DNA from: an uncultured Acidobacteriia bacterium
GTDB taxonomy: Bacteria; Acidobacteriota; Terriglobia; Bryobacterales; Bryobacteraceae
DNA length: 64,000 bases
Reading direction: 5' to 3'
NCBI GenBank assembly: GCA_903907865.1
Contig: CAIVPR010000071.1
Location: 13,410-77,409, forward strand
Each line of letters begins with the position of its first letter. The stretch's first letter is position 1. Under the pieces are notes generated by a model, which was not told where the DNA came from, made no database searches, and was given only the letters and a program-made list of their open reading frames with translations. A program made the translations under genes and the position numbers. This document shows positions 1 through 64,000 of the stretch, piece by piece.

Positions 1-825
1 GTCGAGGGGTTCAAGTCCGGCCTCGACGTGGTCCTCACCCATGTGGACGACCGGTTCGACACGGGCATGAAGGATTCCATCGGTGCCGACGCCAGCCGGG
101 TTCTTCCGCTGCTCGATACCCACTCGTTTTCGTTCCTGATCGAGGACCCGGCGACCGTGTGGAACCTCGGCCCCCAGCGCTACCCCGAGATCGCCAAGCG
201 GTACCAGCCTCTGACGACCCACCCCGACAAGCTGGCCATCGACATCAATATTGTGGACCGCTACCAAGACGTCTACCCGACCAAGCAGCAGACCGGCGCG
301 GAACTGTTCCAACTGGTGCACCTCGCATCGAAAGCCTTCCCGCGTGTGGCGCTGTACTTCGAGAACAGCATCCTGAAACCGGATTTGGGCCTTCTGGCGG
401 CCTCGTCGGCGGTGGTAACAAAGTACTCCGGCACCAAGACGAAGGACCATAGGCGGGTGTCGCTCGAATCCCCGTCCGACGTGGAACTGGTCTGGGGCAA
501 TGACGGCGCCATGGTGGATGGCAAGGCATGGCCCGCAACCGGAAAAGGCGTCGTCCGGCTCCCGGCCGGCTCCCATGTCGTGGAAACCGCTTCCCACCGG
601 GACGGGATCGCAATCACCGATCTGAACGCCCGCCTGAAGTCGGCGTCTGCCGAAGGCAAGAGGGTGGCCTTCGAATATTCCAGCGACAGCCGAGCTGTCG
701 TCCGCTTCGACCGGCGTCCACAGGCGATGGAAATCGACGGCACCGCGTTCCCGGCCACCTGCGTCGAGGGCAGCGACTGCGCTATCCTGCTGCCGAAGGG
801 CGGCCACAAGGTCCTGGTCAATTAG
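1..825 (+). CDS. hypothetical protein, C-terminal portion (5' end outside window)
   Basis: Frame 1 is open from base 1 (VEGFKSGLDVVLTHVDD...) to TAG 823-825, so track entry 28..825 is only the first in-window start. Coding-like composition; no family motif recognised. Confidence 0.5.
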   Translation, partial: VEGFKSGLDVVLTHVDDRFDTGMKDSIGADASRVLPLLDTHSFSFLIEDPATVWNLGPQRYPEIAKRYQPLTTHPDKLAIDINIVDRYQDVYPTKQQTGAELFQLVHLASKAFPRVALYFENSILKPDLGLLAASSAVVTKYSGTKTKDHRRVSLESPSDVELVWGNDGAMVDGKAWPATGKGVVRLPAGSHVVETASHRDGIAITDLNARLKSASAEGKRVAFEYSSDSRAVVRFDRRPQAMEIDGTAFPATCVEGSDCAILLPKGGHKVLVN

Positions 826-835
826 AATCGGAAGT

Positions 836-1207
836 GTGAACCTCCGTCTCGACCACGTCCAAGTCGCCGGACCTCCCGGCTGCGAGCCCGAGGCCCGCGA
901 ATTCTACGGCAACATCCTGGGTCTGCGCGAACTTGTCCGGCCCAAGGAATTGGATGGGATAGGCGGCTGCTGGTTCGAGTGCGGCGCGCTGCAGCTCCAC
1001 ATTGGCACCCAGCCCGATTTCACCCCCGCCCGCAAGGCGCACCCGGCATTTCGGGTGGACGAGTTAGACGCGTTGCGCACCACCCTTCGCTCCGCCGGGT
1101 ATCCCGTCATCGAAGACACCATGATCCCCGGCACCGACCGCTTCTTCTCCGCCGACCCGTGGGGTAACCGCCTCGAATTCATCCTCGAAGCCGGTGGCAA
1201 AGTCTAG
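836..1207 (+). CDS. glyoxalase/bleomycin-resistance/dioxygenase (VOC) family protein
   Basis: 123 aa with a GTG start. LDHVQV...FYGNILGL...HPAFRVD...DPWGNRLEF matches the paired beta-alpha-beta-beta-beta VOC pattern. Confidence 0.75.
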   Translation: MNLRLDHVQVAGPPGCEPEAREFYGNILGLRELVRPKELDGIGGCWFECGALQLHIGTQPDFTPARKAHPAFRVDELDALRTTLRSAGYPVIEDTMIPGTDRFFSADPWGNRLEFILEAGGKV

Positions 1208-1209
1208 CA

Positions 1210-1827
1210 ATGCCCGACCCCACGCTCCAGGAGCAGTTCGGCCAAATCGACATCTACCTCTTCGACCAGCTCCTCCGGGGACGCATCGTGCCCGGCATGC
1301 GGATTCTGGACGCGGGCTGCGGAATAGGCCGCAACCTCGTATACTTCCTGCGCGAGGGCTACGACATCTTCGGGGCGGACTTGGATCCGCAGTCCATTTC
1401 CCGAGTGCGTGCCATTGCCCGCGAGCTGGCCCCTTCGCTGCCGGAATCGAATTTCCGCCTCGAAGCAGTCGAGAACATGTCATTCGAAGACGCCTGCGCC
1501 GACGTCGTCATCAGCAGCGCGGTGCTGCACTTTGCGGCCGACGACGCGCAATTCGAGGCCATGTTGCAAGGATCATGGCGCGTCCTGAAACCCGGCGGGC
1601 TATTCTTCTGCCGGATCGCCACGACAATCGGGATGGAGGGCCAGTTCGTGCAGGTGAATGGTCGGCGGATGCGCTCGCCCGACGGTGCCGAACGCTATAT
1701 CGTGGACGAGGCGATCCTGACCAACGCAGCCGAGCGTCTAGGTGCCGAATTGGCGGACCCGCTCAAGACCACCGTGGTGCAGAATCAAAGGGCGATGTCC
1801 ACCTGGGTCCTGCGCAAGAAGATCTAG
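1210..1827 (+). CDS. class I SAM-dependent methyltransferase
   Basis: Motif I ILDAGCGIGRN and post-I acidic residue (FGADLD). Methyltransf_11-like LKPGGLFF. Confidence 0.8.
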   Translation: MPDPTLQEQFGQIDIYLFDQLLRGRIVPGMRILDAGCGIGRNLVYFLREGYDIFGADLDPQSISRVRAIARELAPSLPESNFRLEAVENMSFEDACADVVISSAVLHFAADDAQFEAMLQGSWRVLKPGGLFFCRIATTIGMEGQFVQVNGRRMRSPDGAERYIVDEAILTNAAERLGAELADPLKTTVVQNQRAMSTWVLRKKI

Positions 1828-3119
1828 CGCCTCGCAGACTCCGCCGACATTCCCCTCGTCATCACTGCTGCGGCCAATCCCACAGCCGCCGCAAACGACA
1901 GCCACGCACCCGGTATGGCTTGATTCTTTGTGACCTCGATCAGGTACGTGCAGATCATGGGTGTGAAGCCGCCGAAAATCGCCGTCGCGCAGCTATAGGC
2001 CAGCGAAAATCCCGACGCCCGCACCTCCGCCGGCATCAACTCCGTGAGGAATACTACCATCGCACCGTTGTAGCTGCCATACAGGAATGAGAGCCACAGT
2101 TCGACTCCCAGCAGCCGCTCGAACGACGGCCCGGCGACTAGCCAAGAAAGCGCCGGATACGCGGTCAGCAACGCCAGAGATGTGAACAGGATCAGCAGCG
2201 GCGTCCGCCCGACCCTGTCCGAAACCGCCCCCATCAGCGGCAACCAGACGAAATTCGAAACCCCGACGCACAGCGTCACCACCAGCGTCTTGTTTTCCGC
2301 AAGGTGCAGTACCTTGTTCCCGAACGTCGGCGTGTAGGCCGTGATCATGTAGAACGACACCGTCGTCATCGTGACCAGCATGGTCCCCAGCAGAACCCGC
2401 TGCCAGTTCCGGCCAATGGTCGCGTACACCTCGGCCAGCCCAGGATGATGCTTCCGGCTCGTAAACGCCTCGGTCTCGGCCAGAGACCGCCGGATCAAGA
2501 ACAGGAACGGGATGATGACGCACCCGATCACCAGCGGAATCCGCCAGCCGAATGCCGACATCTGCTGCGGCGAATACCGGGAACTGAGCGCCACCCCGAT
2601 CAACGCCGCGAAAACCACCGCGCACTGCTGGCTGGCCGATTGCCACGCGACATAGAAACCCTTGTTTCCCGGCGTCGCGATCTCCGAAAGGTAAACCGAC
2701 ACCCCGCCCAATTCGACCCCCGCCGAGAATCCTTGGACCAGCCGCCCAAGTACTACCAGCAGCGGTGCCAGCAAGCCGATGCTCTCGTAGCCCGGCATGA
2801 ACGCAATCGACATGGTCCCGATCGACATCAGCCCGAGGGTGAGGATCAGGCCCTTGCGACGCCCGTTGCGGTCGATGTAGGCACCCAGGATCAGCGCGCC
2901 GAGCGGGCGCATCAGGAATCCGACTCCGAACGTCGCCAGCGAGGCCATCAGTTGCGCGAACTCGCTGCTCTTCGGGAAGAACGCCTTTCCGATGGCGGCA
3001 GCGTAGTAGCCGAAGACCATGAAGTCGTACATCTCCAGAAAGTTTCCCGCGGAGACACGGAAGACGGCCTTGATCCTGCTCGCGCGGGTATCGGAGTTGG
3101 TTGCCGGAGGTTGTCCCAT
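1824..3119 (-). CDS. MFS transporter, metabolite:H+ symporter (MHS) family
   Basis: 431 aa, multi-TM. N-terminal GNFLEMYDFMVFGYYA and loop motif DRNGRRKGLILT are typical of the KgtP/ProP/citrate-type MHS subfamily. Its 3' end overlaps the convergent methyltransferase by 4 nt. Confidence 0.85.
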   Translation of the reverse strand: MGQPPATNSDTRASRIKAVFRVSAGNFLEMYDFMVFGYYAAAIGKAFFPKSSEFAQLMASLATFGVGFLMRPLGALILGAYIDRNGRRKGLILTLGLMSIGTMSIAFMPGYESIGLLAPLLVVLGRLVQGFSAGVELGGVSVYLSEIATPGNKGFYVAWQSASQQCAVVFAALIGVALSSRYSPQQMSAFGWRIPLVIGCVIIPFLFLIRRSLAETEAFTSRKHHPGLAEVYATIGRNWQRVLLGTMLVTMTTVSFYMITAYTPTFGNKVLHLAENKTLVVTLCVGVSNFVWLPLMGAVSDRVGRTPLLILFTSLALLTAYPALSWLVAGPSFERLLGVELWLSFLYGSYNGAMVVFLTELMPAEVRASGFSLAYSCATAIFGGFTPMICTYLIEVTKNQAIPGAWLSFAAAVGLAAAVMTRGMSAESARR

Positions 3120-3181
3120 CTGATCTGTTCCAGCTTATTCCAGGTGCCGTCGGGCCTTCCACAATGCAATAAGCTGGGAGT

Positions 3182-4228
3182 GTGAAATCCCTAGCCGCGC
3201 TCGTACTGTTCGCCACAGCCGCCTTCGCCGCCGACCCAATCTTGAAGAACACGTTCGCGACGAACACCGAAGGGTGGGTCACCATGGGCAAGCCTGGCTC
3301 CACGCTCACAGCGGAGGGCGGGGCGTTGGTGTTCGGATACACCGCGGACGCGAAGTCCATGAGCGTCGCAGTCCGTCCGCTCGCCGACGTTCAACTCCAA
3401 GGCCTGAAGAGCGTACGCTTCGAAGTGAAGACGGACTCCCCGTTCGCCCTCGCCGTCGTCCTCAGCGAACACAAGCCTGGCGGCGCGAGTTACACGGCCA
3501 ATATTTGGTCGTCAGGCAACACTTGGCAGCCCGTCGTCCTCAGTTTGGCCGACTTCATCGAAGGCGAGGGACCGAACGAGCCCGCCGATTCCGACGGCAA
3601 ACTGGATCCCGACCAACTGGAGGGGGTCGGCTTGATCGACGTGTCGCAGATCTTCAGCCGCCCCGGAGGTCCGATTTTCAGCATGCCCCACGAAGGGCAC
3701 CATACGATTTCAGTCCGGAACTTTACCCTCTCGCCGGACCCCGTCGCACCGTTGCCCGCGATGACAGTGGAGGATTTCTCCCGTCCCCAGCCGATGTGGG
3801 TCTCCCCCGGTCCCGCAACCTTGACCCAAGCGGACGGCGCGCTCAAAATCGCCTACCAGCAGCAGGCTGACCAAGCCGTGGTCTTTGTCCGACCGCTTCA
3901 GAAGCGCGATTACAAGGGAGCCACGCACCTCGCATTCGACATTTCTTCCACTCGCCCCGGACAGTTCATCTGGGCCCTGTCGGAAGGCCGCAACCACAGC
4001 CCGACCGAAGGCGCGCGCTACAACTGCGACTTCGTCATCCTCGATACCAACAAGTTGGACCATCGGGAACTGGACCTCTCGGCTTTCAATTTGGATGCCA
4101 ACGGGCCTGCCGACAAGAACGGCAAGCTCGACCTCGACAACCTTCGCACACTGAGCTTGATCGATTTCAGCCAGCAGGACGGGCCCAACACGCTGACAAT
4201 ATCGAACATCCATTTCGTGACGAAATAG
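3182..4228 (+). CDS. secreted protein with two tandem CBM11/CIA30-like beta-sandwich halves
   Basis: Signal peptide MKSLAALVLFATAAFAADP. Clear internal duplication (GALVFGY..VRPL..ADSDGKLDPDQLEGVGLIDVSQ versus GALKIAYQ..VRPL..ADKNGKLDLDNLRTLSLIDFSQ). The family assignment is tentative. Confidence 0.6.
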   Translation: MKSLAALVLFATAAFAADPILKNTFATNTEGWVTMGKPGSTLTAEGGALVFGYTADAKSMSVAVRPLADVQLQGLKSVRFEVKTDSPFALAVVLSEHKPGGASYTANIWSSGNTWQPVVLSLADFIEGEGPNEPADSDGKLDPDQLEGVGLIDVSQIFSRPGGPIFSMPHEGHHTISVRNFTLSPDPVAPLPAMTVEDFSRPQPMWVSPGPATLTQADGALKIAYQQQADQAVVFVRPLQKRDYKGATHLAFDISSTRPGQFIWALSEGRNHSPTEGARYNCDFVILDTNKLDHRELDLSAFNLDANGPADKNGKLDLDNLRTLSLIDFSQQDGPNTLTISNIHFVTK

Positions 4229-4303
4229 GGGGTGCCACGGGGAGATTCGGGCGTGATAAGATCTTCTCATTCGCTTCAAGACGAGGCGAAATAAGGAGAG
4301 TTG

Positions 4304-4894
4304 ATGAAGAAAAGTTTCACCCTATTATGCGTGGGTCTTGCGCTCGCGGGGTCGCTCGCGGCGGGCACGATTACGGAGAATCCGCTGGCACCCTCTCAGG
4401 CCACTGCCACTGATATTGCCTTGGGCCAATCCGTGACAACTCCCTCGGGTGGTCCGTGGACAGACTTGACTTTCAACCTGCTCAGGTCGACCAACACCCC
4501 GTACGCCATAGGTGACCTCTATCTGCTCACTCAGGCATACTCGGGTTCGCCTTCGGGGCTCAGCAGCAGTGTGGCCGGCTTCGTGGCCAGCACTTCGACG
4601 ATCTCAGGCGGCCTCTGGGTTTTCGATCCTTCGGTCAGTGTGGACGGGAGCACGCAATACTTCCTGTACATGGACACCACTTTCGGCGATAATGTTGCCA
4701 TGAAATACTCTGGAAACACCTACTCTGGAGGTGATGCCTACGCCACCAGCAGCGGCAATTACGGCGTGCGTTCCTTCGACCTGACCTTTAATTTCAGCGG
4801 CACAGAGGCCTCCGCAGCTCCGGAACCCGGCACTGCTCTGCTGATGAGCGCGATTGCGTTGACGGCCTTCGGCGTCCGTCGGATTCGGAAGTAG
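4304..4894 (+). CDS. PEP-CTERM sorting-domain protein
   Basis: ATG at 4304 follows AAGGAGAG (the track starts at TTG 4301). Signal peptide present. C-terminus is APEPGTALLMSAIALTAFGVRRIRK, i.e. PEP motif + TM helix + basic tail. Confidence 0.8.
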   Translation: MKKSFTLLCVGLALAGSLAAGTITENPLAPSQATATDIALGQSVTTPSGGPWTDLTFNLLRSTNTPYAIGDLYLLTQAYSGSPSGLSSSVAGFVASTSTISGGLWVFDPSVSVDGSTQYFLYMDTTFGDNVAMKYSGNTYSGGDAYATSSGNYGVRSFDLTFNFSGTEASAAPEPGTALLMSAIALTAFGVRRIRK

Positions 4895-4907
4895 CCGTTG
4901 TCCAGTT

Positions 4908-4937
4908 GGCCGGTCCGGGTTCTTTCCCGGACCGGCC
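4908..4937. terminator. bidirectional hairpin between convergent genes
   Basis: Perfect 12-bp inverted repeat GGCCGGTCCGGG-TTCTTT-CCCGGACCGGCC, lying between the stop at 4894 (+) and the stop at 4955 (-). Confidence 0.6.
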
Positions 4938-4954
4938 ACTTCCTTCCAACTGCC

Positions 4955-6031
4955 CTACTTCACGTCCCCGGCAGGCTTGGCGAACTTGGCGTCGTCAATC
5001 GGCGTGTTGTTCTTCAGCGACGAGATCTGGATCGTGAACCGGCCGTTGGGGCGCGAAAGCGTCCAGCGGAACGGCGTCTTCACGCCATCGGTCTCCCGGT
5101 AGTCGGAGTAGTCGATCTGAGTCGGCATCCGGCCCAGCGGCGTTTCGGCGTAGCGGACCATCCGGACCAGCAATCCCGTGCCCCGGTCGAAATACAGGCG
5201 GATGGCAGGCTTGCCCGGCGCGGTTCCGTTCAGCGTGTCGCACAAAACCCCCGCGACCGTTTCAGGACGTCCCCGCCGGATTTGCGGATAGAGTTCCTTC
5301 AATCGCAGACCAAGGTGGAACTCCGCGTCCAACGACGAAGAGGCGGACTCGGACTCGGACATGGACCGGGCAGGGCGACCGGTATTGCCCATCCAGCCAG
5401 CCTTGCCGTCGAAAGCGGTAAAACTGTCGCTGTTCGAGTGGGTGACCGTAACCCGCATGTTCGGAGCCTTGGTTGTCACGTCGACGGGCGTTTCGGAGCC
5501 GCCAGTAAGGATCTTGCCCGTCATCTGACGCGTGGTCACCTTCTTAAGCGCGTCGGTTCCACCGAGTGCGGAGACATACTTTTCGAGAATCTGGTCCACC
5601 GTCGGGGCAGCCGCGCCCGCCGCCGGAGCTGCCGGAGCCGGTGGCTTCGGAGCCGCGTCGGCTTCCATCACACCCGGAATGGCGACCGGACGCTCCGATC
5701 CCCTGTGGCAGGAGTTGCAGGTGATCTGCGGGCGACCGCCAAAGTGCTCCTTGTTGATCGCCGCCGTCATCGTAATCATTTCGCGAGCGGTCTTCTTGGC
5801 ACCCTTGTCGTCCGCCTCCATCTTGCCGGGGGTGTGGCAAAACGCGCATTCCACGCCCAGCGAAGTCGCCATAAACTGCATGGCCGGGCCAATCTGGTCT
5901 GCCGGGACGTCCTTCAGAACCGTTAGGTTCTTGTAGGCTGGTGCCGCGGGCGCGGCGTCATGCTGGGCCCAGAGAGTTTGCGTGGCCACGGGCAGCGCAA
6001 GAACGGCAACGATGAGAATTCTGGTGGTCAT
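4955..6031 (-). CDS. c-type cytochrome (reaction-centre cytochrome c-like N-domain) fused to a LolA-like/lipoprotein-sorting-like beta domain
   Basis: Signal peptide. YKNLTVLKD...CAFCH...REMITMT...CNSCH gives two CXXCH motifs in the CytoC_RC-like context. An Ala/Pro linker is followed by a ~200-aa beta-rich C-terminal domain. Confidence 0.7.
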   Translation of the reverse strand: MTTRILIVAVLALPVATQTLWAQHDAAPAAPAYKNLTVLKDVPADQIGPAMQFMATSLGVECAFCHTPGKMEADDKGAKKTAREMITMTAAINKEHFGGRPQITCNSCHRGSERPVAIPGVMEADAAPKPPAPAAPAAGAAAPTVDQILEKYVSALGGTDALKKVTTRQMTGKILTGGSETPVDVTTKAPNMRVTVTHSNSDSFTAFDGKAGWMGNTGRPARSMSESESASSSLDAEFHLGLRLKELYPQIRRGRPETVAGVLCDTLNGTAPGKPAIRLYFDRGTGLLVRMVRYAETPLGRMPTQIDYSDYRETDGVKTPFRWTLSRPNGRFTIQISSLKNNTPIDDAKFAKPAGDVK

Positions 6032-6079
6032 AGGGTACCTGTTCCTTGAATCATAGCGCGAATTGGACCTGACCGGGCT

Positions 6080-7465
6080 CTACAACGAACATTCCGCGTG
6101 CACGGCCCGTACCGCCTTCTCCAGCCCGTCCCGCCGCACCACCACCGAGATCGTTAACTCGCTCGACCCCTGCGCGATCGCGATGATGTTGATGTTCTCC
6201 CGCGAAATCGCCGTAAAGATGCGCCCCGCGAAACCGGAAAAGCCCCGCATCCCCTCGCCGACCACTGCCAGCAGTCCCACATTGTGGTCCACCTCCGGCT
6301 CCAGCACGTATCCGTGCGCCATTTCGAGCGCCAAGGCCGATTCGATGGCCTCCAGCGTCTTCGTCAACTCGTCGTTGCGGACCAGGAAGCAGAAACTCTG
6401 CCGGTAGCTGGAACTGGAAAGCGCCAAGATCTCCACGTTGACGCGGTCCATCGCGTCGAGCGCCCGCGCCATCACGTGCACGCCGCTCACCGCCGGATTC
6501 GCCGGTTCGAGCGACACCAGAGACACGTTCGCCATCGACGTCACCGCCCGAGCGCCCATGTTGCCCTCGCCCAGCTTGGACACGATGCACGTGCCCGGCT
6601 TCTCCGGCGCGAAACTGTTCTTGCTCCACACTGGAATGCCGCGCTCGGCAATCGGGGCCAGCGTCCGGGGATGCAGCACCTTCGCCCCCGCGTACGCTAG
6701 TTCGGCGGCCTCGGCATAGGTGATCTCGTCCAGAATCTTGGCGTTCGGGACGAGGCGCGGGTCCGCGGTCATGATGCCGTCCACGTCCGACCAGATCCAC
6801 AACTCGGTCGCATCCAACGATGCCGCCAGAATCGACGCCGAAAAATCAGAGCCACCGCGGCCCAGGGTGGTCGGCCGCCCGTCCGCCGTCGCGCCGTTGA
6901 ATCCGGTAACAATCGGGACCACGCCTTTTTCAAGCACCGGTCCCAGCCGCTCGCCAGCCTTGACCCGAGTCGCATCCATGATCGGTGAAGCGTTGTTGAA
7001 CACCGCGTCAGTCACCAGCACCGAGGCCGCGTTCACCGGTTCCGCAGCCACGCCCTGCGAATTCAGGCACTCGCTCACCAAGACGGCCGAGAGCCTTTCG
7101 CCGATGGCAATCGCCTCGTCCACCGCGCGCGGGGGCCGATAGGCCAGCATTTCCATGCCGCCGACGATGCGCCGGAAGTCGGCGATCAAGGCCGCAATGG
7201 CCTCATTCACGCGCGGCAGTTCCGATTCGGGCAGCAGTTCCTTGGCGGTGTCGATGTGGCGCGCCTCCAGTGAGGCCAGGTTCCGGTCAACGCCGGGGCG
7301 GTCGCCGGCTTCGGCGTGGCGCGTCGTGTCGAGCAGCAGGTCTGTGATCTTCGACATCGCCGAAACCACCGCGACCACCGGTCGCACCGCCGCCTCCTTC
7401 CGGATCAGCGCGCACGAAGCGGCAATACGGGCGGCGGTACCGACGGAGGTTCCGCCAAACTTCAT
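6080..7465 (-). CDS. lysC: aspartate kinase
   Basis: True start taken as MKFGGTSVG (ATG at 7465, which is M72 of track ORF 6080..7678). Kinase core followed by C-terminal ACT-like repeats (VSLVS...ILALSSS / LLAVVGEGM...IIAIAQGSSE). Confidence 0.9.
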   Translation of the reverse strand: MKFGGTSVGTAARIAASCALIRKEAAVRPVVAVVSAMSKITDLLLDTTRHAEAGDRPGVDRNLASLEARHIDTAKELLPESELPRVNEAIAALIADFRRIVGGMEMLAYRPPRAVDEAIAIGERLSAVLVSECLNSQGVAAEPVNAASVLVTDAVFNNASPIMDATRVKAGERLGPVLEKGVVPIVTGFNGATADGRPTTLGRGGSDFSASILAASLDATELWIWSDVDGIMTADPRLVPNAKILDEITYAEAAELAYAGAKVLHPRTLAPIAERGIPVWSKNSFAPEKPGTCIVSKLGEGNMGARAVTSMANVSLVSLEPANPAVSGVHVMARALDAMDRVNVEILALSSSSYRQSFCFLVRNDELTKTLEAIESALALEMAHGYVLEPEVDHNVGLLAVVGEGMRGFSGFAGRIFTAISRENINIIAIAQGSSELTISVVVRRDGLEKAVRAVHAECSL

Positions 7466-7484
7466 CACAAGCAGGTTCTGCAAA

Positions 7485-8132
7485 CTACAATTCCTTTCGG
7501 ACAGCAATTTCGAGGATCTTCGCGACCACTTCGTCGATCGATAGACCCGTTGTATCCACCCGGACCGCGTCCGGAGCTTGAACGAGAGGCGATTCGGCGC
7601 GACCGCTGTCGCGCGCGTCCCGTTCGGCAATCTGGCGGGCCAGTTCCTCCACGGAAACGCCCGGCGTCTCGGCGGCACGGCGTTTGGCGCGCTCGAACGG
7701 GTCGGCGTCGAGGAAAATCTTCACCGTCGCATCGGGAAAAACGACGGTCCCGATATCCCGGCCCTCCATTACGACACCCACCGTATCCGCCATCGCCCGC
7801 TGTTTCGCGACCAAGGCCACCCGGACCGGGCCGACCGCGGCGACTTTCGACGCTCCCGAAGCGACCTCGGGTGTCCGGATCGCCTCGCTTACATCCTCGC
7901 CGTCAAACAGGGTGCGGCGTCCAGCTCCGAACTCGATCCCGGCATCCACCGCGATCCGTTCCAACGCAGCCGAATCATCGAGCGTAACCCCGTCGCGCAA
8001 GGCCCGCAACGCAACGGCACGGTACATGGCACCGGTGTCGATGTAGGTGAGCCCGAGTTTTTCCGCCAGTGTCCTGGCGATGGTGCTCTTGCCCGCCCCG
8101 GCTGGACCATCGATGGCAACCACCCGGCGCAT
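7485..8132 (-). CDS. cmk: cytidylate kinase
   Basis: MRRVVAIDGPAGAGKSTIARTLAEKLGLTYIDTGAMYRA (P-loop plus Cmk signature). Overlaps the ugd stop by 1 nt (TGATG). Confidence 0.92.
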   Translation of the reverse strand: MRRVVAIDGPAGAGKSTIARTLAEKLGLTYIDTGAMYRAVALRALRDGVTLDDSAALERIAVDAGIEFGAGRRTLFDGEDVSEAIRTPEVASGASKVAAVGPVRVALVAKQRAMADTVGVVMEGRDIGTVVFPDATVKIFLDADPFERAKRRAAETPGVSVEELARQIAERDARDSGRAESPLVQAPDAVRVDTTGLSIDEVVAKILEIAVRKEL

Positions 8133-9529
8133 CAGTTGCCGGAACCTTGCCGCCGTTGGCGCGCACGTCCAATGCCTTCATACGCAAAACCTGCCGCGCG
8201 GGCTTTCTCGGGATCAAATAGGTTGCGTCCGTCGATCAGCACCGGCTTGCTCATGCGTCCGGCGATTGCCGCCAGATCCAGCTCGGCGAATTCAGCCCAT
8301 TCCGTGACCAGCACCAAGGCGTCGGCACCGTCAACGGTGGCCAAGGCGTTGGCCGCATATTGAATACCCAGGTTGGGATGCTGGGCCCGGCACGCGTTCA
8401 TGGCGACTGGATCGAAGGCCTTCACTCTCGCGCCCATGCGAATCAGCTTGTCTGCGATCAGGAGGCTGGGCGCATCGCGCAGATCGTCCGTATTGGGCTT
8501 GAAGGCGAGGCCGAGCAGCGCAATGGTACGGCCTTTGAGGATGCCGAGGCGCTCCTGCAATTTCTGGATGATCACCTGCCGCTGGTTGGCGTTTACCGTC
8601 AGCGAGGCTTCCAGCAAGTGGGCCTTGTAACCGTATTCGGCGGAAGTGTGCAGCAGCGACGAAACGTCCTTGCCAAAGCAACTGCCGCCCCAGCCGAGTC
8701 CGGCGTTCAGGAACTTCGAACCGATGCGGGTGTCGAGTCCAATGCCGAGCATTACCTCTGTCACATCCGCGCCCACGCGCTCGCAGATGTTCGCGATCTC
8801 GTTGGCGAACCCGATCTTAACGGTCAGAAACGCGTTGGCCGAGTACTTGATCATCTCGGCGGACGTCAGGGTCGTCTCCACCACGCGGACAGGCCACATC
8901 GCCGCCGGACGGGGCGCAAATGATGGTGCTTCGAAAGTCTGCGACGCGAGCGGCGCATAGAGCGCGCGCATCACATCCAAAGTGGCCGCTTCCTCCGCAC
9001 CGAGAACAATGCGGTCGGGATACAGCGAGTCGTGGATTGCCGAGCCTTCGCGCAAGAACTCGGGGTTGCTGGCAACTCCGAAACACACCGGGCCGGATTC
9101 TGTCTCCGCAATGCCTTCCCGCACCAGAGTCTGCACCAAGTTGCCGGTACCCACAGGTACCGTCGATTTATTGACCACCACCCGGAACTTCGACCCGTCC
9201 ATGGCCTTGCCGATACCGCGCGCGGCAGCTTCGAGGTAGGTCAGATTTGACTCGCCCGAAGGTAGCGGTGGCGTGCCGACCGCGATGAAAATGACGTCGC
9301 TCTCGAGAACGGGGCTGCTTAGGTCGGTCTCAAAATCGATCCCGCCGCTGGCATGCGCCAACTGGATTAACTCCTCGAGGCCGGGCTCGTAGATGGGGGA
9401 CTCGCCAGCTCGCAGCCGGTCAATCTTGGACTGGTCGGTGTCGACGCATGTCACCCTATGCCCCAAACACGCCAAGCAAGCGCCGGTGACGGTTCCCACG
9501 TAGCCGGTTCCAATTACTGTAACTCTCAT
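8132..9529 (-). CDS. ugd: UDP-glucose 6-dehydrogenase (UDP-glucose/GDP-mannose dehydrogenase family)
   Basis: N-terminal Rossmann motif VIGTGYVGTVTGACLA, central GGSCFGKDV catalytic-Cys motif; 465 aa. Confidence 0.9.
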   Translation of the reverse strand: MRVTVIGTGYVGTVTGACLACLGHRVTCVDTDQSKIDRLRAGESPIYEPGLEELIQLAHASGGIDFETDLSSPVLESDVIFIAVGTPPLPSGESNLTYLEAAARGIGKAMDGSKFRVVVNKSTVPVGTGNLVQTLVREGIAETESGPVCFGVASNPEFLREGSAIHDSLYPDRIVLGAEEAATLDVMRALYAPLASQTFEAPSFAPRPAAMWPVRVVETTLTSAEMIKYSANAFLTVKIGFANEIANICERVGADVTEVMLGIGLDTRIGSKFLNAGLGWGGSCFGKDVSSLLHTSAEYGYKAHLLEASLTVNANQRQVIIQKLQERLGILKGRTIALLGLAFKPNTDDLRDAPSLLIADKLIRMGARVKAFDPVAMNACRAQHPNLGIQYAANALATVDGADALVLVTEWAEFAELDLAAIAGRMSKPVLIDGRNLFDPEKARAAGFAYEGIGRARQRRQGSGN

Positions 9530-9570
9530 TCGATAACTACCAGTTTAGTCGGCTCCAGTGGGTCGCGCAC

Positions 9571-10473
9571 CTATCCCTTGATATCGCGGAACGCGTCTTC
9601 GATGGCGACTTTCGCGTCGGGAGTCGGTGGCGCATACGGCAGGCGCGGCGGACCGCCATAGTAGCCGTTCAGGTCCATGGCGTACTTGAGGCCGGCGGGA
9701 CCTTCCACGCTGGTGACCAGGTGCGACGGGTGCGCGATGCGCGCCTGCCAGTCGATCCCGGCCTCCTCCTCGCGTGTACGGAAGGCTTCCCAGATCGCGA
9801 TGGCGGCGTAGGGGGCAGCCGAAGCCGTTGTCAGCGCCCCGCCGTTGGCACCGGCTTTGAGGCCGTCCCAAAACTGGCCGTCCGTACCGCTTAGGATCGC
9901 AAAGCCCTTGCCGACCAGCGCACGGATCTCTCGGATTCGCTCGCTTGGCGTGCCCGACTCGATCACGCCCACGATATTCGGATGGTTGGCCAACTCCGCA
10001 ATGGTGGCCGCCGACAGGTCGACCCCGGTACCCGATGGCGAGTTGTGGACCAGCACCGGGACCGGGGATCTGTCCGCCAGTGCACGGAAATACGTTGTCT
10101 GGGCCGACGCGGCTTGGTTGGTTTCGCGATACCGGAACGGCGGGGTGCTGACCACCGCCTGCGCTCCCGCCTCCGCCGCCGATACCGACAAGGAGACCGC
10201 ATTGTGCACGCCGTCACTGGAGACGTCGAGGATCAGGACACGGCTGTCGCCGGTGATCGGCGCGGCCAAACGCACCACCTCCAGCTTCTCTTCCGCCGTG
10301 AGCAGAGGCCCTTCGCCAGCCAGCCCGCCGACGACAAAACCCGCCAAAGCGGTGCGGCACCACTTCTCAAAGTTATGCTGGACTTTGACGCGGTAAATCG
10401 CGCCGGTGTGGTCGAACGGCGTCGCGACCGACGCCAGTATCCCCTGAAGCTTCATATTGCCTTGTACGCTCAT
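9571..10473 (-). CDS. DapA/N-acetylneuraminate-lyase superfamily protein lacking canonical catalytic residues
   Basis: Overall DHDPS-like (TPF..G.I...EK...V, SGTD) over 300 aa. However, the positions I align to E. coli DapA T44/T45, Y133, R138 and K161 read L/A, H, G and I (see findings). Confidence 0.7.
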   Translation of the reverse strand: MSVQGNMKLQGILASVATPFDHTGAIYRVKVQHNFEKWCRTALAGFVVGGLAGEGPLLTAEEKLEVVRLAAPITGDSRVLILDVSSDGVHNAVSLSVSAAEAGAQAVVSTPPFRYRETNQAASAQTTYFRALADRSPVPVLVHNSPSGTGVDLSAATIAELANHPNIVGVIESGTPSERIREIRALVGKGFAILSGTDGQFWDGLKAGANGGALTTASAAPYAAIAIWEAFRTREEEAGIDWQARIAHPSHLVTSVEGPAGLKYAMDLNGYYGGPPRLPYAPPTPDAKVAIEDAFRDIKG

Positions 10474-10484
10474 CCGAAACTACC

Positions 10485-11333
10485 ATGTTCTCAATCGACC
10501 TTGATTGTCGCCAAGACCTGAAAGAAATCGCCATCGCCGACCTCTGGGAGGCAGGCTGCACCGGCATCGTCGAACTGGAGGAATGGGACGACATCGCCCG
10601 CATGCGGGTCTTCTTCGACTCCCACGCCGACCAAGCCGCCATCGTCGCGCGCTTCGGCGGCGAGGCCACACCCGCCGATACGCGCGACTGGGTGGCGTTC
10701 GCGCGGGAGTACCTGCAGCCGATGGAGATCGGCGCCAAGATCTTCGTGATTCCCGAGTGGCGTGACGAACCGACGCCCGAAGGCCGCCTCCGCGTGGTGA
10801 TCAACGCCGGATTGGCGTTCGGCACCGGTGCGCATGAAACGACGCGGCTGTGCCTCGAGGCGATCGAGCGACTCGTGCGGCCTGGCGTCACGCTGGTCGA
10901 CATCGGGACAGGGTCGGGAATCCTGTCGGAGGTCGCGGTGCGATTGGGTGCCGGAAATGCGTTCGCGTCGGACACCGACCCCGACGCCGTTGCCGTGGCC
11001 AAGGAGAATTTCGAACGCGCAGGGGTCGCGGTGCCTGTCTTCACGGGCTCGGCGGACGCGGTGGCATCGGACTCCGCGGACATCGTGGTGGCCAACATCA
11101 GCCCGGCTTGGATCTCGGAGCTGGCTGGCGACTGGTTCCGCATCCTAAGGTCTGGCGGGACCGCGATCCTCAGCGGCTTCGAGGCCGCGGACGTGCCGAC
11201 TGTGTCGGCGGCGCTGCGCAAGGCGGGACTGGAAGTGGTCGGAGAGTTCGGGGAGCGGGAGTGGCGGATGATCGAGGCCCGTCGGAACCGAGGAACCCCG
11301 CCGGTCGAACAAGTCCGTGCTGATCCATGCTAA
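10485..11333 (+). CDS. prmA: ribosomal protein L11 methyltransferase
   Basis: FGTGAHETTRLCLEAIERL...VDIGTGSGILS...DTDPDAV is the PrmA signature. Confidence 0.88.
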   Translation: MFSIDLDCRQDLKEIAIADLWEAGCTGIVELEEWDDIARMRVFFDSHADQAAIVARFGGEATPADTRDWVAFAREYLQPMEIGAKIFVIPEWRDEPTPEGRLRVVINAGLAFGTGAHETTRLCLEAIERLVRPGVTLVDIGTGSGILSEVAVRLGAGNAFASDTDPDAVAVAKENFERAGVAVPVFTGSADAVASDSADIVVANISPAWISELAGDWFRILRSGGTAILSGFEAADVPTVSAALRKAGLEVVGEFGEREWRMIEARRNRGTPPVEQVRADPC

Positions 11334-11355
11334 CCTTATCCCATTGGATGGTGAA

Positions 11356-12009
11356 ATGGCTCTGAGAATCAACGTTGGATGTGGTCAGAACCCCACGAGT
11401 GGCTGGAGGAACTTTGACAATTCCCCGAGCCTCCGACTTGCCACCCTACCGGCAATACCTGGAATCCTCCGGAGCCTTGGCCTCATCGGCGCTGCGGAGC
11501 AGAAATTCATCGACTTCGCAAATAAGAATCGCATCGAGTTTGGCGACGCGGCGAAGGGACTTCCAGTTCCAGACGGTTCGGCCGAGGTCCTCTACACCTC
11601 GCATATGGTGGAGCATTTGGACGCCACCGAACGGGATGCTTTCCTGGCAGAGGCGATGCGGGTGTTGTGCCCCGGGGGGATTCTGAGGATTGCAGTACCC
11701 GACATCAGTGTCCACGTCGCCAAATACCTCCAAGACCGTGACGCGGACGCATTCATCGAAAGGACGCATTTGACCGTGCCCCGCGCACGCTCTCTCGGCC
11801 AACGCTTCCGGCTACTCATGGTAGGCACGCGCCATCATCAGTGGATGTACGATGGCAGTTCCCTGTGCGCGGTGCTTAGGGCGAATGGTTTTGTGAACGT
11901 TGAAGCTTTGCCAGCGGGTACAACCCACATCCAGAATCCAGAGCCCCTCAATCTATCCGAGAGAGTCTCCGAGAGTCTGTATGTGGAGGCTGAGAAACCC
12001 AAGGCCTAG
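11356..12009 (+). CDS. class I SAM-dependent methyltransferase (Methyltransf_11/23-like)
   Basis: Start re-picked at MALRINVGCGQN (M14 of track ORF 11317..12009). Also SHMVEHL and LCPGGILRIAVPD. Confidence 0.7.
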   Translation: MALRINVGCGQNPTSGWRNFDNSPSLRLATLPAIPGILRSLGLIGAAEQKFIDFANKNRIEFGDAAKGLPVPDGSAEVLYTSHMVEHLDATERDAFLAEAMRVLCPGGILRIAVPDISVHVAKYLQDRDADAFIERTHLTVPRARSLGQRFRLLMVGTRHHQWMYDGSSLCAVLRANGFVNVEALPAGTTHIQNPEPLNLSERVSESLYVEAEKPKA

Positions 12010-12142
12010 TCCGGTCCGACTCAGAGCGCGATCACGACATGCGTGGCAGCCGCAGTCGCGACAAGGTTGCGCCCCAGAATCCAAAGCGCCAATGCCGGCA
12101 AAGCCACGGGCTGCGAAGTCGTCGTCAACACCGGCCTCTCCC

Positions 12143-13000
12143 CTAATGCTGCCGACCGCCCGGCCTCGGTCCGCCGAAGCCACCCGGCCCGCCCGCCGCG
12201 CGGGTCTTGACCGTGTAGCCCGCGGGCACCACGAACAAGGAAGCGTTCGGTTCCGCTGTCACGATGTTCGTCAGATCCATTTGCGTCGTGCCAAAGCGCG
12301 GATCGGAACTACGAATCTGCACCGGGACCTTCAGGTCGTTCGAGGTCCACATTTGGCGCGAAACCTGGATAGCCTTTTCATTGCCGATCTCGCCCGCAGG
12401 AATCGTTTGCACGTGGTGGATGCCCGAAGCCAATACGCCGTTCACCATCTGCGGATTCAACGTGGTGCGCACAACCATGGGAGAACTCTCTGTCCCGCCG
12501 GGTCCACGATGCGCCGTTGGAGGCGCGCTGCCGCCGCGGGGGGTGTGGTTCGATGGAATCCGCAACTGGCTCTGGGTGGCGACCATCGTCGAGGAATCCA
12601 GCACATAACGGCTCCCCCCGACGTAGTCCAGAATCGTTGTCACCGTATACGGCTGCTTGCCGCTGGATGCGGGCGGTGTGATCGTCTGTTCCGTCCGCAC
12701 CCGGCCTTGGCCGTCGCGATGGACAACCGTCTGCGACTTGTGGATGATATTGTTGCCATCGGCCAAAGGCTCGACAGTCTGCACAACCTCCACCGCAGAA
12801 TAGGGCGCATTGGGCACATACGACTGGGGGCCGCCGAGCGAGCCCATCCCAAAGCCGTCCATGCCGCGACCGGCAAATCCACCCGGAGGCGGTCCCGGAG
12901 GCCGACCGCCCGGTCCGGCTCCGTGCATCCCGAAATCGCCGCGCGGGCCCTGCGCCAACAACGCACCCGCCATAGCCAACAGTAGAGCAATTCGCTTCAT
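12143..13000 (-). CDS. secreted protein with Gly/Pro-rich termini, unknown function
   Basis: Signal peptide MKRIALLLAMAGALLAQG. N-terminal GPGGRPPGPPPGGFAGRG and C-terminal GGPGGFGGPRPGGRQH low-complexity tails. Lies downstream of the sigma/anti-sigma pair on the same strand. Confidence 0.6.
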   Translation of the reverse strand: MKRIALLLAMAGALLAQGPRGDFGMHGAGPGGRPPGPPPGGFAGRGMDGFGMGSLGGPQSYVPNAPYSAVEVVQTVEPLADGNNIIHKSQTVVHRDGQGRVRTEQTITPPASSGKQPYTVTTILDYVGGSRYVLDSSTMVATQSQLRIPSNHTPRGGSAPPTAHRGPGGTESSPMVVRTTLNPQMVNGVLASGIHHVQTIPAGEIGNEKAIQVSRQMWTSNDLKVPVQIRSSDPRFGTTQMDLTNIVTAEPNASLFVVPAGYTVKTRAAGGPGGFGGPRPGGRQH

Positions 13001-13030
13001 GATGTCCTCTTGCCTAAATCCGTGATCGCA

Positions 13031-13675
13031 CTAGAACCCTTCGCTACGCGGCTCTTCCGAAAGCCGCACGGCACGCGGAAACCCGTCCGCGCCGACCAGC
13101 ACATCCGCGGGCAGCCCCGCTTGAATCCCGGTGGAGGAATTCGCCTGCATCGCGGCCAGCCACGAAGGATCCACATCCACGCCCAAGCTCGCCAATTCCA
13201 CCGGCTGCAACTCCCTGTGCACCATGCGCACCATCTCACCCTCGGCGAGGGGTGGCGCGAACGGCACAGCCATGAAACCCTCTTCCGGCGAGCCCTCGGT
13301 CGACTCTTCCATGTCCGAGGTCGATTCGAGTGCTGCCACCGGGCCTTCCACCGGCTTGGGCTTAACCATGTTCCAGAACAGGGACGACGCCAGGAGGAGC
13401 GCTGCCGCCGCTGCCAACGCCCACGTCCATCGCGGAGATCGCTTGGCGCGCACCGAGTCGAAATGGGCCATCACACTCTCCCGCGAGGCATGGGACGACC
13501 TGAAACCAGCCCCCAGCGCGCTCAACTGCCGCAACTGGGATGTCAACAGCCTCTCCGCTTCCCAACGTTCCATGCAGGCGTCGCAACGCAACAAGTGGGC
13601 ACGCACCGCCGCGTCCGGCCCCGACCGCCGACGGGCGCTTTCGACCAGGCGTTCCACTGCAATAGCGCAATTCAT
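13031..13675 (-). CDS. anti-sigma factor (zf-HC2 type, single TM)
   Basis: Start re-picked at MNCAIAVERL (M53 of the track ORF), which overlaps the sigma-factor stop by 4 nt (ATGA). HLLRCDACMERW zinc-finger motif; TM segment WTWALAAAAALLLASSLFW. Confidence 0.75.
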   Translation of the reverse strand: MNCAIAVERLVESARRRSGPDAAVRAHLLRCDACMERWEAERLLTSQLRQLSALGAGFRSSHASRESVMAHFDSVRAKRSPRWTWALAAAAALLLASSLFWNMVKPKPVEGPVAALESTSDMEESTEGSPEEGFMAVPFAPPLAEGEMVRMVHRELQPVELASLGVDVDPSWLAAMQANSSTGIQAGLPADVLVGADGFPRAVRLSEEPRSEGF

Positions 13676-14229
13676 CTTGCGACACCTCCTACAACCTGGG
13701 CGGACTCGGTGCGCTTGCGCATCTTCGCCGCCAACAAACCGCGTGCCCGGTGCAGCCGGGATCTGACCGTTCCGATCGGGCAGTCCATGATCGCGGCCGC
13801 CTCCTCGTAGCTCCGTTCTTCCAAATCGCATAGGACCACCGCGTCCCTGTAGGCCTCGGGAAGTTCCGAAACCGCTGTCCGCAAGGCGGCCAAATTCTCG
13901 TCCTCGATCAGCCCGCCGAGGATGTCGTGGTCCACCCGGCGGTCCACCGCTTCCTCGACTCCGCCCTTGCGCCGGAAAACACGCACCAAATTCCTGGCCA
14001 CACCGAACATCCAGCCTTCCAGCGCGCCGCGCGCCGCGTCGAAGCGGTTCACGGCGGACGCCAATTGGATGAAGACGTCGTGGGCGATTTCCTCCGCGGC
14101 CGCGGAGCTACCCGTCATGTGCAGGGCGTAGCGGTACAGACCGGGTTCGCGACGCTCATAGAGCTCCGCGAATGCCGCACGGTCACCGAGGCGCATAAGC
14201 CTGTAGAGATCCTCGTCGGTCCTTTGCAT
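13672..14229 (-). CDS. ECF-type RNA polymerase sigma factor (sigma-70 family)
   Basis: Region 2 (FAELYERREPGLYRYALHMTG...AHDVFIQL) and region 4 HTH (SYEEAAAIMDCPIGTVRSRLHRARGLL). Confidence 0.88.
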   Translation of the reverse strand: MQRTDEDLYRLMRLGDRAAFAELYERREPGLYRYALHMTGSSAAAEEIAHDVFIQLASAVNRFDAARGALEGWMFGVARNLVRVFRRKGGVEEAVDRRVDHDILGGLIEDENLAALRTAVSELPEAYRDAVVLCDLEERSYEEAAAIMDCPIGTVRSRLHRARGLLAAKMRKRTESAQVVGGVAR

Positions 14230-14376
14230 CCGGACGTTCGTATTGTATTGCAGTGGAGTCGGGATTAGTTCCAGCCGCGTTTGCGCTAAAAGCGCAAGAG
14301 CCGCCGGACGCGGCGCTCAGTGGGAAGTAGAACCGCCCGTCCAGCCGCTTCCGGCGGCGCGACTTGCGCGTGTTCC

Positions 14377-15006
14377 TTAAAATCGGTAGAACTTGTGGCG
14401 GCAGGCACGGCAGCGGAACGGGGCGATGAAGAACAGGCGCAGGAACTCCTCGAACAGGCCGCTGCGGTTGGCCCGGCGGACGTTGTTCGACGTGCAGTTC
14501 GGGCAAAACCCGTACCTAGTTTTGAGATCGTCGGTCTCGGTGACTTCCTGGGTCCCGGCCTTCACAACGTCGGCCTTAGGTGCTTCGAGCTGAAACTGCC
14601 TGTGGCCGTAGGGCGAAGGTGGCTGCGGAGCTGGCGGAACCGATGGAGGGTCCAGCTTGAAACCCGGCACCGCGCTAGACAGGCTCCGCTCGATCGTATC
14701 CACCACCGAACTGACCTTCTGCTCGGCCAAGCGCGACGAGTCGCGCAGGCTCAACAGCGTCCTGGACTGCATGTTGGACACTTTCTCCAACGTGTTGAGC
14801 CGATCACCCAGCTGCTCGTGCAGCACGGCGGCCGATTCCTCAACGGCCCGCTCGCCCATATCCTTGAACTCGCTGAGCAGCTTGGCCTCGAGCTTCCGCA
14901 TGTGCTCGCCAACCTGGTCCTCAATGATGGCGGGCAGGTCGGACTGTAGTTGCTGGACCCTCTGCCTGGAACGAGCCGCTTCGAGCGCGCGCTGTTTTTC
15001 GGCCAT
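14377..15006 (-). CDS. coiled-coil protein with C-terminal CxxC...CxxC zinc-ribbon
   Basis: Start re-picked at MAEKQRALEAARS (ATG 15006). The longer track ORF would overlap the upstream PIN gene. C-terminus is FCPNCTSNNVRR...PFRCRACRHKFYRF. Confidence 0.55.
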   Translation of the reverse strand: MAEKQRALEAARSRQRVQQLQSDLPAIIEDQVGEHMRKLEAKLLSEFKDMGERAVEESAAVLHEQLGDRLNTLEKVSNMQSRTLLSLRDSSRLAEQKVSSVVDTIERSLSSAVPGFKLDPPSVPPAPQPPSPYGHRQFQLEAPKADVVKAGTQEVTETDDLKTRYGFCPNCTSNNVRRANRSGLFEEFLRLFFIAPFRCRACRHKFYRF

Positions 15007-15080
15007 GAGGTCGCGGATCGGATTGGGTCTCCGAGCAGGAACATTCCGAGGAGTACGGCGAATGGTGGCCAAGAAGTTCC

Positions 15081-15530
15081 TCACGGCAATTGTAGCGCGT
15101 TGCCGGGTGTGTCTTTGTTGGACAGGTCCAAGGATTCGAGCAGCCCCCTTGAATTCACCACGGCTGTTGGGCCGAACGAAGGGGGAAAATGCCGCAGATT
15201 TCCGGTCACAAGATACTGGGCTCCTATCGCCCCGGCGCACTCAAGGAAGCGGTTGTCATCCTCGTCGGTCGCGGCGGTCGCGGGCACGGATGCCACGCAT
15301 GGAACTGCGTGCGCCTCCATTTCCGCCAGCAGTGCCTCCGCCGCTCCCCGGATGAGGTGGAACTTCTTGCGCAACAGGACATCGCGGTACTCGGCGCGGA
15401 TCTCCGGCGTCGCGTACATCGCCAGCCGACCGTCCCGCACCATGCCGACCACCTGCGCCTCCAGCCCGTCCGGCTTGAGACACGCCGAAATCAGGATATT
15501 GGTGTCGAGGACGACGCGCACCGGCAGCAT
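15081..15530 (-). CDS. PIN-domain protein (putative toxin-antitoxin system toxin, TIGR00305-like)
   Basis: VVLDTNILISACLKPDG...EIRAEYRDVLLRKKF...DEDDNRFLECA...YLVTGNLRHF. The acidic PIN residues are visible. Confidence 0.75.
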   Translation of the reverse strand: MLPVRVVLDTNILISACLKPDGLEAQVVGMVRDGRLAMYATPEIRAEYRDVLLRKKFHLIRGAAEALLAEMEAHAVPCVASVPATAATDEDDNRFLECAGAIGAQYLVTGNLRHFPPSFGPTAVVNSRGLLESLDLSNKDTPGNALQLP

Positions 15531-15547
15531 TCACCCAGCATAATAGT

Positions 15548-16501
15548 GTGATGACGCGCACTCCACGCACAGCGACTTTGGCCTTGGCCCTTGCGGGCTC
15601 CCTACTGGCGGCAGCCCCGAAGGTCGTGGTTCCCGCCAACGGCGTGCCCCCGGTGGGGCCGTATTCCCCCGGCCTCGACACCGGCGATTACCTCTACATT
15701 TCCGGCCAGGGCGTCCGCGATTCCAAGAGCCAGATGCCTGCCGGAATCGATGCCCAGACCACGCAGTGCATCGAGAACGTCCGCGGAATCCTCGCGGCGG
15801 CGGGCCTCGGCTTCGGCGATGTCGTCTCGGTCCAGATGTTCCTCGCCGATTTGAAGACGCTCCCGGCGGTGGACAAGATCTACCTGGCGGCATTCCCGAA
15901 GAATCCGCCCCGCGTGGTGCTCGGGGTTTCCAAGATGCCTACCGACACGACGGTGGAAATCACGGTTGTGGCGCGCAAGCCGACCGCCAAGGCCGACCGT
16001 GTCTTCGTTCCGGCGGTCTACGGGACCAGCACGGTCGACGTGGAAGCGAAACTGGCAGCTGAGTTGAAGAAATCGGGCCTGACGCCGAAGAACGTGCTGT
16101 TCGTCAACCGGTATGTGGTGGGGTCGACCGCGACTGGAGTGGTTCCGGTGACCGCGCTCGCCAACGGCGCAACGCACGCGGTGTTCGCAATAGCCGCCAA
16201 GACGCCCCCGTCCGGCTCGGCCTACTGCGAGGTGGTGGCCAGCGACCCGAAGGGCACCATTGAGGCCCAGACTGCCGACGCCTTTGCCAAGCTGAAGGCC
16301 TGTCTTGCGGGCAAGGGTTTCGGCCTCGAAGATGCGGTCGCGACCAACGTGTACCTCGACGACATCAACGATTTCGCCAAGATGAATGCGGTCTACGCGA
16401 CCTATTTTGCAGTGCAGAAGCCCACGCGGACGACGATCCAGCCAGCTCCGGCGGGGTCGAAGTCGAGCTTGGTGCGCTTGGCGGCTGTGGCGGCCAAGTA
16501 G
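15548..16501 (+). CDS. secreted tandem RidA/YjgF/TdcF-family protein (two Endoribonuclease L-PSP domains)
   Basis: GTG 15548 or ATG 15551. Signal-like MMTRTPRTATLALALAGSLLAAAP. Domain 1 has VGPYSPG..LYISGQG...PPRVVLGVSKMP..VEI. Domain 2 has NVYLDDINDFAKMNAVYATYF...PTRTTIQ. Confidence 0.75.
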   Translation: MMTRTPRTATLALALAGSLLAAAPKVVVPANGVPPVGPYSPGLDTGDYLYISGQGVRDSKSQMPAGIDAQTTQCIENVRGILAAAGLGFGDVVSVQMFLADLKTLPAVDKIYLAAFPKNPPRVVLGVSKMPTDTTVEITVVARKPTAKADRVFVPAVYGTSTVDVEAKLAAELKKSGLTPKNVLFVNRYVVGSTATGVVPVTALANGATHAVFAIAAKTPPSGSAYCEVVASDPKGTIEAQTADAFAKLKACLAGKGFGLEDAVATNVYLDDINDFAKMNAVYATYFAVQKPTRTTIQPAPAGSKSSLVRLAAVAAK

Positions 16502-16505
16502 GGAG

Positions 16506-16925
16506 TCAACGGGAGCGGGTTACGAAGTAGATTTGGACGTAAGCCGCGCCCGGTTCAACTGGTTCAACGAGATACACCCGCGAGTAGAGGCCGTTATCCG
16601 TCCGGAAGTCCAACTCGAATCGGGGACCGTGGCCATCCAGCCGGACACCGGTCTGTTGGAAATCGTCCTCCTTGCACCCCGCCACGGATTTCACGACGCA
16701 GATCTTAGTTTTTCCGGCAGGCTGAACTTGGAGTCCCGTCTCTTCCCGTGCAAGACGAAACCCATTCCTCGACGATGGATCCGGCAGGCAAAGCATTTGA
16801 CCGGATACGAGATCCAAGCTGCAACCGGGGCGCAGTGTGGCATACCCCCGGGCTATTGGTTCGGGGGCGGAGGGTTCAAGGCAACGATGCCGAAGTCGTC
16901 GCAAATCGCTCCGGGGGCGTCGCAC
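16506..16925 (-). other. open frame that may be the frameshifted C-terminal continuation of the CarboxypepD_reg gene
   Basis: Protein-like translation (CSLDLVSGQMLCLPD...TKICVVKSVAGCKEDDF...RVYLVEPVEPGAAYVQIYF) with no convincing start of its own. It overlaps the 3' end of 16853..17245 in another frame near a G5/C5 run. Confidence 0.3.
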
Positions 16926-17245
16926 CCCCCTACGTCCAACCTGACGGCCCCCAAATCCCTCTCCCCGTCGGCCACAACCGAAACGCTATCGACCGTTCCC
17001 TCGCGGAAGCCCGGGGACGCGAACAGTGCCAGGTAGGTGCCAGCGGCCACCTCCCGAAGTGCGAATCGCCCGCGTGAATCCGCTTCCCCTCGGACGACGG
17101 TCTCCCGCGTATCCTCCCGTACCAACCGGATCTTCACCTTTGGAATGAACGCCCCTGTCGCGTCCACGACGGACCCGACCAGAGTCCCGGCAACGGCGGT
17201 TAGCGGCACTGCCAGCCCAATCGCGACGAGAATGGCGATCCTCAT
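16853..17245 (-). CDS. carboxypeptidase-regulatory-like (CarboxypepD_reg) domain protein
   Basis: Start re-picked at MRIAILVAIGLAVPLTAVAG (signal peptide). GTLVGSVVDATGAFIPKVKIRLV...ADSRGRFALREVAAGTYLALFASPGF is the typical CarboxypepD_reg beta-sandwich. Confidence 0.65.
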   Translation of the reverse strand: MRIAILVAIGLAVPLTAVAGTLVGSVVDATGAFIPKVKIRLVREDTRETVVRGEADSRGRFALREVAAGTYLALFASPGFREGTVDSVSVVADGERDLGAVRLDVGGCDAPGAICDDFGIVALNPPPPNQ

Positions 17246-17323
17246 TCCCCTATTATGCCGGGATTTGTCAGCAAGGGCGCACAACAGAGGGTGCCCGGCC
17301 CTCTCCAGTATTATCCTGTAACC

Positions 17324-17557
17324 ATGCAGACCATGTCGTTACAGTTGCCCGATGAGTTGATGGCGCGGCTTGCAACCGAATCCGTCTCCCGCCGCGTTAC
17401 CCGTTCCCAAATCGTGGAAGAGACTCTGGCCCGCGCGTTCGGCACGTCCCGGGAGGACCAGCACGTCTCGTGCTACGACCTGGCTTGGGATCTAATCGGC
17501 ACTGCGACGAGCCTCCCGAGCGACATCGCCACAAATCCGCGCTACATGGAGGGCTAG
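17324..17557 (+). CDS. ribbon-helix-helix (CopG-like) protein, orphan antitoxin-like
   Basis: Start re-picked at MQTMSLQLPDELMARLATESVSRRVTRSQIVEETLARAF (RHH pattern). No toxin gene follows. Confidence 0.55.
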   Translation: MQTMSLQLPDELMARLATESVSRRVTRSQIVEETLARAFGTSREDQHVSCYDLAWDLIGTATSLPSDIATNPRYMEG

Positions 17558-17609
17558 CGAGTGCGAAACGGGCCGGTGATCTCGGGAGCGTGACCAAACC
17601 TATCCACCC

Positions 17610-19067
17610 CTACCGCCCCTTCTTCGCCTTCTCCTCCGCCCGCGCCAGCATCGCGTCCAACTCCCGCCGCCCGTGCACCCGGCCGCCCTGCATTACCGCC
17701 TCGATCTCCCTGGTATGCGCAATCGCCTCCAACGGATTCGACCGCAGCAGCACCAAATCCGCCACCTTCCCCTTTTCCACGCTGCCTTCCCGGTCCGCCT
17801 CCCCGCGCCACTTCGCCGCGTTGATGGTCGCCATCCGCAGCACCTCCGCCGGAGCCAGCCCGATCCGCACCAGCGCCTGCATCTCCTCCACCATCGACCA
17901 TCCCGGCATCGTGAAGTTGTTGTTTGTCCCCGAATCCGTCCCCACGATCATCGGCACGCCCGCCTTGTTCGCGGCCAGCGTCACATCCGCCCAGCGCTTC
18001 TGAGACGCGTTCCGCAACGTCAGCGCCCGTCCCTCGATCGGCCTGCGGAACCCCTTCGGATCCCAAGAAGTCCAGATCGACGGCGGAATATACCGCTTCC
18101 GGTCATCCAAATCGTAGTTCTTCGAAGCGTCTTGGGCCACTTGGCTGCTCACGAAGACCGTCGGCGTTACCCAGAACTGCTTTTCCGCCATAGCCTTCCA
18201 GACCTTGGCACCTTCCTTGTCGTCCTGCATCGCGATCAGACGGGCACTCTGCTCCGCCGCGTCCATCGCCCAATCCTTGCCCCGCCGACGCTCGACCTCG
18301 GCGTCGAAACGGTCGTATTCGACCCGGTCCGTGCCCACAAGGTACTGGCCGTGTTCCATGCCGTCGATCCCGGTTTCCAAGAACTCCTGGATCGAAAGGT
18401 TGGACGGCTTGTGCCCTGTAACCTTCATTCCGTTCTTGTGCGCCTCGTCCACCACGGCCTTTACGACCTCGGCGGACATGCGGCGGAAGTAGATCTTGAT
18501 GAAATCGGCCCCGGCCTGTTTCATCTGGCGCACACCCTCGCGGGCGTCGTTGGGCGTCTTCACCCCGATGGAACCAGCCCACGCCGGAGGGTCGTTGTCG
18601 AGCTTCCGACCCGCCGTTAGAATGCGCGGACCCGGCCGTTTTCCGGCACGGATTTCGTCGCGCCATTGGAAAACTTCGTCCGCGAGGTCGCCGCCCATTT
18701 CGCGGATTCCCACGATGCCATTCGGCAGAAACAGATCGAGCGTGGCGGCATTTTCTTCCGGGATGCGGACGTTGGGTCTGGCCTGGTCGCTGCGCAGGTG
18801 GACGTGCATGTCCCACAGGCCCGGGATCAGGTAGCGACCGTCTCCGGGAATGCGCTTGGCGGCAGCGGGAATCGGCGTGGAAGCTGCGGGCCCGATTGCC
18901 GAAACATGCCCGTCGGCCACCAACACCGTCTGTCCGGGCACAACAACGCCTTGGACCACGTCAACGACGTTCACATTCACAAACGCCAGGGGCGCAGGGC
19001 CTTGCGCGGACCCAAACCGGGCAGTAAGAATAAATAAGGAAGGAATCAGCCTCCGAGGCACTCGCAT
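17610..19067 (-). CDS. secreted amidohydrolase-family metallohydrolase
   Basis: Signal peptide. Metal-binding MHVHL (HxH), AGADFIKIY, and GTDSG near the C-terminus; 485 aa. Confidence 0.85.
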   Translation of the reverse strand: MRVPRRLIPSLFILTARFGSAQGPAPLAFVNVNVVDVVQGVVVPGQTVLVADGHVSAIGPAASTPIPAAAKRIPGDGRYLIPGLWDMHVHLRSDQARPNVRIPEENAATLDLFLPNGIVGIREMGGDLADEVFQWRDEIRAGKRPGPRILTAGRKLDNDPPAWAGSIGVKTPNDAREGVRQMKQAGADFIKIYFRRMSAEVVKAVVDEAHKNGMKVTGHKPSNLSIQEFLETGIDGMEHGQYLVGTDRVEYDRFDAEVERRRGKDWAMDAAEQSARLIAMQDDKEGAKVWKAMAEKQFWVTPTVFVSSQVAQDASKNYDLDDRKRYIPPSIWTSWDPKGFRRPIEGRALTLRNASQKRWADVTLAANKAGVPMIVGTDSGTNNNFTMPGWSMVEEMQALVRIGLAPAEVLRMATINAAKWRGEADREGSVEKGKVADLVLLRSNPLEAIAHTREIEAVMQGGRVHGRRELDAMLARAEEKAKKGR

Positions 19068-19119
19068 GCCCGTATGATCTCACCCCTGCTATAGTTGCTG
19101 CTAGCCCCCGAAGCCATCT

Positions 19120-19860
19120 ATGAGTTTTCTCGCCACCGTGGCGCATTCCCTTTGGGTCTGGGGCGTCACCGCGCTCCTGATCCTTTGCTGGTTGCCTGCC
19201 TTGGCCTTGGTGCGACTGTTGGATCGCGATCCGCTCGCGCTGCGTACCGCCCGCGTGTTGCGGGTCCTTGGTCGCATGATCATCCGGGCCCAGTTCCCCA
19301 AACTGACGATCTCAGGGATGGGGAACGCCCGACCCCATACAACCTACCTGATCGTCTGTAACCACCAATCGTCGATCGACGTGCCGCTGGCGTCCTTCGT
19401 ACCCGTGGATTGCAAGTTCCTCGGCAAGGACGTGCTGTTCCGAATCCCCGTCGTCGGCTGGATGATGCGGATGTCGAAGGACGTGCCCGTCAGCAGGGCC
19501 GACACGCACAGTGCTGCCCGCGCCTTGATCCATTGTGCCAAGTTGATGCGCGACGGTTGCTCGGTCCTGGTCTTCCCCGAAGGGACGCGCAGCTACGACG
19601 GCAACTTGCTACCGTTCTCGGACGCCCCCTTCAAGGTGGCGATCCGACAGGGAGTCTCCATCCTGCCGGTGGTGCTCGACGGCACCGGCTCCTATCTGCC
19701 GCGCAGCGCCTTCCTGTTCTCCGAGCGGTGTCCGATCCACTTCAGCATCCTGCCGCCGGTTTCGGTGGAGGGATGCGGTCTAAAAGGTGCCCCGGAGCTT
19801 GCGGAGCGCGTGCGGAACCTCATGACGGAGGAACTAGCGCGGATTCGCAAATCCGACTAG
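19120..19860 (+). CDS. plsC: 1-acyl-sn-glycerol-3-phosphate acyltransferase (lysophospholipid acyltransferase family)
   Basis: HX4D motif CNHQSSIDVP and FPEGTRS motif. N-terminal TM helix. Confidence 0.85.
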   Translation: MSFLATVAHSLWVWGVTALLILCWLPALALVRLLDRDPLALRTARVLRVLGRMIIRAQFPKLTISGMGNARPHTTYLIVCNHQSSIDVPLASFVPVDCKFLGKDVLFRIPVVGWMMRMSKDVPVSRADTHSAARALIHCAKLMRDGCSVLVFPEGTRSYDGNLLPFSDAPFKVAIRQGVSILPVVLDGTGSYLPRSAFLFSERCPIHFSILPPVSVEGCGLKGAPELAERVRNLMTEELARIRKSD

Positions 19861-22640
19861 GGCTCGGTCGACTCGGCCAGCTTCTTCGCGACGCGTTCCA
19901 CCTGTTTGGGAACATTGGCCGCCGCCGTGGTGTTTAGAAGCGCCTTCCACTTGTCCAAGGCTTGCGACAGGGCGGCCCGGGCACCCGCCTTGTCCCCCAG
20001 GATCTCTTCCACTTCCGCCAACCACTCCCGGGATTGGGGGCCGTATAGGACCATCCGGTCGTGCATCGGCCCCTCGACCGCATATTTGTCGGCCACCGCG
20101 ACCGCTTCCTCCGCCACCTTCAAGGCAGCCCCCCGGCGACGCAGTTTGGCTTGGATCCGACCTGTCAGCTTGTACGCCATCATTGTCCGATTCCGCGCAG
20201 CCCCATAGGTGGGCTCCCGCACCACCAACGCCGAGGCGACCTTGTACGAGTCCTCCGCCTTGACGAGGGCTTCCGGCAGGCGACCCAGCAGTTCCAGACG
20301 CTGCCCCTCGGTATCGAGGGTGTTGCACAAGAACACATACGAAAGGCGGGAATTGGGGGAGTCGCGGAGGACCTCGCGGATCAGCCCTTCCGCCTCGCCG
20401 AGGGTTTTTAGCGAGTCGAGCACCGAGGCTCGGTCCTGGGAGCGGAGGACCATAACCGACCCGGTCAGCGACGAGGAGTAGTCGATCCGCGCGTTGATGT
20501 TCTTCGGATCGGCGTTCATGATGTCGCGGGCAATGCCGGCGGCCCTGCGATAGTAGGCCACGGCCTGGGCGTCGCGCTCGGGCGAGGGATCATCCGCCAG
20601 GTTCTGGATCGCCACACCCACCCGACCCAGGCTGATAGTGAGATCCCTTTTCGCCATCACGTCCGTCGGTCGTTTCCGGACCAGTTCCTCCCGGATCGCC
20701 AAGCTCTTACGGGCATACTCGAGGGATCTGGCGCGCTCATTCCCGCTGCCCAGCGCCAGCGCGGCATTGCTGTAACTGGCTCCGAGCATGGACTGCAGCT
20801 GGTAGTCTTCCGGATAGCGGTTCGCCAGCGTCTCGTAGATCGCCGTCGATTTGAGAGCCCAACCGACGGCGGCCCCGTCCGAACGGATCGACTCGATTTC
20901 CAGCATGGAACCGTACATGCCCGCCTGTTCCCAGAGGACCTTCCTGTCGTTCGGGTACAGCTTGGCCAGACGCTCGGCTTCGCGGACCAGCGGCTCGACG
21001 GTGGCGACGGTTTCGGCGAGCGTTGCGGTGTCGAACTGGACACTCGCGATGCGGTCGCCGACATCCATCCGCAGCAGCGCATCCTCTTTGGTGTCGCCCG
21101 CCGCCCGCATCCGGTCGAGGATCCGGGCTGCGCTCCGGTAGCTGGCGATGGCCCCCTTCGGATCACCGAGGTTGGGACGCCGCGACAGTCCCAACACGTC
21201 TCCCATCTTGAGGTAACCGGCGACGAGCGCACGGGTCAAGGCGCGATTTCCCGTCTCGTCGGCGCTGAGCTTGTCGAGGTATTCGAGCGTCGCCTTGACC
21301 ATCTTGCGCCGGGTTTCGGTGGTGCCGGATTGGCGGGCCAAGTCGTCGTCGACCTCGAACAGGGCCTTGTTGGCAAGCTGCAGGAGGTCCTGGAGGCGGC
21401 GTTCGGCACGGGAACTTTGTTGCGTGGCGATCCGGGCCTCGCGGATGGCGACGATGGAGCCGCCGACGATGCTGGCGAGGGTCAAAGCCGCGGCGGTGGC
21501 CACCACCACGTGCCTCCGCAGGAACCGCCCCGCGACATAGCCGAAGGAATTGCCCCGCGCCAGGACCGCCCGGCCTTCCATGTGTCGGATCAAGTCGAGG
21601 CGCAGGTCGTTGGCCGAGGCGTAGCGGCGCGCCGTCTCCTTGCTCATCGCCGTTTGAACGATGTTGTCGAGGTCGCCTTCGATTGCGCGGCGGAAGGCGG
21701 GGGGCGCGTGCTGGCTGGGCTTGCCCGGATCGTCGTCGCAAACGACCTTTGACACTTCCTCTTGTGTGTAGTTCGTCAGGCGGTGGGCCTTGGTGCCTGC
21801 GAGAAGTTCGAACAGAACCGCACCGAGGGAATAGACGTCGCTGGCGGTGGTGACGCCTTGTCCGCGCACTTGTTCGGGGCTGGCGTAGTCGGGCGTCAGC
21901 AGACGGGCCTCGGCCACTGTTTCGAACTGCGTGCGACCGTCGGCGGCACCCGGCCCGAGCAGCTTCGCGATGCCGAAGTCGAGAAGATGGGGCGTGCCGT
22001 CGGACGAAACGAGGATGTTGGACGGCTTCAAGTCGCGGTGCACGACCAAGTTCTGGTGAGCGTAGGAGACGGCCTCGCAGACCTTGCAGAATAGGGCGAC
22101 GCGCTCTGCCACACCCAGATTGTTGTCGACGCAGAAGGCATGGATCGGCTTGCCGTCCACGTACTCCATGACGAAGTACGGGCGGCCGTCAGGGAGCGTG
22201 CCGCCATCGAGCAGCCGGGAAATGTAGGGGTGGTTGAGCTGGGCGAGGATCTGGCGTTCATCGCGGAAGCGCCGGAGGAGGGCGGCGGAATCCATGCCCC
22301 GTTTGAGGATCTTGATGGCGGCCTGTTTCTGGAACTGGTCGTCGTTGCGGGTGGCGAGGAAAACGGTGCCCATCCCGCCATGGCCGATTTCACGGACGAT
22401 CCGCCAATTGCCAAGGGTCCGGTCGGTCCAGTCCTCGGCGGAGAGTTCGTTGGCTACGGAAACGATGGACTTCGCGAAGATGGACCGGTGCGCGTCGTCG
22501 TCGGCTTCCAGCATCTCCCGGACTTCGCGGAGCAGATCGGTGTCACCGGCGGACTCGGTCTCGAGAAATGCCGGACGGTCGGCGGCAGGGATCTCCAACG
22601 CCTGGAGGAAGAGCTCTTCGATGCGCTGCCAACTTGCCAT
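19857..22640 (-). CDS. Ser/Thr protein kinase with TM segment and long TPR-like C-terminal region
   Basis: Hanks kinase motifs GHGGMGTVF, AIKILK, HRDLKPSNILV, DFGIAKLL, SPEQ. The C-terminal ~550 aa are helical-repeat-like. Confidence 0.88.
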   Translation of the reverse strand: MASWQRIEELFLQALEIPAADRPAFLETESAGDTDLLREVREMLEADDDAHRSIFAKSIVSVANELSAEDWTDRTLGNWRIVREIGHGGMGTVFLATRNDDQFQKQAAIKILKRGMDSAALLRRFRDERQILAQLNHPYISRLLDGGTLPDGRPYFVMEYVDGKPIHAFCVDNNLGVAERVALFCKVCEAVSYAHQNLVVHRDLKPSNILVSSDGTPHLLDFGIAKLLGPGAADGRTQFETVAEARLLTPDYASPEQVRGQGVTTASDVYSLGAVLFELLAGTKAHRLTNYTQEEVSKVVCDDDPGKPSQHAPPAFRRAIEGDLDNIVQTAMSKETARRYASANDLRLDLIRHMEGRAVLARGNSFGYVAGRFLRRHVVVATAAALTLASIVGGSIVAIREARIATQQSSRAERRLQDLLQLANKALFEVDDDLARQSGTTETRRKMVKATLEYLDKLSADETGNRALTRALVAGYLKMGDVLGLSRRPNLGDPKGAIASYRSAARILDRMRAAGDTKEDALLRMDVGDRIASVQFDTATLAETVATVEPLVREAERLAKLYPNDRKVLWEQAGMYGSMLEIESIRSDGAAVGWALKSTAIYETLANRYPEDYQLQSMLGASYSNAALALGSGNERARSLEYARKSLAIREELVRKRPTDVMAKRDLTISLGRVGVAIQNLADDPSPERDAQAVAYYRRAAGIARDIMNADPKNINARIDYSSSLTGSVMVLRSQDRASVLDSLKTLGEAEGLIREVLRDSPNSRLSYVFLCNTLDTEGQRLELLGRLPEALVKAEDSYKVASALVVREPTYGAARNRTMMAYKLTGRIQAKLRRRGAALKVAEEAVAVADKYAVEGPMHDRMVLYGPQSREWLAEVEEILGDKAGARAALSQALDKWKALLNTTAAANVPKQVERVAKKLAESTEP

Positions 22641-22805
22641 CTTGTTCGTTTAGGTGAAGCGCTTGCGGAGTCTCGGCGATGGCGGGAGAGCGACCGTCAT
22701 AGTTTCAATATAGTGCTTTTCGTGGACCGGTTTGTATCAACTGGCATCAAGCGTAGATTTCTGCCATACTGGTTTTGCTCCAGTTCTCTTCCGACCGCCA
22801 GCCGG

Positions 22806-25286
22806 ATGAGGATATTCACACCGACCCAACATAAACGCCTCAACGAGGTGATGGGAGTACTGTTCCTTGCGGGCGGTATTCTCGCGCTCCTCAGTTTCGC
22901 GTCGTTCCACCCCTCGGACTCGTCATGGAATACCGTGACAGGTCGGGAAACCGCTGAGAACCTCATCGGGCCCGTCGGCGCGTTCGTGGCCGACCTTTTC
23001 CTGCAAAGCTTCGGCTTCGCCGCGTTCCTGCTGCCCATCCTGATGTTCGGATTGGGCTGGAAGTGGATCCGGTCGGAGGCCTTGGAAGCTCCGTGGGTGA
23101 AGGTTCCGGGTGCCGGGCTCATGGTGCTTTCCGCCTGCGGGTTGGCCGCGATGCTGCCGGACTGGCGTGCCTTCGAGCACACCGTGATGCCGGGCGGCGC
23201 GGTCGGGTTCCTGCTGGCGGGATTCCTCAAACATGGTTTCAACGCGGCGGGCGCGGCGGTCCTGATGGGCACCTGCCTGCTGGTTTCGACGTACTTGGTA
23301 TCAACGTTTACGCTCTCGGTGCTCTGGAATTTCCTTGCTCCCATCGGGGCGTTCTTCACGGGCATCGCGGATAGTTGGCGCGCGTGGAAGCAGCGCCGCC
23401 GCGAGGAGGCCGAGGAACGGAGGCTGCGCAAGGCCGAGGCGAAGGCTGAAGCCAAGGCCGCGCGGCGTCAACTGCCAGCACCATCGGAACAGGCGACGAC
23501 GCGGTTGGTCGACACCGAAATTGTGGAAGTGCGCGAATCGGTCGGCCCGCCGATCATTCCGCAACCCATGGCGGCACCCCGCGGGCGGGCGAAAAATCCA
23601 ACCCAATCGCTTTCAGAGAGTCTGCCTTGGGATGATCCGTCGCCCTCGGCATTGCCGGAGCAGGTGGGCGAGACGTCGGATCCATCGGATATCCCGATCC
23701 GCCGTTTGGACGAAGAACCGATTTCGCCGCTCCAGGCGGGCGAATTCCCGTTCACCAAGCCGTTGCCGAAGACACGGGAATCCGCCATCAAGCGGCAGAC
23801 GATCTACCGGCTGCCGTCGACCGATCTGCTCAACGAGATTCCGCAGCGCTCCGCCTTCGACGAGCAGGAACTCAAGAACACGGCCGCCGCGATCAAGTCT
23901 AAGTTCGAGGAGTTCAACGTCCTCGGCAACGTGGTCCAGATCAATCCGGGCCCGGTTGTGACCACTTTCGAGTTCAAGCCGGAGGCGGGCATCAAGTACA
24001 GCCGCATCACCACGCTGATGGAGGACCTGTGCCTCGGGCTGCAGGCTGAATCGATCCTGATCGAGCGCATTCCGGGCAAGCCGACGGTCGGCATCGAGGT
24101 GCCGAACACCAAGCGCGAAGTGATCAGCCTCAGGGCGGTGTTCGAGTCCGAGGAATTCGAGTCTTCGCCGTCGCACATGACGATCTCGATGGGCAAGGAC
24201 ATCAACGGGCGCATCAAAGTGGCGACGCTGGAAACGATGCCGCACATGCTGATCGCGGGTTCGACGGGGTCGGGCAAGTCGGTGATGATCAATTCGCTGA
24301 TCATGTCGATCCTGTACAAGTCGACGCCGGACGAGGTCCGGATGATCATGGTGGACCCGAAGCGGGTCGAATTGGGGATGTACGAGGGGATTCCGCACCT
24401 GCTGACGCCGGTGATCACGGACCCGCGCAAGGCGACCAACGCGCTGAAGAACGCCGTGCTGGAAATGGAGCGGCGGCTGCGGCTGCTGGCCGAGCAGGGC
24501 GCGCGCAACATCGACCAGTTCAACAAGAAGGTGCTGAGCCTGCGGAACCAGCCGCGGAGCTTGTTCGAGGAAGAGGACGGGGATGTGCCGAAGGACGAGT
24601 TGCGTCCGCTGCCGTACATCCTGATCCTGATCGACGAGTTGGCGGATTTGATGATCCTGGAGGGCAAGAACGTCGAGGAGTCGGTGACGCGGCTGGCGCA
24701 GATGGCGCGCGCGGTCGGGATGCACTTGGTGCTGGCGACGCAACGGCCGAGCGTGGACGTGATCACCGGAATTATCAAAGCCAATTTCCCGGCGCGGATC
24801 AGTTTCCGGGTGGCGACGCGGGTGGACAGCCGGACGATTCTGGACGTGATGGGGGCCGAGCACCTGCTGGGCAAGGGCGACATGCTGTTCCTGCCGCCGG
24901 GCTCGTCGCGGTTGACGCGTGTGCACGGGGCATTCGTGACGGAGTCGGAAATCAGCGGGGTGGTGGATTTCTGGAAGGCGCAGGCAAAGCCGGAATACGA
25001 CCAGTCGTACTTGATCGCGCCGCCGACGGACGAAGGGGACGGGACTGCGGAAGAGGTGGAGTCGGGCGAGCAGGATCCGATGTACGAAGAGGCGATGCGG
25101 GTGGTGCTAGAGATGGGGAAGGCGTCGACTTCGACGTTGCAGCGCCGGTTGCGGCTGGGTTACGGGCGCGCGGCGCGGATTCTGGACATGATGTACAAGG
25201 ACGGGGTGATCGGGCCGCCGGACGGGAGCAAGCCGCGGGAGGTGTTGAAGCGGCCGGAGTGGTTGCGGGAAGTGGATCATGTGTAG
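22806..25286 (+). CDS. ftsK: DNA translocase FtsK/SpoIIIE
   Basis: Start re-picked at MRIFTPTQHKRLNEV (ATG 22806, in frame with track ORF 22140..25286, whose 5' part overlaps the kinase). N-terminal TM helices, Walker A AGSTGSGKSV, DELADLM, and gamma wHTH ASTSTLQRRLRLGYGRAARILD. Confidence 0.92.
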   Translation: MRIFTPTQHKRLNEVMGVLFLAGGILALLSFASFHPSDSSWNTVTGRETAENLIGPVGAFVADLFLQSFGFAAFLLPILMFGLGWKWIRSEALEAPWVKVPGAGLMVLSACGLAAMLPDWRAFEHTVMPGGAVGFLLAGFLKHGFNAAGAAVLMGTCLLVSTYLVSTFTLSVLWNFLAPIGAFFTGIADSWRAWKQRRREEAEERRLRKAEAKAEAKAARRQLPAPSEQATTRLVDTEIVEVRESVGPPIIPQPMAAPRGRAKNPTQSLSESLPWDDPSPSALPEQVGETSDPSDIPIRRLDEEPISPLQAGEFPFTKPLPKTRESAIKRQTIYRLPSTDLLNEIPQRSAFDEQELKNTAAAIKSKFEEFNVLGNVVQINPGPVVTTFEFKPEAGIKYSRITTLMEDLCLGLQAESILIERIPGKPTVGIEVPNTKREVISLRAVFESEEFESSPSHMTISMGKDINGRIKVATLETMPHMLIAGSTGSGKSVMINSLIMSILYKSTPDEVRMIMVDPKRVELGMYEGIPHLLTPVITDPRKATNALKNAVLEMERRLRLLAEQGARNIDQFNKKVLSLRNQPRSLFEEEDGDVPKDELRPLPYILILIDELADLMILEGKNVEESVTRLAQMARAVGMHLVLATQRPSVDVITGIIKANFPARISFRVATRVDSRTILDVMGAEHLLGKGDMLFLPPGSSRLTRVHGAFVTESEISGVVDFWKAQAKPEYDQSYLIAPPTDEGDGTAEEVESGEQDPMYEEAMRVVLEMGKASTSTLQRRLRLGYGRAARILDMMYKDGVIGPPDGSKPREVLKRPEWLREVDHV

Positions 25287-25303
25287 GGGGGAGGCCCCTA
25301 CAC
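25281..25303. terminator. hairpin overlapping the ftsK stop, between convergent ftsK and hicB
   Basis: GTGTAGGGG-GGAGG-CCCCTACAC (9-bp stem). No U-tract, so function is uncertain. Confidence 0.35.
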
Positions 25304-25366
25304 CCGCTTGACGTCAGGACGGCCCGCAGTGTATGTTGAGGCCCCGGCTGCGGATAGACCGTTGCC

Positions 25367-25585
25367 TTACGCCGCGATCTGGATCATCTCCACGTGGGAC
25401 GGTTCCGGAATGGGGTCGCCGTCTTCCCTCATCGATTTGAGGTGGATAGCCATGGCCTCTTCCATTAGTTTTCGCGTTTCTTCCAGAGTGTCGCCGACCG
25501 CGACACATCCGGGCAGGTCTGGCGCGTAGGCTCCGTACCCGGTGGCGGACTTTTCGAAGAAGACTGCGTACTTGGTTTGGCTCAT
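25367..25585 (-). CDS. hicB: type II toxin-antitoxin system HicB-family antitoxin (short form)
   Basis: YAVFFEKSATGYGAYAPDLPGCVAVGDTLEETRKLMEEAMAIHL is the HicB N-domain pattern. Overlaps the hicA stop by 4 nt. Confidence 0.85.
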   Translation of the reverse strand: MSQTKYAVFFEKSATGYGAYAPDLPGCVAVGDTLEETRKLMEEAMAIHLKSMREDGDPIPEPSHVEMIQIAA

Positions 25586-25776
25586 TTGATACCTGCCTGT
25601 TTGAGTATAGACTTGAGGGTTGTAGGCGGCATTTCTTTGGAAGGGTGGCCCGCGATTGTTGCCTTGCCCGGTCTAGTCGGGTGGACATATTGACGATGGC
25701 TTCCCTCCGTGTTCTTGTGGATCCAGCCATGGCTCTCGATCAGCTTGATGACGTCCCGAACCTTCATGAATTTCAC
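25582..25776 (-). CDS. hicA: type II toxin-antitoxin system HicA-family mRNA interferase toxin
   Basis: VIKLIESHGW...EGSHRQYVHP...ATIAGHPSKEMPPTTLKSILKQAGI (the HicA GSH...H...IL(K)QAG pattern). Confidence 0.85.
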   Translation of the reverse strand: MKFMKVRDVIKLIESHGWIHKNTEGSHRQYVHPTRPGKATIAGHPSKEMPPTTLKSILKQAGIK

Positions 25777-25907
25777 TCTGCCGCGCGGCGATGCGTTCTT
25801 GATTCAACCTGGATCTGACACGGATGTGGTTGGGGATCGGTCGCTAGGCGGGATCAAGCGGTTTGTCATACCGCGCGACGCGGGTTGAGCAGCCGACCGG
25901 ATTCACG

Positions 25908-26345
25908 CTAAAGTGCCGGTGGAGAGAATGCCGTTGTCGATGACCGCCCCGCCAATTGGGGTGTGGATTTGGCTGCGGTTGTGGCGGTGTGGAGGGGTGG
26001 GGCGAGGCGTCCGCAGCAGCGCTTGTACTTTTGGCCGGAGCGGCAGGGGCAGAGGGCGTTTCGGGCGATTTGGGGATGCGCGGCGGGGGCTTGGGGCTGT
26101 ACTTGGGGTTGCGCTTGGGCCGGGGCCTCGGGTTTCGGGGCGGATTCGAATTTGGGGAGGTCGCGGAGCATCTTCATGGCGCGGCCGAGGGCGATGAAGG
26201 CGCGGTCGCGGTCCCGGTCGTTGGCGGCGCGGAGTTTGGGGTTGGGTTCGAGGGCGAGCTCGGCTTCGCGGGTTTCGCATTCGGCGATGCGGGCGACGCA
26301 GCGGGCGATTTCACGGTTGAGCAGGATTTCGATTTCGTTGGCCAT
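25908..26345 (-). CDS. SEC-C metal-binding-motif protein, unknown function
   Basis: Start re-picked at MANEIEILL (ATG 26345 with GGGAGGAC just upstream). Coiled N-terminus, Pro/Gln/Ala linker, then CPCRSGQKYKRCCG (SEC-C motif). Confidence 0.65.
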   Translation of the reverse strand: MANEIEILLNREIARCVARIAECETREAELALEPNPKLRAANDRDRDRAFIALGRAMKMLRDLPKFESAPKPEAPAQAQPQVQPQAPAAHPQIARNALCPCRSGQKYKRCCGRLAPPLHTATTAAKSTPQLAGRSSTTAFSPPAL

Positions 26346-26861
26346 AGTGGGTCCTCCCGGCAACGAGGGTACGCGAGGGAGGGGTCGATTCCGAACTATG
26401 GTTTTTGCAAGTTATTGATTCTGTGGGGAAGATTGGGTGAAAAAAGTTGTGAACGTAAAGATCTCTACAGCTGGGCGGCGCGAAAAATGCGGGCGGAGCG
26501 GTGGCGCGCGCGTCCCGGGTGTTGCCGTCGCTCGGTGAGCTAGGCCGCGGCAGCCGTCGGCTATGGGGTTTGCCGGATGCCGGGTGCAACTGGGCGGGGG
26601 ATGCGCACGTCTCCGGCGTTTGGTGGCCCGTGAGGGCGACTGTTCTGGATTCGGGCGCACTCCGGCGGCGCATTGCGGGGGCGGCATGCTTGGCCGGGTT
26701 GTTTGCGGCTGCTCATGACGTTCCCGGAGGCCGGTTTGGCCAGCGGTAGGCGGCTACCACCCGTACCGGACCAGTGTCTCCTTCTTGCAGCGCTGGCACG
26801 TTTCCAGCAGCAGCCCGGCGTTGGGTGCCCACAGCTCGAGGCTGCGCGCGCGGCTCGGACC

Positions 26862-28823
26862 CTACCGGTTCAGCAGCTTCGAAATCGCCTCGACGTCATA
26901 CACGCAGCCGCCCCAGGTACCACCACTGGCGTTCTGCAGGACCGCCCAGAGCTTGGAATCGTCGGGCAGGCCGGGGTCGGACGCGAGGTCGGGCCGGGGG
27001 CCGCGTTCGGCCAATAACCGGTCGCCCGCAGCCACGGACAGTTCGCCGTCGGCGTCGGGAGCCAGCAGGTTGATGGTGCCGTGGAGGTTATTGCGGTCGA
27101 CGGTGATCTCGATGGTGTCGCCTTCCAAAACCTTACCGATGGGACCGCCGCCAAGCGCCTCGGGCGTCACGTGGCCGATGCAGGCACCAGTGGAAACGCC
27201 GCTGAAGCGCGCATCCGTCACCACCGCCACGTGCTTGCCGAACGAAAGGTGCTTCAGCGCCGAGGTGATCTGGTAGATCTCCTCCATGCCGGAACCCAGC
27301 GGACCGCGGCAGATCAGAATAATGACGTCGCCTTCCTTGATCCGGTCCGGTCCGTGGCTCTTGATGGCCTGGATGACTGCGCCTTCCGTCTGATAGACGC
27401 GGGCCGGTCCGCGCTTGCGGTAGACGCCGTCCACGCCCACCACGCTGGCGTCGATGGCGGTGCTCTTGATGACCGAGCCGCCGGGCGCGAGGTTGCCGAC
27501 CGGGAAAGTGACCGTGGAGGTCAGGCCGTTGGCACGGGCCGCCTGGGGGGACATGATGACGTCGTCGGGATCGACGCCGTCCTTTTCTTTCAACACCTTG
27601 CGGATGGCGTGGCGACGTTCGGAATCCTCCCACCAGTCGAGCATGGTGCCGAGGGTTTCGCCCGAGACCGTCATGGCGGAGGTGTCGAGGAGTCCGGCGC
27701 GGCGCAGGTGCAGCATGACTTCCGGCACGCCGCCGGCCATGAAGACCTGGACGGTGGGGAAGTACTTCGGCCCGTTGGGCAGGGCGTCGACCAGCCGCGG
27801 GATTTCGCGGTTGATACGGGTCCAGTCGTCTACGGTGGGTCGGCGCAGGCCCGCCGCGTGGGCGATGGCGGGGATGTGGAGGATGAGGTTCGTCGACCCC
27901 CCGAAGGCCGCGTGCACCACCATGGCGTTGGCGAGCGAGGCGTCGGTCAGGATCTTGCCCATCGTGAGGCCCATGGATTCCATGCGCAGGACCGCGCGGG
28001 CGGAGCGGCGGGCCATGTCGAGCCAAACCGGTTGGCCGGAAGGCGCGAGGCCCGAGTGGGTCAAGGACATGCCGAGGGCTTCGCCCACGACCTGCGAAGT
28101 GCCTGCCGTGCCGAGGAATTGGCAACCGCCGCCGGGGCTGGCGCAGGCGCGGCAGAGATTCTCCGCCGCCGCTTCCAGCGTAATTTCGTTATGGGCAAAG
28201 CGCGCGCCGACGGACTGGACGCGTCCGGCGTCCTCACCCTGCTCGGCCAGCAGCGTGGTGCCGCCGGGGACGAGGATGCAGGGCATGTCGCCGGACCCCG
28301 CGAGGGCCATCATCATGGCGGGCAGGCCCTTGTCGCAGGTGGCGACGCCGATCACGCCGCGGCGGGTGGGGAGGGACCGGATCTGGCGGCGGAAGACGAT
28401 TGCGGCGTCGTTGCGGTACGGCAGGCTGTCGTACATGCCGGGAGTGCCCTGGGTGCGGCCGTCGCAGGGGTCGGTGCAGTAGGCGGCGAAGGGGACGGCG
28501 TTGAGGGAGGAGAGTTCCTCGGCGGCGGCCTGCATCAGGAGGCCGACTTCCCAGTGGCCGGTGTGGTAGCCGAGGGCGATGGGCGTGCCGTCCTCCTTGC
28601 GGATGCCGCCGTGGGTGCTGAGGATCAGGATCTCCTTGCCGCCGAGCTTGGCGGGGTTCCAGCCCATGCCCGCGTTCTGTGCCCAGCCGAAGAGGTCGCC
28701 GGAGGGGCGGTTGAGCAGCATGTCAACCGTGATGGGGACGCTGCCCTGGGGACCGGGGGCTTTGGAGCGGATGTCGAAGACGGAGGGGTCCGAACCGGTG
28801 ATCTGGTCGAGTGAGATTGCCAT
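26862..28823 (-). CDS. IlvD/Edd-family sugar-acid dehydratase, YjhG/YagF (D-xylonate dehydratase)-like
   Basis: 653 aa. [12 protein letters not shown] (Fe-S Cys motif) and [13 protein letters not shown] (family signature 2). The length and the N-terminus ([12 protein letters not shown]...) resemble the ~655-aa YjhG/YagF clade rather than IlvD proper. Confidence 0.85.
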
Positions 28824-28858
28824 GAACCCGCTATTGTCTCACTGCCGCGTGGCATAAT

Positions 28859-29290
28859 TTGGTTGAGGACACTTCCGTGCTGGCCGGACCCGATATTTGC
28901 GAGATGATCGGAACAGTTCCGCAGTCCGACTTCGCGGTGGCCGAGGCGGTCGAGCGGGGCTTGTCTACGGACAGCTTGCTGTTGCTTCAGGAAAAGGGAC
29001 TCACTCCCGCCGAGATTTCGGAGATCGTGATTTCGCCGAGGCTGCTAAAGTCGCGCCGGGGGCGGGGTGAGGCGCTTTCGAATGTTGAGACGGATCGGGT
29101 TGTGCGGCTGGCTCGTGTTTTGGCCCTCGCCAACCAGGTCTTTGCCAATCGGGAGAAGGCCTTAAGGTGGCTGCGGCTTCCGTCGGGTCGGCTGAGTGGG
29201 CGGACGCCGATGAGCATGCTCATGACGGAGACGGGTGCCCGTTTGGTCGAGAGCTTTTTGCAGCAGATCGACGAAGGCATGTTCGTCTGA
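28859..29290 (+). CDS. Xre/MbcA/ParS-like antitoxin (DUF2384 toxin-binding domain)
   Basis: C-terminal ETDRVVRLARVLALANQVFANREKALRWLRLPSGRLSGRTPMSMLMTETGARLVESFLQQI is the DUF2384 pattern. TTG start at 28859; ATG 28904 is an alternative. Confidence 0.8.
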   Translation: MVEDTSVLAGPDICEMIGTVPQSDFAVAEAVERGLSTDSLLLLQEKGLTPAEISEIVISPRLLKSRRGRGEALSNVETDRVVRLARVLALANQVFANREKALRWLRLPSGRLSGRTPMSMLMTETGARLVESFLQQIDEGMFV

Positions 29291-29627
29291 CAACATACCT
29301 TGGCACAATGTGGGTCAATGTGGCCGGTTAGCTGGAGGCGCGGGGCAATGCCTGAGCGCCTACATGTAGACTCTACAGCAAGGCGCGTGACCAAAATATA
29401 GACGCCGAAGCTCGATGTCGATACGTGGCTATCGTTCAAAAACGAAGCGCCTGAGGTCGGAAAGCCAATCAACAACGTAATTCACTCAACCACCGTTCCA
29501 TGGCTTTGTCCCTCCTGAGGAAAACCTGAGGATCGCCGTGCAAAAGCAGTGAGAGCTCGGGTTGTACTCTCAACACGGTGCGGGTGCGCGTTGCGAGAAA
29601 ACCCCAAAGTTTTGCACAATTAAAAGC

Positions 29628-30091
29628 ATGACCACCGTCTGGCGAATCAGTAACCACGCCAACCTTATCGGCTTGGGCGGGGAACTGGGCGACGCCCGGT
29701 GGCACACGGCGGCTATTGGCAAGCGGATTGTCTATCTCGCCGAGCACCCGCGGTCGCCTTGCTGGAGTTCTTGGTTCATGTCACGGAGCCATCGCTCCTG
29801 CCCGATTCTATTCAACTACTGAAGATAGCCGTTCCGCCCCAAGTCTCGGTTGAGATCCTGGACAGCCGCCAGTTGTCCGAAGCTTGGCGCGAGAATCAAC
29901 GTGAGACGCAGCGTCTCGGCGACCAGTGGCTCGCCTCCCAGCGGACGGCCCTGCTCGGAGTTCCCTCGGCACCCTCGCCGAAGTCAACCAACTACCTCCT
30001 GAATCCCTTGCACCCCGATGCTGCGATGTTGGAGATCGCGGAGTGCGAACGGATTCAGATGGACCTCCGGCTCAACCTCTCGCGCAACTGA
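29628..30091 (+). pseudogene. RES-domain toxin gene interrupted by a 1-nt frameshift
   Basis: MTTVWRISN...GDARWHTAAIGKRIVYLAEHP (frame of 29562..29822) continues as AVALLEFLVH...LLGVPSAPSP... (frame of 29699..30091). R, E and S signature residues are all present. The junction at ~29748-29752 reads CACCCGCGGTC where CAC CCG GCG GTC would restore HPAV. Confidence 0.75.
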
Positions 30092-30549
30092 GAGGCAGTC
30101 TGTCTCTCCCGCAAAGCCGCCGTAGCCGCCCGGTGGCACTTCAAACACAGTGTCCGCATGTTCGAAAGGTCGCACTGCCCCCCGCCCTCCACCACAGGCA
30201 CAACATGGTCGGCATCCCACAGCGATTTCCGGCTCCCGTCGCGCAAACCCCACTCCTTCAGGAATCTCCGCCGCGCGGCGAGGTCCAGCTTCCGCATGTC
30301 GCGCCGCAACGTAACCGTGTCGGCCCCGCACACCCCGCAGACGCCCTTGTCGCGCTCGAAGACCCGCTCCCGAAGGTAGCCGGGGTCCGACCGCAGCTTC
30401 CACTGATGCACGCACTCATCCGAGCAAAACGTCCGGCGGCGTGCCCCGACCTCATTGCCGCACCAACGGCAGAGCGGTCTCCCCGTCTCGCCGCGCGGCA
30501 ATTCGGACGGCGCCACCCACCCGCCGGCCAGGGTGCGCTTCAGGATCAC
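30055..30549 (-). CDS. HNH endonuclease with N-terminal zinc-ribbon
   Basis: CRWCGN...FCSDEC, then ERDKGVCGVCG...WDADHVVPVVEGG...NMRTLCLKCH (HNH core). The start overlaps the upstream YdjM-like stop by 4 nt. Confidence 0.8.
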   Translation of the reverse strand: MILKRTLAGGWVAPSELPRGETGRPLCRWCGNEVGARRRTFCSDECVHQWKLRSDPGYLRERVFERDKGVCGVCGADTVTLRRDMRKLDLAARRRFLKEWGLRDGSRKSLWDADHVVPVVEGGGQCDLSNMRTLCLKCHRAATAALRERQTASQLRERLSRRSI

Positions 30550-31538
30550 CTCGGCCTTGCGCCTCCCATGCCAAATTGCGTGTCCCGGACCCGGTTCTGC
30601 GCGTCCACCGTCGCCGTGGCCGCGAACCCGATTGCGCGCGGCGTACCGAAACGCAGATCCAGCAGGGTCACCTTCGTGGCGTTCTCAACCTCGCCCGACG
30701 GCACGGACATCCACAACGGGTACTGCACGAATTCGTCGAACTTGCGGAAGGGCAGCGAACCCTTGGCGGCGTAGAGCGCCGGGGTGCGCTCACCCTTATA
30801 GAAGGTCTCGGCCACGGACGGATGGAAGTTGCCGCGCAGGTCGACCGGCACCACGATGTAGGCGTTGTACATCTCCGCGACGCCCGTCCAGACGAGCGGA
30901 TTGCCCGACGGAAACGCCCCCGCACGGCGCGGGGTCAGGCCGTCCTCCCACGTGCGGCTGGCGACAGGTTCCACGGCGCGGTCGTGCAGTACGGAGCGGC
31001 CGTAGTCGTACGCGAACAAAAAGAGCAGAGCCGTGAAGGCCCACCCGGCCTTGCCGCTGTCGGGGTCCTTTTCGCCGATCTCCGACCCCACCAGCCGCAC
31101 CAGCACGGGCGCGGCCACGCCGATCAGCAGGATCGTCCAGATGGCGAGGTCGATCACCGGCGCGATATCCCAGTGGAACCAGCGACCGGAAAACGGCAGC
31201 AACAACCGCACGCCGTAGGTATTGGTCAGATCTAGCAGCAAGTGCGACCCCACCCCAACGAGCGCGATCAGCCACGCCTTCAGCCACGGCAGCTTCGTAC
31301 GGGTGGCGGCGGCCACCAAGCCTACCGACATGAGCGCCACCACCGGCCACCCTATCAGAGAATGGGTAATGTTGCGGTGCCATTCGATGTAGGTGACCGC
31401 GCCGCCGAGTCCCGACACGACATCGACATCCGGAGCATTGGCGGCCAGCACCATCAGGGCGGTTCCGTAGGGCGACGCGCGGCGGAAACCCGCGCGGGCC
31501 AGAAAAAGTCCGACTAACGAATGCGTCAGATTGTCCAA
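30546..31538 (-). CDS. membrane-bound metal-dependent hydrolase (YdjM/DUF457 family)
   Basis: MDNLTHSLVGLFLARAGF..., multiple TM helices, conserved His residues (HRNITHS, GSHLLLD). Confidence 0.75.
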   Translation of the reverse strand: MDNLTHSLVGLFLARAGFRRASPYGTALMVLAANAPDVDVVSGLGGAVTYIEWHRNITHSLIGWPVVALMSVGLVAAATRTKLPWLKAWLIALVGVGSHLLLDLTNTYGVRLLLPFSGRWFHWDIAPVIDLAIWTILLIGVAAPVLVRLVGSEIGEKDPDSGKAGWAFTALLFLFAYDYGRSVLHDRAVEPVASRTWEDGLTPRRAGAFPSGNPLVWTGVAEMYNAYIVVPVDLRGNFHPSVAETFYKGERTPALYAAKGSLPFRKFDEFVQYPLWMSVPSGEVENATKVTLLDLRFGTPRAIGFAATATVDAQNRVRDTQFGMGGARPR

Positions 31539-31555
31539 TCAATGAGGTTACCGCG

Positions 31556-32074
31556 ATGACGAACGGACTGCTCAAACAGGGCACTTTGATGCAAATCAGT
31601 CGATCCCCCGGCGGACTGCCCAAACGACCCATCGAAGGGCCCGTGATGCTGAACCGCGAGGGCGTCGAGGCCGACTGGCAGCGCAACCGCAAATACCATG
31701 GCGGACCCGACAAGGCTGTCCTCATGATCTCCGCCGAGGTGCTGGACGACCTCGCGGCCAAGGGCTTCACCGTCTACCCCGGCGCGCTCGGCGAAAACCT
31801 GACCGTGTCCGGTCTCGATCCCGCGAACTGGCGCTCCGGCCAGCGCTACGCGATCGGCGAGGACGCCGTCATCGAACTGACCACCCTCCGCACCCCGTGC
31901 GACAACCTGCTGCCCTACGGCAACGGGATCCACGCCGAGCTTTACGACGCCAAATGCAAGGCCCGCAACCCCGACACGCCTCGCTGGGCGCGGGGCGGAT
32001 TCTACGCGCGCGTGGTCCATCGGGGGCTCCTGGTTCCAGGCTCTCAGATTGTTTTACAGTCTGACCTTGCCTGA
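31556..32074 (+). CDS. MOSC domain-containing protein
   Basis: PKRPIEG...GVEADWQRNRKYHGGPDKAV...ALGENLTVSGLD...GQRYAIGEDAVIELTTLRTPC. Alternative start M12 at 31589. Confidence 0.8.
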   Translation: MTNGLLKQGTLMQISRSPGGLPKRPIEGPVMLNREGVEADWQRNRKYHGGPDKAVLMISAEVLDDLAAKGFTVYPGALGENLTVSGLDPANWRSGQRYAIGEDAVIELTTLRTPCDNLLPYGNGIHAELYDAKCKARNPDTPRWARGGFYARVVHRGLLVPGSQIVLQSDLA

Positions 32075-32112
32075 AGGTGATATACTCCAACGCAGGATTG
32101 AACCGTTTCAAC

Positions 32113-33840
32113 ATGAAAAAGTTATCCCTTATCTGCTTGTCCGGCACGCTTGCCTTGACTGCCGCGTGCGCGGTCATCTGGGCCGCCGACTGGCCTACCC
32201 AAAGCGGCAACCCCCAACGCGACGGCTGGGCGAAGACCGAAAAGGCCTTCACCAAGGCCAACGCCTCCAAGATTGAATTCCTCTACAAATACAAGACCGA
32301 CAACCAGGCGCATGGCCTCGACTCGCTGACGAGTCCCGTCATCCTGGAGCGGATCATCGGCTACCTCGGCTTCAAGGAACTGCTCGTGATGGGCGGCAGC
32401 GGCGACAACGTCTGGTCGGTGGATGCCGACCTCGGTCGCATCATGTGGAAGAACCACTTCGAATACAAGGCCGACAAGCCGCAGCAGACCACTTCGACCG
32501 TGGTTTGCGCGGGCGGCTTGTCCGCATTTGTGGCAATGCCCGGCAGCAGCACGGCCGGTGGTGGACGCGGACCCGGTCCGGGTCGCGCGGGTGCTGCGGG
32601 ACGTGGTCCGGGTGGCGCTGGCGCTGGTCGTGGTCCTGGCGCTCCGGGTGCACCCGGCGGCGGCCGCGCGATGGCCCCGGCAGGGCCTCCGATGGCTCCC
32701 CCGGCCCCCCCGCTCTTCGGCGCGGGCAACTTCGGGCGTGGTGCGAACTTCGCGGCCATCGCGTCGGATGGCTCGCTGCACGCCCTGAATTCCGCCAACG
32801 GCGTCGACCGCGTTCCCGGCATCAAGTTCCTGCCGCCGAACGCCAAGGTGTCGGCCATCAATATCAACGAGGGTGTGGTCTACGCGGCCACGCAGGACAA
32901 CTGCGGCGGCAACCCGAACGGCATCTATGCGATTGATCTCGCCACGGTCACCGGTCCGGCCACCGACACGAAGGTCTCCACGCTGGAACTCAACGGCGGC
33001 GGCACGGCGGGCAACGCCGGCGTTTCGGTCGGCACCGACGGCACCGTCTACGCGCAGATTCCCAACGGCAAGGGTGAGGTCGCCGGCGACTACAACGACA
33101 CCGTCATCTCCCTCTCAAAGGACCTCAAGGTGAAGGACTATTTCACCCCTTCGAGCGCTCCGGTTCCGGTCACCAAGGGCGTTCCCACGCCGGGTGTGAC
33201 GCCCGTCGTGTTCTCGTGGAAGGGCAGCGACGTGATCGTGTCCGCCGGACGCGACGGCAAGGTGTACCTGCTGGATTCCAAGTCGCTCGGCGGCGCGGAC
33301 CACCACACCCCGCTGTTTGCCACCGAGTCGGTGGTCGCGGCGGAGTCGAAGTTCGACGGCAGCGGCTTCCAGGGCGCGTTCGCAAGCTGGGAAGACGCCG
33401 ACAATGGCAACACGCGCTGGGTTTATGGCTCGTTCTGGGGGCCCAAGGGCGGCGTGATCGCGTTCAAGGTGGAAGACCGCGGCGGCAAGCCGGCCCTGGT
33501 GAAGGCTTGGTCCTCCCGCGATCTGCAATCCCCGGCGCCGGTCGCCACTGCGAATGGCTTGGTTTTTGCGCTGTCCTCGGGCGAGTCCTCGCGCTACGCG
33601 AAGGAAGACGGCAAGCTGCTGTCGGTCGCGGAAAAGGAAAAGGCGGCAGGCAAGGCCGTCCTCTACGTCCTCGACGGTGAGACCGGCAAGGAACTCTACA
33701 ACTCCGGCACCTTGGCGACGACGTTCTCGCACGGCTCGGGCGTCTCGGTCGCCAACCGCCGGATCTATTTCACGACCCACGACAACACGGTGTACAGTCT
33801 GGGCTTCCTCGCGGAACAACCGCAGCTGACGGGCAAGTAG
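32113..33840 (+). CDS. secreted PQQ-like/BamB-like beta-propeller repeat protein with Gly/Pro/Arg-rich insertion
   Basis: Start re-picked at MKKLSLICLSGTLALTAACA (signal peptide). Propeller-type repeats (VYAATQD, VYLLDSKS, LYVLDGETGKELYNSG, VYSLG). Low-complexity insert encoded at 32551-32745. Confidence 0.75.
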   Translation: MKKLSLICLSGTLALTAACAVIWAADWPTQSGNPQRDGWAKTEKAFTKANASKIEFLYKYKTDNQAHGLDSLTSPVILERIIGYLGFKELLVMGGSGDNVWSVDADLGRIMWKNHFEYKADKPQQTTSTVVCAGGLSAFVAMPGSSTAGGGRGPGPGRAGAAGRGPGGAGAGRGPGAPGAPGGGRAMAPAGPPMAPPAPPLFGAGNFGRGANFAAIASDGSLHALNSANGVDRVPGIKFLPPNAKVSAININEGVVYAATQDNCGGNPNGIYAIDLATVTGPATDTKVSTLELNGGGTAGNAGVSVGTDGTVYAQIPNGKGEVAGDYNDTVISLSKDLKVKDYFTPSSAPVPVTKGVPTPGVTPVVFSWKGSDVIVSAGRDGKVYLLDSKSLGGADHHTPLFATESVVAAESKFDGSGFQGAFASWEDADNGNTRWVYGSFWGPKGGVIAFKVEDRGGKPALVKAWSSRDLQSPAPVATANGLVFALSSGESSRYAKEDGKLLSVAEKEKAAGKAVLYVLDGETGKELYNSGTLATTFSHGSGVSVANRRIYFTTHDNTVYSLGFLAEQPQLTGK

Positions 33841-33858
33841 GAACCAAGGAGAATCGAC

Positions 33859-35418
33859 ATGCGAAAACTGACAATTGCCCTGGTGGCGGTGGCGTTCGTG
33901 GGCGGGGTCGCCTCCCGCGCCGCCGACTGGCTCATGGATGGCGGCGACACCAAGCGCACCGCCTGGCAGAAGGACGAGCACACGATCTCGACCGCCAACG
34001 CGAAGGATTTGAAGGTCCTCTGGAAGCTGCAGCTCGACAACCAGCCGCAGCAGATGCACTCGCTCTTCCCGCCGCTGATCATCAACAACCTGAAGACGTC
34101 GGCGGGCGAGAAGCAGATCGCCATCGTGCTCGGCATCTCGGACAACATGTACGGCATCGACGTGGTCAACGGGACGGTGGTCTGGAAGAAGCATTTCGAC
34201 TACCCGACACCCACGAACGTGCGTCCGAACAACGACGACCCGCTGTGCCCGGAAGGCGCCCTCGCCACCCCGTACATCGGGGCCCCGAACGCCAATGGCC
34301 AGCGCCCGGTCTACGTGATCGCCGGTGACGGCCAGTTGCACACCCTCAATGCCGCCGACGGCGAGGAGTTGGCCCAGCCCTACAAGTTCATCGGGCCGAA
34401 CTCGAAGGCCTTCGCGCTCAACATGTGGGACGGCGTCCTGTTCACCACCACCGCTCAAGGCTGCCACGGTAACCCCAACCAGATGTGGGCGGTCAAGATC
34501 GACGACCCCACGCACAAGGTAATGACGGCCTCCCCCCGCAGCGGCGGACTCTGGGGCCGGACCGGCGCGGCGATCGATTCCAACGGCGTGGCCTGGGCTC
34601 CGACCGGCGACGGTCGCTACGACAAGGAAAACCAGACGTACGGCAACGGGCTGATCGGCGGCAAAGTGTTCGGCGACGAGTTGAAGATTGCCGACTACTT
34701 CATTCCGTCCAACTGGTCCTGGCTGCAGAAGCGCGACCTCGATTTCCAAGTCACCCCCGCCATCTTCAGCTACAAGGGCAAGGAACTGATGGTGACGGCG
34801 AGCAAGGAATGCCGCGTGTACCTGATGGACCCGAAGAACCCCGGCGGCGACGACCACCAGACCCCGCTCGACCGCACGCCGCTCATCTGCAACGAAGAGG
34901 TGAATTTCGCCTCGGCCGGCATTTGGGGGTCGATGGCGAGCTGGGAAGATTCGAAGGGCACGCGTTGGGTGCTGACCCCGTTCTGGGGCCCGGTGCACCC
35001 GAAGTTCAAGGCCCCGATCATGAACGGTCCGGTCACCCACGGCGCGGTGGCGGCGTTCAAGGTTGAAGAGAAGAACGGCAAGTACTCGCTGGTTCCGGCG
35101 TGGGTTTCCCGCGACATGGACCAGGCCGAGCCGCCACTGATCGCCAACGGTGTCGTGTACTCGTTCGCGTCGGGTGAAAACACGACGCAGGCGTACCCGG
35201 ACGTCGGGTTGCGCGATTCGAGCAAGCTGCGCATCGCGGCGTCGAAGCACGCGACGTTCTACGCGTTCGACGGCCAGACGGGCAAGGAACTGTACAACAG
35301 CGGCGACCAGATCAAGTCCTGGGTACACTTCGGCGGTTTGTCGATGGCGAACGGACGGGTGTATCTGGGGACGTATGACAGTGTTTTGTATTGTTTTGGA
35401 TTGCCGGGCACTAAGTAG
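33859..35418 (+). CDS. secreted PQQ-like/BamB-like beta-propeller repeat protein (paralogue of 32113..33840)
   Basis: Signal peptide. MYGIDVVNGTVVWKK, LHTLNAADGEEL, VYLMDPKNPGGDDHQTPL, FYAFDGQTGKELYNSG, LYCFG; collinear with the upstream paralogue. Confidence 0.8.
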   Translation: MRKLTIALVAVAFVGGVASRAADWLMDGGDTKRTAWQKDEHTISTANAKDLKVLWKLQLDNQPQQMHSLFPPLIINNLKTSAGEKQIAIVLGISDNMYGIDVVNGTVVWKKHFDYPTPTNVRPNNDDPLCPEGALATPYIGAPNANGQRPVYVIAGDGQLHTLNAADGEELAQPYKFIGPNSKAFALNMWDGVLFTTTAQGCHGNPNQMWAVKIDDPTHKVMTASPRSGGLWGRTGAAIDSNGVAWAPTGDGRYDKENQTYGNGLIGGKVFGDELKIADYFIPSNWSWLQKRDLDFQVTPAIFSYKGKELMVTASKECRVYLMDPKNPGGDDHQTPLDRTPLICNEEVNFASAGIWGSMASWEDSKGTRWVLTPFWGPVHPKFKAPIMNGPVTHGAVAAFKVEEKNGKYSLVPAWVSRDMDQAEPPLIANGVVYSFASGENTTQAYPDVGLRDSSKLRIAASKHATFYAFDGQTGKELYNSGDQIKSWVHFGGLSMANGRVYLGTYDSVLYCFGLPGTK

Positions 35419-35443
35419 TTAGACACGGTTTTGGGATGTGAAG

Positions 35444-35479
35444 GCCGCCCTCCGTGGAGACACGGAGGGCGGCTTTTTG
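35444..35479 (+). terminator. rho-independent terminator
   Basis: GCCGCCCTCCGTG-GAGA-CACGGAGGGCGGC followed by TTTTT, 26 nt after the stop of 33859..35418. Confidence 0.8.
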
Positions 35480-35500
35480 TGCGTTGGGGTTACGCCTCCC

Positions 35501-35733
35501 TCAAAGTGGCACTGCCTCGGCGAGAACCCGGTCGCGCACCCTTGGTCGCATGGTGCGCTCGGTAACGACGTCGACTCTGGATGGCAGCAAGGATTCCAAG
35601 TCCGAGAGCAACCCCCGAGATCGAAGAGGGTCCGCCCCGGTTCCAGGTCGACGATGAAATCGATATCGCTCATGGAGTCGCTTTGGCCCCGAGCCACGGA
35701 GCCGAAAATGGCGGTGGTTTGTGTCGTGTTCAT
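35501..35733 (-). pseudogene. MNT-type minimal nucleotidyltransferase (antitoxin-like) remnant, N-terminally short and frameshifted
   Basis: [34 protein letters not shown] (frame of 35419..35733) continues in another frame as [36 protein letters not shown] (frame of 35501..35830). The junction lies at a G5 run (plus-strand C run 35612-35616). An in-frame stop 3 codons upstream of the ATG shows the usual ~25-aa N-terminus is missing. Confidence 0.65.
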
Positions 35734-35855
35734 ACGCCGTTCTTATTGTCGAGGGCGGCAAGAAATACGTGTTGGCCAGAAGAATCCTCAGAGAAAAATG
35801 CGTTAAGGCAGGGATCGGACCTGGGCACAAGATCCGGGCTGTCTACAATGGGAGC

Positions 35856-36176
35856 ATGCACGTGGATGAATCGATACTGTCCGAGGTTGTGCGGCGCGTG
35901 CTGACCGTGTCGCTTCCCGACCGCATCATCCTCTTCGGCTCCGCCGCGAGCGGACAAATGAACCGGGACAGCGATCTCGACTTGCTCGTGATCGAGCAAG
36001 CTCCCGAGAACACGCGCGACCGCAGTGTCCGTATTCGCCGGGCACTGGGCGACGTGAACTATCCGGTCGATGTAATTGTCATGGCGACGGATCGATTTGA
36101 GTCCACAAAAGGTGTGATTGGGGGCATCGCGTACCCCGCCAACAAATACGGACGCATCCTCTATGAAGCGGCCTGA
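35856..36176 (+). CDS. nucleotidyltransferase-domain protein (NTase partner of HEPN)
   Basis: Start re-picked at MHVDESILSEVVRR (ATG 35856). ILFGSAASGQMNRDSDLDLLVI is the GS...D.D minimal NTase motif. Confidence 0.8.
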   Translation: MHVDESILSEVVRRVLTVSLPDRIILFGSAASGQMNRDSDLDLLVIEQAPENTRDRSVRIRRALGDVNYPVDVIVMATDRFESTKGVIGGIAYPANKYGRILYEAA

Positions 36177-36576
36177 CGAGGAGCGCCTTGCTTTCGTCGA
36201 TCAGTGGCTCCGCAAGGCGGACGCGGACCTCATCGCGGCGGAACGGCTTCAATCCGACGACGATGATGCTCGACTCAGTGAAGTAATCGCCTTCCATTGT
36301 CAGCAGGCGACTGAGAAGTACCTGAAGGCGTTCCTTGTCTGGCACAAGGTCGAGTTCCCCAAGACCCACGATCTCGAACGGCTGCGCCATCTGGTTTCAT
36401 CTGTCAATCGCGAACTGTCCGAACTCTTGCGTATTGCGGATGTGCTCACGCCGTTCGGTGTCGATGGTCGATATCCAGGCGATGGGCCTGAAGTGCCAAT
36501 CGGCGGTGAAAGCGAACTTGTCGAACTTGCCAGGTTTGTCAGGACAACCGTCGCGGCTGCATTGGACTCGAACTGA
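36163..36576 (+). CDS. HEPN-domain protein
   Basis: Start re-picked at MKRPDEERLAFV (ATG 36163), overlapping the NTase gene by 14 nt. WLRKADADL..AE...AFHCQQATEKYLKAFL...PKTHDLERL...RYP is the HEPN (NTase-associated) pattern. Confidence 0.8.
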   Translation: MKRPDEERLAFVDQWLRKADADLIAAERLQSDDDDARLSEVIAFHCQQATEKYLKAFLVWHKVEFPKTHDLERLRHLVSSVNRELSELLRIADVLTPFGVDGRYPGDGPEVPIGGESELVELARFVRTTVAAALDSN

Positions 36577-36736
36577 CGGATTGGAGCACCCACACTGTTA
36601 CGCCGTCGCCACTACAACGGCTCCGCGTGGAACCGGCGTGCCCGCGGCTTCCACGTCCCCCAATTGTGCCGCGAAAACTCTGCCTCCCTATCGAATTGCT
36701 ACCCTTATACATAGTCGTTCGTCCCACATAATTCCC

Positions 36737-37948
36737 GTGACCACCCGAATCCCGTCCGTCCTGCTGGCCCTAGCCGCAGCCCTCTTCGCCACCTCATGCG
36801 CGAAGGAGGCTGCCCCGACCGCCGTTGTTGCGCCCCCCGAAGCCGTCCGCGTCCTCGCCGCCACGTCCGCCGACGTCCCCCTCGAATTCGCCGCCATCGG
36901 CAACGTGGAAGCCATTTCCACCGTTGACGTCAAGGCCCGGGTCACCGCCCCCATCCTCCGCGTCCACTTCGCCGAAGGCCAGGACGTCAAGCAAGGCGAC
37001 TACCTCTTCGAGCTCGACCCTGAAACCTTCAACCGCCAAATCGCAGAGATCGACGCCAACGTCGCCAAGGACGCCGCCAACGAGAAGCAGGCCGAGGCCA
37101 ACATCCTCCGCGACGACGCCACCTGGAAGAACCTCGACGCCATCGCCAAGCGCAGCGCCCGCCTCAACAAGGAAGGCATCCTTTCCGCCGAGCAGTCCGC
37201 CCAGGCCGAATCGAACGCCGACGCCGCCAAGGCCTCCGTCGATGCCGACCGCGCCGCCCGCGACAGCGCCCAAGCCGCAGCCAAGGCCGACCGCGCCCGC
37301 CTCGAACAGATCCGGCTCCAGCTCGACTACACCAAGATCCGGGCTCCGATCTCCGGTCGCGCCGGGGCCATCGCCGCCAAGCAGGGCAATCTGGCAAAGG
37401 AGAACGACAACACGCTTGTCACGCTGCTCCAGACTTCGCCGGTCTACGTCTCGTTCCCGGTGCCGGAAAACCTGCTCGCCGAGATCCGCAAGTACAATGC
37501 CACGCGACCGCTCGAGGTATCCGCCACCTCTTCGGACGGAAAAACCGGCACGGGAACACTCCAGTTCATCGACAATACCGTCGACACCACCACCGGCACC
37601 ATCCGCCTCAAGGCCAACTTCGCCAACGCCGACCGCGCGCTCTGGCCCGGCCAGTTCGTCAACGTCAGCGCCCGACTAGCGGTGGAGAAGGACCGGATCC
37701 TGATTGCCTCGAAGGCCCTTCAAACGGGCCCCAACGGCAAGTACGTCTGGGTCCTGAATGCCGCTGATTCCACCGTTTCGATGCGCGACGTCACGGTGCT
37801 GCGCCTCTTCAATCCGCCCGGCAAGCCGGAAACCGCCGTCATCGGTACAGGCCTCAAGCCCGGCGATTCGGTCGTATCCGAAGGCCAGATGCGCCTCGCG
37901 CCGAACGCGAAGGTCCGGGTACTCACGGCCACTGCGGGCGGGAACTAA
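36737..37948 (+). CDS. efflux RND transporter periplasmic adaptor subunit (lipoprotein)
   Basis: In-frame GTG at 36737 gives VTTRIPSVLLALAAALFATSC (lipobox). The upstream part of track ORF 36335..37948 overlaps the HEPN gene. Also VDVKARVTAPILRVHF.EGQDVKQGDYLFELD and a coiled hairpin. Confidence 0.85.
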   Translation: MTTRIPSVLLALAAALFATSCAKEAAPTAVVAPPEAVRVLAATSADVPLEFAAIGNVEAISTVDVKARVTAPILRVHFAEGQDVKQGDYLFELDPETFNRQIAEIDANVAKDAANEKQAEANILRDDATWKNLDAIAKRSARLNKEGILSAEQSAQAESNADAAKASVDADRAARDSAQAAAKADRARLEQIRLQLDYTKIRAPISGRAGAIAAKQGNLAKENDNTLVTLLQTSPVYVSFPVPENLLAEIRKYNATRPLEVSATSSDGKTGTGTLQFIDNTVDTTTGTIRLKANFANADRALWPGQFVNVSARLAVEKDRILIASKALQTGPNGKYVWVLNAADSTVSMRDVTVLRLFNPPGKPETAVIGTGLKPGDSVVSEGQMRLAPNAKVRVLTATAGGN

Positions 37949-37952
37949 CGCC

Positions 37953-40900
37953 ATGGCGATCACCGACCTCTTCATCCAACGCGGCGTCACCACCACGCTG
38001 GTCATGGCCGGCATCCTCGGCTTCGGGCTCCTCAGCTACTTCACGCTGCCCGTCAGCGACCTTCCGTCCGTCGAATACCCCACCATCCAGGTCTCCGCCG
38101 CGCTGCCCGGGGCGAATCCGGACATCATGGCCTCGTCGGTTGCCACGCCGCTCGAAAAATCGTTCTCCAACATCGACGGTATCGAGAGCATGTCGTCCTC
38201 CAGCTCCCTCGGCACCACCAACATCACGCTGCAGTTCGACATCCGGCGCTCCATCGACGCCGCCGCGCAGGACGTTCAGGCCGCCATCTCGCGTGCGGGC
38301 GGCAACTTGCCGACCAACATGCCCGCGCCGCCGTCCTATCAGAAGGTCAATCCGGCATCGCGGGCCATCGTCTACCTCGGGATCCGGTCCGACACCATGA
38401 CGATGGCGGCGCTGGACGAATACGCCGAAACCCTGATCGGACGCCGCCTTTCCATGGTCAGCGGCGTGGCGCAGGTCCAAATCTTTGGTGCCAAGAAATA
38501 CGCAGTCCGGGTCCAGGCCGACCCCGACCGCCTGGCATCCCGTCAAGTCGGTCTCGAAGACATCCGTACCGCACTGGGTCAGCAGAACGTGAACCTGCCC
38601 GCAGGGTCGCTCTACGGCTACACCAAGGCGTATTCGGTGCAATCCAACAGCCAGGTAAACACTGCCGACCAGTTCCGTCCCATGATCATCTCCTACCGCA
38701 ACGGCAACCCCGTGCGTTTGGGCGATGTGGCCACAGTCACCGACTCCGTTACGTCCGACAAGAGCATGTTCTGGGTGAACGGCAACCTCGCTATGATCAT
38801 CGCCGTGCAGAAGCAGCCGGGTACGAACACCGTCGAGGTGGTGGAGGGCGTGAAGCGCCTGCTGCCCAGCCTGCAGAAGAACATGCCGGCGGGCATCGAG
38901 TTGCACGTGGAATTCGACGCCTCGCAGAACATCCGGCAATCCATCGAGGACGTGAAGTTCACCCTCCTGCTCACCATCGGCCTCGTGATCCTGGTGATCT
39001 TCGTGTTCCTGCGCAACGTTTCGGCAACCGTCATCCCGAGCCTCGCGGTGCCGCTGTCCCTGCTGGGGACCTTTGCCGCGATGAAGCTGCTGGGCTTTAC
39101 TATCGACACTCTATCGATGATGGCGATGACGCTTTCCGTCGGTTTCGTGGTGGACGACGCCATCGTGATGTTGGAAAACATCGTCCGCCACCTCGAAATG
39201 GGTAAGCCGCGGATGCAGGCGGCGCTCGAAGGTGCGCGCGAGGTCGGGTTCACCATCATCTCGATGACCATCTCGCTGGTGGCCGTTTTCATCCCGGTGC
39301 TGTTCCTCGACGGCATCATCGGGCGGCTGCTGCGCGAGTTTTCCATCACCATCGCGGTCGCCGTGCTGATTTCCGGCTTCATCTCGCTCTCGCTGACCCC
39401 GATGCTCTGCGCCCGCTTCCTCCGGCATGAGGAGAAGCACGGACGCCTGTTCACGCTCACCGAGTCCTTCTTCACCGGTCTGAATAACCTCTATCGAAGC
39501 ACCCTCCAGTTCGTCCTGCGATTCCGCTTGGCGACCCTCGTCCTGACGATTGTGCTCACCGGTGTGACCGGCTGGATGTTCGTCGTGATGCCGAAGAGCT
39601 TCCTCCCCGCCGTCGATACCGGCATGGTCTTCGGCAGCACCGAGGCCGCGCAGGACACGTCCTTCGACCAAATGGTGGAGCTTCAGAAGCAGGCCATGCG
39701 GATCGTGCAGAAGAATCCATATGTGGGCCAGTTCGGCACCGGTACGGGGGGCTTCTCCGGCCAGAACCAGGGCTTCGTGTTCATGCACTTCAAGGAAGGC
39801 ACTCAGCGGCCGCACGCGACGCAGATCATTGCCGACCTCCAGAAGGAGTTCGCCCAGATCCCCGGCTTCTCCGTCTTCCTGCAACTGCCGCCTCTGCTGA
39901 CGCTGGGCCAGAACGAATCGCGCTACCAGTATTCGGTCGCGCTGCAGGACGCCGATACCGCCGTCCTGTTCCAATGGGCACCCAAGCTGGAGGCGAAACT
40001 GCGTACCCTGCCCACCATCGCCGACGTGTACAGCGACCTGCAGCTTCGGAGCCCGCGCGTCAATGTCGACATCGACCGCGACCGCGCCCTGTCTCTCGGC
40101 ATCACCCCCGAGCAGATCGCCAACACGCTCTACGACGCCTACGGGAACCGCCGCGTCTCCACCATCACGGCGGCGGCGAACGACTACGACGTGATCCTGG
40201 AGGTCCTGCCGCAATACCAGCGCGACCCGGCCGGGCTTTCGAAGCTCTACATCCGGTCTTCGAATAATAAGCTGGTGCCGCTTTCGGCGGTGACGCGCGG
40301 CATCCAGAGCGTGGCCCCGCTGTCGGTGAACCACATCGGTCAGCTGCCGGCGGTGAACCTGCAATTCAACGCCAAGCCGGGCGTTTCTCTGAGCGAGGTG
40401 ACGGCGCAGGTGGACGAGGCGGCGAAGCAGATGGGGCTGCCGGACACGATGTCGTTCACCTACCAGGGGACGGCACAGGCGTTCCAGAAGTCGTTGGGCG
40501 GACTGGCGGTGCTGCTGGGGATTGCGGTCCTGGTGATTTATCTGGTGCTGGGGGTGCTGTACGAGAGCTTCATCCACCCGGTGACGATCCTGTCGGGCCT
40601 ACCGGCGGCGGGCATGGGCGCGCTGGCGACCCTGCTGCTGTTCCACGACGATTTGAATTTGTACTCGTTCGTGGGGATTATCTTATTGATCGGGATTGTG
40701 AAGAAGAACGCGATCATGATGGTGGACTTCGCGATCATGGCGCGTCGGCAGGGGATGCCCGCGGAGGAGGCGATCTTCGAGGGGTGTCTGCAGCGGTTCC
40801 GGCCGATCATGATGACCACGATGTGCGCGTTGCTGGGGACGATGCCGATCGCGTTCGGGTATGGAGCGGGTGGCGAGGCCCGGAGGCCGCTGGGGTTGGC

Positions 40901-41024
40901 GGTGGTGGGGGGATTGGTTGTGTCGCAGTTGCTGACGCTGTATATTACTCCGGTGATTTATTTGTATTTGGAAAAGTGGACAGGGCGAGGGGTGGTGCCG
41001 GTCGTGTCTGAGGGAGCTGAGTAG
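37953..41024 (+). CDS. efflux RND transporter permease subunit (AcrB/HAE1-like)
   Basis: Start re-picked at MAITDLFIQRGVTTTLVMAGILGFG (ATG 37953). 12-TM/two-large-loop organisation; SMMAMTLSVGFVVDDAIVMLENI. Confidence 0.92.
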   Translation: MAITDLFIQRGVTTTLVMAGILGFGLLSYFTLPVSDLPSVEYPTIQVSAALPGANPDIMASSVATPLEKSFSNIDGIESMSSSSSLGTTNITLQFDIRRSIDAAAQDVQAAISRAGGNLPTNMPAPPSYQKVNPASRAIVYLGIRSDTMTMAALDEYAETLIGRRLSMVSGVAQVQIFGAKKYAVRVQADPDRLASRQVGLEDIRTALGQQNVNLPAGSLYGYTKAYSVQSNSQVNTADQFRPMIISYRNGNPVRLGDVATVTDSVTSDKSMFWVNGNLAMIIAVQKQPGTNTVEVVEGVKRLLPSLQKNMPAGIELHVEFDASQNIRQSIEDVKFTLLLTIGLVILVIFVFLRNVSATVIPSLAVPLSLLGTFAAMKLLGFTIDTLSMMAMTLSVGFVVDDAIVMLENIVRHLEMGKPRMQAALEGAREVGFTIISMTISLVAVFIPVLFLDGIIGRLLREFSITIAVAVLISGFISLSLTPMLCARFLRHEEKHGRLFTLTESFFTGLNNLYRSTLQFVLRFRLATLVLTIVLTGVTGWMFVVMPKSFLPAVDTGMVFGSTEAAQDTSFDQMVELQKQAMRIVQKNPYVGQFGTGTGGFSGQNQGFVFMHFKEGTQRPHATQIIADLQKEFAQIPGFSVFLQLPPLLTLGQNESRYQYSVALQDADTAVLFQWAPKLEAKLRTLPTIADVYSDLQLRSPRVNVDIDRDRALSLGITPEQIANTLYDAYGNRRVSTITAAANDYDVILEVLPQYQRDPAGLSKLYIRSSNNKLVPLSAVTRGIQSVAPLSVNHIGQLPAVNLQFNAKPGVSLSEVTAQVDEAAKQMGLPDTMSFTYQGTAQAFQKSLGGLAVLLGIAVLVIYLVLGVLYESFIHPVTILSGLPAAGMGALATLLLFHDDLNLYSFVGIILLIGIVKKNAIMMVDFAIMARRQGMPAEEAIFEGCLQRFRPIMMTTMCALLGTMPIAFGYGAGGEARRPLGLAVVGGLVVSQLLTLYITPVIYLYLEKWTGRGVVPVVSEGAE

Positions 41025-41268
41025 CGCAAATCGCGGCTTCGGTGAACCTGACGACGAGAATACTGCCGCGCAGCGCTTACGAATCGTGGTGGGGCAAGCT
41101 CAAGGATTCAAGATCGAGCGCCTCTGGTAATCCGGCATCTCGAACAAAACATTGCCAGGTTTCTTGACATGCAATTTTGACGTGTGCTATCAAAAATGCG
41201 CCCGAGTTTCAACAACCTGATTGACTGAGGTGATTGTATCGCGTGATGGATCAACGTATACTGATGTC

Positions 41269-41490
41269 ATGACGAAATTTCAAATCACCGTTGCGGAGGG
41301 CCAGATGGCGGAATGGAAGCAGGCTGCGGATCTCGATGGCGTCTCGGTTGCCGAGTTGATCCGTCAGACCATGTCCGACCGCCTCAGGGCCAAGCTCGCG
41401 ATGTCCGATCCTTTTGAATCCATCACGGGCTTGGTGGATGTGCCCGACACCGATCTCTCGAGCCGGGTTGACGAAATCCTCTACGCGTGA
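41269..41490 (+). CDS. ribbon-helix-helix antitoxin (VapB-like)
   Basis: Start re-picked at MTKFQITVAEGQMAEWKQAADLDGVSVAELIRQTM (RHH pattern). Lies 9 nt upstream of the PIN gene. Confidence 0.7.
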   Translation: MTKFQITVAEGQMAEWKQAADLDGVSVAELIRQTMSDRLRAKLAMSDPFESITGLVDVPDTDLSSRVDEILYA

Positions 41491-41499
41491 AGTTCTAGG

Positions 41500-41895
41500 A
41501 TGAGGGTTTTCATAGACACCAGCTATTTCGTTGCCCGGGTTATGGCCCGGGACCAATGGCACCAGCGGGCCAACCGTGCCGTGGAACCGGGCATGGTCTT
41601 CTACACGTCTTCTTTGGTGATCAACGAAACCGTCTCGCTCCTGCAAGCCCGGGGATTGTTTTCCACTGCGCTAACCTTCTTGGAGCGCACCCGCTGGAAC
41701 GAGTCGATCCGCACGATCCACCCCGACCCCGTCGTCCAAGAGGAAGCTTGGGACCTCTTCGGCAAATGGGGAGGGGGCGGCGCGAACGCCATCGACTGCG
41801 TGAGTTTCGCCATCATGCACCGCGTCGGAATCAACAAGGCATTCACTTTCGACCAGCACTTCCGGATGGCTGGTTTTGAGACGTTGAATCCGTAG
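41500..41895 (+). CDS. vapC: PIN-domain toxin (VapC-like)
   Basis: MRVFIDTSYFVA...INETVSLL...NAIDCVSFAIM...AFTFDQHF shows the four acidic PIN positions in the usual order. Confidence 0.8.
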   Translation: MRVFIDTSYFVARVMARDQWHQRANRAVEPGMVFYTSSLVINETVSLLQARGLFSTALTFLERTRWNESIRTIHPDPVVQEEAWDLFGKWGGGGANAIDCVSFAIMHRVGINKAFTFDQHFRMAGFETLNP

Positions 41896-41899
41896 GCGG

Positions 41900-42015
41900 C
41901 ATCCAATGGGTTCCGCAGGGTTTGTGCGCCTAATCACAGATGCATCCTCGCAGACAGTCCTAGTAGACAAGGCAACCGGACTCGACGTGGCGATCAGCGC
42001 CACATTGGTGTCCAA
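41900..42015 (-). pseudogene. possible 5' remnant of a PIN toxin gene downstream of the Phd antitoxin
   Basis: TTG/(M)DTNVALIATSSPVALSTRT... starts 20 nt after the Phd stop and resembles the LDT(N/H)V.LW....P..LS N-terminus of Phd-associated PIN toxins. Similarity then disappears and the frame runs antisense into vapC. Confidence 0.3.
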
Positions 42016-42035
42016 TTAGGTGTCCCCCTAAAATA

Positions 42036-42266
42036 TCACCGGCAAGAAATGCGTCCAGAGTGATCGGATCGTCCCACCCGCAACTGAATGCGGCCCTTCA
42101 TCCCTCCGAAGACCACCTTGCGGCGCTCGCGCTGCTCCGGGGCCAGCAGGGCCGACAGTTGCGCCACAGGCTTTCCCTCCAAGGTGATGATGACGTTGGT
42201 GCCATGCTCAACCGCCCGGATTAAGTCCGGCAAAGTGTTCGTGGCTTCCGCGACGCTGACGTTCAT
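42036..42266 (-). CDS. Phd/YefM-family antitoxin
   Basis: MNVSVAEATNTLPDLIRAVEHGTNVIITLEGKPVAQL matches the Phd/YefM N-domain. Confidence 0.75.
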   Translation of the reverse strand: MNVSVAEATNTLPDLIRAVEHGTNVIITLEGKPVAQLSALLAPEQRERRKVVFGGMKGRIQLRVGRSDHSGRISCR

Positions 42267-42392
42267 CCCATAATTCTACTTCGTCGTGGCCACACCCAAG
42301 GAGCCACATACGCGGCGCGGTCTCGCGCTTCGAGTCCGCACCGGATAGGCCAGTTTCCCGCCACACCCAGCCTGAAACGCTAACCTATTAGA

Positions 42393-43169
42393 TTGCACCT
42401 CCCAAAATTGCCCCCGGACCAAATCCGTAGCGGCATCGACCAACTCGGCCCTTGGTTCTACGCCTTCGACTTCGGCGACGGCCTCCAAACCACACCCCTC
42501 ATCCCGCCCCAGGTGGTCGGGATCCACGGCACCCGTCTCGAAATGGTCGAGTCCGCGGCCCTCGCCCACTTCGGCGACCGCATCGGGACTCTCGACTGCC
42601 TCGACATCGGCTGCCATGAAGGCTTCTACGCCATCCACATGGCCAAGCACGGCATGGCCGTCTCCGCCGTCGACGCCCGCGAGGAAAACCTCCGCCGCGC
42701 ACGCTTCGCCGCCGCCGCTTCGGGAGTCGACATCCGTTTCCGCCAAGGACGCGTTGAGACCCTCGCCGCCGACGAATCCAGGACCTACGCCCTGACCCTC
42801 TTCCTCGGCGTCCTCTATCATGTCGAGGACCCCATGCTCTGCCTGCGCCAGGTCGCCGCCGTCACAGGCGAAATGTGTCTGATCGAAACCCAAGTGGTCG
42901 ACGAAATCGAAGGCTCCACCGAATGGGGCGCGCAGCAATGGACCCGCCCGTACAAGGGCATCCTCGCCATCATCGACGAGTCCGGTGAATTCGACAACGG
43001 CAACCGCGAAACCGGCGTGACCCCGATGGCCACATGCCCCTCGCCCAAGGCGCTGCTTTTCATGCTCCGCCAAGCCGGCTTCAAGCGCGCCGAAATCCTG
43101 GTGCCGCCCGCCAACGCCTACGAACAACACGCACGGGGGAAGCGCGTCGTCTGCGCCGCCTATAAATAA
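42393..43169 (+). CDS. class I SAM-dependent methyltransferase (CmoB/DUF1698-like)
   Basis: TTG start. GPWFYAFDFGDGLQTTP... then CLDIGCHEGFYAIHMAKHG..VSAVD (motif I). Its stop overlaps the next start (TAATG). Confidence 0.7.
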   Translation: MHLPKLPPDQIRSGIDQLGPWFYAFDFGDGLQTTPLIPPQVVGIHGTRLEMVESAALAHFGDRIGTLDCLDIGCHEGFYAIHMAKHGMAVSAVDAREENLRRARFAAAASGVDIRFRQGRVETLAADESRTYALTLFLGVLYHVEDPMLCLRQVAAVTGEMCLIETQVVDEIEGSTEWGAQQWTRPYKGILAIIDESGEFDNGNRETGVTPMATCPSPKALLFMLRQAGFKRAEILVPPANAYEQHARGKRVVCAAYK

Positions 43170-44044
43170 TGTCAGCGCCCGAACAAAGCATCCCCGAAGC
43201 ATTTCTTGAGCGCTCCCGCGACTTCATCGCCCGTGCCAAAGCCCTCGGCCTTCACGACGCCGAGCGCTACTACTGGTACCACACCATCGACCTGGGCGAC
43301 GGTCTCGTCACCCCCGGCATGTACGATTACCGGGAAACCATCTCGCAATTCGGCTTCCCCGAGGACATGACCGGCCTCACCGTCCTCGACGTCGGCTCCG
43401 CCACCGGCTTCTTCGCCTTCGAATTCGAACGCCGCGGTGCCCGCGTCATCTCCGTCGAACTCCCCTCCCTGCGCGACCTCGACCGCTTTCCCGGCCAGAA
43501 CGTCGAGGACTCCCTGCGCAAGATCGAGGGCATGATCTTCCCCGACTCCCTCGACCAAGAGAAGTTCGTCCGCCACGGCCACGCCGAACGCGAACTCTAC
43601 TGGTACCTCCTCGAAGGCCCGTTCCGCTTCTGCCGCGACCGCCTGAAATCCCGCGTCGAACGCTGCTACTCCACCGTCTACGACCTCACCGTGGAGCGCA
43701 CTGGCGTCCGCGAAGGCTTCGACTTCGTCTTCTTCGGCGACGTCATGATCCACACCCTCTACCCGTTGAAGGCCCTCGCCGCACTGGCCTCGCTCTCCAC
43801 CGGAACGTTGGTCTTCGCCGGAGTCCTGCCCGAAGGCCCGCAGGAACCGCCAGCCATGATGTACATCGGCGGGTCGGACGCGGCGGACGACGAGGTCGCC
43901 TGGTGGCATCCGAACCTCTCCTGCCTTGTGCAGATGCTGCGCAAGCTCGGCTTCGCGACGGTGGACAAGGTCGGCTTCCACACGGGACTGCTGTATCCCT
44001 CGGGCTACCGCTTCGAACGAGTCGTGCTGCGCGCGCAAAAGTAA
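43169..44044 (+). CDS. class I SAM-dependent methyltransferase (CmoB/DUF1698-like)
   Basis: YYWYHTIDLGDGLVTPGMYDYRE..., VLDVGSATGFFAFEFERRGARVISVE (motif I). Confidence 0.75.
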   Translation: MSAPEQSIPEAFLERSRDFIARAKALGLHDAERYYWYHTIDLGDGLVTPGMYDYRETISQFGFPEDMTGLTVLDVGSATGFFAFEFERRGARVISVELPSLRDLDRFPGQNVEDSLRKIEGMIFPDSLDQEKFVRHGHAERELYWYLLEGPFRFCRDRLKSRVERCYSTVYDLTVERTGVREGFDFVFFGDVMIHTLYPLKALAALASLSTGTLVFAGVLPEGPQEPPAMMYIGGSDAADDEVAWWHPNLSCLVQMLRKLGFATVDKVGFHTGLLYPSGYRFERVVLRAQK

Positions 44045-44050
44045 ATCGCC

Positions 44051-45295
44051 GTGACCGCCCTCGAGGTTGAAAATCTCGGAAAAAGCTACCCGCTGAGCCA
44101 GACCCAGTGGGGCCGCCTCAAACACGTCTTCGGCCTCGGTATCGAAGAAAACCAAGGCCTGTGGGCCCTCCGCAACGTCAGTTTCCGCGTGGAGAAAGGC
44201 GAGGCGTTCGGAATCGTCGGGGCCAACGGTTCCGGCAAGAGCACCCTGCTGCAGATCATCGCGGGAATCCTGCGACCCACCACCGGCTCCGTCGAGCGCC
44301 ATGGACGCCTTTCGGCCCTCCTCGAACTCGGCTCCGGCTTCGCGCCCGAATTCACCGGACGCCAGAACGTCTACCTGAACGCCTCCATCCTCGGCCTCGA
44401 ACGCAGCGAAACCGAGGCGCGTTTCGAATCCATCGAGCGCTTCGCCGCCATCGGCGACTTCATTGACCAGCCGATTCGCACCTACTCGACCGGCATGGTC
44501 CTTCGGCTCGCATTCGCCGTCGCGGCACACGTCGATCCCGAAATCTTGGTGGTAGACGAGGCCCTCGCGGTGGGCGACATCGCCTTCCGCCAGCGCTGCA
44601 TGCGGCGCATCCACGACCTGCGCGCGTCCGGCACCACCATACTGTATGTCTCCCACGACACGGCAGACGTGAAGGCTCTCTGCGAGCGCTGCCTTTGGCT
44701 CGAACATGGCGAGATGCGCGCGCTGGGCGAATCCGACGGCGTGATCGCCCAGTACCTGAGTGCGTCACTGCAAAAGGAGGCCCGTCCGCGACGCCAAGCC
44801 GGTCCGCCGCCGGAAATCGTGACCACCGTCACCGGCACCCACCGCTACGGCAACCGCCACGCCATTATTACCGGTGTGGAACTGACCGGTCCCACCGGCA
44901 CTCCGATCACCATGTGGGCCCCCAAGGCCTCCGCCGTCCTGCGCGTCGGCTTCCGCGTGGACGAGCCAGTCCCCGAGCCCATCGTTGGCTACCTCGTCCG
45001 CAACGCTAAAGGCGAGACGATCTTCGGCACCAACACCGCCCGCGAGGACTATCCGCTTCCCGAAATGAACCCCGGCGACGTCAACACGGTGGATTTCCAC
45101 TGGACGATGCCGGAGCTGGTACCCGGCCCCTACTTTATCTCGGTCGCGGTCAGCGAGGGCACGCTAGAGCGCTTCGAGGTCTGCGACTACGTCGAAGACG
45201 CCATTTCGATCAACCCCCAACCGGCAGACCCCAGTGCCAAGGGCTACCTTCGCCTGCCCTGCGTCGGCATCACGGTCCATCGCAGCCAATCCTGA
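44051..45295 (+). CDS. wzt: Wzt/TagH-type polysaccharide-export ABC transporter ATP-binding protein with C-terminal Wzt_C-like carbohydrate-binding domain
   Basis: Walker A GANGSGKSTLL, GFAPEFTGRQN, signature YSTGMVLRLAFA, Walker B ILVVDEALAVGD. An extra ~160-aa beta-rich C-terminus (ITGVEL...LRVGFRVDEP...GYLVRNAKGETIFGTN...GPYFISVAV). Confidence 0.85.
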   Translation: MTALEVENLGKSYPLSQTQWGRLKHVFGLGIEENQGLWALRNVSFRVEKGEAFGIVGANGSGKSTLLQIIAGILRPTTGSVERHGRLSALLELGSGFAPEFTGRQNVYLNASILGLERSETEARFESIERFAAIGDFIDQPIRTYSTGMVLRLAFAVAAHVDPEILVVDEALAVGDIAFRQRCMRRIHDLRASGTTILYVSHDTADVKALCERCLWLEHGEMRALGESDGVIAQYLSASLQKEARPRRQAGPPPEIVTTVTGTHRYGNRHAIITGVELTGPTGTPITMWAPKASAVLRVGFRVDEPVPEPIVGYLVRNAKGETIFGTNTAREDYPLPEMNPGDVNTVDFHWTMPELVPGPYFISVAVSEGTLERFEVCDYVEDAISINPQPADPSAKGYLRLPCVGITVHRSQS

Positions 45296-45299
45296 TAGC

Positions 45300-46487
45300 T
45301 CAGGATTTACCCGCATAGTCGCCATATTCCCAGTCGAACGGCACTCCTGTCTCGCCGAGAATAAACGCGACCAGCTTCGCGAAGGCGGCCTCGGCGCGGA
45401 CATCGTTTGACAGGATCACGACGCAACGCTGTCCAGCATCCACGCAGACCATGGTGTTGGCGGTCTGGCCGTCGTGGCCGCCCTTGAAGAAGCCCGGGCC
45501 CTGGGGGCCGTCGAAGACTATGACGCCCAAGCCCGAGTGCAAATCCTTCCGCTGTGCGGCAAGAGGCGCGTCGGGGAGGAAAAGGGGAAACTGGTGGGCC
45601 GTGGGTATGTGCAGCACCGGCCTCGCAATCTCGGCACGGGCGGCGGCGCTCAGTCCGTCGCCCTTGACCAAGGCGGCCGCAAACTTCGAAAAATCGGCAA
45701 TCGTGGTGTTCATGGAACCAGCCGCGCGCACCTTGCTGCGTTTGTCATGTGGCTGGGGCTGACCCTGGTCGTTCCAACCATCGGCAGCGTTTGGATCGAT
45801 GCCGTTCTGAAACACCAAGCTTGTGCGGGTCATGCCCAGCCGGTGGAAATTGACGTTGGCCAGGTCGCCGACATCAAGGCCCAGCCCCTGCGCCTTGCGT
45901 CCGTGTTCCACCGCGAACTGAAGCAGGATGAAACCCTCGCCGGAATAGCGGAAGCGCGAACCAGGCTCGAAATGAATGTGCAGCTTCTGGTCGGGTTCAA
46001 TGAACCAGAAGTTGCTGAATCCGGTCGAATGGGTCAGTGCCATGCGAGGTGTGATCTTCTCCCAACGCGCGTCGTCGACCAGATCCTTGTATGGCCCGTA
46101 CTTGTCCGGAAATACCGGGTCGGGACCATACGTGGGCAGCGGCCTGTCCAGGTACTCCTTGATCGGTGTGTCGAGATTGAGCTTGTGCTGATCGACCAGT
46201 TGCATCACCGTGTAGGCAAATACGGACTTGGTCAGCGATGCGCCGTACATGATCGTATCGGGGGTTAGCGGATCTCCCTTGGCGTTTCGGATGCCAAGGG
46301 CGTTCACGTAGCCAACCTTTCCGTGATCGATTACAGCTACTGCGATGCCCTGGGCGTGCGTCAGAGCCATCAATCTATTCACTTCGTTGTCTATCGCCGC
46401 CTTGCCGGGTATTTGTGCGGCGGTGCCATGATCGGCAAGAGTGGCGATAGACGCCGCCAATATTGGAAGCAGCCTGTTTTTCGTCAT
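45300..46487 (-). CDS. secreted serine hydrolase (beta-lactamase/transpeptidase-like, class C-type fold)
   Basis: Signal peptide; SxxK motif ASLTKSVFAY; 395 aa. Confidence 0.8.
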   Translation of the reverse strand: MTKNRLLPILAASIATLADHGTAAQIPGKAAIDNEVNRLMALTHAQGIAVAVIDHGKVGYVNALGIRNAKGDPLTPDTIMYGASLTKSVFAYTVMQLVDQHKLNLDTPIKEYLDRPLPTYGPDPVFPDKYGPYKDLVDDARWEKITPRMALTHSTGFSNFWFIEPDQKLHIHFEPGSRFRYSGEGFILLQFAVEHGRKAQGLGLDVGDLANVNFHRLGMTRTSLVFQNGIDPNAADGWNDQGQPQPHDKRSKVRAAGSMNTTIADFSKFAAALVKGDGLSAAARAEIARPVLHIPTAHQFPLFLPDAPLAAQRKDLHSGLGVIVFDGPQGPGFFKGGHDGQTANTMVCVDAGQRCVVILSNDVRAEAAFAKLVAFILGETGVPFDWEYGDYAGKS

Positions 46488-46526
46488 CGCTGAGTATGTC
46501 CTGGCGATTCCTCCGTCGGTGGACGC

Positions 46527-46928
46527 CTACTCCACCAACGCCGCAATCCGCCCCTGCATCACCACTACCTCCGTCGACCCCTCCATCGCGGCCCGGTATC
46601 GCTCCTGAAAATCCCCTCCGCCCTCAAAGGGCCCTGTCACCGCCCGCACTTGGGCAACCAGCGCTTCGGCCTCCGCCTGCCCGGCCTTGCTGCGGCGGGA
46701 AAGAGCCTCGTCGATCTCGACAACCAGCGTCGAAAGCGTCTTCAGCCACGCAAAGTGCGGATCCCCGATCACCAGATTCAAATACTGCCCCGGGCTCCCG
46801 ACCGACCCATGCGCTGCCTCGTAGTGGGCCTTCTCCAGATCCAGCAGCAGTTTGTGCTGGTCCAAAAGCAGACTGCTGAGCTTGGTCAACAGCGTTCGGG
46901 TGTCTTGCGAAATCGGTTCGGCGCTCAT
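46527..46928 (-). CDS. hypothetical helical protein
   Basis: Start re-picked at MSAEPISQD (ATG 46928). Coding-like, predicted helical; no motif recognised. Confidence 0.5.
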   Translation of the reverse strand: MSAEPISQDTRTLLTKLSSLLLDQHKLLLDLEKAHYEAAHGSVGSPGQYLNLVIGDPHFAWLKTLSTLVVEIDEALSRRSKAGQAEAEALVAQVRAVTGPFEGGGDFQERYRAAMEGSTEVVVMQGRIAALVE

Positions 46929-47038
46929 GGTGATACCCCCATTGTCCCAGACACGCGGCCCAGTCACTTGCACCAGCCCCCACCGTTGAAAATTACACTG
47001 GAACGGAAGACCCCGAAATGATGTAGAATCAACCCATT

Positions 47039-49315
47039 GTGAGAATTCTGATCCTCTCCCTCACGGCGGTCCTATCCGCCTCCGCCCTCGCCCTCGCAGC
47101 CGCGCCCCCCGCCAAGATCGACTTCGAGAAGCACGTCCAACCCCTCCTCGCCCAGAAGTGCTTCGCCTGCCACGGCGACGAGGTCCAACAGTCCGGCCTC
47201 CGCCTCGACAAGCGCCAGAACGCCATGCGCGGCGGCGACTACGGCCCCGTCATCCTCCCCGGCAAGTCCGCCGAAAGCAAGCTCATCAAGCGCGTCGTGA
47301 ACGGCGACGGCGGTATGAAGATGCCTCCCACGGGCCCCCTCACCGCCGATGAAATTGACCTCCTCAAAGCCTGGATTGACCAGGGTGCCGACTACCGCAT
47401 GGAGATCAAGCCCGAGCCCCCCTCCAAACCGGTCGACCCTCGCCTTGCGACTCTAATCTCCACCCTCCGATCCGGAGCTCTTGCCGACGCCGAGAAGATG
47501 CTCGCCGCAGACAAGACCCTCGTCAACGCCCGAGACGCCAACGGCTCCTCCGCACTCCACCACGCCGCAGCGTTCGCCAGCCTCGACGCGATGAAACTTC
47601 TGGTCGCCAACGGTGCCGACGTCCGCGCCACCAACCGCCGCAAATCCACCCCGCTGCACTGGGCCGTCCGCGACGAGGCCAAGGTCCGTTTCCTGCTCGA
47701 CCACGGTGCCCAGGTCGACGCCCGGCAGTCCGACGGCCGAACGCCGCTCTACCTCGCAGCGTCCGCCGGGAACGCCAACGCCGTCCTCCGCCTTCTGTTA
47801 GACAAGGGTGCAGACCCCAACCAGGCCACGGCCAACGGTAATACTTCACTCATCAACGCCTCCGGGCGCGGCGATGTCGAGGCTATGCGCCTGTTGATTG
47901 CTGGGACAGTGCCCGCCCGAAAGGCCGATGTCAACGCAGCCAGCGGCACCGGGGCCACCGCCCTCATGGCCGCCGCCGGGAGCCGCAATCCCCAGGCCGT
48001 CGCGCTGCTGATCGAAGCTGGCGCGAAGGTTACTGCCCGCACCAAGAAGGATGAAACCGCCCTCGCCAACGCCGCCACCTCCGGTGACGAGCAATCCGTC
48101 CAGCTCCTCCTCGACCACGGTGCCGACGTCAACGTCCGCGACGACCGCGGCTACTCCGTCCTCATGTTCGCCGCCGCCTCCGAGGTGCAGTCCCCCAAGA
48201 TCGTCAAAATGCTGTTGGCGAAGGGTGCCGACGTCAATGTGACCGGCGAGTACGAAACCCCGCGCACGCTCGCAGCCAAGCGCGGCGACACCGAAATCGC
48301 ACGGTTGCTGGGCGTTCCGGAATCCGACCGAAAGCAACTCGGAGTAGCTCCTCCGCCCGCTGCCCGCGCCAGCCAGCCCGCGATTCAGGAGGGCATTTCC
48401 AAAGGCCTGGCCCTGCTAGAAACCCAGAGCCACAACTTCATCCGCATCGCGGGCTGCAATTCCTGCCATTCGCAGGATCTCCCGTCCGCCGCCGCCGCCA
48501 TAGCCCGCGACCGTGGCATCTCGGCCCCCAAATCCATCGCGCAGCTCTCCGAGACCATGAACGGCGAGACCCCCGAGCGCATCCTCGACTATGTCGCCGC
48601 CGGTGTTTCCAGCCTCGGCTGGGAGATCTTCGACCGCGAAATGAACCACGTCCCCCACGACCTCTACACCGATTCCGTGGTCAACTTCGTGAAAGCGATG
48701 CAGACCCCTGAAGGCAACTGGCGCACCGTGTTCGGTCGCCGTGCCCCGATGAACTGGGGCGACTACCAGACCACCGCCACGGCGATCTTCACCCTCCAGA
48801 CCTCCACGCCGCCGGAGGGAAGGGCCGAAACCGCGCAGGCACTGGCCCGCGCGACCGCTTGGCTGGAGAAGTCCAAGCCGGGGAACTCCCAGGACCGCGC
48901 CTTCCAGCTTCTCGGACTCGCGTGGTCGAAGGCCGCCACGCCCGCCGCCATCGAGCAATCCGCCAAAGCCCTCGCCGCCACTCAGCAATCCGACGGCGGC
49001 TGGAAGCAGCTCGAAGGCATGGGGACGGACGCCTACGCGACCGGCCAGGCCCTCTACGCCCTCAATGTTGCGGGCAAGATGTCTGTTTCAGACCCCGTCT
49101 ACCAAAAGGGCGTCGCCTACCTGCGGACCACACAGCAGCCCGATGGCTCGTGGCACGTGAAGACCCGTTCAATCTGGATTCAGCCGTACTTCGAAAGCGG
49201 CTTCCCGCATGGCCAGGACCAGTTCATTTCGTCGGCTGGCACTGCTTGGGCCTCGATGGCGCTGTCAATGACGGTAGATGGAGGCAGTGACACCCCGAGA
49301 TTGAGCCGGAAGTAG
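47039..49315 (+). CDS. PSCyt1 (planctomycete cytochrome c) domain / ankyrin-repeat / CXXCH / prenyltransferase-squalene-cyclase-like repeat fusion protein
   Basis: GTG start and signal peptide. FEKHVQPLLAQKCFACHG...GLRLD (PSCyt1). At least 7 ankyrin-like repeats (G.S(A/P)LH.AA...VK.LL..GADVN). A second CXXCH (GCNSCHS). C-terminal QQSDGGW / QQPDGSW repeats typical of alpha/alpha-toroid terpenoid-cyclase-like folds. Confidence 0.8.
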   Translation: MRILILSLTAVLSASALALAAAPPAKIDFEKHVQPLLAQKCFACHGDEVQQSGLRLDKRQNAMRGGDYGPVILPGKSAESKLIKRVVNGDGGMKMPPTGPLTADEIDLLKAWIDQGADYRMEIKPEPPSKPVDPRLATLISTLRSGALADAEKMLAADKTLVNARDANGSSALHHAAAFASLDAMKLLVANGADVRATNRRKSTPLHWAVRDEAKVRFLLDHGAQVDARQSDGRTPLYLAASAGNANAVLRLLLDKGADPNQATANGNTSLINASGRGDVEAMRLLIAGTVPARKADVNAASGTGATALMAAAGSRNPQAVALLIEAGAKVTARTKKDETALANAATSGDEQSVQLLLDHGADVNVRDDRGYSVLMFAAASEVQSPKIVKMLLAKGADVNVTGEYETPRTLAAKRGDTEIARLLGVPESDRKQLGVAPPPAARASQPAIQEGISKGLALLETQSHNFIRIAGCNSCHSQDLPSAAAAIARDRGISAPKSIAQLSETMNGETPERILDYVAAGVSSLGWEIFDREMNHVPHDLYTDSVVNFVKAMQTPEGNWRTVFGRRAPMNWGDYQTTATAIFTLQTSTPPEGRAETAQALARATAWLEKSKPGNSQDRAFQLLGLAWSKAATPAAIEQSAKALAATQQSDGGWKQLEGMGTDAYATGQALYALNVAGKMSVSDPVYQKGVAYLRTTQQPDGSWHVKTRSIWIQPYFESGFPHGQDQFISSAGTAWASMALSMTVDGGSDTPRLSRK

Positions 49316-49666
49316 TAACCTCGCCGCGATCCAGCGCATCTCATTTCCGTTGTGGGGCAGGTTGGCAACGGTTGGCAACCTGCGGCCGGGTCGCCGACAC
49401 GGCCATGCGCCGGTAGGCGCAGGTTCCTGCCCGTATGACGAGCCAATAGGAATCCCACCGGAACTCTCGGCGGTCTACCCTTGCTTGCACCAGGCCGGGA
49501 GTATGCTATCCTGCCAACGGGTATATGCTGGGAAAGTGACGATCTTTGTGTCGATTCGTCATAATTTGGGTTGCAAGATTTCGCGATGGATGACCGCACC
49601 GGCGGTGGAGACAACGATTTGTTCCGTCAGACAACGTTCAGCAATGGCTTGGCCATGGGAGACCGC

Positions 49667-52600
49667 ATGAGAAACCGCAGTGTGAAGTTGTTGGCGTGTG
49701 TGGGTGCTGTGATCGCTCTTTCCGGCGTCGCATATGGCCAGAACGCGGCATGCACAACCCTGAATCCGAGTCCGGGCTTTCTCAGTGCCGAGGGCCAAAC
49801 GGAACTGATCCCGAGCTTCACCATCACCTGCACGGGCGGGACCACCACGGCCACCGCAAGCATCCAAATGTTCCTGTCGCCGGCGGTCCTCGTTACCAGC
49901 ACGGTCATCAATGCAACAACCGGTGCCACGGAGATCCTGGCAACTGGAACCAACGGCGTGACCGCCGTCAACGCGACGGTGTCTGGATCTGCGATTACTC
50001 TCGCCAGCGTCCAGATCCCGACCACCGGCACCACTCTCACCGTCAGCAACGTCCGGATCAATGCGACGACCATCCCCACCGTGGTCGGCGGTGCCCCATC
50101 GGCGGTCTCGATCGCCAGCTTCGTCTCCGGTAGTAGTGTTACGCCTAGCGCTATACCATCTCAAACGGTCGCTTACGTACTCAACGGCTTGGGGACCACT
50201 GCATTCTCCGGCGACATCGCAGGGGCGCAGGTTAACCTCATCAACACAGTCAACAATACGTCCGCGTCGCCCACTGCCGTCTACCGTACCGCATTCGGCG
50301 TCTGCAGCGGCCTCAACACTTCCACCTCATTCGGTGCCGTCCCGAATCTCTACGTGAAGATCACGGAGGGCGTTAGCACTGCATTCAAAACCCAGGCACA
50401 AGAAGCCAGCGGGTCGGGTGTTGACGCCGTCAACTCGGGCACCCGCTTCAAAGTCACCTTTACCAACGTTCCCGCCGGCATGAACATCTACATGCCGGTC
50501 ACCACGTTCCAAGGCACTTTCGCGATACAGACCGCGACCGCGGTTGCCCAAGTCAGCGAAACCGCGGCTACGAGTGGCACCACAAACAATCAGGTAGCGG
50601 TGACCTCGCCAGCTCAGTTCGTCTCCGGCCTGCTCGTGCAGGGAACCGGAACCACAAGTACCGGCGGCGTGTTCCAATTGCCAGTGTCCTCCGGTACGGC
50701 AACCGCGGTCTATGAAATCGTCGCCGACCAGCAGGGCGCAATCGACACCTTTAACATCCCGGTCTACCTTCAAGCGGCTCCCAACGTGGTCACGGCCCAA
50801 GCCACACCCATTGGAGCCTCAGTCAGTTTTTCACCGGTCACCGCAACGACTACCATTCCGAGCTTTGCGGTCGGCTCCTCCACCACGGTCACCCCCCTCC
50901 TTGCCTTGAACTCCTGCACCCCGGTCCTGAGTTGCACGAATCCAACCGGCTCGGGATTGGAGGCAGGTGCCCTCTTCACCAACACATGCTCTGTGGTCAG
51001 CACGACCGGCATCCCCCCGTTCTCGTTTGCGGCAACGGGCTCGTATCCAGGACTGGGCACCACCAGCAACGCCACGTCCATCACCATCAGTGGCACTCCC
51101 ACAGCCAGTACTGCCAGCTACGGCGTCCAGATTACTGACGCTGCCTCGTCCACAGCTTCGGTGTCCTTCCCCGGCACTGTTGCCTCCGCAGTTTCCGCAA
51201 CGTGTACCCCGACCGGCAATTTGAAAACCGGGTCGACATATTCCGTCACATGCACGGCCGCGAACGGTGTACCTCCTTTTGCATGGACGACAACAGGTAC
51301 CGTTCCGAGCGGTCTTGGAACGATCAGTACCTCAAATGCCACCGCCACCGCGACCATCAGTGGCATATTCACCACCGCCCAGACGGCGACCTTCCAAATC
51401 AAAGTCACCGACAGCGCCAGCACGCCGCAGAGCTCGACGGCCCCACAATCGCTAGGGGGCACTATTGTTTCCGTTCCCACATTCACCTGTACCAAGAACA
51501 CCGTTACCAACAATTCGCTGCCCGAGGAAGTGGGAGTGCTTTATGCAACGTCCTGCACCTCGACTGGTGGTAGCGGCGGCAACGTGTGGTCGATATCAGC
51601 CGGCACCAAACCCACGTGGCTCAATCAGGTCGGCACGACTGGCAACACCACGATTCTTACCGGAACGCCACCAGCGGGAACTACGCTGGCGTTCGACTAC
51701 ACCCTCCAGGTGGTCGATTCCAACAGCAACGCCGCAACCCAACGCTTTCAGGGGACCATGTTGGCGGCACCGACCGTTTCCTGCTCGCCCACAACCATTA
51801 CCGCCCCGGTGATCACCAACACCCTCTTCCCCACCCTGACCTGCGCCGTGTCCGGCGGCACCTCCCCCTACACGTTGGCCCCCTTCAAGGGTTCCATCAC
51901 TGGGACCAAAACTCTCCCCGGCGGTGTCACTCTGTCTCCCACCGCCATCCCGACCACCGCGACCACGGCCACCGTCGCGGGCACCGCGACCGACGCCATC
52001 GGAACCACCTACGGCTTCGCGATCCAGGTCACTGACTCCGCCTCCATTCCCCAGACCGCCCAGTCTGCGGCCTATACCGGCACCATCGTCTCCGCCATGA
52101 CCGCCACCTGCACGTCCACTGGAGTACTCGAGGTTGGCGCGTCCTACTCGGTCACCTGTTCCGTAACCGGCGGCACCGGCCCCTATACCTGGTCGACCAC
52201 TGGGACGATACCTGGGGGGCTCGGAGCCATCAACACTTCAACGGGCGCGATCTCCGGTACCTTTACGACCGCCCAAACCGCCAGCTTCCAGATCAAGGTG
52301 ACCGACAGCCTTAGCCAGTCGTCGACCGCCCCCACCACCCTCGGCGGCAACATCGTCGCCGGACCCTCCTTCACCTGCAGCCCGACCACCCCGCCGCAGG
52401 AGGCCACGGTGCCCTACTCCACCACTTGCACGGCGACCGGCGGCAGCGGCACCTACACCACATGGGCTGTAACCTCCGGCACCCTGCCGTCCTACCTGAC
52501 ACAGACCACTCCCACCGCGACCACCGTCAAGTTCGCAGGCACCCCGACCGCCGGCAGCGTCGATTTCACCGTCGGTCTAACCGATTCCGCCGGTATCGCG

Positions 52601-55600
52601 GCAACCACGCCCCAGCGTTTCAACGGTACCGTCAATGCTGCGCTCGCCTTCACCTGCACCAAAGGCGCGCCCCTGTCTTCCACCGTTGTCTACACCAACG
52701 TATGCACCGTCACCAGCGGCACCGGTGCCGGGACCTTCACGTGGTCGATCAGTGCCGGCAATTTGCCGACGAACGTCGCCCTTCAGTCGCCCACCAACAC
52801 CAACTCGGTCACGATTTCGGGTACGCCGGGCGCGAATGGGGCAGTGATTTTCACCCTGCAAGTCGCCGATTCGGTCGGCGGCACGGCCACCAATCGCTTC
52901 CAAGGCACCATCACCGCAGGTCCGGTCCTCACCTGCAGCAACAACAGCAATCCGGGCGAAGTGGGCGTCGCCTACTCGACCACCTGTTCGGTGACTCCGG
53001 GGACCGGTGTCTCGCCCTACTCCTTTACCCTTACTGGAACTCCGCCATCGTTCCTCAGTTCGACCACCACCGCCACCACCATCACGGTCTCGGGCACACC
53101 TAGCGCCGTTTCTGCGGCCGCAACCTACGCGGTACAGGTGTCGGACAGCACGACTCCAACCGCTGCCACTGCGAGCAAGTCCTTTACGTCAACGGTCGTT
53201 GCGACGTCGGCCTTCACCTGCACCAAGCCCACGACCTTCCGGGCCGACGTGGGCACTACCTACACCAACACCTGCACCGCGACCGCAAACACCGGCGTCG
53301 GTCCCTACACTTGGTCGATCAGCATCGGCACCCTACCTCAGGGACTGTCGCTCTCGGGCAGCACCGGCAACTCTATCACCATCTCGGGCCAGCCTTTGAT
53401 TGCCGGCCTCGCGTCTTTCACCCTCCAAATGGCGGACTCGCTCGGGTCAACGTCGACGTCAGCCTTCTCAGGAAGCGTTCAACGAGTTCCGCTTTTCACC
53501 TGCACGAACAACAACGTGCCCGCCGAAATCAGCTATCCTTACGTGTCGACCTGCACGGTCACCGGCGGTACAGGAGCGACACCTTTCACGTGGGCGATTA
53601 CCGGCACGGGTCTTCCGACCGGAGTCACGTCGACGAGCGCCGCGACCTCGATCACGCTGGCTGGTACCCCCACTGTGAGCGGCAGTGCGAGCTATACGGT
53701 CCAACTGACCGATGGTGCCGGCACGGTCGTGACCCAGCCATTTTCTGGCACCATCGGGGCGGCCCCGGCCTTCACCTGCTCAAACTCAAACGTGCCGGCC
53801 AAGGCCGGCCTCCCCTATAGCTCCGTCTGCACGATCACCACAGGCACCGGCGCTGGTCCGTTCACTTGGTCCATCAGCGCCGGAGCCCTCCCCCTCGGCG
53901 TTTCCGCGACGGTTGCCGGCACCTCGCCCGCACCGACTACGTATACTCTGAGCGGCACGCCTACCATCGCGGGGACATCGACGTACACCCTTCTCCTCAC
54001 TGATTCTTTTGGTGCCACCGCGAGCCAAGTCTTCGCAGGGACCATCGCGCCCGCAGCCTTCACTTGCGACAACTACACGCCACCCGTAGAAGCCGGACTT
54101 GCCTACTCGGTCACCTGTACGGCGAATCCCGTCGCCGGCCCTGCGCCCTACACCTTTGCAATCAGCGCCGGTTCGTTGCCTGCGGGGGTCACGTCCACAA
54201 TTACCGCCAACACGATTAAACTGGCGGCCCCGGTCTCGAGTACAGCCGCCGGAGTCGCGAATTTCACGATCCAACTCACCGATAGCGCAGCGACCCCAAA
54301 CATCACCCAGCGCTCCTTCACCGGCACTATCGCTCCGGCCCTCGCCTTCACCTGCACCAACAACAACGGCCCCACAGCCGTTGGCGCAGCTTATTCCACT
54401 ACTTGCACCGTAACCAACGGCACAGGCATCGCGCCGTATGCGTGGTCCTTCCTCCCGGGCACTGCCTTGCCACCCGGAATGACCGTCGCTGCAGGCACCT
54501 TCAGTGCTGCAGCCGGTGTCACGAGCTTTGTCATCACGGGACCCGCAAGCGCTCCCGGAACATCCAACTTCACGCTGGTCTTGACCGATTCCGCGGGTGC
54601 CACCGTCAATAGGAATTTCAACAGTACCGTTGTTCCGGCCCCCTCGTTCACCTGCACGAACTACGCACCTCCCGTCGAAGTCGGCGTGGCGTATTCGAAC
54701 ACCTGCACGGTAATCAGCGGGACCGGGACATCCCCGTACACGTTCTCCATAACGGGAGTCCCGCCTGCGGGCCTGACGCCTGTGACCAGCGCGACCGGCC
54801 TATCTATCACCAACTATCTGCCGACGCTGCCTGGACCGTTTAACTACGCGGTCACGTTGGTGGACGCCAACGGCGGTACCACCATGCAGCAGTACTCTGG
54901 TGTGATCGCGGCGGTGCCTGTCATCACCTCCCCGAACCCGCTCCCGGCGGCGACCAACGGCACGCCGTATTCCGTGCAACTTTCCGCCATTGGCGGAGTT
55001 CCTGCTGGTTATAGCTGGACTGCAACCGGCTTGCCCGCTTGGGCCACTCCGAACCCGACCACGGGATACATCACCGGTACCCCCACGTCTGCGACTCCCA
55101 CCACCGTGACGATCGGCCTGTCCGACGGCCTAAAGTCCGCGAGTTCGGTCAACTTGGTCCTGCCTGTGAACAACTACACCGGGCAGACTTGGACCCAGTT
55201 GAGCCCCGGCGGCACCCTCCCGCCAGCCAGGGGCGGCCAATCGTCCGTCTTCGATTCGGCAACCCGCCAATTGTTCGTCTTTGGTGGAACTGGTTCCACG
55301 GCCTTCCTGAACGACCTCTGGTCTTATAGCGCCACATCCAACGTGTGGACCGCTCTGAATCCCAATGGAACTGCTCCGGTAGCCCGCAGCCAGGCGTCCG
55401 CCGTCTACGACTCCGTCGCATCCAGGCTGACCCTGTTCGGCGGCCAGACTGGCCCCACCAGTTGCACCAATGACGTTTGGAGCCTTTCCAACGCGAATAG
55501 CCTCGCGGGTGCCCCCGCTTGGACCCAACTTTCCCCGACCGGGACCGCCCCCGCCGCCCGCGAGGGCCACGGAGCGGCATACGACCCCAATACCAACCGC

Positions 55601-58600
55601 ATGCTGGTCTTCGGTGGCGACAACTGCACGGGGACAAAGTTGAATGACGTCTGGGTACTAACGAATGCCAATGGCACAAGTGGAACTCCCGCTTGGATCC
55701 AGCTCGCGCCCACCGGAACAGCGCCGTCTACCCGCACCCTCTCGAGTGCGGTTTACGATTCGACGGCCAACCGCCTCGTCCTGTTCTCCGGCTCCGGGAC
55801 CTCCGTGGCCGACACCGACGTTTGGACACTCTCCAACGCCAACGGCGTCACCGGAACCCCCGCATGGACCAAGAGCACGCCCACCGGCGGCCCTCTCTAC
55901 GCCCGCCAGGCCCACACGGCCGTTCTCGACCCAGCGTCAAATAGGATGACTGTATTCGGCGGTGCGGCGGACAGCGCCGGTGGCCCAACCTCCGATACTT
56001 GGGTCCTGACCAATGCCAACGGCGGCAGCGGCGCGCAGACTTGGACACAACTGGCTCCGCTGGGGACCATTCCTCAACCAAGGTTCCTTCACTCGGCCGC
56101 CTACGACTCGGGCACCAACCAAATGATCGTCTTCGGCGGCGAATCATCGACTTCACTGTTCAACGACCTTTGGACCCTCAGCGATGCCAACGGTCTTGTC
56201 AGCATTACAAGCCTCAACCCGGCCTACTTCAGCACGGGTGGAACCGGGCTAACCCTAACCGTGACCGGACAAGGGTTCGTGCCGACCTCCGTTGTTTCCT
56301 GGAACGGCTCCGCCTTGTTGACTACTTTCGTCAGTGAAACCCAGCTCACCGCAGTCGTGCCCGCGACCGCCTTTGTCGCTGTCGGCAACGTTGCCGTCCA
56401 GGTTGTCAATCCCGGCAACAACTTTTCCCCCCTATTCAACACGATAATCGTAACCGGGTCGGGCGGTGGCGGGGGCTCGGGCGGCGGCGGTGGTGGCGGT
56501 GGTGGTGGCGTTGGTCCGCAAGGGGATGGCACCTCTGCCTCCGTTTCCCCCAACGCCTTGTCGTACTCACTGCCCGCCGGAACCGTAACCGGCAGCCAGC
56601 AGGTTGTCCTGACCTACACTTCGCCCAAACCCGATGTGCCGACCTACTCCGCCAGCGCAATCGTCCAGGCAGGGTCGGGGTGGCTTTCGATATCGCCGCC
56701 CACTGGCACCATGACCCAAACGGCCACCGATGGGTCGACCTATACTTTCCAGGCGACCACGAACGTGATCGTCGATCCAACCGGTATTGGCCCCAGTTCG
56801 ACCTACACAGGAACCGTGAACTTCCGGGCGGTCAATGCCCTCACCTCGGCTAGCGTTACCCTCACCGTCACCAATCCCCAGGTCTCGGTGCCCTTCCTGT
56901 TCTTGCCCGCCTCGCTGGGGAAAACGATTTCCAATTCCGTCGCCCCCGTGGGCGGAACCGGACCTTACGGTTGTGCCCTCACCAGCGGCAGCTTCCCGCC
57001 CGGCGTCTCACTCCATCAGGATTGCTCCATTGGCGGCACTCCTACCCAGGCCGGCAGCTTCACCGCCAACGTAACGGCAACCGACACCACGGGCATCAAG
57101 GGCCAAGGCACGGTCACCGTGTCGGTTCTTGGCATTACAACGACATTCCTGCCGCCGGTTTCCACCAACGTGGCCTACACGGCAACCGTCACTGCGGCGG
57201 GAGGCACAGCGCCGTACACGTTCACCGCTTCCAACCTTCCACTGGGCCTCTCGATGAGCGCCACCGGGACCATCTCCGGCACCGTGACGACGCTTCCGGC
57301 AACCACTCCAACCGTGCAAGTCACCGTCACGGATTCCCTAAATCTAAACAGCACCGCGACGTTCAGGCTCTCGATTACCGCCCCCGGACCGCTCACATTC
57401 GTGTCGCCGACGCTCCCCGACGCAGGCCTAGGGGTCCTCTATACCCAGAACCTGACCGCCACCGGTGGCACCCCGCCCTACCAGTGGTCGGTAACGGCTG
57501 GCACCCCGCCGAACGGCATATCGCTCAGCCCCGCCGGTATCATCTCGGGTACCCCGACAGCTGTCGGCACCTCCTCATTCACCGTCCAAGTCAAGGACAG
57601 TCTTGGTGCCACCGTCAGCGCCCCGGCAACGCTCAACGTTCGCCCGGCTGCCCTGCAACTGACCACCAAGTCGCCGCTCCCCTCCGGAGTTCTCGGCAAT
57701 GAGTACCCATCCCAGGCACTTGCGGCCAGCGGTGGAACACCGCCCTACACCTTCGCCATAACCCAGGGAAATCTCCCCGCAGGCATGACGCTTTCGAACG
57801 GCGTCATCTCGGGCACCCCGACAGCTTCCGGCGATTTCGCCATCCTCCTGTCCATCGCTGATTCCGCCAAACCGGCCACCACTGGTACCGGCGGCCTGGG
57901 TCTGAACATCCGCGCCGCCAGCACCGACCTGCAGCTCGGTTCCGGCAACGTGTCGTTCACCTTGGCCACCGGCACCGTCACATTGCCGGCACCGCAATCC
58001 GTCACCGTCAAGTCGACCAACGTGGCCCAGCCGATTTCGTACACCGTTGCGGTCAGTCCGGCCTCGCCTTGGTTGAGCGTCTCGGGCGGAGGCAACACCC
58101 CCTCGGTGCTGTCCATCGCACTCACAAGCCAGGCGGCCCAACTGGCCGCCGGCCCCTACAGTGCCGCGATCACCCTGTCTTGCGCCGCGCAGGCGGCCTG
58201 CGCAGGCAAATCGCAGTCCATCCAGGTCGCTTTGTCCGTCATCGCGCCTCCGCCGGCCCTCACTGTGGGGACCAGCATCCTTTCGCTATCCACCACACCG
58301 CCCGCCCAAGCCCAGACGGCCGACCTGACCCTCCAGAACTCCGGCGGCGGCACACTCACCGTCACATCCGCTACCTGCAACGCCTCGTGGTGCAAGGCCG
58401 GTGCGCTTCCATCTCCGATCCAAGGCGGCTCGACGGCTGCCGTCACAATTACGGCGGATCCCACCCAACTCGCGTCCGGCTTCTACCGCACCACTGTGGA
58501 CCTCGCGACTTCGGCTGGCAGCGCGTCGGTTCCGGTAACCTTCCTCGTGGCCAAGAGTTCCACCATCTCCTTGGCTCCGAGCGCCACCCAACTGTCCGTG

Positions 58601-60274
58601 CCTCAAGGGACGCTTTCCAGCAATCCTTCGGGCTCCTTCAAGATTGCCGCGCTGGGTGATGTCGTTAGCTGGAATGCATCCGTCACTGGCGGAGCGTCCT
58701 GGCTCACGGTTGCCCCCGGCTCCTCTGCCGGTGTCTCCACGCCCCAGGGTGCCGCAACCGTTACCTACACCATCAATGCGAGCACTCTGGCTCCCGGCAC
58801 CTACTACGGCCAAATCCGAATCGACGCCGCAGGTGCGACCAACGCCCCGCAGGAGTTCCAAGTCGTTCTGACCGTCAACGCCCCGGCCGACCCGGTCCGT
58901 CCAGACCCGCAACCTGCCGGCTTGCTCTTCCTGACTTCGGTGGGTGCCGGTTCACCCGCGGCCCAGACTGTCAACGTCTTCGCCAACTCGGCCAACGGTG
59001 TGCCGTACTCGGCTTCGACCGACGGCCAGGCATGGCTCTCGGTCACCACCACCACAACCACGGCCTCCGCAACCACACCGGGCCAATCCAGCGTCTCGGT
59101 CAACACGCAAGGCCTCACCGCCGGTGTCTATCGCGGTACCGTCAGCTACGCCATGTCGGCAGCGGCTGTCCGGGCCGTCAATGTGACCTTGGTGGTCGCT
59201 CCGGCTGGCGCCACCGTCAGCGGTTCAAGCACCGGAATCAGCCCCAAGGCCATAAGCACCTGCACCCCGACCCAATTGATCCAAGCCCAGACCGGCTTGG
59301 TGAACAACTTTGCCGCGACCGTCGCCCGACCCTCCTCGATCCAAGTCCGGCTCGTCAATGATTGCGGCGTCTATGTCAACAATGCCCGTGTCACGGCCGC
59401 CTTCAGCAACGGCGATCCGCTCCTCGGCCTCGTTCCGCTGGACAACACGTCCGGCACATACGCCGGCACTTGGATACCCCGCACGCCCGGTGCCCCCGCG
59501 ACGGTCGACACCCGGGCCGCCTCGGACCTACCCGCGTCGGATGCCTTCACTACCGGCTCCGTTGTCGGCAGCGCGGCCCCGTTGGTCGCTTCCGGCGGCT
59601 TGGTCAACGCCTTCGGCTCTCCGTTTGGAGCAGCCCAGGCACCCGGCTCGATTATCGCGGTCTACGGCGCGAACCTAGCAACCCAAACCGCCACGAACAC
59701 CGTCTTGCCGATCCCGACCACTTTGGGCGGCACCACTGTGATGGTCGGCGGAATCCCGGCACCGCTCTATTACGTCAGCCCCGGCCAGATCAACCTCCAA
59801 GTCCCCGTCGAACTCGATCCGTCCAAGCGCTACCAGGTCGTGGTCAACTCGAATGGGACATTGGCCGTGCCTGAGCCTGTCCAGCTGTCGGCAGTCGCCC
59901 CCAGCATCGCGGCTCTCGCCGATGGCACCATCTTGGCACAGCATAGTAGCGGTGCCTTGGTATCCCAGGCCGCACCGGGCCAGCCCGGCGAATATCTCGT
60001 CGCATACCTCCTCGGCCTCGGTGCCACGGACTTCCCGGTCGCCACCGGCGCACCCTCCCCGACATCGCCCCTCGCCCGCCCGACGGTCCAGCCAACTCTG
60101 ACCATCGGGGGCACAGCCACTACGATCTCCTTCGTCGGCCTCACCCCCGGCCTAGTCGGTCTCTACCAGATGAACTTCCAAGTGCCCGCGGGTCTCCCGA
60201 ACGGCAACCTGCCGCTCATCGTGACCCAAGGAGCGGCCTCCACTTCAGCCGTCATCCTGCCCGTCAAGAACTAA
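49667..60274 (+). CDS. giant (3,535-aa) secreted mosaic surface protein: Ig-like arrays, Kelch propeller, IPT/TIG, He_PIG, TIGR03437-type C-terminal domain
   Basis: Uninterrupted frame. Start re-picked at MRNRSVKLLACVGAVIALSGVAYGQ (ATG 49667; the track starts at 49571). Domain order read by eye; see the sub-features and findings. Confidence 0.9.
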   Translation: MRNRSVKLLACVGAVIALSGVAYGQNAACTTLNPSPGFLSAEGQTELIPSFTITCTGGTTTATASIQMFLSPAVLVTSTVINATTGATEILATGTNGVTAVNATVSGSAITLASVQIPTTGTTLTVSNVRINATTIPTVVGGAPSAVSIASFVSGSSVTPSAIPSQTVAYVLNGLGTTAFSGDIAGAQVNLINTVNNTSASPTAVYRTAFGVCSGLNTSTSFGAVPNLYVKITEGVSTAFKTQAQEASGSGVDAVNSGTRFKVTFTNVPAGMNIYMPVTTFQGTFAIQTATAVAQVSETAATSGTTNNQVAVTSPAQFVSGLLVQGTGTTSTGGVFQLPVSSGTATAVYEIVADQQGAIDTFNIPVYLQAAPNVVTAQATPIGASVSFSPVTATTTIPSFAVGSSTTVTPLLALNSCTPVLSCTNPTGSGLEAGALFTNTCSVVSTTGIPPFSFAATGSYPGLGTTSNATSITISGTPTASTASYGVQITDAASSTASVSFPGTVASAVSATCTPTGNLKTGSTYSVTCTAANGVPPFAWTTTGTVPSGLGTISTSNATATATISGIFTTAQTATFQIKVTDSASTPQSSTAPQSLGGTIVSVPTFTCTKNTVTNNSLPEEVGVLYATSCTSTGGSGGNVWSISAGTKPTWLNQVGTTGNTTILTGTPPAGTTLAFDYTLQVVDSNSNAATQRFQGTMLAAPTVSCSPTTITAPVITNTLFPTLTCAVSGGTSPYTLAPFKGSITGTKTLPGGVTLSPTAIPTTATTATVAGTATDAIGTTYGFAIQVTDSASIPQTAQSAAYTGTIVSAMTATCTSTGVLEVGASYSVTCSVTGGTGPYTWSTTGTIPGGLGAINTSTGAISGTFTTAQTASFQIKVTDSLSQSSTAPTTLGGNIVAGPSFTCSPTTPPQEATVPYSTTCTATGGSGTYTTWAVTSGTLPSYLTQTTPTATTVKFAGTPTAGSVDFTVGLTDSAGIAATTPQRFNGTVNAALAFTCTKGAPLSSTVVYTNVCTVTSGTGAGTFTWSISAGNLPTNVALQSPTNTNSVTISGTPGANGAVIFTLQVADSVGGTATNRFQGTITAGPVLTCSNNSNPGEVGVAYSTTCSVTPGTGVSPYSFTLTGTPPSFLSSTTTATTITVSGTPSAVSAAATYAVQVSDSTTPTAATASKSFTSTVVATSAFTCTKPTTFRADVGTTYTNTCTATANTGVGPYTWSISIGTLPQGLSLSGSTGNSITISGQPLIAGLASFTLQMADSLGSTSTSAFSGSVQRVPLFTCTNNNVPAEISYPYVSTCTVTGGTGATPFTWAITGTGLPTGVTSTSAATSITLAGTPTVSGSASYTVQLTDGAGTVVTQPFSGTIGAAPAFTCSNSNVPAKAGLPYSSVCTITTGTGAGPFTWSISAGALPLGVSATVAGTSPAPTTYTLSGTPTIAGTSTYTLLLTDSFGATASQVFAGTIAPAAFTCDNYTPPVEAGLAYSVTCTANPVAGPAPYTFAISAGSLPAGVTSTITANTIKLAAPVSSTAAGVANFTIQLTDSAATPNITQRSFTGTIAPALAFTCTNNNGPTAVGAAYSTTCTVTNGTGIAPYAWSFLPGTALPPGMTVAAGTFSAAAGVTSFVITGPASAPGTSNFTLVLTDSAGATVNRNFNSTVVPAPSFTCTNYAPPVEVGVAYSNTCTVISGTGTSPYTFSITGVPPAGLTPVTSATGLSITNYLPTLPGPFNYAVTLVDANGGTTMQQYSGVIAAVPVITSPNPLPAATNGTPYSVQLSAIGGVPAGYSWTATGLPAWATPNPTTGYITGTPTSATPTTVTIGLSDGLKSASSVNLVLPVNNYTGQTWTQLSPGGTLPPARGGQSSVFDSATRQLFVFGGTGSTAFLNDLWSYSATSNVWTALNPNGTAPVARSQASAVYDSVASRLTLFGGQTGPTSCTNDVWSLSNANSLAGAPAWTQLSPTGTAPAAREGHGAAYDPNTNRMLVFGGDNCTGTKLNDVWVLTNANGTSGTPAWIQLAPTGTAPSTRTLSSAVYDSTANRLVLFSGSGTSVADTDVWTLSNANGVTGTPAWTKSTPTGGPLYARQAHTAVLDPASNRMTVFGGAADSAGGPTSDTWVLTNANGGSGAQTWTQLAPLGTIPQPRFLHSAAYDSGTNQMIVFGGESSTSLFNDLWTLSDANGLVSITSLNPAYFSTGGTGLTLTVTGQGFVPTSVVSWNGSALLTTFVSETQLTAVVPATAFVAVGNVAVQVVNPGNNFSPLFNTIIVTGSGGGGGSGGGGGGGGGGVGPQGDGTSASVSPNALSYSLPAGTVTGSQQVVLTYTSPKPDVPTYSASAIVQAGSGWLSISPPTGTMTQTATDGSTYTFQATTNVIVDPTGIGPSSTYTGTVNFRAVNALTSASVTLTVTNPQVSVPFLFLPASLGKTISNSVAPVGGTGPYGCALTSGSFPPGVSLHQDCSIGGTPTQAGSFTANVTATDTTGIKGQGTVTVSVLGITTTFLPPVSTNVAYTATVTAAGGTAPYTFTASNLPLGLSMSATGTISGTVTTLPATTPTVQVTVTDSLNLNSTATFRLSITAPGPLTFVSPTLPDAGLGVLYTQNLTATGGTPPYQWSVTAGTPPNGISLSPAGIISGTPTAVGTSSFTVQVKDSLGATVSAPATLNVRPAALQLTTKSPLPSGVLGNEYPSQALAASGGTPPYTFAITQGNLPAGMTLSNGVISGTPTASGDFAILLSIADSAKPATTGTGGLGLNIRAASTDLQLGSGNVSFTLATGTVTLPAPQSVTVKSTNVAQPISYTVAVSPASPWLSVSGGGNTPSVLSIALTSQAAQLAAGPYSAAITLSCAAQAACAGKSQSIQVALSVIAPPPALTVGTSILSLSTTPPAQAQTADLTLQNSGGGTLTVTSATCNASWCKAGALPSPIQGGSTAAVTITADPTQLASGFYRTTVDLATSAGSASVPVTFLVAKSSTISLAPSATQLSVPQGTLSSNPSGSFKIAALGDVVSWNASVTGGASWLTVAPGSSAGVSTPQGAATVTYTINASTLAPGTYYGQIRIDAAGATNAPQEFQVVLTVNAPADPVRPDPQPAGLLFLTSVGAGSPAAQTVNVFANSANGVPYSASTDGQAWLSVTTTTTTASATTPGQSSVSVNTQGLTAGVYRGTVSYAMSAAAVRAVNVTLVVAPAGATVSGSSTGISPKAISTCTPTQLIQAQTGLVNNFAATVARPSSIQVRLVNDCGVYVNNARVTAAFSNGDPLLGLVPLDNTSGTYAGTWIPRTPGAPATVDTRAASDLPASDAFTTGSVVGSAAPLVASGGLVNAFGSPFGAAQAPGSIIAVYGANLATQTATNTVLPIPTTLGGTTVMVGGIPAPLYYVSPGQINLQVPVELDPSKRYQVVVNSNGTLAVPEPVQLSAVAPSIAALADGTILAQHSSGALVSQAAPGQPGEYLVAYLLGLGATDFPVATGAPSPTSPLARPTVQPTLTIGGTATTISFVGLTPGLVGLYQMNFQVPAGLPNGNLPLIVTQGAASTSAVILPVKN
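50925..54915 (+). repeat. 14 tandem ~95-codon Cys-pair Ig-like (He_PIG-related) coding repeats inside the giant gene
   Basis: Each unit has: (F/L/A)(T/S)C(T/S)...15-21 aa...(T/S)C(T/S)(V/A)..G(T/S)G..P(Y/F)(T/S)(W/F)...LP.G(L/V)...(I/V)(S/T)GTP...F(T)(L/I)Q(V/L)(T/A)DS...F.GT(I/V). Units are diverged at the DNA level. Confidence 0.8.
55171..56195 (+). other. six Kelch-like beta-propeller blades inside the giant gene
   Basis: Six repeats of W(T/I)(Q/A)L.P.G..P..R..(H/A/S).A(V/A)YD...N(R/Q)(L/M).(V/L)FGG......(N/T)D(L/V/T)W(S/V/T)L(S/T). Confidence 0.75.
56455..56515 (+). repeat. poly-glycine linker coding tract (GSGGGGGSGGGGGGGGGGVG)
   Basis: Run of GGC/GGT/GGG codons between the IPT/TIG-like domain and the next Ig-like module. 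Confidence 0.9.
59573..60271 (+). other. TIGR03437-type (Solibacter uncharacterized C-terminal) domain of the giant protein
   Basis: GGLVNAFG...APGSIIAVYGANL...LGGTTVMVGGIPAPLYYVSPGQINLQVP...PGEYLVAYLLGLG...GLTPGLVGLYQMNFQVPAGLPNGNLPLIV matches my memory of that family's conserved blocks. Confidence 0.7.
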
Positions 60275-60282
60275 CCGCAACT

Positions 60283-61740
60283 ATGAAGGCTCTAGCGCTT
60301 CTAGTAGCCTGCAACCTGCTCGCCGCCGACATCCCCCGAACCTGGGAGAAGTCGGCGGTCGAGTCCCTGGAACTTCCCCTCGCCAACCCGGCCTACTCCC
60401 CCGTCCACCTCGACGAGGCCGCCTACTACCGCATTCCCGAACGCGTCATCTACAAGACCTACCCCGTCTACGCCCCCGGCCGCGCCCCCGCCAACTACGA
60501 GGAATCTCTCAAGACCCTCGACCCCCAAATCGCCTTCGACCCCGCCCGCCTCTCGTCCGGCCAGGACTGGATCGCCGCCGGCGAAATCGTCTTCAACTGG
60601 CCCACCTCCCTGCACCCCATGTTCTTCACCCCGCAGGATCTCCGCGACCCCGACTTCATCCGCCGCACCGGCATGCCCGTCGCCAAGGACGGCACCATCC
60701 CCTTCGCCCGCTGGGTCGTCCGCAAGAAGGGTGTCGTCGAGCTCGGCTCGATGGGCTGCAACACCTGCCACACCCGAGTTCTCCCCGACGGCACCGTCGT
60801 CCCCGGAGCTCAGGGCAGCAACCCCAACGACCGCCAAGGTGCCCTCCTCCTACGTGCCACCGCCAAGGCCATCGGTGCCGACAAGGTCGCCGCCCAGGTT
60901 CGAGGTTTCGCCCGCCAGTTCGAACTCCCTTGGGTCCCCAACGACTTCAACCGCCTCACAGCCACCATGGACCTCGACACCTTCGTCGCCGCCGGTGCAG
61001 CCATCCCCCCCGGCGTCACCGCACGAGCCAACACCAGCATGCTCCTGCCCCCGCAGATTCCCGATCTCATCGGAGTCCGGGACCGCCGCTACCTCGACCA
61101 CACCGGCCTCATCCGCCATCGCAACATCGGCGACCTGATGCGCTACAGCTCCCTCGCTCAGGATCTATTCACCGCCGACCGCTACGGCACCGCGGCCACC
61201 GGCGAAAGCCCTGCGGCTTCCAGACCCGCGACGCGCTACAGCGACGCCCAGCTCTACGCCCTCGCGCAATACCTCTACTCCCTGAAGCCCCCGGCCAATC
61301 CCAACCCCTACGACGCCGCTGCCGCCCGAGGTAAAACAGTCTTTGAAGCCGAAAAATGCGGTAACTGCCACACGGCCCCGCTGTACACGAACAACAAACT
61401 CGCCCCGGTGGACGGTTTTCAATCTCCCCCCGGCACCCCGGACGTCCTCCAAGCCCGCCTCGGCCTCGACCCCCGCTACGCCCTAGATTCCCGAAAAGGC
61501 ACAGGCTACTACAAGGTGCCGTCCCTGAAGGGCGTCTGGTATCGCGGACCCCTCGGCCACAACGGCTCCGCCGCTACACTCGAAGATTGGCTGGATCCCG
61601 CCCGTCTCGACCCCGCCTACATCCCGACCGGCTTCAAAGGCCACGACGGCCAAACTCGCACCATCCCCGGCCATCCGTTCGGCCTAACCCTACCTCCGCC
61701 CGCCCGCCGCGACCTAATCGCCTACCTCCGCACACTGTAG
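60283..61740 (+). CDS. secreted di-haem c-type cytochrome-like protein, unknown function
   Basis: Signal peptide MKALALLVACNLLAADI. Two CXXCH motifs (GCNTCHT, CGNCHT) about 210 residues apart. The start is 8 nt after the giant gene's TAA. Confidence 0.7.
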   Translation: MKALALLVACNLLAADIPRTWEKSAVESLELPLANPAYSPVHLDEAAYYRIPERVIYKTYPVYAPGRAPANYEESLKTLDPQIAFDPARLSSGQDWIAAGEIVFNWPTSLHPMFFTPQDLRDPDFIRRTGMPVAKDGTIPFARWVVRKKGVVELGSMGCNTCHTRVLPDGTVVPGAQGSNPNDRQGALLLRATAKAIGADKVAAQVRGFARQFELPWVPNDFNRLTATMDLDTFVAAGAAIPPGVTARANTSMLLPPQIPDLIGVRDRRYLDHTGLIRHRNIGDLMRYSSLAQDLFTADRYGTAATGESPAASRPATRYSDAQLYALAQYLYSLKPPANPNPYDAAAARGKTVFEAEKCGNCHTAPLYTNNKLAPVDGFQSPPGTPDVLQARLGLDPRYALDSRKGTGYYKVPSLKGVWYRGPLGHNGSAATLEDWLDPARLDPAYIPTGFKGHDGQTRTIPGHPFGLTLPPPARRDLIAYLRTL

Positions 61741-61879
61741 CTAACCGCCGAGCCGGCCGAAAATCGACTCTCCACCAAATCCGGTCACAAACTATATTTC
61801 CATCCGAATCAGCAACTTCCGCCACCTCAAGTTCGGAATCCACCCCCGTCCGTGCTAAACCAGACACGGAGCAACTCCC

Positions 61880-62590
61880 ATGTCGACACCAAAACAAATC
61901 GCCGCAAACCGCACCAACGCCCGGAAATCCACAGGCCCGAAGTCCGCTGCGGGGAAGCAGACCGTCTCTGTCAACGCCCTACGCCACGGCCTAACAGGAC
62001 GCACGGTCGTCCTCCCAGCCGACGACCTCGACCTCTACAAAACCCACGTCAAAACCCTTACCGCCTCCCTGAAACCCGAAACCCCGGAGGAGACCCAGCT
62101 CGCGGCTCTCATCGCCGACAACTACTGGCGACTCCAGCGCATCCAGTCCATCGAGGATGGCATCTTCGCCCTCCAATATGCCGACGACGAAACTCTCGCC
62201 ACCCACCCCCAAGCCAACACCACGCTCAACCAACCCAAGGCCTACCTGAACCACGCCAAGGAACTCGAGCGCCTCACCCTCTACGAATCCCGCATCCATC
62301 GCAACATCAAATCCGCGACAGCCCGCCTCGAAACACTCCAATCCGACCGCCGCGCCGCCCGTGCGGCCGCCCTCGAACAAGCCAAACTCCTGTTCCGCCT
62401 CCACGCCGGCTCGAAGCGGCAGGACTCCGAAGTCCGAATGCCGGACTTACCCTCCCTGCACTCACCGCAGACCGATACCCCTGGCCACGGCTTTGAATTT
62501 TCATCCACCGAACTCACCCACGCCATCCAGCTCGAAGACCAACTCCACCAAGCCAGAAAACTCCGCCCAGTGCTGGCCAAAGCCGCCTAG
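61880..62590 (+). CDS. conserved hypothetical protein (N-terminal ANRxNAxKSTGPKSxxGK...NALRHGL motif)
   Basis: ATG preceded by GGAG. 236 aa with a basic N-terminus and a helical remainder. I recall this N-terminal motif in many uncharacterised Acidobacteria/Planctomycetes proteins. Confidence 0.6.
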   Translation: MSTPKQIAANRTNARKSTGPKSAAGKQTVSVNALRHGLTGRTVVLPADDLDLYKTHVKTLTASLKPETPEETQLAALIADNYWRLQRIQSIEDGIFALQYADDETLATHPQANTTLNQPKAYLNHAKELERLTLYESRIHRNIKSATARLETLQSDRRAARAAALEQAKLLFRLHAGSKRQDSEVRMPDLPSLHSPQTDTPGHGFEFSSTELTHAIQLEDQLHQARKLRPVLAKAA

Positions 62591-62634
62591 CCCGCTCGAA
62601 ACCATGTAAAATCGACAGTAGACGTTAACGCAAA

Positions 62635-64000
62635 ATGCCTCCTCGGCACATCGCCATCCTCGCTGGCACCCTCCTCCTGTGGGCCCACGCCACAACTGCG
62701 TCCGCCCAGCCTGCCACCTCCGCAGTCGACTTCAACCGCGACATCCGCCCCATCCTCTCGGACCGCTGCTTCACCTGCCACGGTCCCGATGCCACCCATC
62801 GCCAAGCCAACCTTCGGCTCGACCTCAAGGATGGCGCGAAAGCCGTCGCCGCCGAGCTTCAACGCCGCATCGCTGCCACTGACTCCGACCGCATGCCGCC
62901 CGCCGACTCCGGCAAAACACCGCTCACGCCCGCCCAAGTCGCCAAGATCAAGACGTGGCTCGCCCATGGAGCCCCGTGGCAGCCCTTCTGGTCCTTCATT
63001 CCGCCAACCCGCCCCACATTGCCGCCCGGCACCGCCCCAAATCCCATCGACCGCTTCCTCCAAGCCCGCCTCGACCGCGAAAACCTAAGGCCCGCCCCCG
63101 AGGCCGACCGCCGCATCCTCATCCGCCGTGTGTCGCTCGACCTGACCGGCCTCCCGCCGACCCCCGCCGAAGTAGACTCGTTTGTCAAAGATCCCGCGCC
63201 CGACGCCTACGAAAAGGTCGTCGACCGCCTTCTCGCCTCCCCCCGCTACGGCGAACGCATGGCCTTCCGCTGGATCGAGGCCGCCCGCTACAGCGACTCC
63301 AACGGCTACCAAACGGACGGCCCCCGCGACATGTGGCGTTGGCGCGACTGGGCCATCGACGCCTTCAACGCCAACATGCCGTGGGACCGCTTCACCATCG
63401 AACAACTCGCCGGCGACCTCCTGCCGAACGCCACCCTCGACCAGAAAATCGCCACCGGCTTCAATCGCAACCACCGCACCACCGGCGAAGGCGGCATCAT
63501 CGACGAGGAGTACCGCGTCGAATACGTCGCCGACCGCACCCAAACTACCTCAACCGTCTGGCTCGGCCTCACCCTCGGGTGCGCCCGCTGCCACGACCAC
63601 AAGTACGACCCCCTTTCCCAAAAGGATTTCTACCGCCTCTACGCCTACTTCAACCAAGTTCCCGGCGAAAAGGGCTTCACCTGGAACTACGGCCCCGAGG
63701 AGCCCTTCGTCAAGGCCCCGCTGCCCGACCAGCAAACAAAACTCGCCCGCCTCGAAGCCGATCTCGCCCGCGCCCAGAAGGACTGGGACGCCCTGCAACC
63801 CAAAATCGCCACGACCCAGGCGCAATGGGAACAAAAGCACCACCCCGACTGGACCCCGACCGACAGCCTCGTCTTCCGCTCCGACTGGCTCCCGTCCAAG
63901 CTCCCAGCCACCACCAGCCCTGCTGGCAAGGCCTACCAATACGATGGCAAGCAATTCCTCGAAGCCAACGGCGACGGAGCCGTCTTCGGCTACCTCGATC
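62635..64000 (+). CDS. PSCyt1 + PSCyt2 (DUF1549) + PSD1 (DUF1553)-type protein, 3' end outside window
   Basis: Not in the ORF track because no stop falls in the window. ATG 62635 gives MPPRHIAILAGTLLLWAHATTASA (signal peptide). FNRDIRPILSDRCFTCHGPD...NLRLD (PSCyt1). NPIDRFLQARL...RRVSLDLTGLPPTPAEVDSF...RYGERMAFRWIEAARYSDSNGYQ...CARCHDHKYDP (DUF1549 hallmarks). Open to base 64000. Confidence 0.88.
   Translation, partial: MPPRHIAILAGTLLLWAHATTASAQPATSAVDFNRDIRPILSDRCFTCHGPDATHRQANLRLDLKDGAKAVAAELQRRIAATDSDRMPPADSGKTPLTPAQVAKIKTWLAHGAPWQPFWSFIPPTRPTLPPGTAPNPIDRFLQARLDRENLRPAPEADRRILIRRVSLDLTGLPPTPAEVDSFVKDPAPDAYEKVVDRLLASPRYGERMAFRWIEAARYSDSNGYQTDGPRDMWRWRDWAIDAFNANMPWDRFTIEQLAGDLLPNATLDQKIATGFNRNHRTTGEGGIIDEEYRVEYVADRTQTTSTVWLGLTLGCARCHDHKYDPLSQKDFYRLYAYFNQVPGEKGFTWNYGPEEPFVKAPLPDQQTKLARLEADLARAQKDWDALQPKIATTQAQWEQKHHPDWTPTDSLVFRSDWLPSKLPATTSPAGKAYQYDGKQFLEANGDGAVFGYLD

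Follow-up and report, generated by a model that had tools for sequence, protein, structure and literature searches.

A probable secreted fibre protein of 3,535 residues from an acidobacterium, with two end domains that recur in an uncharacterised family

The gene located at positions 49667-60274 of the plus strand of the window (the whole stretch of DNA that was analysed, 64 kb in length) encodes a giant modular protein from a soil or lake acidobacterium. On the basis of sequence comparison, this protein is one of a family of giant modular proteins, so far uncharacterised, with the same two end domains, an N-terminal domain without Pfam or NCBIfam match, hereafter referred to as the N-domain, and the C-terminal domain TIGR03437. 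The product is probably a Sec-exported, non-enzymatic protein that would operate as an extracellular or cell-surface fibre in adhesion or in a matrix, its ends being conserved and its middle variable. No catalytic family was detected in the Pfam and NCBIfam scans of the protein. The chain can be pictured as a string of beads, in which about 35 beta-sandwich domains and a single six-blade Kelch propeller located mid-chain would extend over a length of the order of 130 nm. The grouping of the N-domain...TIGR03437 proteins into a family was defined in the present analysis. Its members range from ~735 aa to ~5,300 aa, and the window protein displays the features of the group, namely a signal peptide, an N-domain of ~390 aa reaching to a conserved Cys and a TIGR03437 end. 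All the features described below lie on the plus strand.

The open reading frame runs without any internal stop to a TAA codon (60272-60274), as had been predicted originally. When translation begins at ATG 49667, the product comprises 3,535 aa (346 kDa), is acidic (pI ~4.8) and is rich in Thr, Ser, Ala and Gly. Two further in-frame starts, TTG 49571 and ATG 49586, are found upstream of this codon. The latter is used by the public gene call, whose product of 3,562 aa is recorded on five contigs. Exact look-ups retrieved no gene record for the 3,535-aa form and no entry of the protein collection for the 3,562-aa form. ATG 49667 appears to be the better start, because it is preceded at a distance of 5 nt by the Shine-Dalgarno-like motif GGGAG (49657-49661), because its product begins with a signal peptide and because this peptide aligns with those of 34 homologues. 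No Shine-Dalgarno-like motif is present 5' of ATG 49586. A putative sigma-70-like promoter, GTGACG-18-CATAAT (49536-49565), was identified by consensus match only, one such match being found against 0.2 expected.

The signal peptide, MRNRSVKLLACVGAVIALSGVAYG, covers residues 1-24 (49667-49738) and could be aligned residue for residue with the N-termini of the 34 homologues, which bears out the signal-peptide-like start noted at the outset. Cleavage is predicted before Gln25 (MRNRSVKLLACVGAVIALSGVAYG|Q), a residue invariant among these homologues. This is the sole hydrophobic segment of signal-anchor or membrane-anchor type in the protein, the one other equally hydrophobic stretch, which starts at residue 2229, being located within the TIG domain. 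The Sec pathway would most likely be the route of export. Cys11 was considered as the cysteine of a lipobox (LLAC) and rejected, since it comes just three residues after the start of the hydrophobic core and the homologues do not conserve it. Neither a lipobox in a valid position nor a second hydrophobic segment was found, and the protein is also devoid of LPxTG motifs, of the GGxGxD motifs of RTX proteins and of a type I C-terminal signal. PEP-CTERM sorting was not recognised, as the lone PEP tripeptide (residue 3402) is followed by no hydrophobic segment; the C-terminus (...AVILPVKN) is part of an Ig domain. Pfam scans of the whole protein and of ten segments revealed no barrel family that could represent a type V outer-membrane translocator, and the type IX Por_Secre_tail (PF18962 / TIGR04183) was not matched in the Pfam and NCBIfam scans. 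In the absence of a recognised signal for outer-membrane export or anchoring, the protein could remain in the periplasm.

The N-domain (residues 25-417; 49739-50917) is all-beta and was modelled by AlphaFold as tandem beta-sandwiches (pLDDT 86, pTM 0.81). Its PDB fold matches are generic multi-Ig structures (TM <=0.35), a cohesin dyad among them. Homologues display 30-53% identity over 100% coverage. The homology ends at Cys417, and residues Q25, C213, P398, F400 and C417 are invariant in the alignment. The original prediction had described an N-terminal region of ~420 aa without nameable family; no Pfam or NCBIfam family applies indeed, but the region does belong to a family of secreted proteins of the Bryobacterales. 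A local HMM of the N-domain matches the window protein at 4.5e-125 and the giants P0371 and P0293 at E ~5e-64. The domain is common to these two giants, to N-domain...TIGR03437 proteins of ~735 aa and to secreted, Pfam-less Bryobacterales proteins of ~570 aa. The latter end in a conserved domain of ~150 aa (CxTxLLFPFV...GFETGIAISNT...QCNFQYAHGFAYI), designated smallC, whose HMM found no match in the window protein or in the rest of the 64-kb window.

The N-domain is followed by fourteen tandem He_PIG modules (residues 420-1755; 50924-54931), each carrying a Cys pair. The pairs run from 423/441 to 1663/1680, with a within-pair spacing of 16-22 residues. He_PIG (PF05345) was recognised with 100.8 bits against a cutoff of 24, in multiple copies distributed over this array (nine passing stretches), over a fifteenth module without Cys pair (residues 1756-1830; 54932-55156; 5.6e-10) and over four later modules. 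Pairwise identity among the fourteen modules averages 37%, with a maximum of 66%. Both Cys are present in just 5 of the 3,298 He_PIG modules of the 150 nearest giants, and the Cys-pair module appears as a rare He_PIG variant with two conserved Cys. The two cysteines of each module would probably form an intradomain disulfide, stiffening this stretch of the chain outside the cytoplasm. Paired Cys do not discriminate between locations, as disulfides form equally readily in the periplasm and outside the cell. The fourteen Cys pairs had been correctly predicted, whereas the modules, described as Ig-like, are He_PIG by HMM; the propeller had been placed between two different Ig arrays, which are not of different kinds, as the Cys-pair modules are also He_PIG.

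The six-blade Kelch beta-propeller (residues 1831-2175; 55157-56191) was identified by PF24681 (3.5e-61; 206.7 bits against a cutoff of 50), by Kelch_3 over six stretches and by six F(G/S)G blade motifs. Each of its three His falls in a different blade at one and the same consensus position (R..H.A.YD); this arrangement looks structural rather than like the catalytic Cu site of galactose-oxidase-type Kelch enzymes. A homology search with the Kelch-TIG segment matched only double-Kelch proteins of ~700 aa from Acidobacteriota, which are the nearest relatives of the propeller. When metagenomes were scanned with residues 1750-2430, Kelch matches at 33-35% identity were retrieved but no close orthologue. 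The propeller is followed by an IPT/TIG domain (residues 2176-2262; 56192-56452; PF01833, 2.9e-11) and by a Gly/Ser linker of twenty residues (2264-2283; 56456-56515), the site of the sole DNA tandem repeat of the gene.

Next to the linker lies a BACON-like beta-sandwich (residues 2285-2425, core 2302-2403; 56519-56941), which was detected with an iterative local HMM (2.8e-12). Its Pfam BACON_2 match is sub-threshold (E 0.079), and the module is conserved in the relative P0295. The C-terminal ~1,100 aa form a cassette that starts with four canonical He_PIG modules (residues 2426-2800; 56942-58066; four stretches, 4.8e-35), continues with a BACON-like/Ig-like array (residues 2801-3290; 58067-59536; BACON_2 1.9e-13, three stretches) and ends with a conserved pre-domain and TIGR03437, or Soli_cterm (59537-60271; 1e-56, full-length model match). 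Iterative HMM searches resolved four clear modules in the array (~2790-2860, 2880-2963, 2981-3073 and 3088-3180) and a probable fifth. The TIGR03437 match covers residues 3313-3534 (nt 59603-60268) and model positions 2-225 of 225, scores 192.2 bits against a curated cutoff of 29.05 and stops one residue short of the last residue. The domain was missed by NCBIfam on the whole 3,535-aa protein and recovered by a segment scan, because the long, compositionally biased query suppressed the match. It was modelled as tandem IPT-like beta-sandwiches (pLDDT 91.6), with fold matches to the IPT domains of plexin and MET, to SGBP-B (TMq 0.37), to the tandem Ig of titin and to the S-layer protein SbsC. 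The fold matches of the end domains are generic (TM <=0.37, rmsd 7-20 A), adhesin tips, pilins and cohesins being among them. TIGR03437 is C-terminal in 133 of the 136 copies found in the proteins examined; the three internal copies argue against a pure C-terminal sorting tag. The HMM searches matched almost module for module the list drawn up in the original prediction, with He_PIG, a six-blade Kelch, IPT/TIG, BACON_2 and a full-length TIGR03437 all recovered, the 20-residue glycine linker in place and about five further Ig/BACON-like modules resolved as just described.

The cassette is shared by P0293, P0371, P0318, P0295, P0285, P0422, P0372 and P0360. The alignment with P0371 (3,540 aa) extends from residue 26 to residue 3532 of the window protein, with an overall identity of 32%. 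P0371 and P0293 (5,293 aa) follow the same plan: signal peptide, N-domain (29-31% identity to that of the window protein), He_PIG arrays, four He_PIG modules, BACON-like array and TIGR03437. Both proteins differ by having no Kelch propeller and by He_PIG modules without Cys pair, and P0371 carries Laminin_G_3 and other inserts instead. P0295 (2,671 aa) is colinear with residues 873-3533 at 41% identity and displays the same order of He_PIG, Kelch, TIG, Gly linker, BACON-like module, four He_PIG modules, BACON-like array and TIGR03437. N-terminal to the propeller, the Cys-pair He_PIG array of the window protein is replaced in P0295 by TIG repeats and an internal TIGR03437-like copy. He_PIG sequence is still encoded in frame 5' of the called start of P0295, as far back as a stop codon, and the protein is probably truncated at its N-terminus. 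The domain order had been presented as undescribed, which was an overstatement in view of the end-to-end alignment of P0371, the colinearity of P0295 and at least six further representatives with the cassette. The related claim, that the combination is unmatched among characterised proteins, held. The PDB contains no sequence relative of either end domain, full-text searches on TIGR03437 and on such acidobacterial proteins provided nothing directly relevant, and the Solibacter genome paper does not discuss these proteins. The idea of the propeller as a ligand-binding head carried on a stalk fared less well, as the propeller sits mid-chain (1831-2175 of 3,535). Kelch is present in four of the eight relatives with the cassette and is missing in P0371 and P0293; as these two nonetheless have the same end domains and cassette order, the propeller is better seen as an optional insert than as a defining head.

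The relatives of both ends originate from MAGs assigned to the Bryobacterales, Bryobacteraceae, Solibacteraceae or Terriglobia. The proteins of ~735 aa, composed of N-domain, BACON_2 and TIGR03437, were found at seven loci, one of which (L012:6957-9164) was checked directly. The same C-terminal domain is carried by the curated, functionally uncharacterised TIGR03437 proteins of Candidatus Solibacter usitatus and other Bryobacterales. Most of the TIGR03437 proteins retrieved are far shorter (200-1,750 aa) and few also carry the N-domain; compared with most of them, the window protein adds fourteen Cys-pair He_PIG modules and a Kelch propeller.

N-domain genes have same-strand TIGR03437 neighbours in dozens of Bryobacterales genomes. 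The TIGR03437 gene is downstream of the N-domain gene in 39 of the 63 loci with enough downstream flank and upstream in 27 loci; these loci stem from a scan of the genome collection keyed on smallC patterns, and giant fusions were outside its reach, since the window protein has no smallC. The flanking TIGR03437 proteins carry LGFP and Big_1 (invasin/intimin-type) domains, LGFP being found on the upstream partner. The N-domain+smallC cluster lies directly upstream of mraZ-rsmH-ftsI-murE-murF in 17 genomes, and part of this synteny is a vertically inherited locus beside the dcw cluster, not necessarily functional coupling. In 13 loci, the small-family cluster is preceded by a secretin gene, and a cohesin-bearing secretin is sometimes found there. 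In the window, the neighbours of the giant gene encode proteins with cytochrome-c domains, and a di-haem cytochrome gene starts 9 nt 3' of its stop codon. This cytochrome was considered as a dedicated partner and rejected as a conserved one, as unrelated genes flank P0371 and P0295; the neighbours that the giant gene has in the window are conserved at neither of these two loci. No type I ABC/MFP/TolC genes adjoin the giant gene in the window; the RND/HlyD genes at 36.3-41 kb constitute an AcrB-type efflux pair.

The plan of the family places the N-domain and TIGR03437 at the ends of the chain, with a spacer and cargo region of variable length in between. The end modules may mediate attachment and the binding of partners, with the He_PIG and BACON-like arrays acting as spacers and the Kelch propeller as an optional extra binding module. 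More speculatively, and with a rather low probability, the N-domain and TIGR03437 could form the functional termini of a surface-fibre system of the Bryobacterales that has not been described before. Both domains come from separate adjacent genes in most genomes. On this reading, P0371, P0293, the ~735-aa proteins and the window protein itself would be Rosetta-stone fusions whose modules act together. One end might dock to the cell or to secretin-dependent export while the other polymerises or binds a target, and the stretch between them could accommodate an Ig spacer of any length and cargo, for instance Kelch or LamG.

Giant mosaic Ig-repeat proteins are common among bacteria, and the protein alone is unsurprising. 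Type I giant adhesins such as LapA, SiiE and MpIBP consist of an Ig-like repeat extender with embedded or terminal binding modules, are acidic in composition and are Cys-poor outside particular modules. The window protein resembles them by its acidity, by its paucity of Cys outside particular modules and by its long chain of Ig-like extender domains with putative binding modules, and differs from the type I RTX adhesins in having a Sec signal peptide and neither GGxGxD motifs nor a type I signal. Soils, peat and lakes harbour abundant Bryobacterales and Solibacter-type Acidobacteria, whose surface biology has been little tested experimentally and whose genomes encode many TIGR03437 proteins without known role. 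The present gene exemplifies a TIGR03437 build with two conserved ends, an expandable Ig/He_PIG/BACON middle and optional binding inserts. An unnamed N-domain family is linked here to TIGR03437 proteins by gene fusion and conserved neighbourhood. This link provides a testable surface-fibre hypothesis that could bear on aggregation, particle attachment and soil structure. For large excreted proteins of Acidobacteria, a part in the formation of biofilms, in resistance to desiccation and in the structure of soil has been proposed (Ward et al. 2009, cited in PMC5009118). As described there, these "high-molecular-weight excreted proteins" are, like the window protein, large, secreted and from soil Acidobacteria including Solibacter, and form a loosely defined class from three genomes.

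Other roles were weighed against the adhesion or matrix fibre. A structural component of the envelope, similar to an S-layer, in which the N-domain and TIGR03437 would polymerise or dock with the co-encoded N-domain+smallC and Big_1/LGFP TIGR03437 proteins, is possible although unlikely. It agrees with the conserved same-strand clustering of the N-domain+smallC gene and its TIGR03437 neighbours next to the mraZ-murF genes, with the LGFP repeats of the upstream partner, described in Pfam as putative cell-wall anchoring, and with the presence of SbsC among the fold matches of the C-terminal domain. The giant gene is however located outside that locus, beside cytochrome genes, the searches brought up only a few giant relatives that combine both ends, and a middle region that varies between relatives is unusual in lattice formers. 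The capture of polysaccharides for nutrition, with the Kelch and BACON-like modules binding plant or microbial glycans near the cell for the benefit of separate enzymes, seems improbable. The BACON_2 modules, the cohesin dyad matched by the N-domain and the C-terminal match to SGBP-B, a surface glycan-binding protein of Bacteroides, would be in line with such a role, but no CAZyme, SusC/D-like or TonB-dependent transporter gene adjoins the giant gene in the window. Moreover, Kelch propellers are generic interaction modules, and for BACON domains at least one characterised example has been shown to serve for spacing and not for binding. A protein confined to the periplasm and never exposed at the surface, for instance an envelope-spanning spacer, would account for a Sec signal peptide unaccompanied by a recognised outer-membrane translocation or anchoring signal. 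It is nevertheless very improbable, as the inferred chain is much longer than the periplasm is wide and the secretin upstream of the small-family cluster hints at an outer-membrane route for related proteins.

An assembly artefact or a pseudogene in decay, made of collapsed or chimeric repeats staying in frame by chance, is a hardly credible alternative. The source is a metagenome-assembled genome, and the relative P0295 is apparently disrupted 5' of its called start. In addition, the independent short-read Logan assembly breaks precisely at the Gly-codon repeat, contig L001 beginning at window position 56480 within this run, and the Gly count is the one place of assembly uncertainty. From there on, the Logan sequence is identical over positions 56480-61880, including the 3' 3.8 kb of the gene. 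Collapse of the repeats was rejected, as the fourteen modules are diverged (just 37% identity on average) and no DNA tandem repeat exists beyond the 33 nt of Gly codons. The domain matches are continuous in a single frame over 10.6 kb, an identical product was called on the five contigs, and an end-to-end alignment is obtained with P0371, a protein from an unrelated metagenome.

The giant gene is real and encodes a Sec-signal-bearing protein that contains nothing but beta-sandwich modules and a single propeller; in its family the ends are conserved and the middle varies. The reading frame lies on the + strand and runs with zero internal stops to the TAA at 60272-60274, in agreement with the single uninterrupted ORF of the original prediction. 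The predicted count of 3,535 codons likewise holds from ATG 49667. Two further in-frame starts lie 5' of this codon, TTG 49571 and ATG 49586, and the public gene call on the 79-kb ENA/NCBI contig uses the latter to give 3,562 aa. ATG 49667 is favoured over the public start because GGGAG is found 5 nt before it, because its product starts MRNRSVKLLACVGAVIALSGVAYG|Q and because this N-terminus matches the signal peptides of 34 homologues position by position, with Gln25 invariant in the alignment. The protein is composed of 17% Thr, 12.5% Ala, 11% Ser and 11% Gly, with 43 Cys and 5 His. Once mature, it has a mass of 346 kDa and a pI of 4.8.

Repeat collapse had been raised beforehand as a reason to doubt the prediction and is not borne out. 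Collapse or a chance ORF is very unlikely since the 14 N-terminal repeat modules share a mean identity of 37% (maximum 66%), the sole DNA tandem repeat within the gene consists of 33 nt of Gly codons (56483-56515), the Logan assembly of run ERR4195047, made independently, displays zero mismatches over window positions 56480-61880 and five contigs carry the same identical 3,562-aa gene call. That the gene is an artefact or a pseudogene is scarcely credible. The length of the Gly run is the only doubtful point of the assembly because the first base of the Logan contig (L001) falls right within the linker's run of Gly codons (56456-56515). Short-read assemblers break at this repeat, so the real linker length may differ.

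The domain content was determined by Pfam and NCBIfam profile scans of the whole protein and also of ten segments. The composition-bias filter of HMMER hid true matches of this long Thr/Ser/Ala-rich protein when it was taken whole. The C-terminal TIGR03437 (Soli_cterm) match was thus absent from the NCBIfam scan of the whole protein, owing to the filter acting on a long, compositionally biased query, and was recovered in the segment scan; the HMM of the N-domain (residues 25-417) detected the uncharacterised metagenomic giants P0371 and P0293 only once --nobias was in use. The signal peptide (residues 1-24, from the translated start and the homologue alignment) and the N-domain are followed by 14 modules (420-1755) with a Cys pair each, 16-22 residues apart, in which nine stretches pass as He_PIG (PF05345), and by a further He_PIG module (1756-1830; 5.6e-10). 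A six-blade Kelch propeller (1831-2175) is supported by PF24681 (3.5e-61), six Kelch_3 stretches and six F(G/S)G motifs, and is followed by an IPT/TIG domain (2176-2262; 2.9e-11) and a Gly/Ser linker (2264-2283, window 56456-56515). A BACON-like module (2285-2425), below threshold in Pfam and detected at 2.8e-12 by an iterative local HMM, precedes four He_PIG modules (2426-2800; 4.8e-35), four clear and a fifth probable BACON-like modules (2801-3290; BACON_2 1.9e-13 and iterative local HMM) and the full-length TIGR03437 domain (3313-3534; 1e-56). The module list of the original prediction is therefore recovered by HMM scans, with the correction that the 14 modules labelled "Cys-pair Ig-like" are He_PIG domains. 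They are an unusual variant: both Cys are present in 14 of the 19 He_PIG modules of the window protein and in only 5 of 3,298 in the 150 closest giant proteins, three of these 5 belonging to the giant P0360.

The N-terminal ~420 aa, for which no family could be named from the sequence alone, indeed match no Pfam or NCBIfam family but form a real domain with relatives. Residues 1-420 used as query retrieved 36 proteins of 364-630 aa, at 28-50% identity and with essentially the whole query covered; none of the 36 has a Pfam match. In the alignment, homology with this small family extends from the signal peptide through Cys417 and then ends. The small proteins continue with smallC, a C-terminal domain of ~150 aa (conserved: CxTxLLFPFV...GFETGIAISNT...QCNFQYAHGFAYI), instead of which the window protein enters its He_PIG array. 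The AlphaFold model of the N-domain, built with the homologue alignment, is confident and all-beta (pLDDT 86, pTM 0.81). Its PDB fold matches are generic multi-Ig structures (integrin legs, a cohesin dyad, MSCRAMM/Als/CupB6 adhesin domains, shaft pilins), every one with TM <=0.35, and no sequence relative was found in the PDB. The two domain families, N-domain and smallC, have no entry in Pfam, NCBIfam or the PDB. One genome per GTDB bacterial or archaeal species was scanned, which confirmed in 102 places the secreted, Pfam-less family of ~570 aa that combines them.

At the opposite end, the best-scoring 120 of 384 homologues of the TIGR03437 region, proteins or fragments, are <=422 aa long, and most bear the label "uncharacterized protein (TIGR03437 family)" or "IPT/TIG domain-containing protein [Bryobacteraceae]". 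The model of this domain (pLDDT 91.6) is a tandem of IPT-like beta-sandwiches whose top fold matches are the IPT domains of plexin and MET, Bacteroides SGBP-B and titin; no sequence relative was found in the PDB. Among the proteins retrieved in the analysis, 133 of 136 TIGR03437 copies end <=15 residues from the C-terminus; the three others, which are not terminal, are in P0318, P0295 and P0350.

Giant relatives were collected by an exhaustive phmmer search of 1.84 billion cluster representatives with residues 1651-2850 (E <=1e-3). The best 150 of the 71,934 matches are 830-7,400 aa long and rich in He_PIG; their architectures were read with local HMMs for each module of the window protein, with the bias filter off. 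The domain order had been called undescribed, but the architecture turned out not to be isolated. P0371 (3,540 aa) and P0293 (5,293 aa) share the plan of N-domain, He_PIG arrays, He_PIG x4, BACON-like array and TIGR03437, without Kelch; residues 26-3532 of the window protein align with 28-3537 of P0371 at 32% identity, and Laminin_G_3 and other inserts stand in P0371 at the place of Kelch-TIG. P0295 (2,671 aa: He_PIG, Kelch, TIG, linker, BACON-like, He_PIG x4, BACON-like array, TIGR03437) is colinear with residues 873-3533 at 41% identity. On its contig (L083:1-480), He_PIG-coding sequence continues in frame 5' of the called start until a stop codon, so that the called start does not give the true N-terminus; P0295 is a disrupted gene or a misassembly. 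The C-terminal cassette (He_PIG x4, BACON-like array, TIGR03437) recurs together with Kelch in P0318 (5,058 aa), P0360 (2,601 aa) and P0422 (2,196 aa), and without it in P0285 (3,550 aa) and P0372 (5,981 aa). These architectures indicate that the ~1,100-aa cassette is conserved and recurrent and that the middle is variable. The protein is nevertheless uncharacterised, as predicted, and adds to a known yet uncharacterised kind of giant modular protein. N-domain and propeller occur together in the window protein only, among these 151 proteins, and the metagenome scan found no close orthologue. Its N-domain is 49-51% identical to those of the small-family proteins P0001 and P0003 from lake Acidobacteriia MAGs, 29-31% to those of P0371 and P0293 and 25-27% to that of a ~735-aa type, while P0295 (41%) is closest over the C-terminal two-thirds. 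As the two parts have different nearest relatives, an origin by module shuffling would fit.

The most interesting by-product is a link between N-domain and TIGR03437 that is made twice, by fusion in one protein and by neighbouring genes. Eighty loci around N-domain+smallC genes were fetched from GTDB species genomes (L002-L081; e.g. L040:4553-13883, L003:5598-11743), nearly all from Bryobacterales, Bryobacteraceae, Solibacteraceae or Terriglobia MAGs. The same-strand neighbours of these genes usually encode proteins that end in TIGR03437: downstream, a ~760-aa or ~1,200-aa protein with Big_1 x3-4 in 42/80 loci (39/63 of those with >4 kb of downstream flank), and upstream, a ~1,300-1,500-aa LGFP + Big_1 protein in 27/80. 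In seven loci (L012:6957-9164; L009, L014, L019, L042, L053, L058), a gene just upstream encodes a ~735-aa N-domain + BACON_2 + TIGR03437 protein, which is the minimal form of the giant's two-ended plan, without the ~2,700-aa middle. The dcw cluster (mraZ-rsmH-ftsL-ftsI-murE-murF) lies directly downstream in 17 loci, and part of the neighbourhood signal may merely reflect a vertically inherited core locus. A secretin is encoded upstream of the cluster in 13 loci, with a C-terminal cohesin domain in L003:6-2438, and is a possible candidate for a dedicated outer-membrane route of these proteins.

Pfam scans of the whole window protein and of its segments detected no catalytic family and no beta-barrel or type IX C-terminal domain. 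RTX repeats, LPXTG and PEP-CTERM are absent from the protein, and past the signal peptide it has no hydrophobic segment of the signal or membrane-anchor kind. Cys11, in the string LLAC, was rejected as a lipobox, being three residues into the hydrophobic core and not conserved in homologues. The protein is probably a fibre, extracellular or on the surface, with a role in adhesion or in forming a matrix. Docking and binding would fall to the end modules, with the He_PIG and BACON-like arrays as spacers and the propeller as an optional binding insert; disulfides would stiffen the first 14 modules, and ~35 domains at ~4 nm each would add up to roughly 130 nm in length. The predicted ligand-binding head on a stalk lacks support. 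A structural component of an S-layer-like assembly is unlikely, if still worth consideration; a protein devoted to glycan capture is improbable, and confinement to the periplasm more doubtful again. As for the fibre, the idea that large excreted proteins of Acidobacteria contribute to biofilm formation and soil structure comes from Ward et al. 2009, as cited in PMC5009118.

The window is ordinary chromosome, encoding FtsK, aspartokinase, IlvD, UDP-glucose dehydrogenase, a Ser/Thr kinase, an RND efflux pair and Wzt. The neighbours of the giant gene differ from those at the P0371 and P0295 loci and are therefore not counted as part of the feature. Downstream (60283-61740, +), a 485-aa cytochrome-c / di-haem-peroxidase-like protein, with weak MauG/MbnH/RoxA-like matches, starts 9 nt past the giant stop and is probably co-transcribed. 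Upstream (47039-49315, +), a 758-aa protein joins PSCyt1 (planctomycete-type cytochrome c), about seven ankyrin repeat units and a squalene-hopene-cyclase-like C-terminal region, an unusual fusion. Just beyond the window end, the public contig carries a gene for a PSCyt1-PSCyt2-LamG-PSD1 protein. Two perfect tandem copies of a 10-nt direct repeat, GGTTGGCAAC GGTTGGCAAC (49360-49379), lie in the 350-nt intergenic stretch 5' of the giant gene and may serve as a binding site for a regulator. Elsewhere, at 32077-35418, large ORFs, of which the two scanned have no Pfam match, overlap on opposite strands (587 aa, +; 737 aa, -; 519 aa, +).
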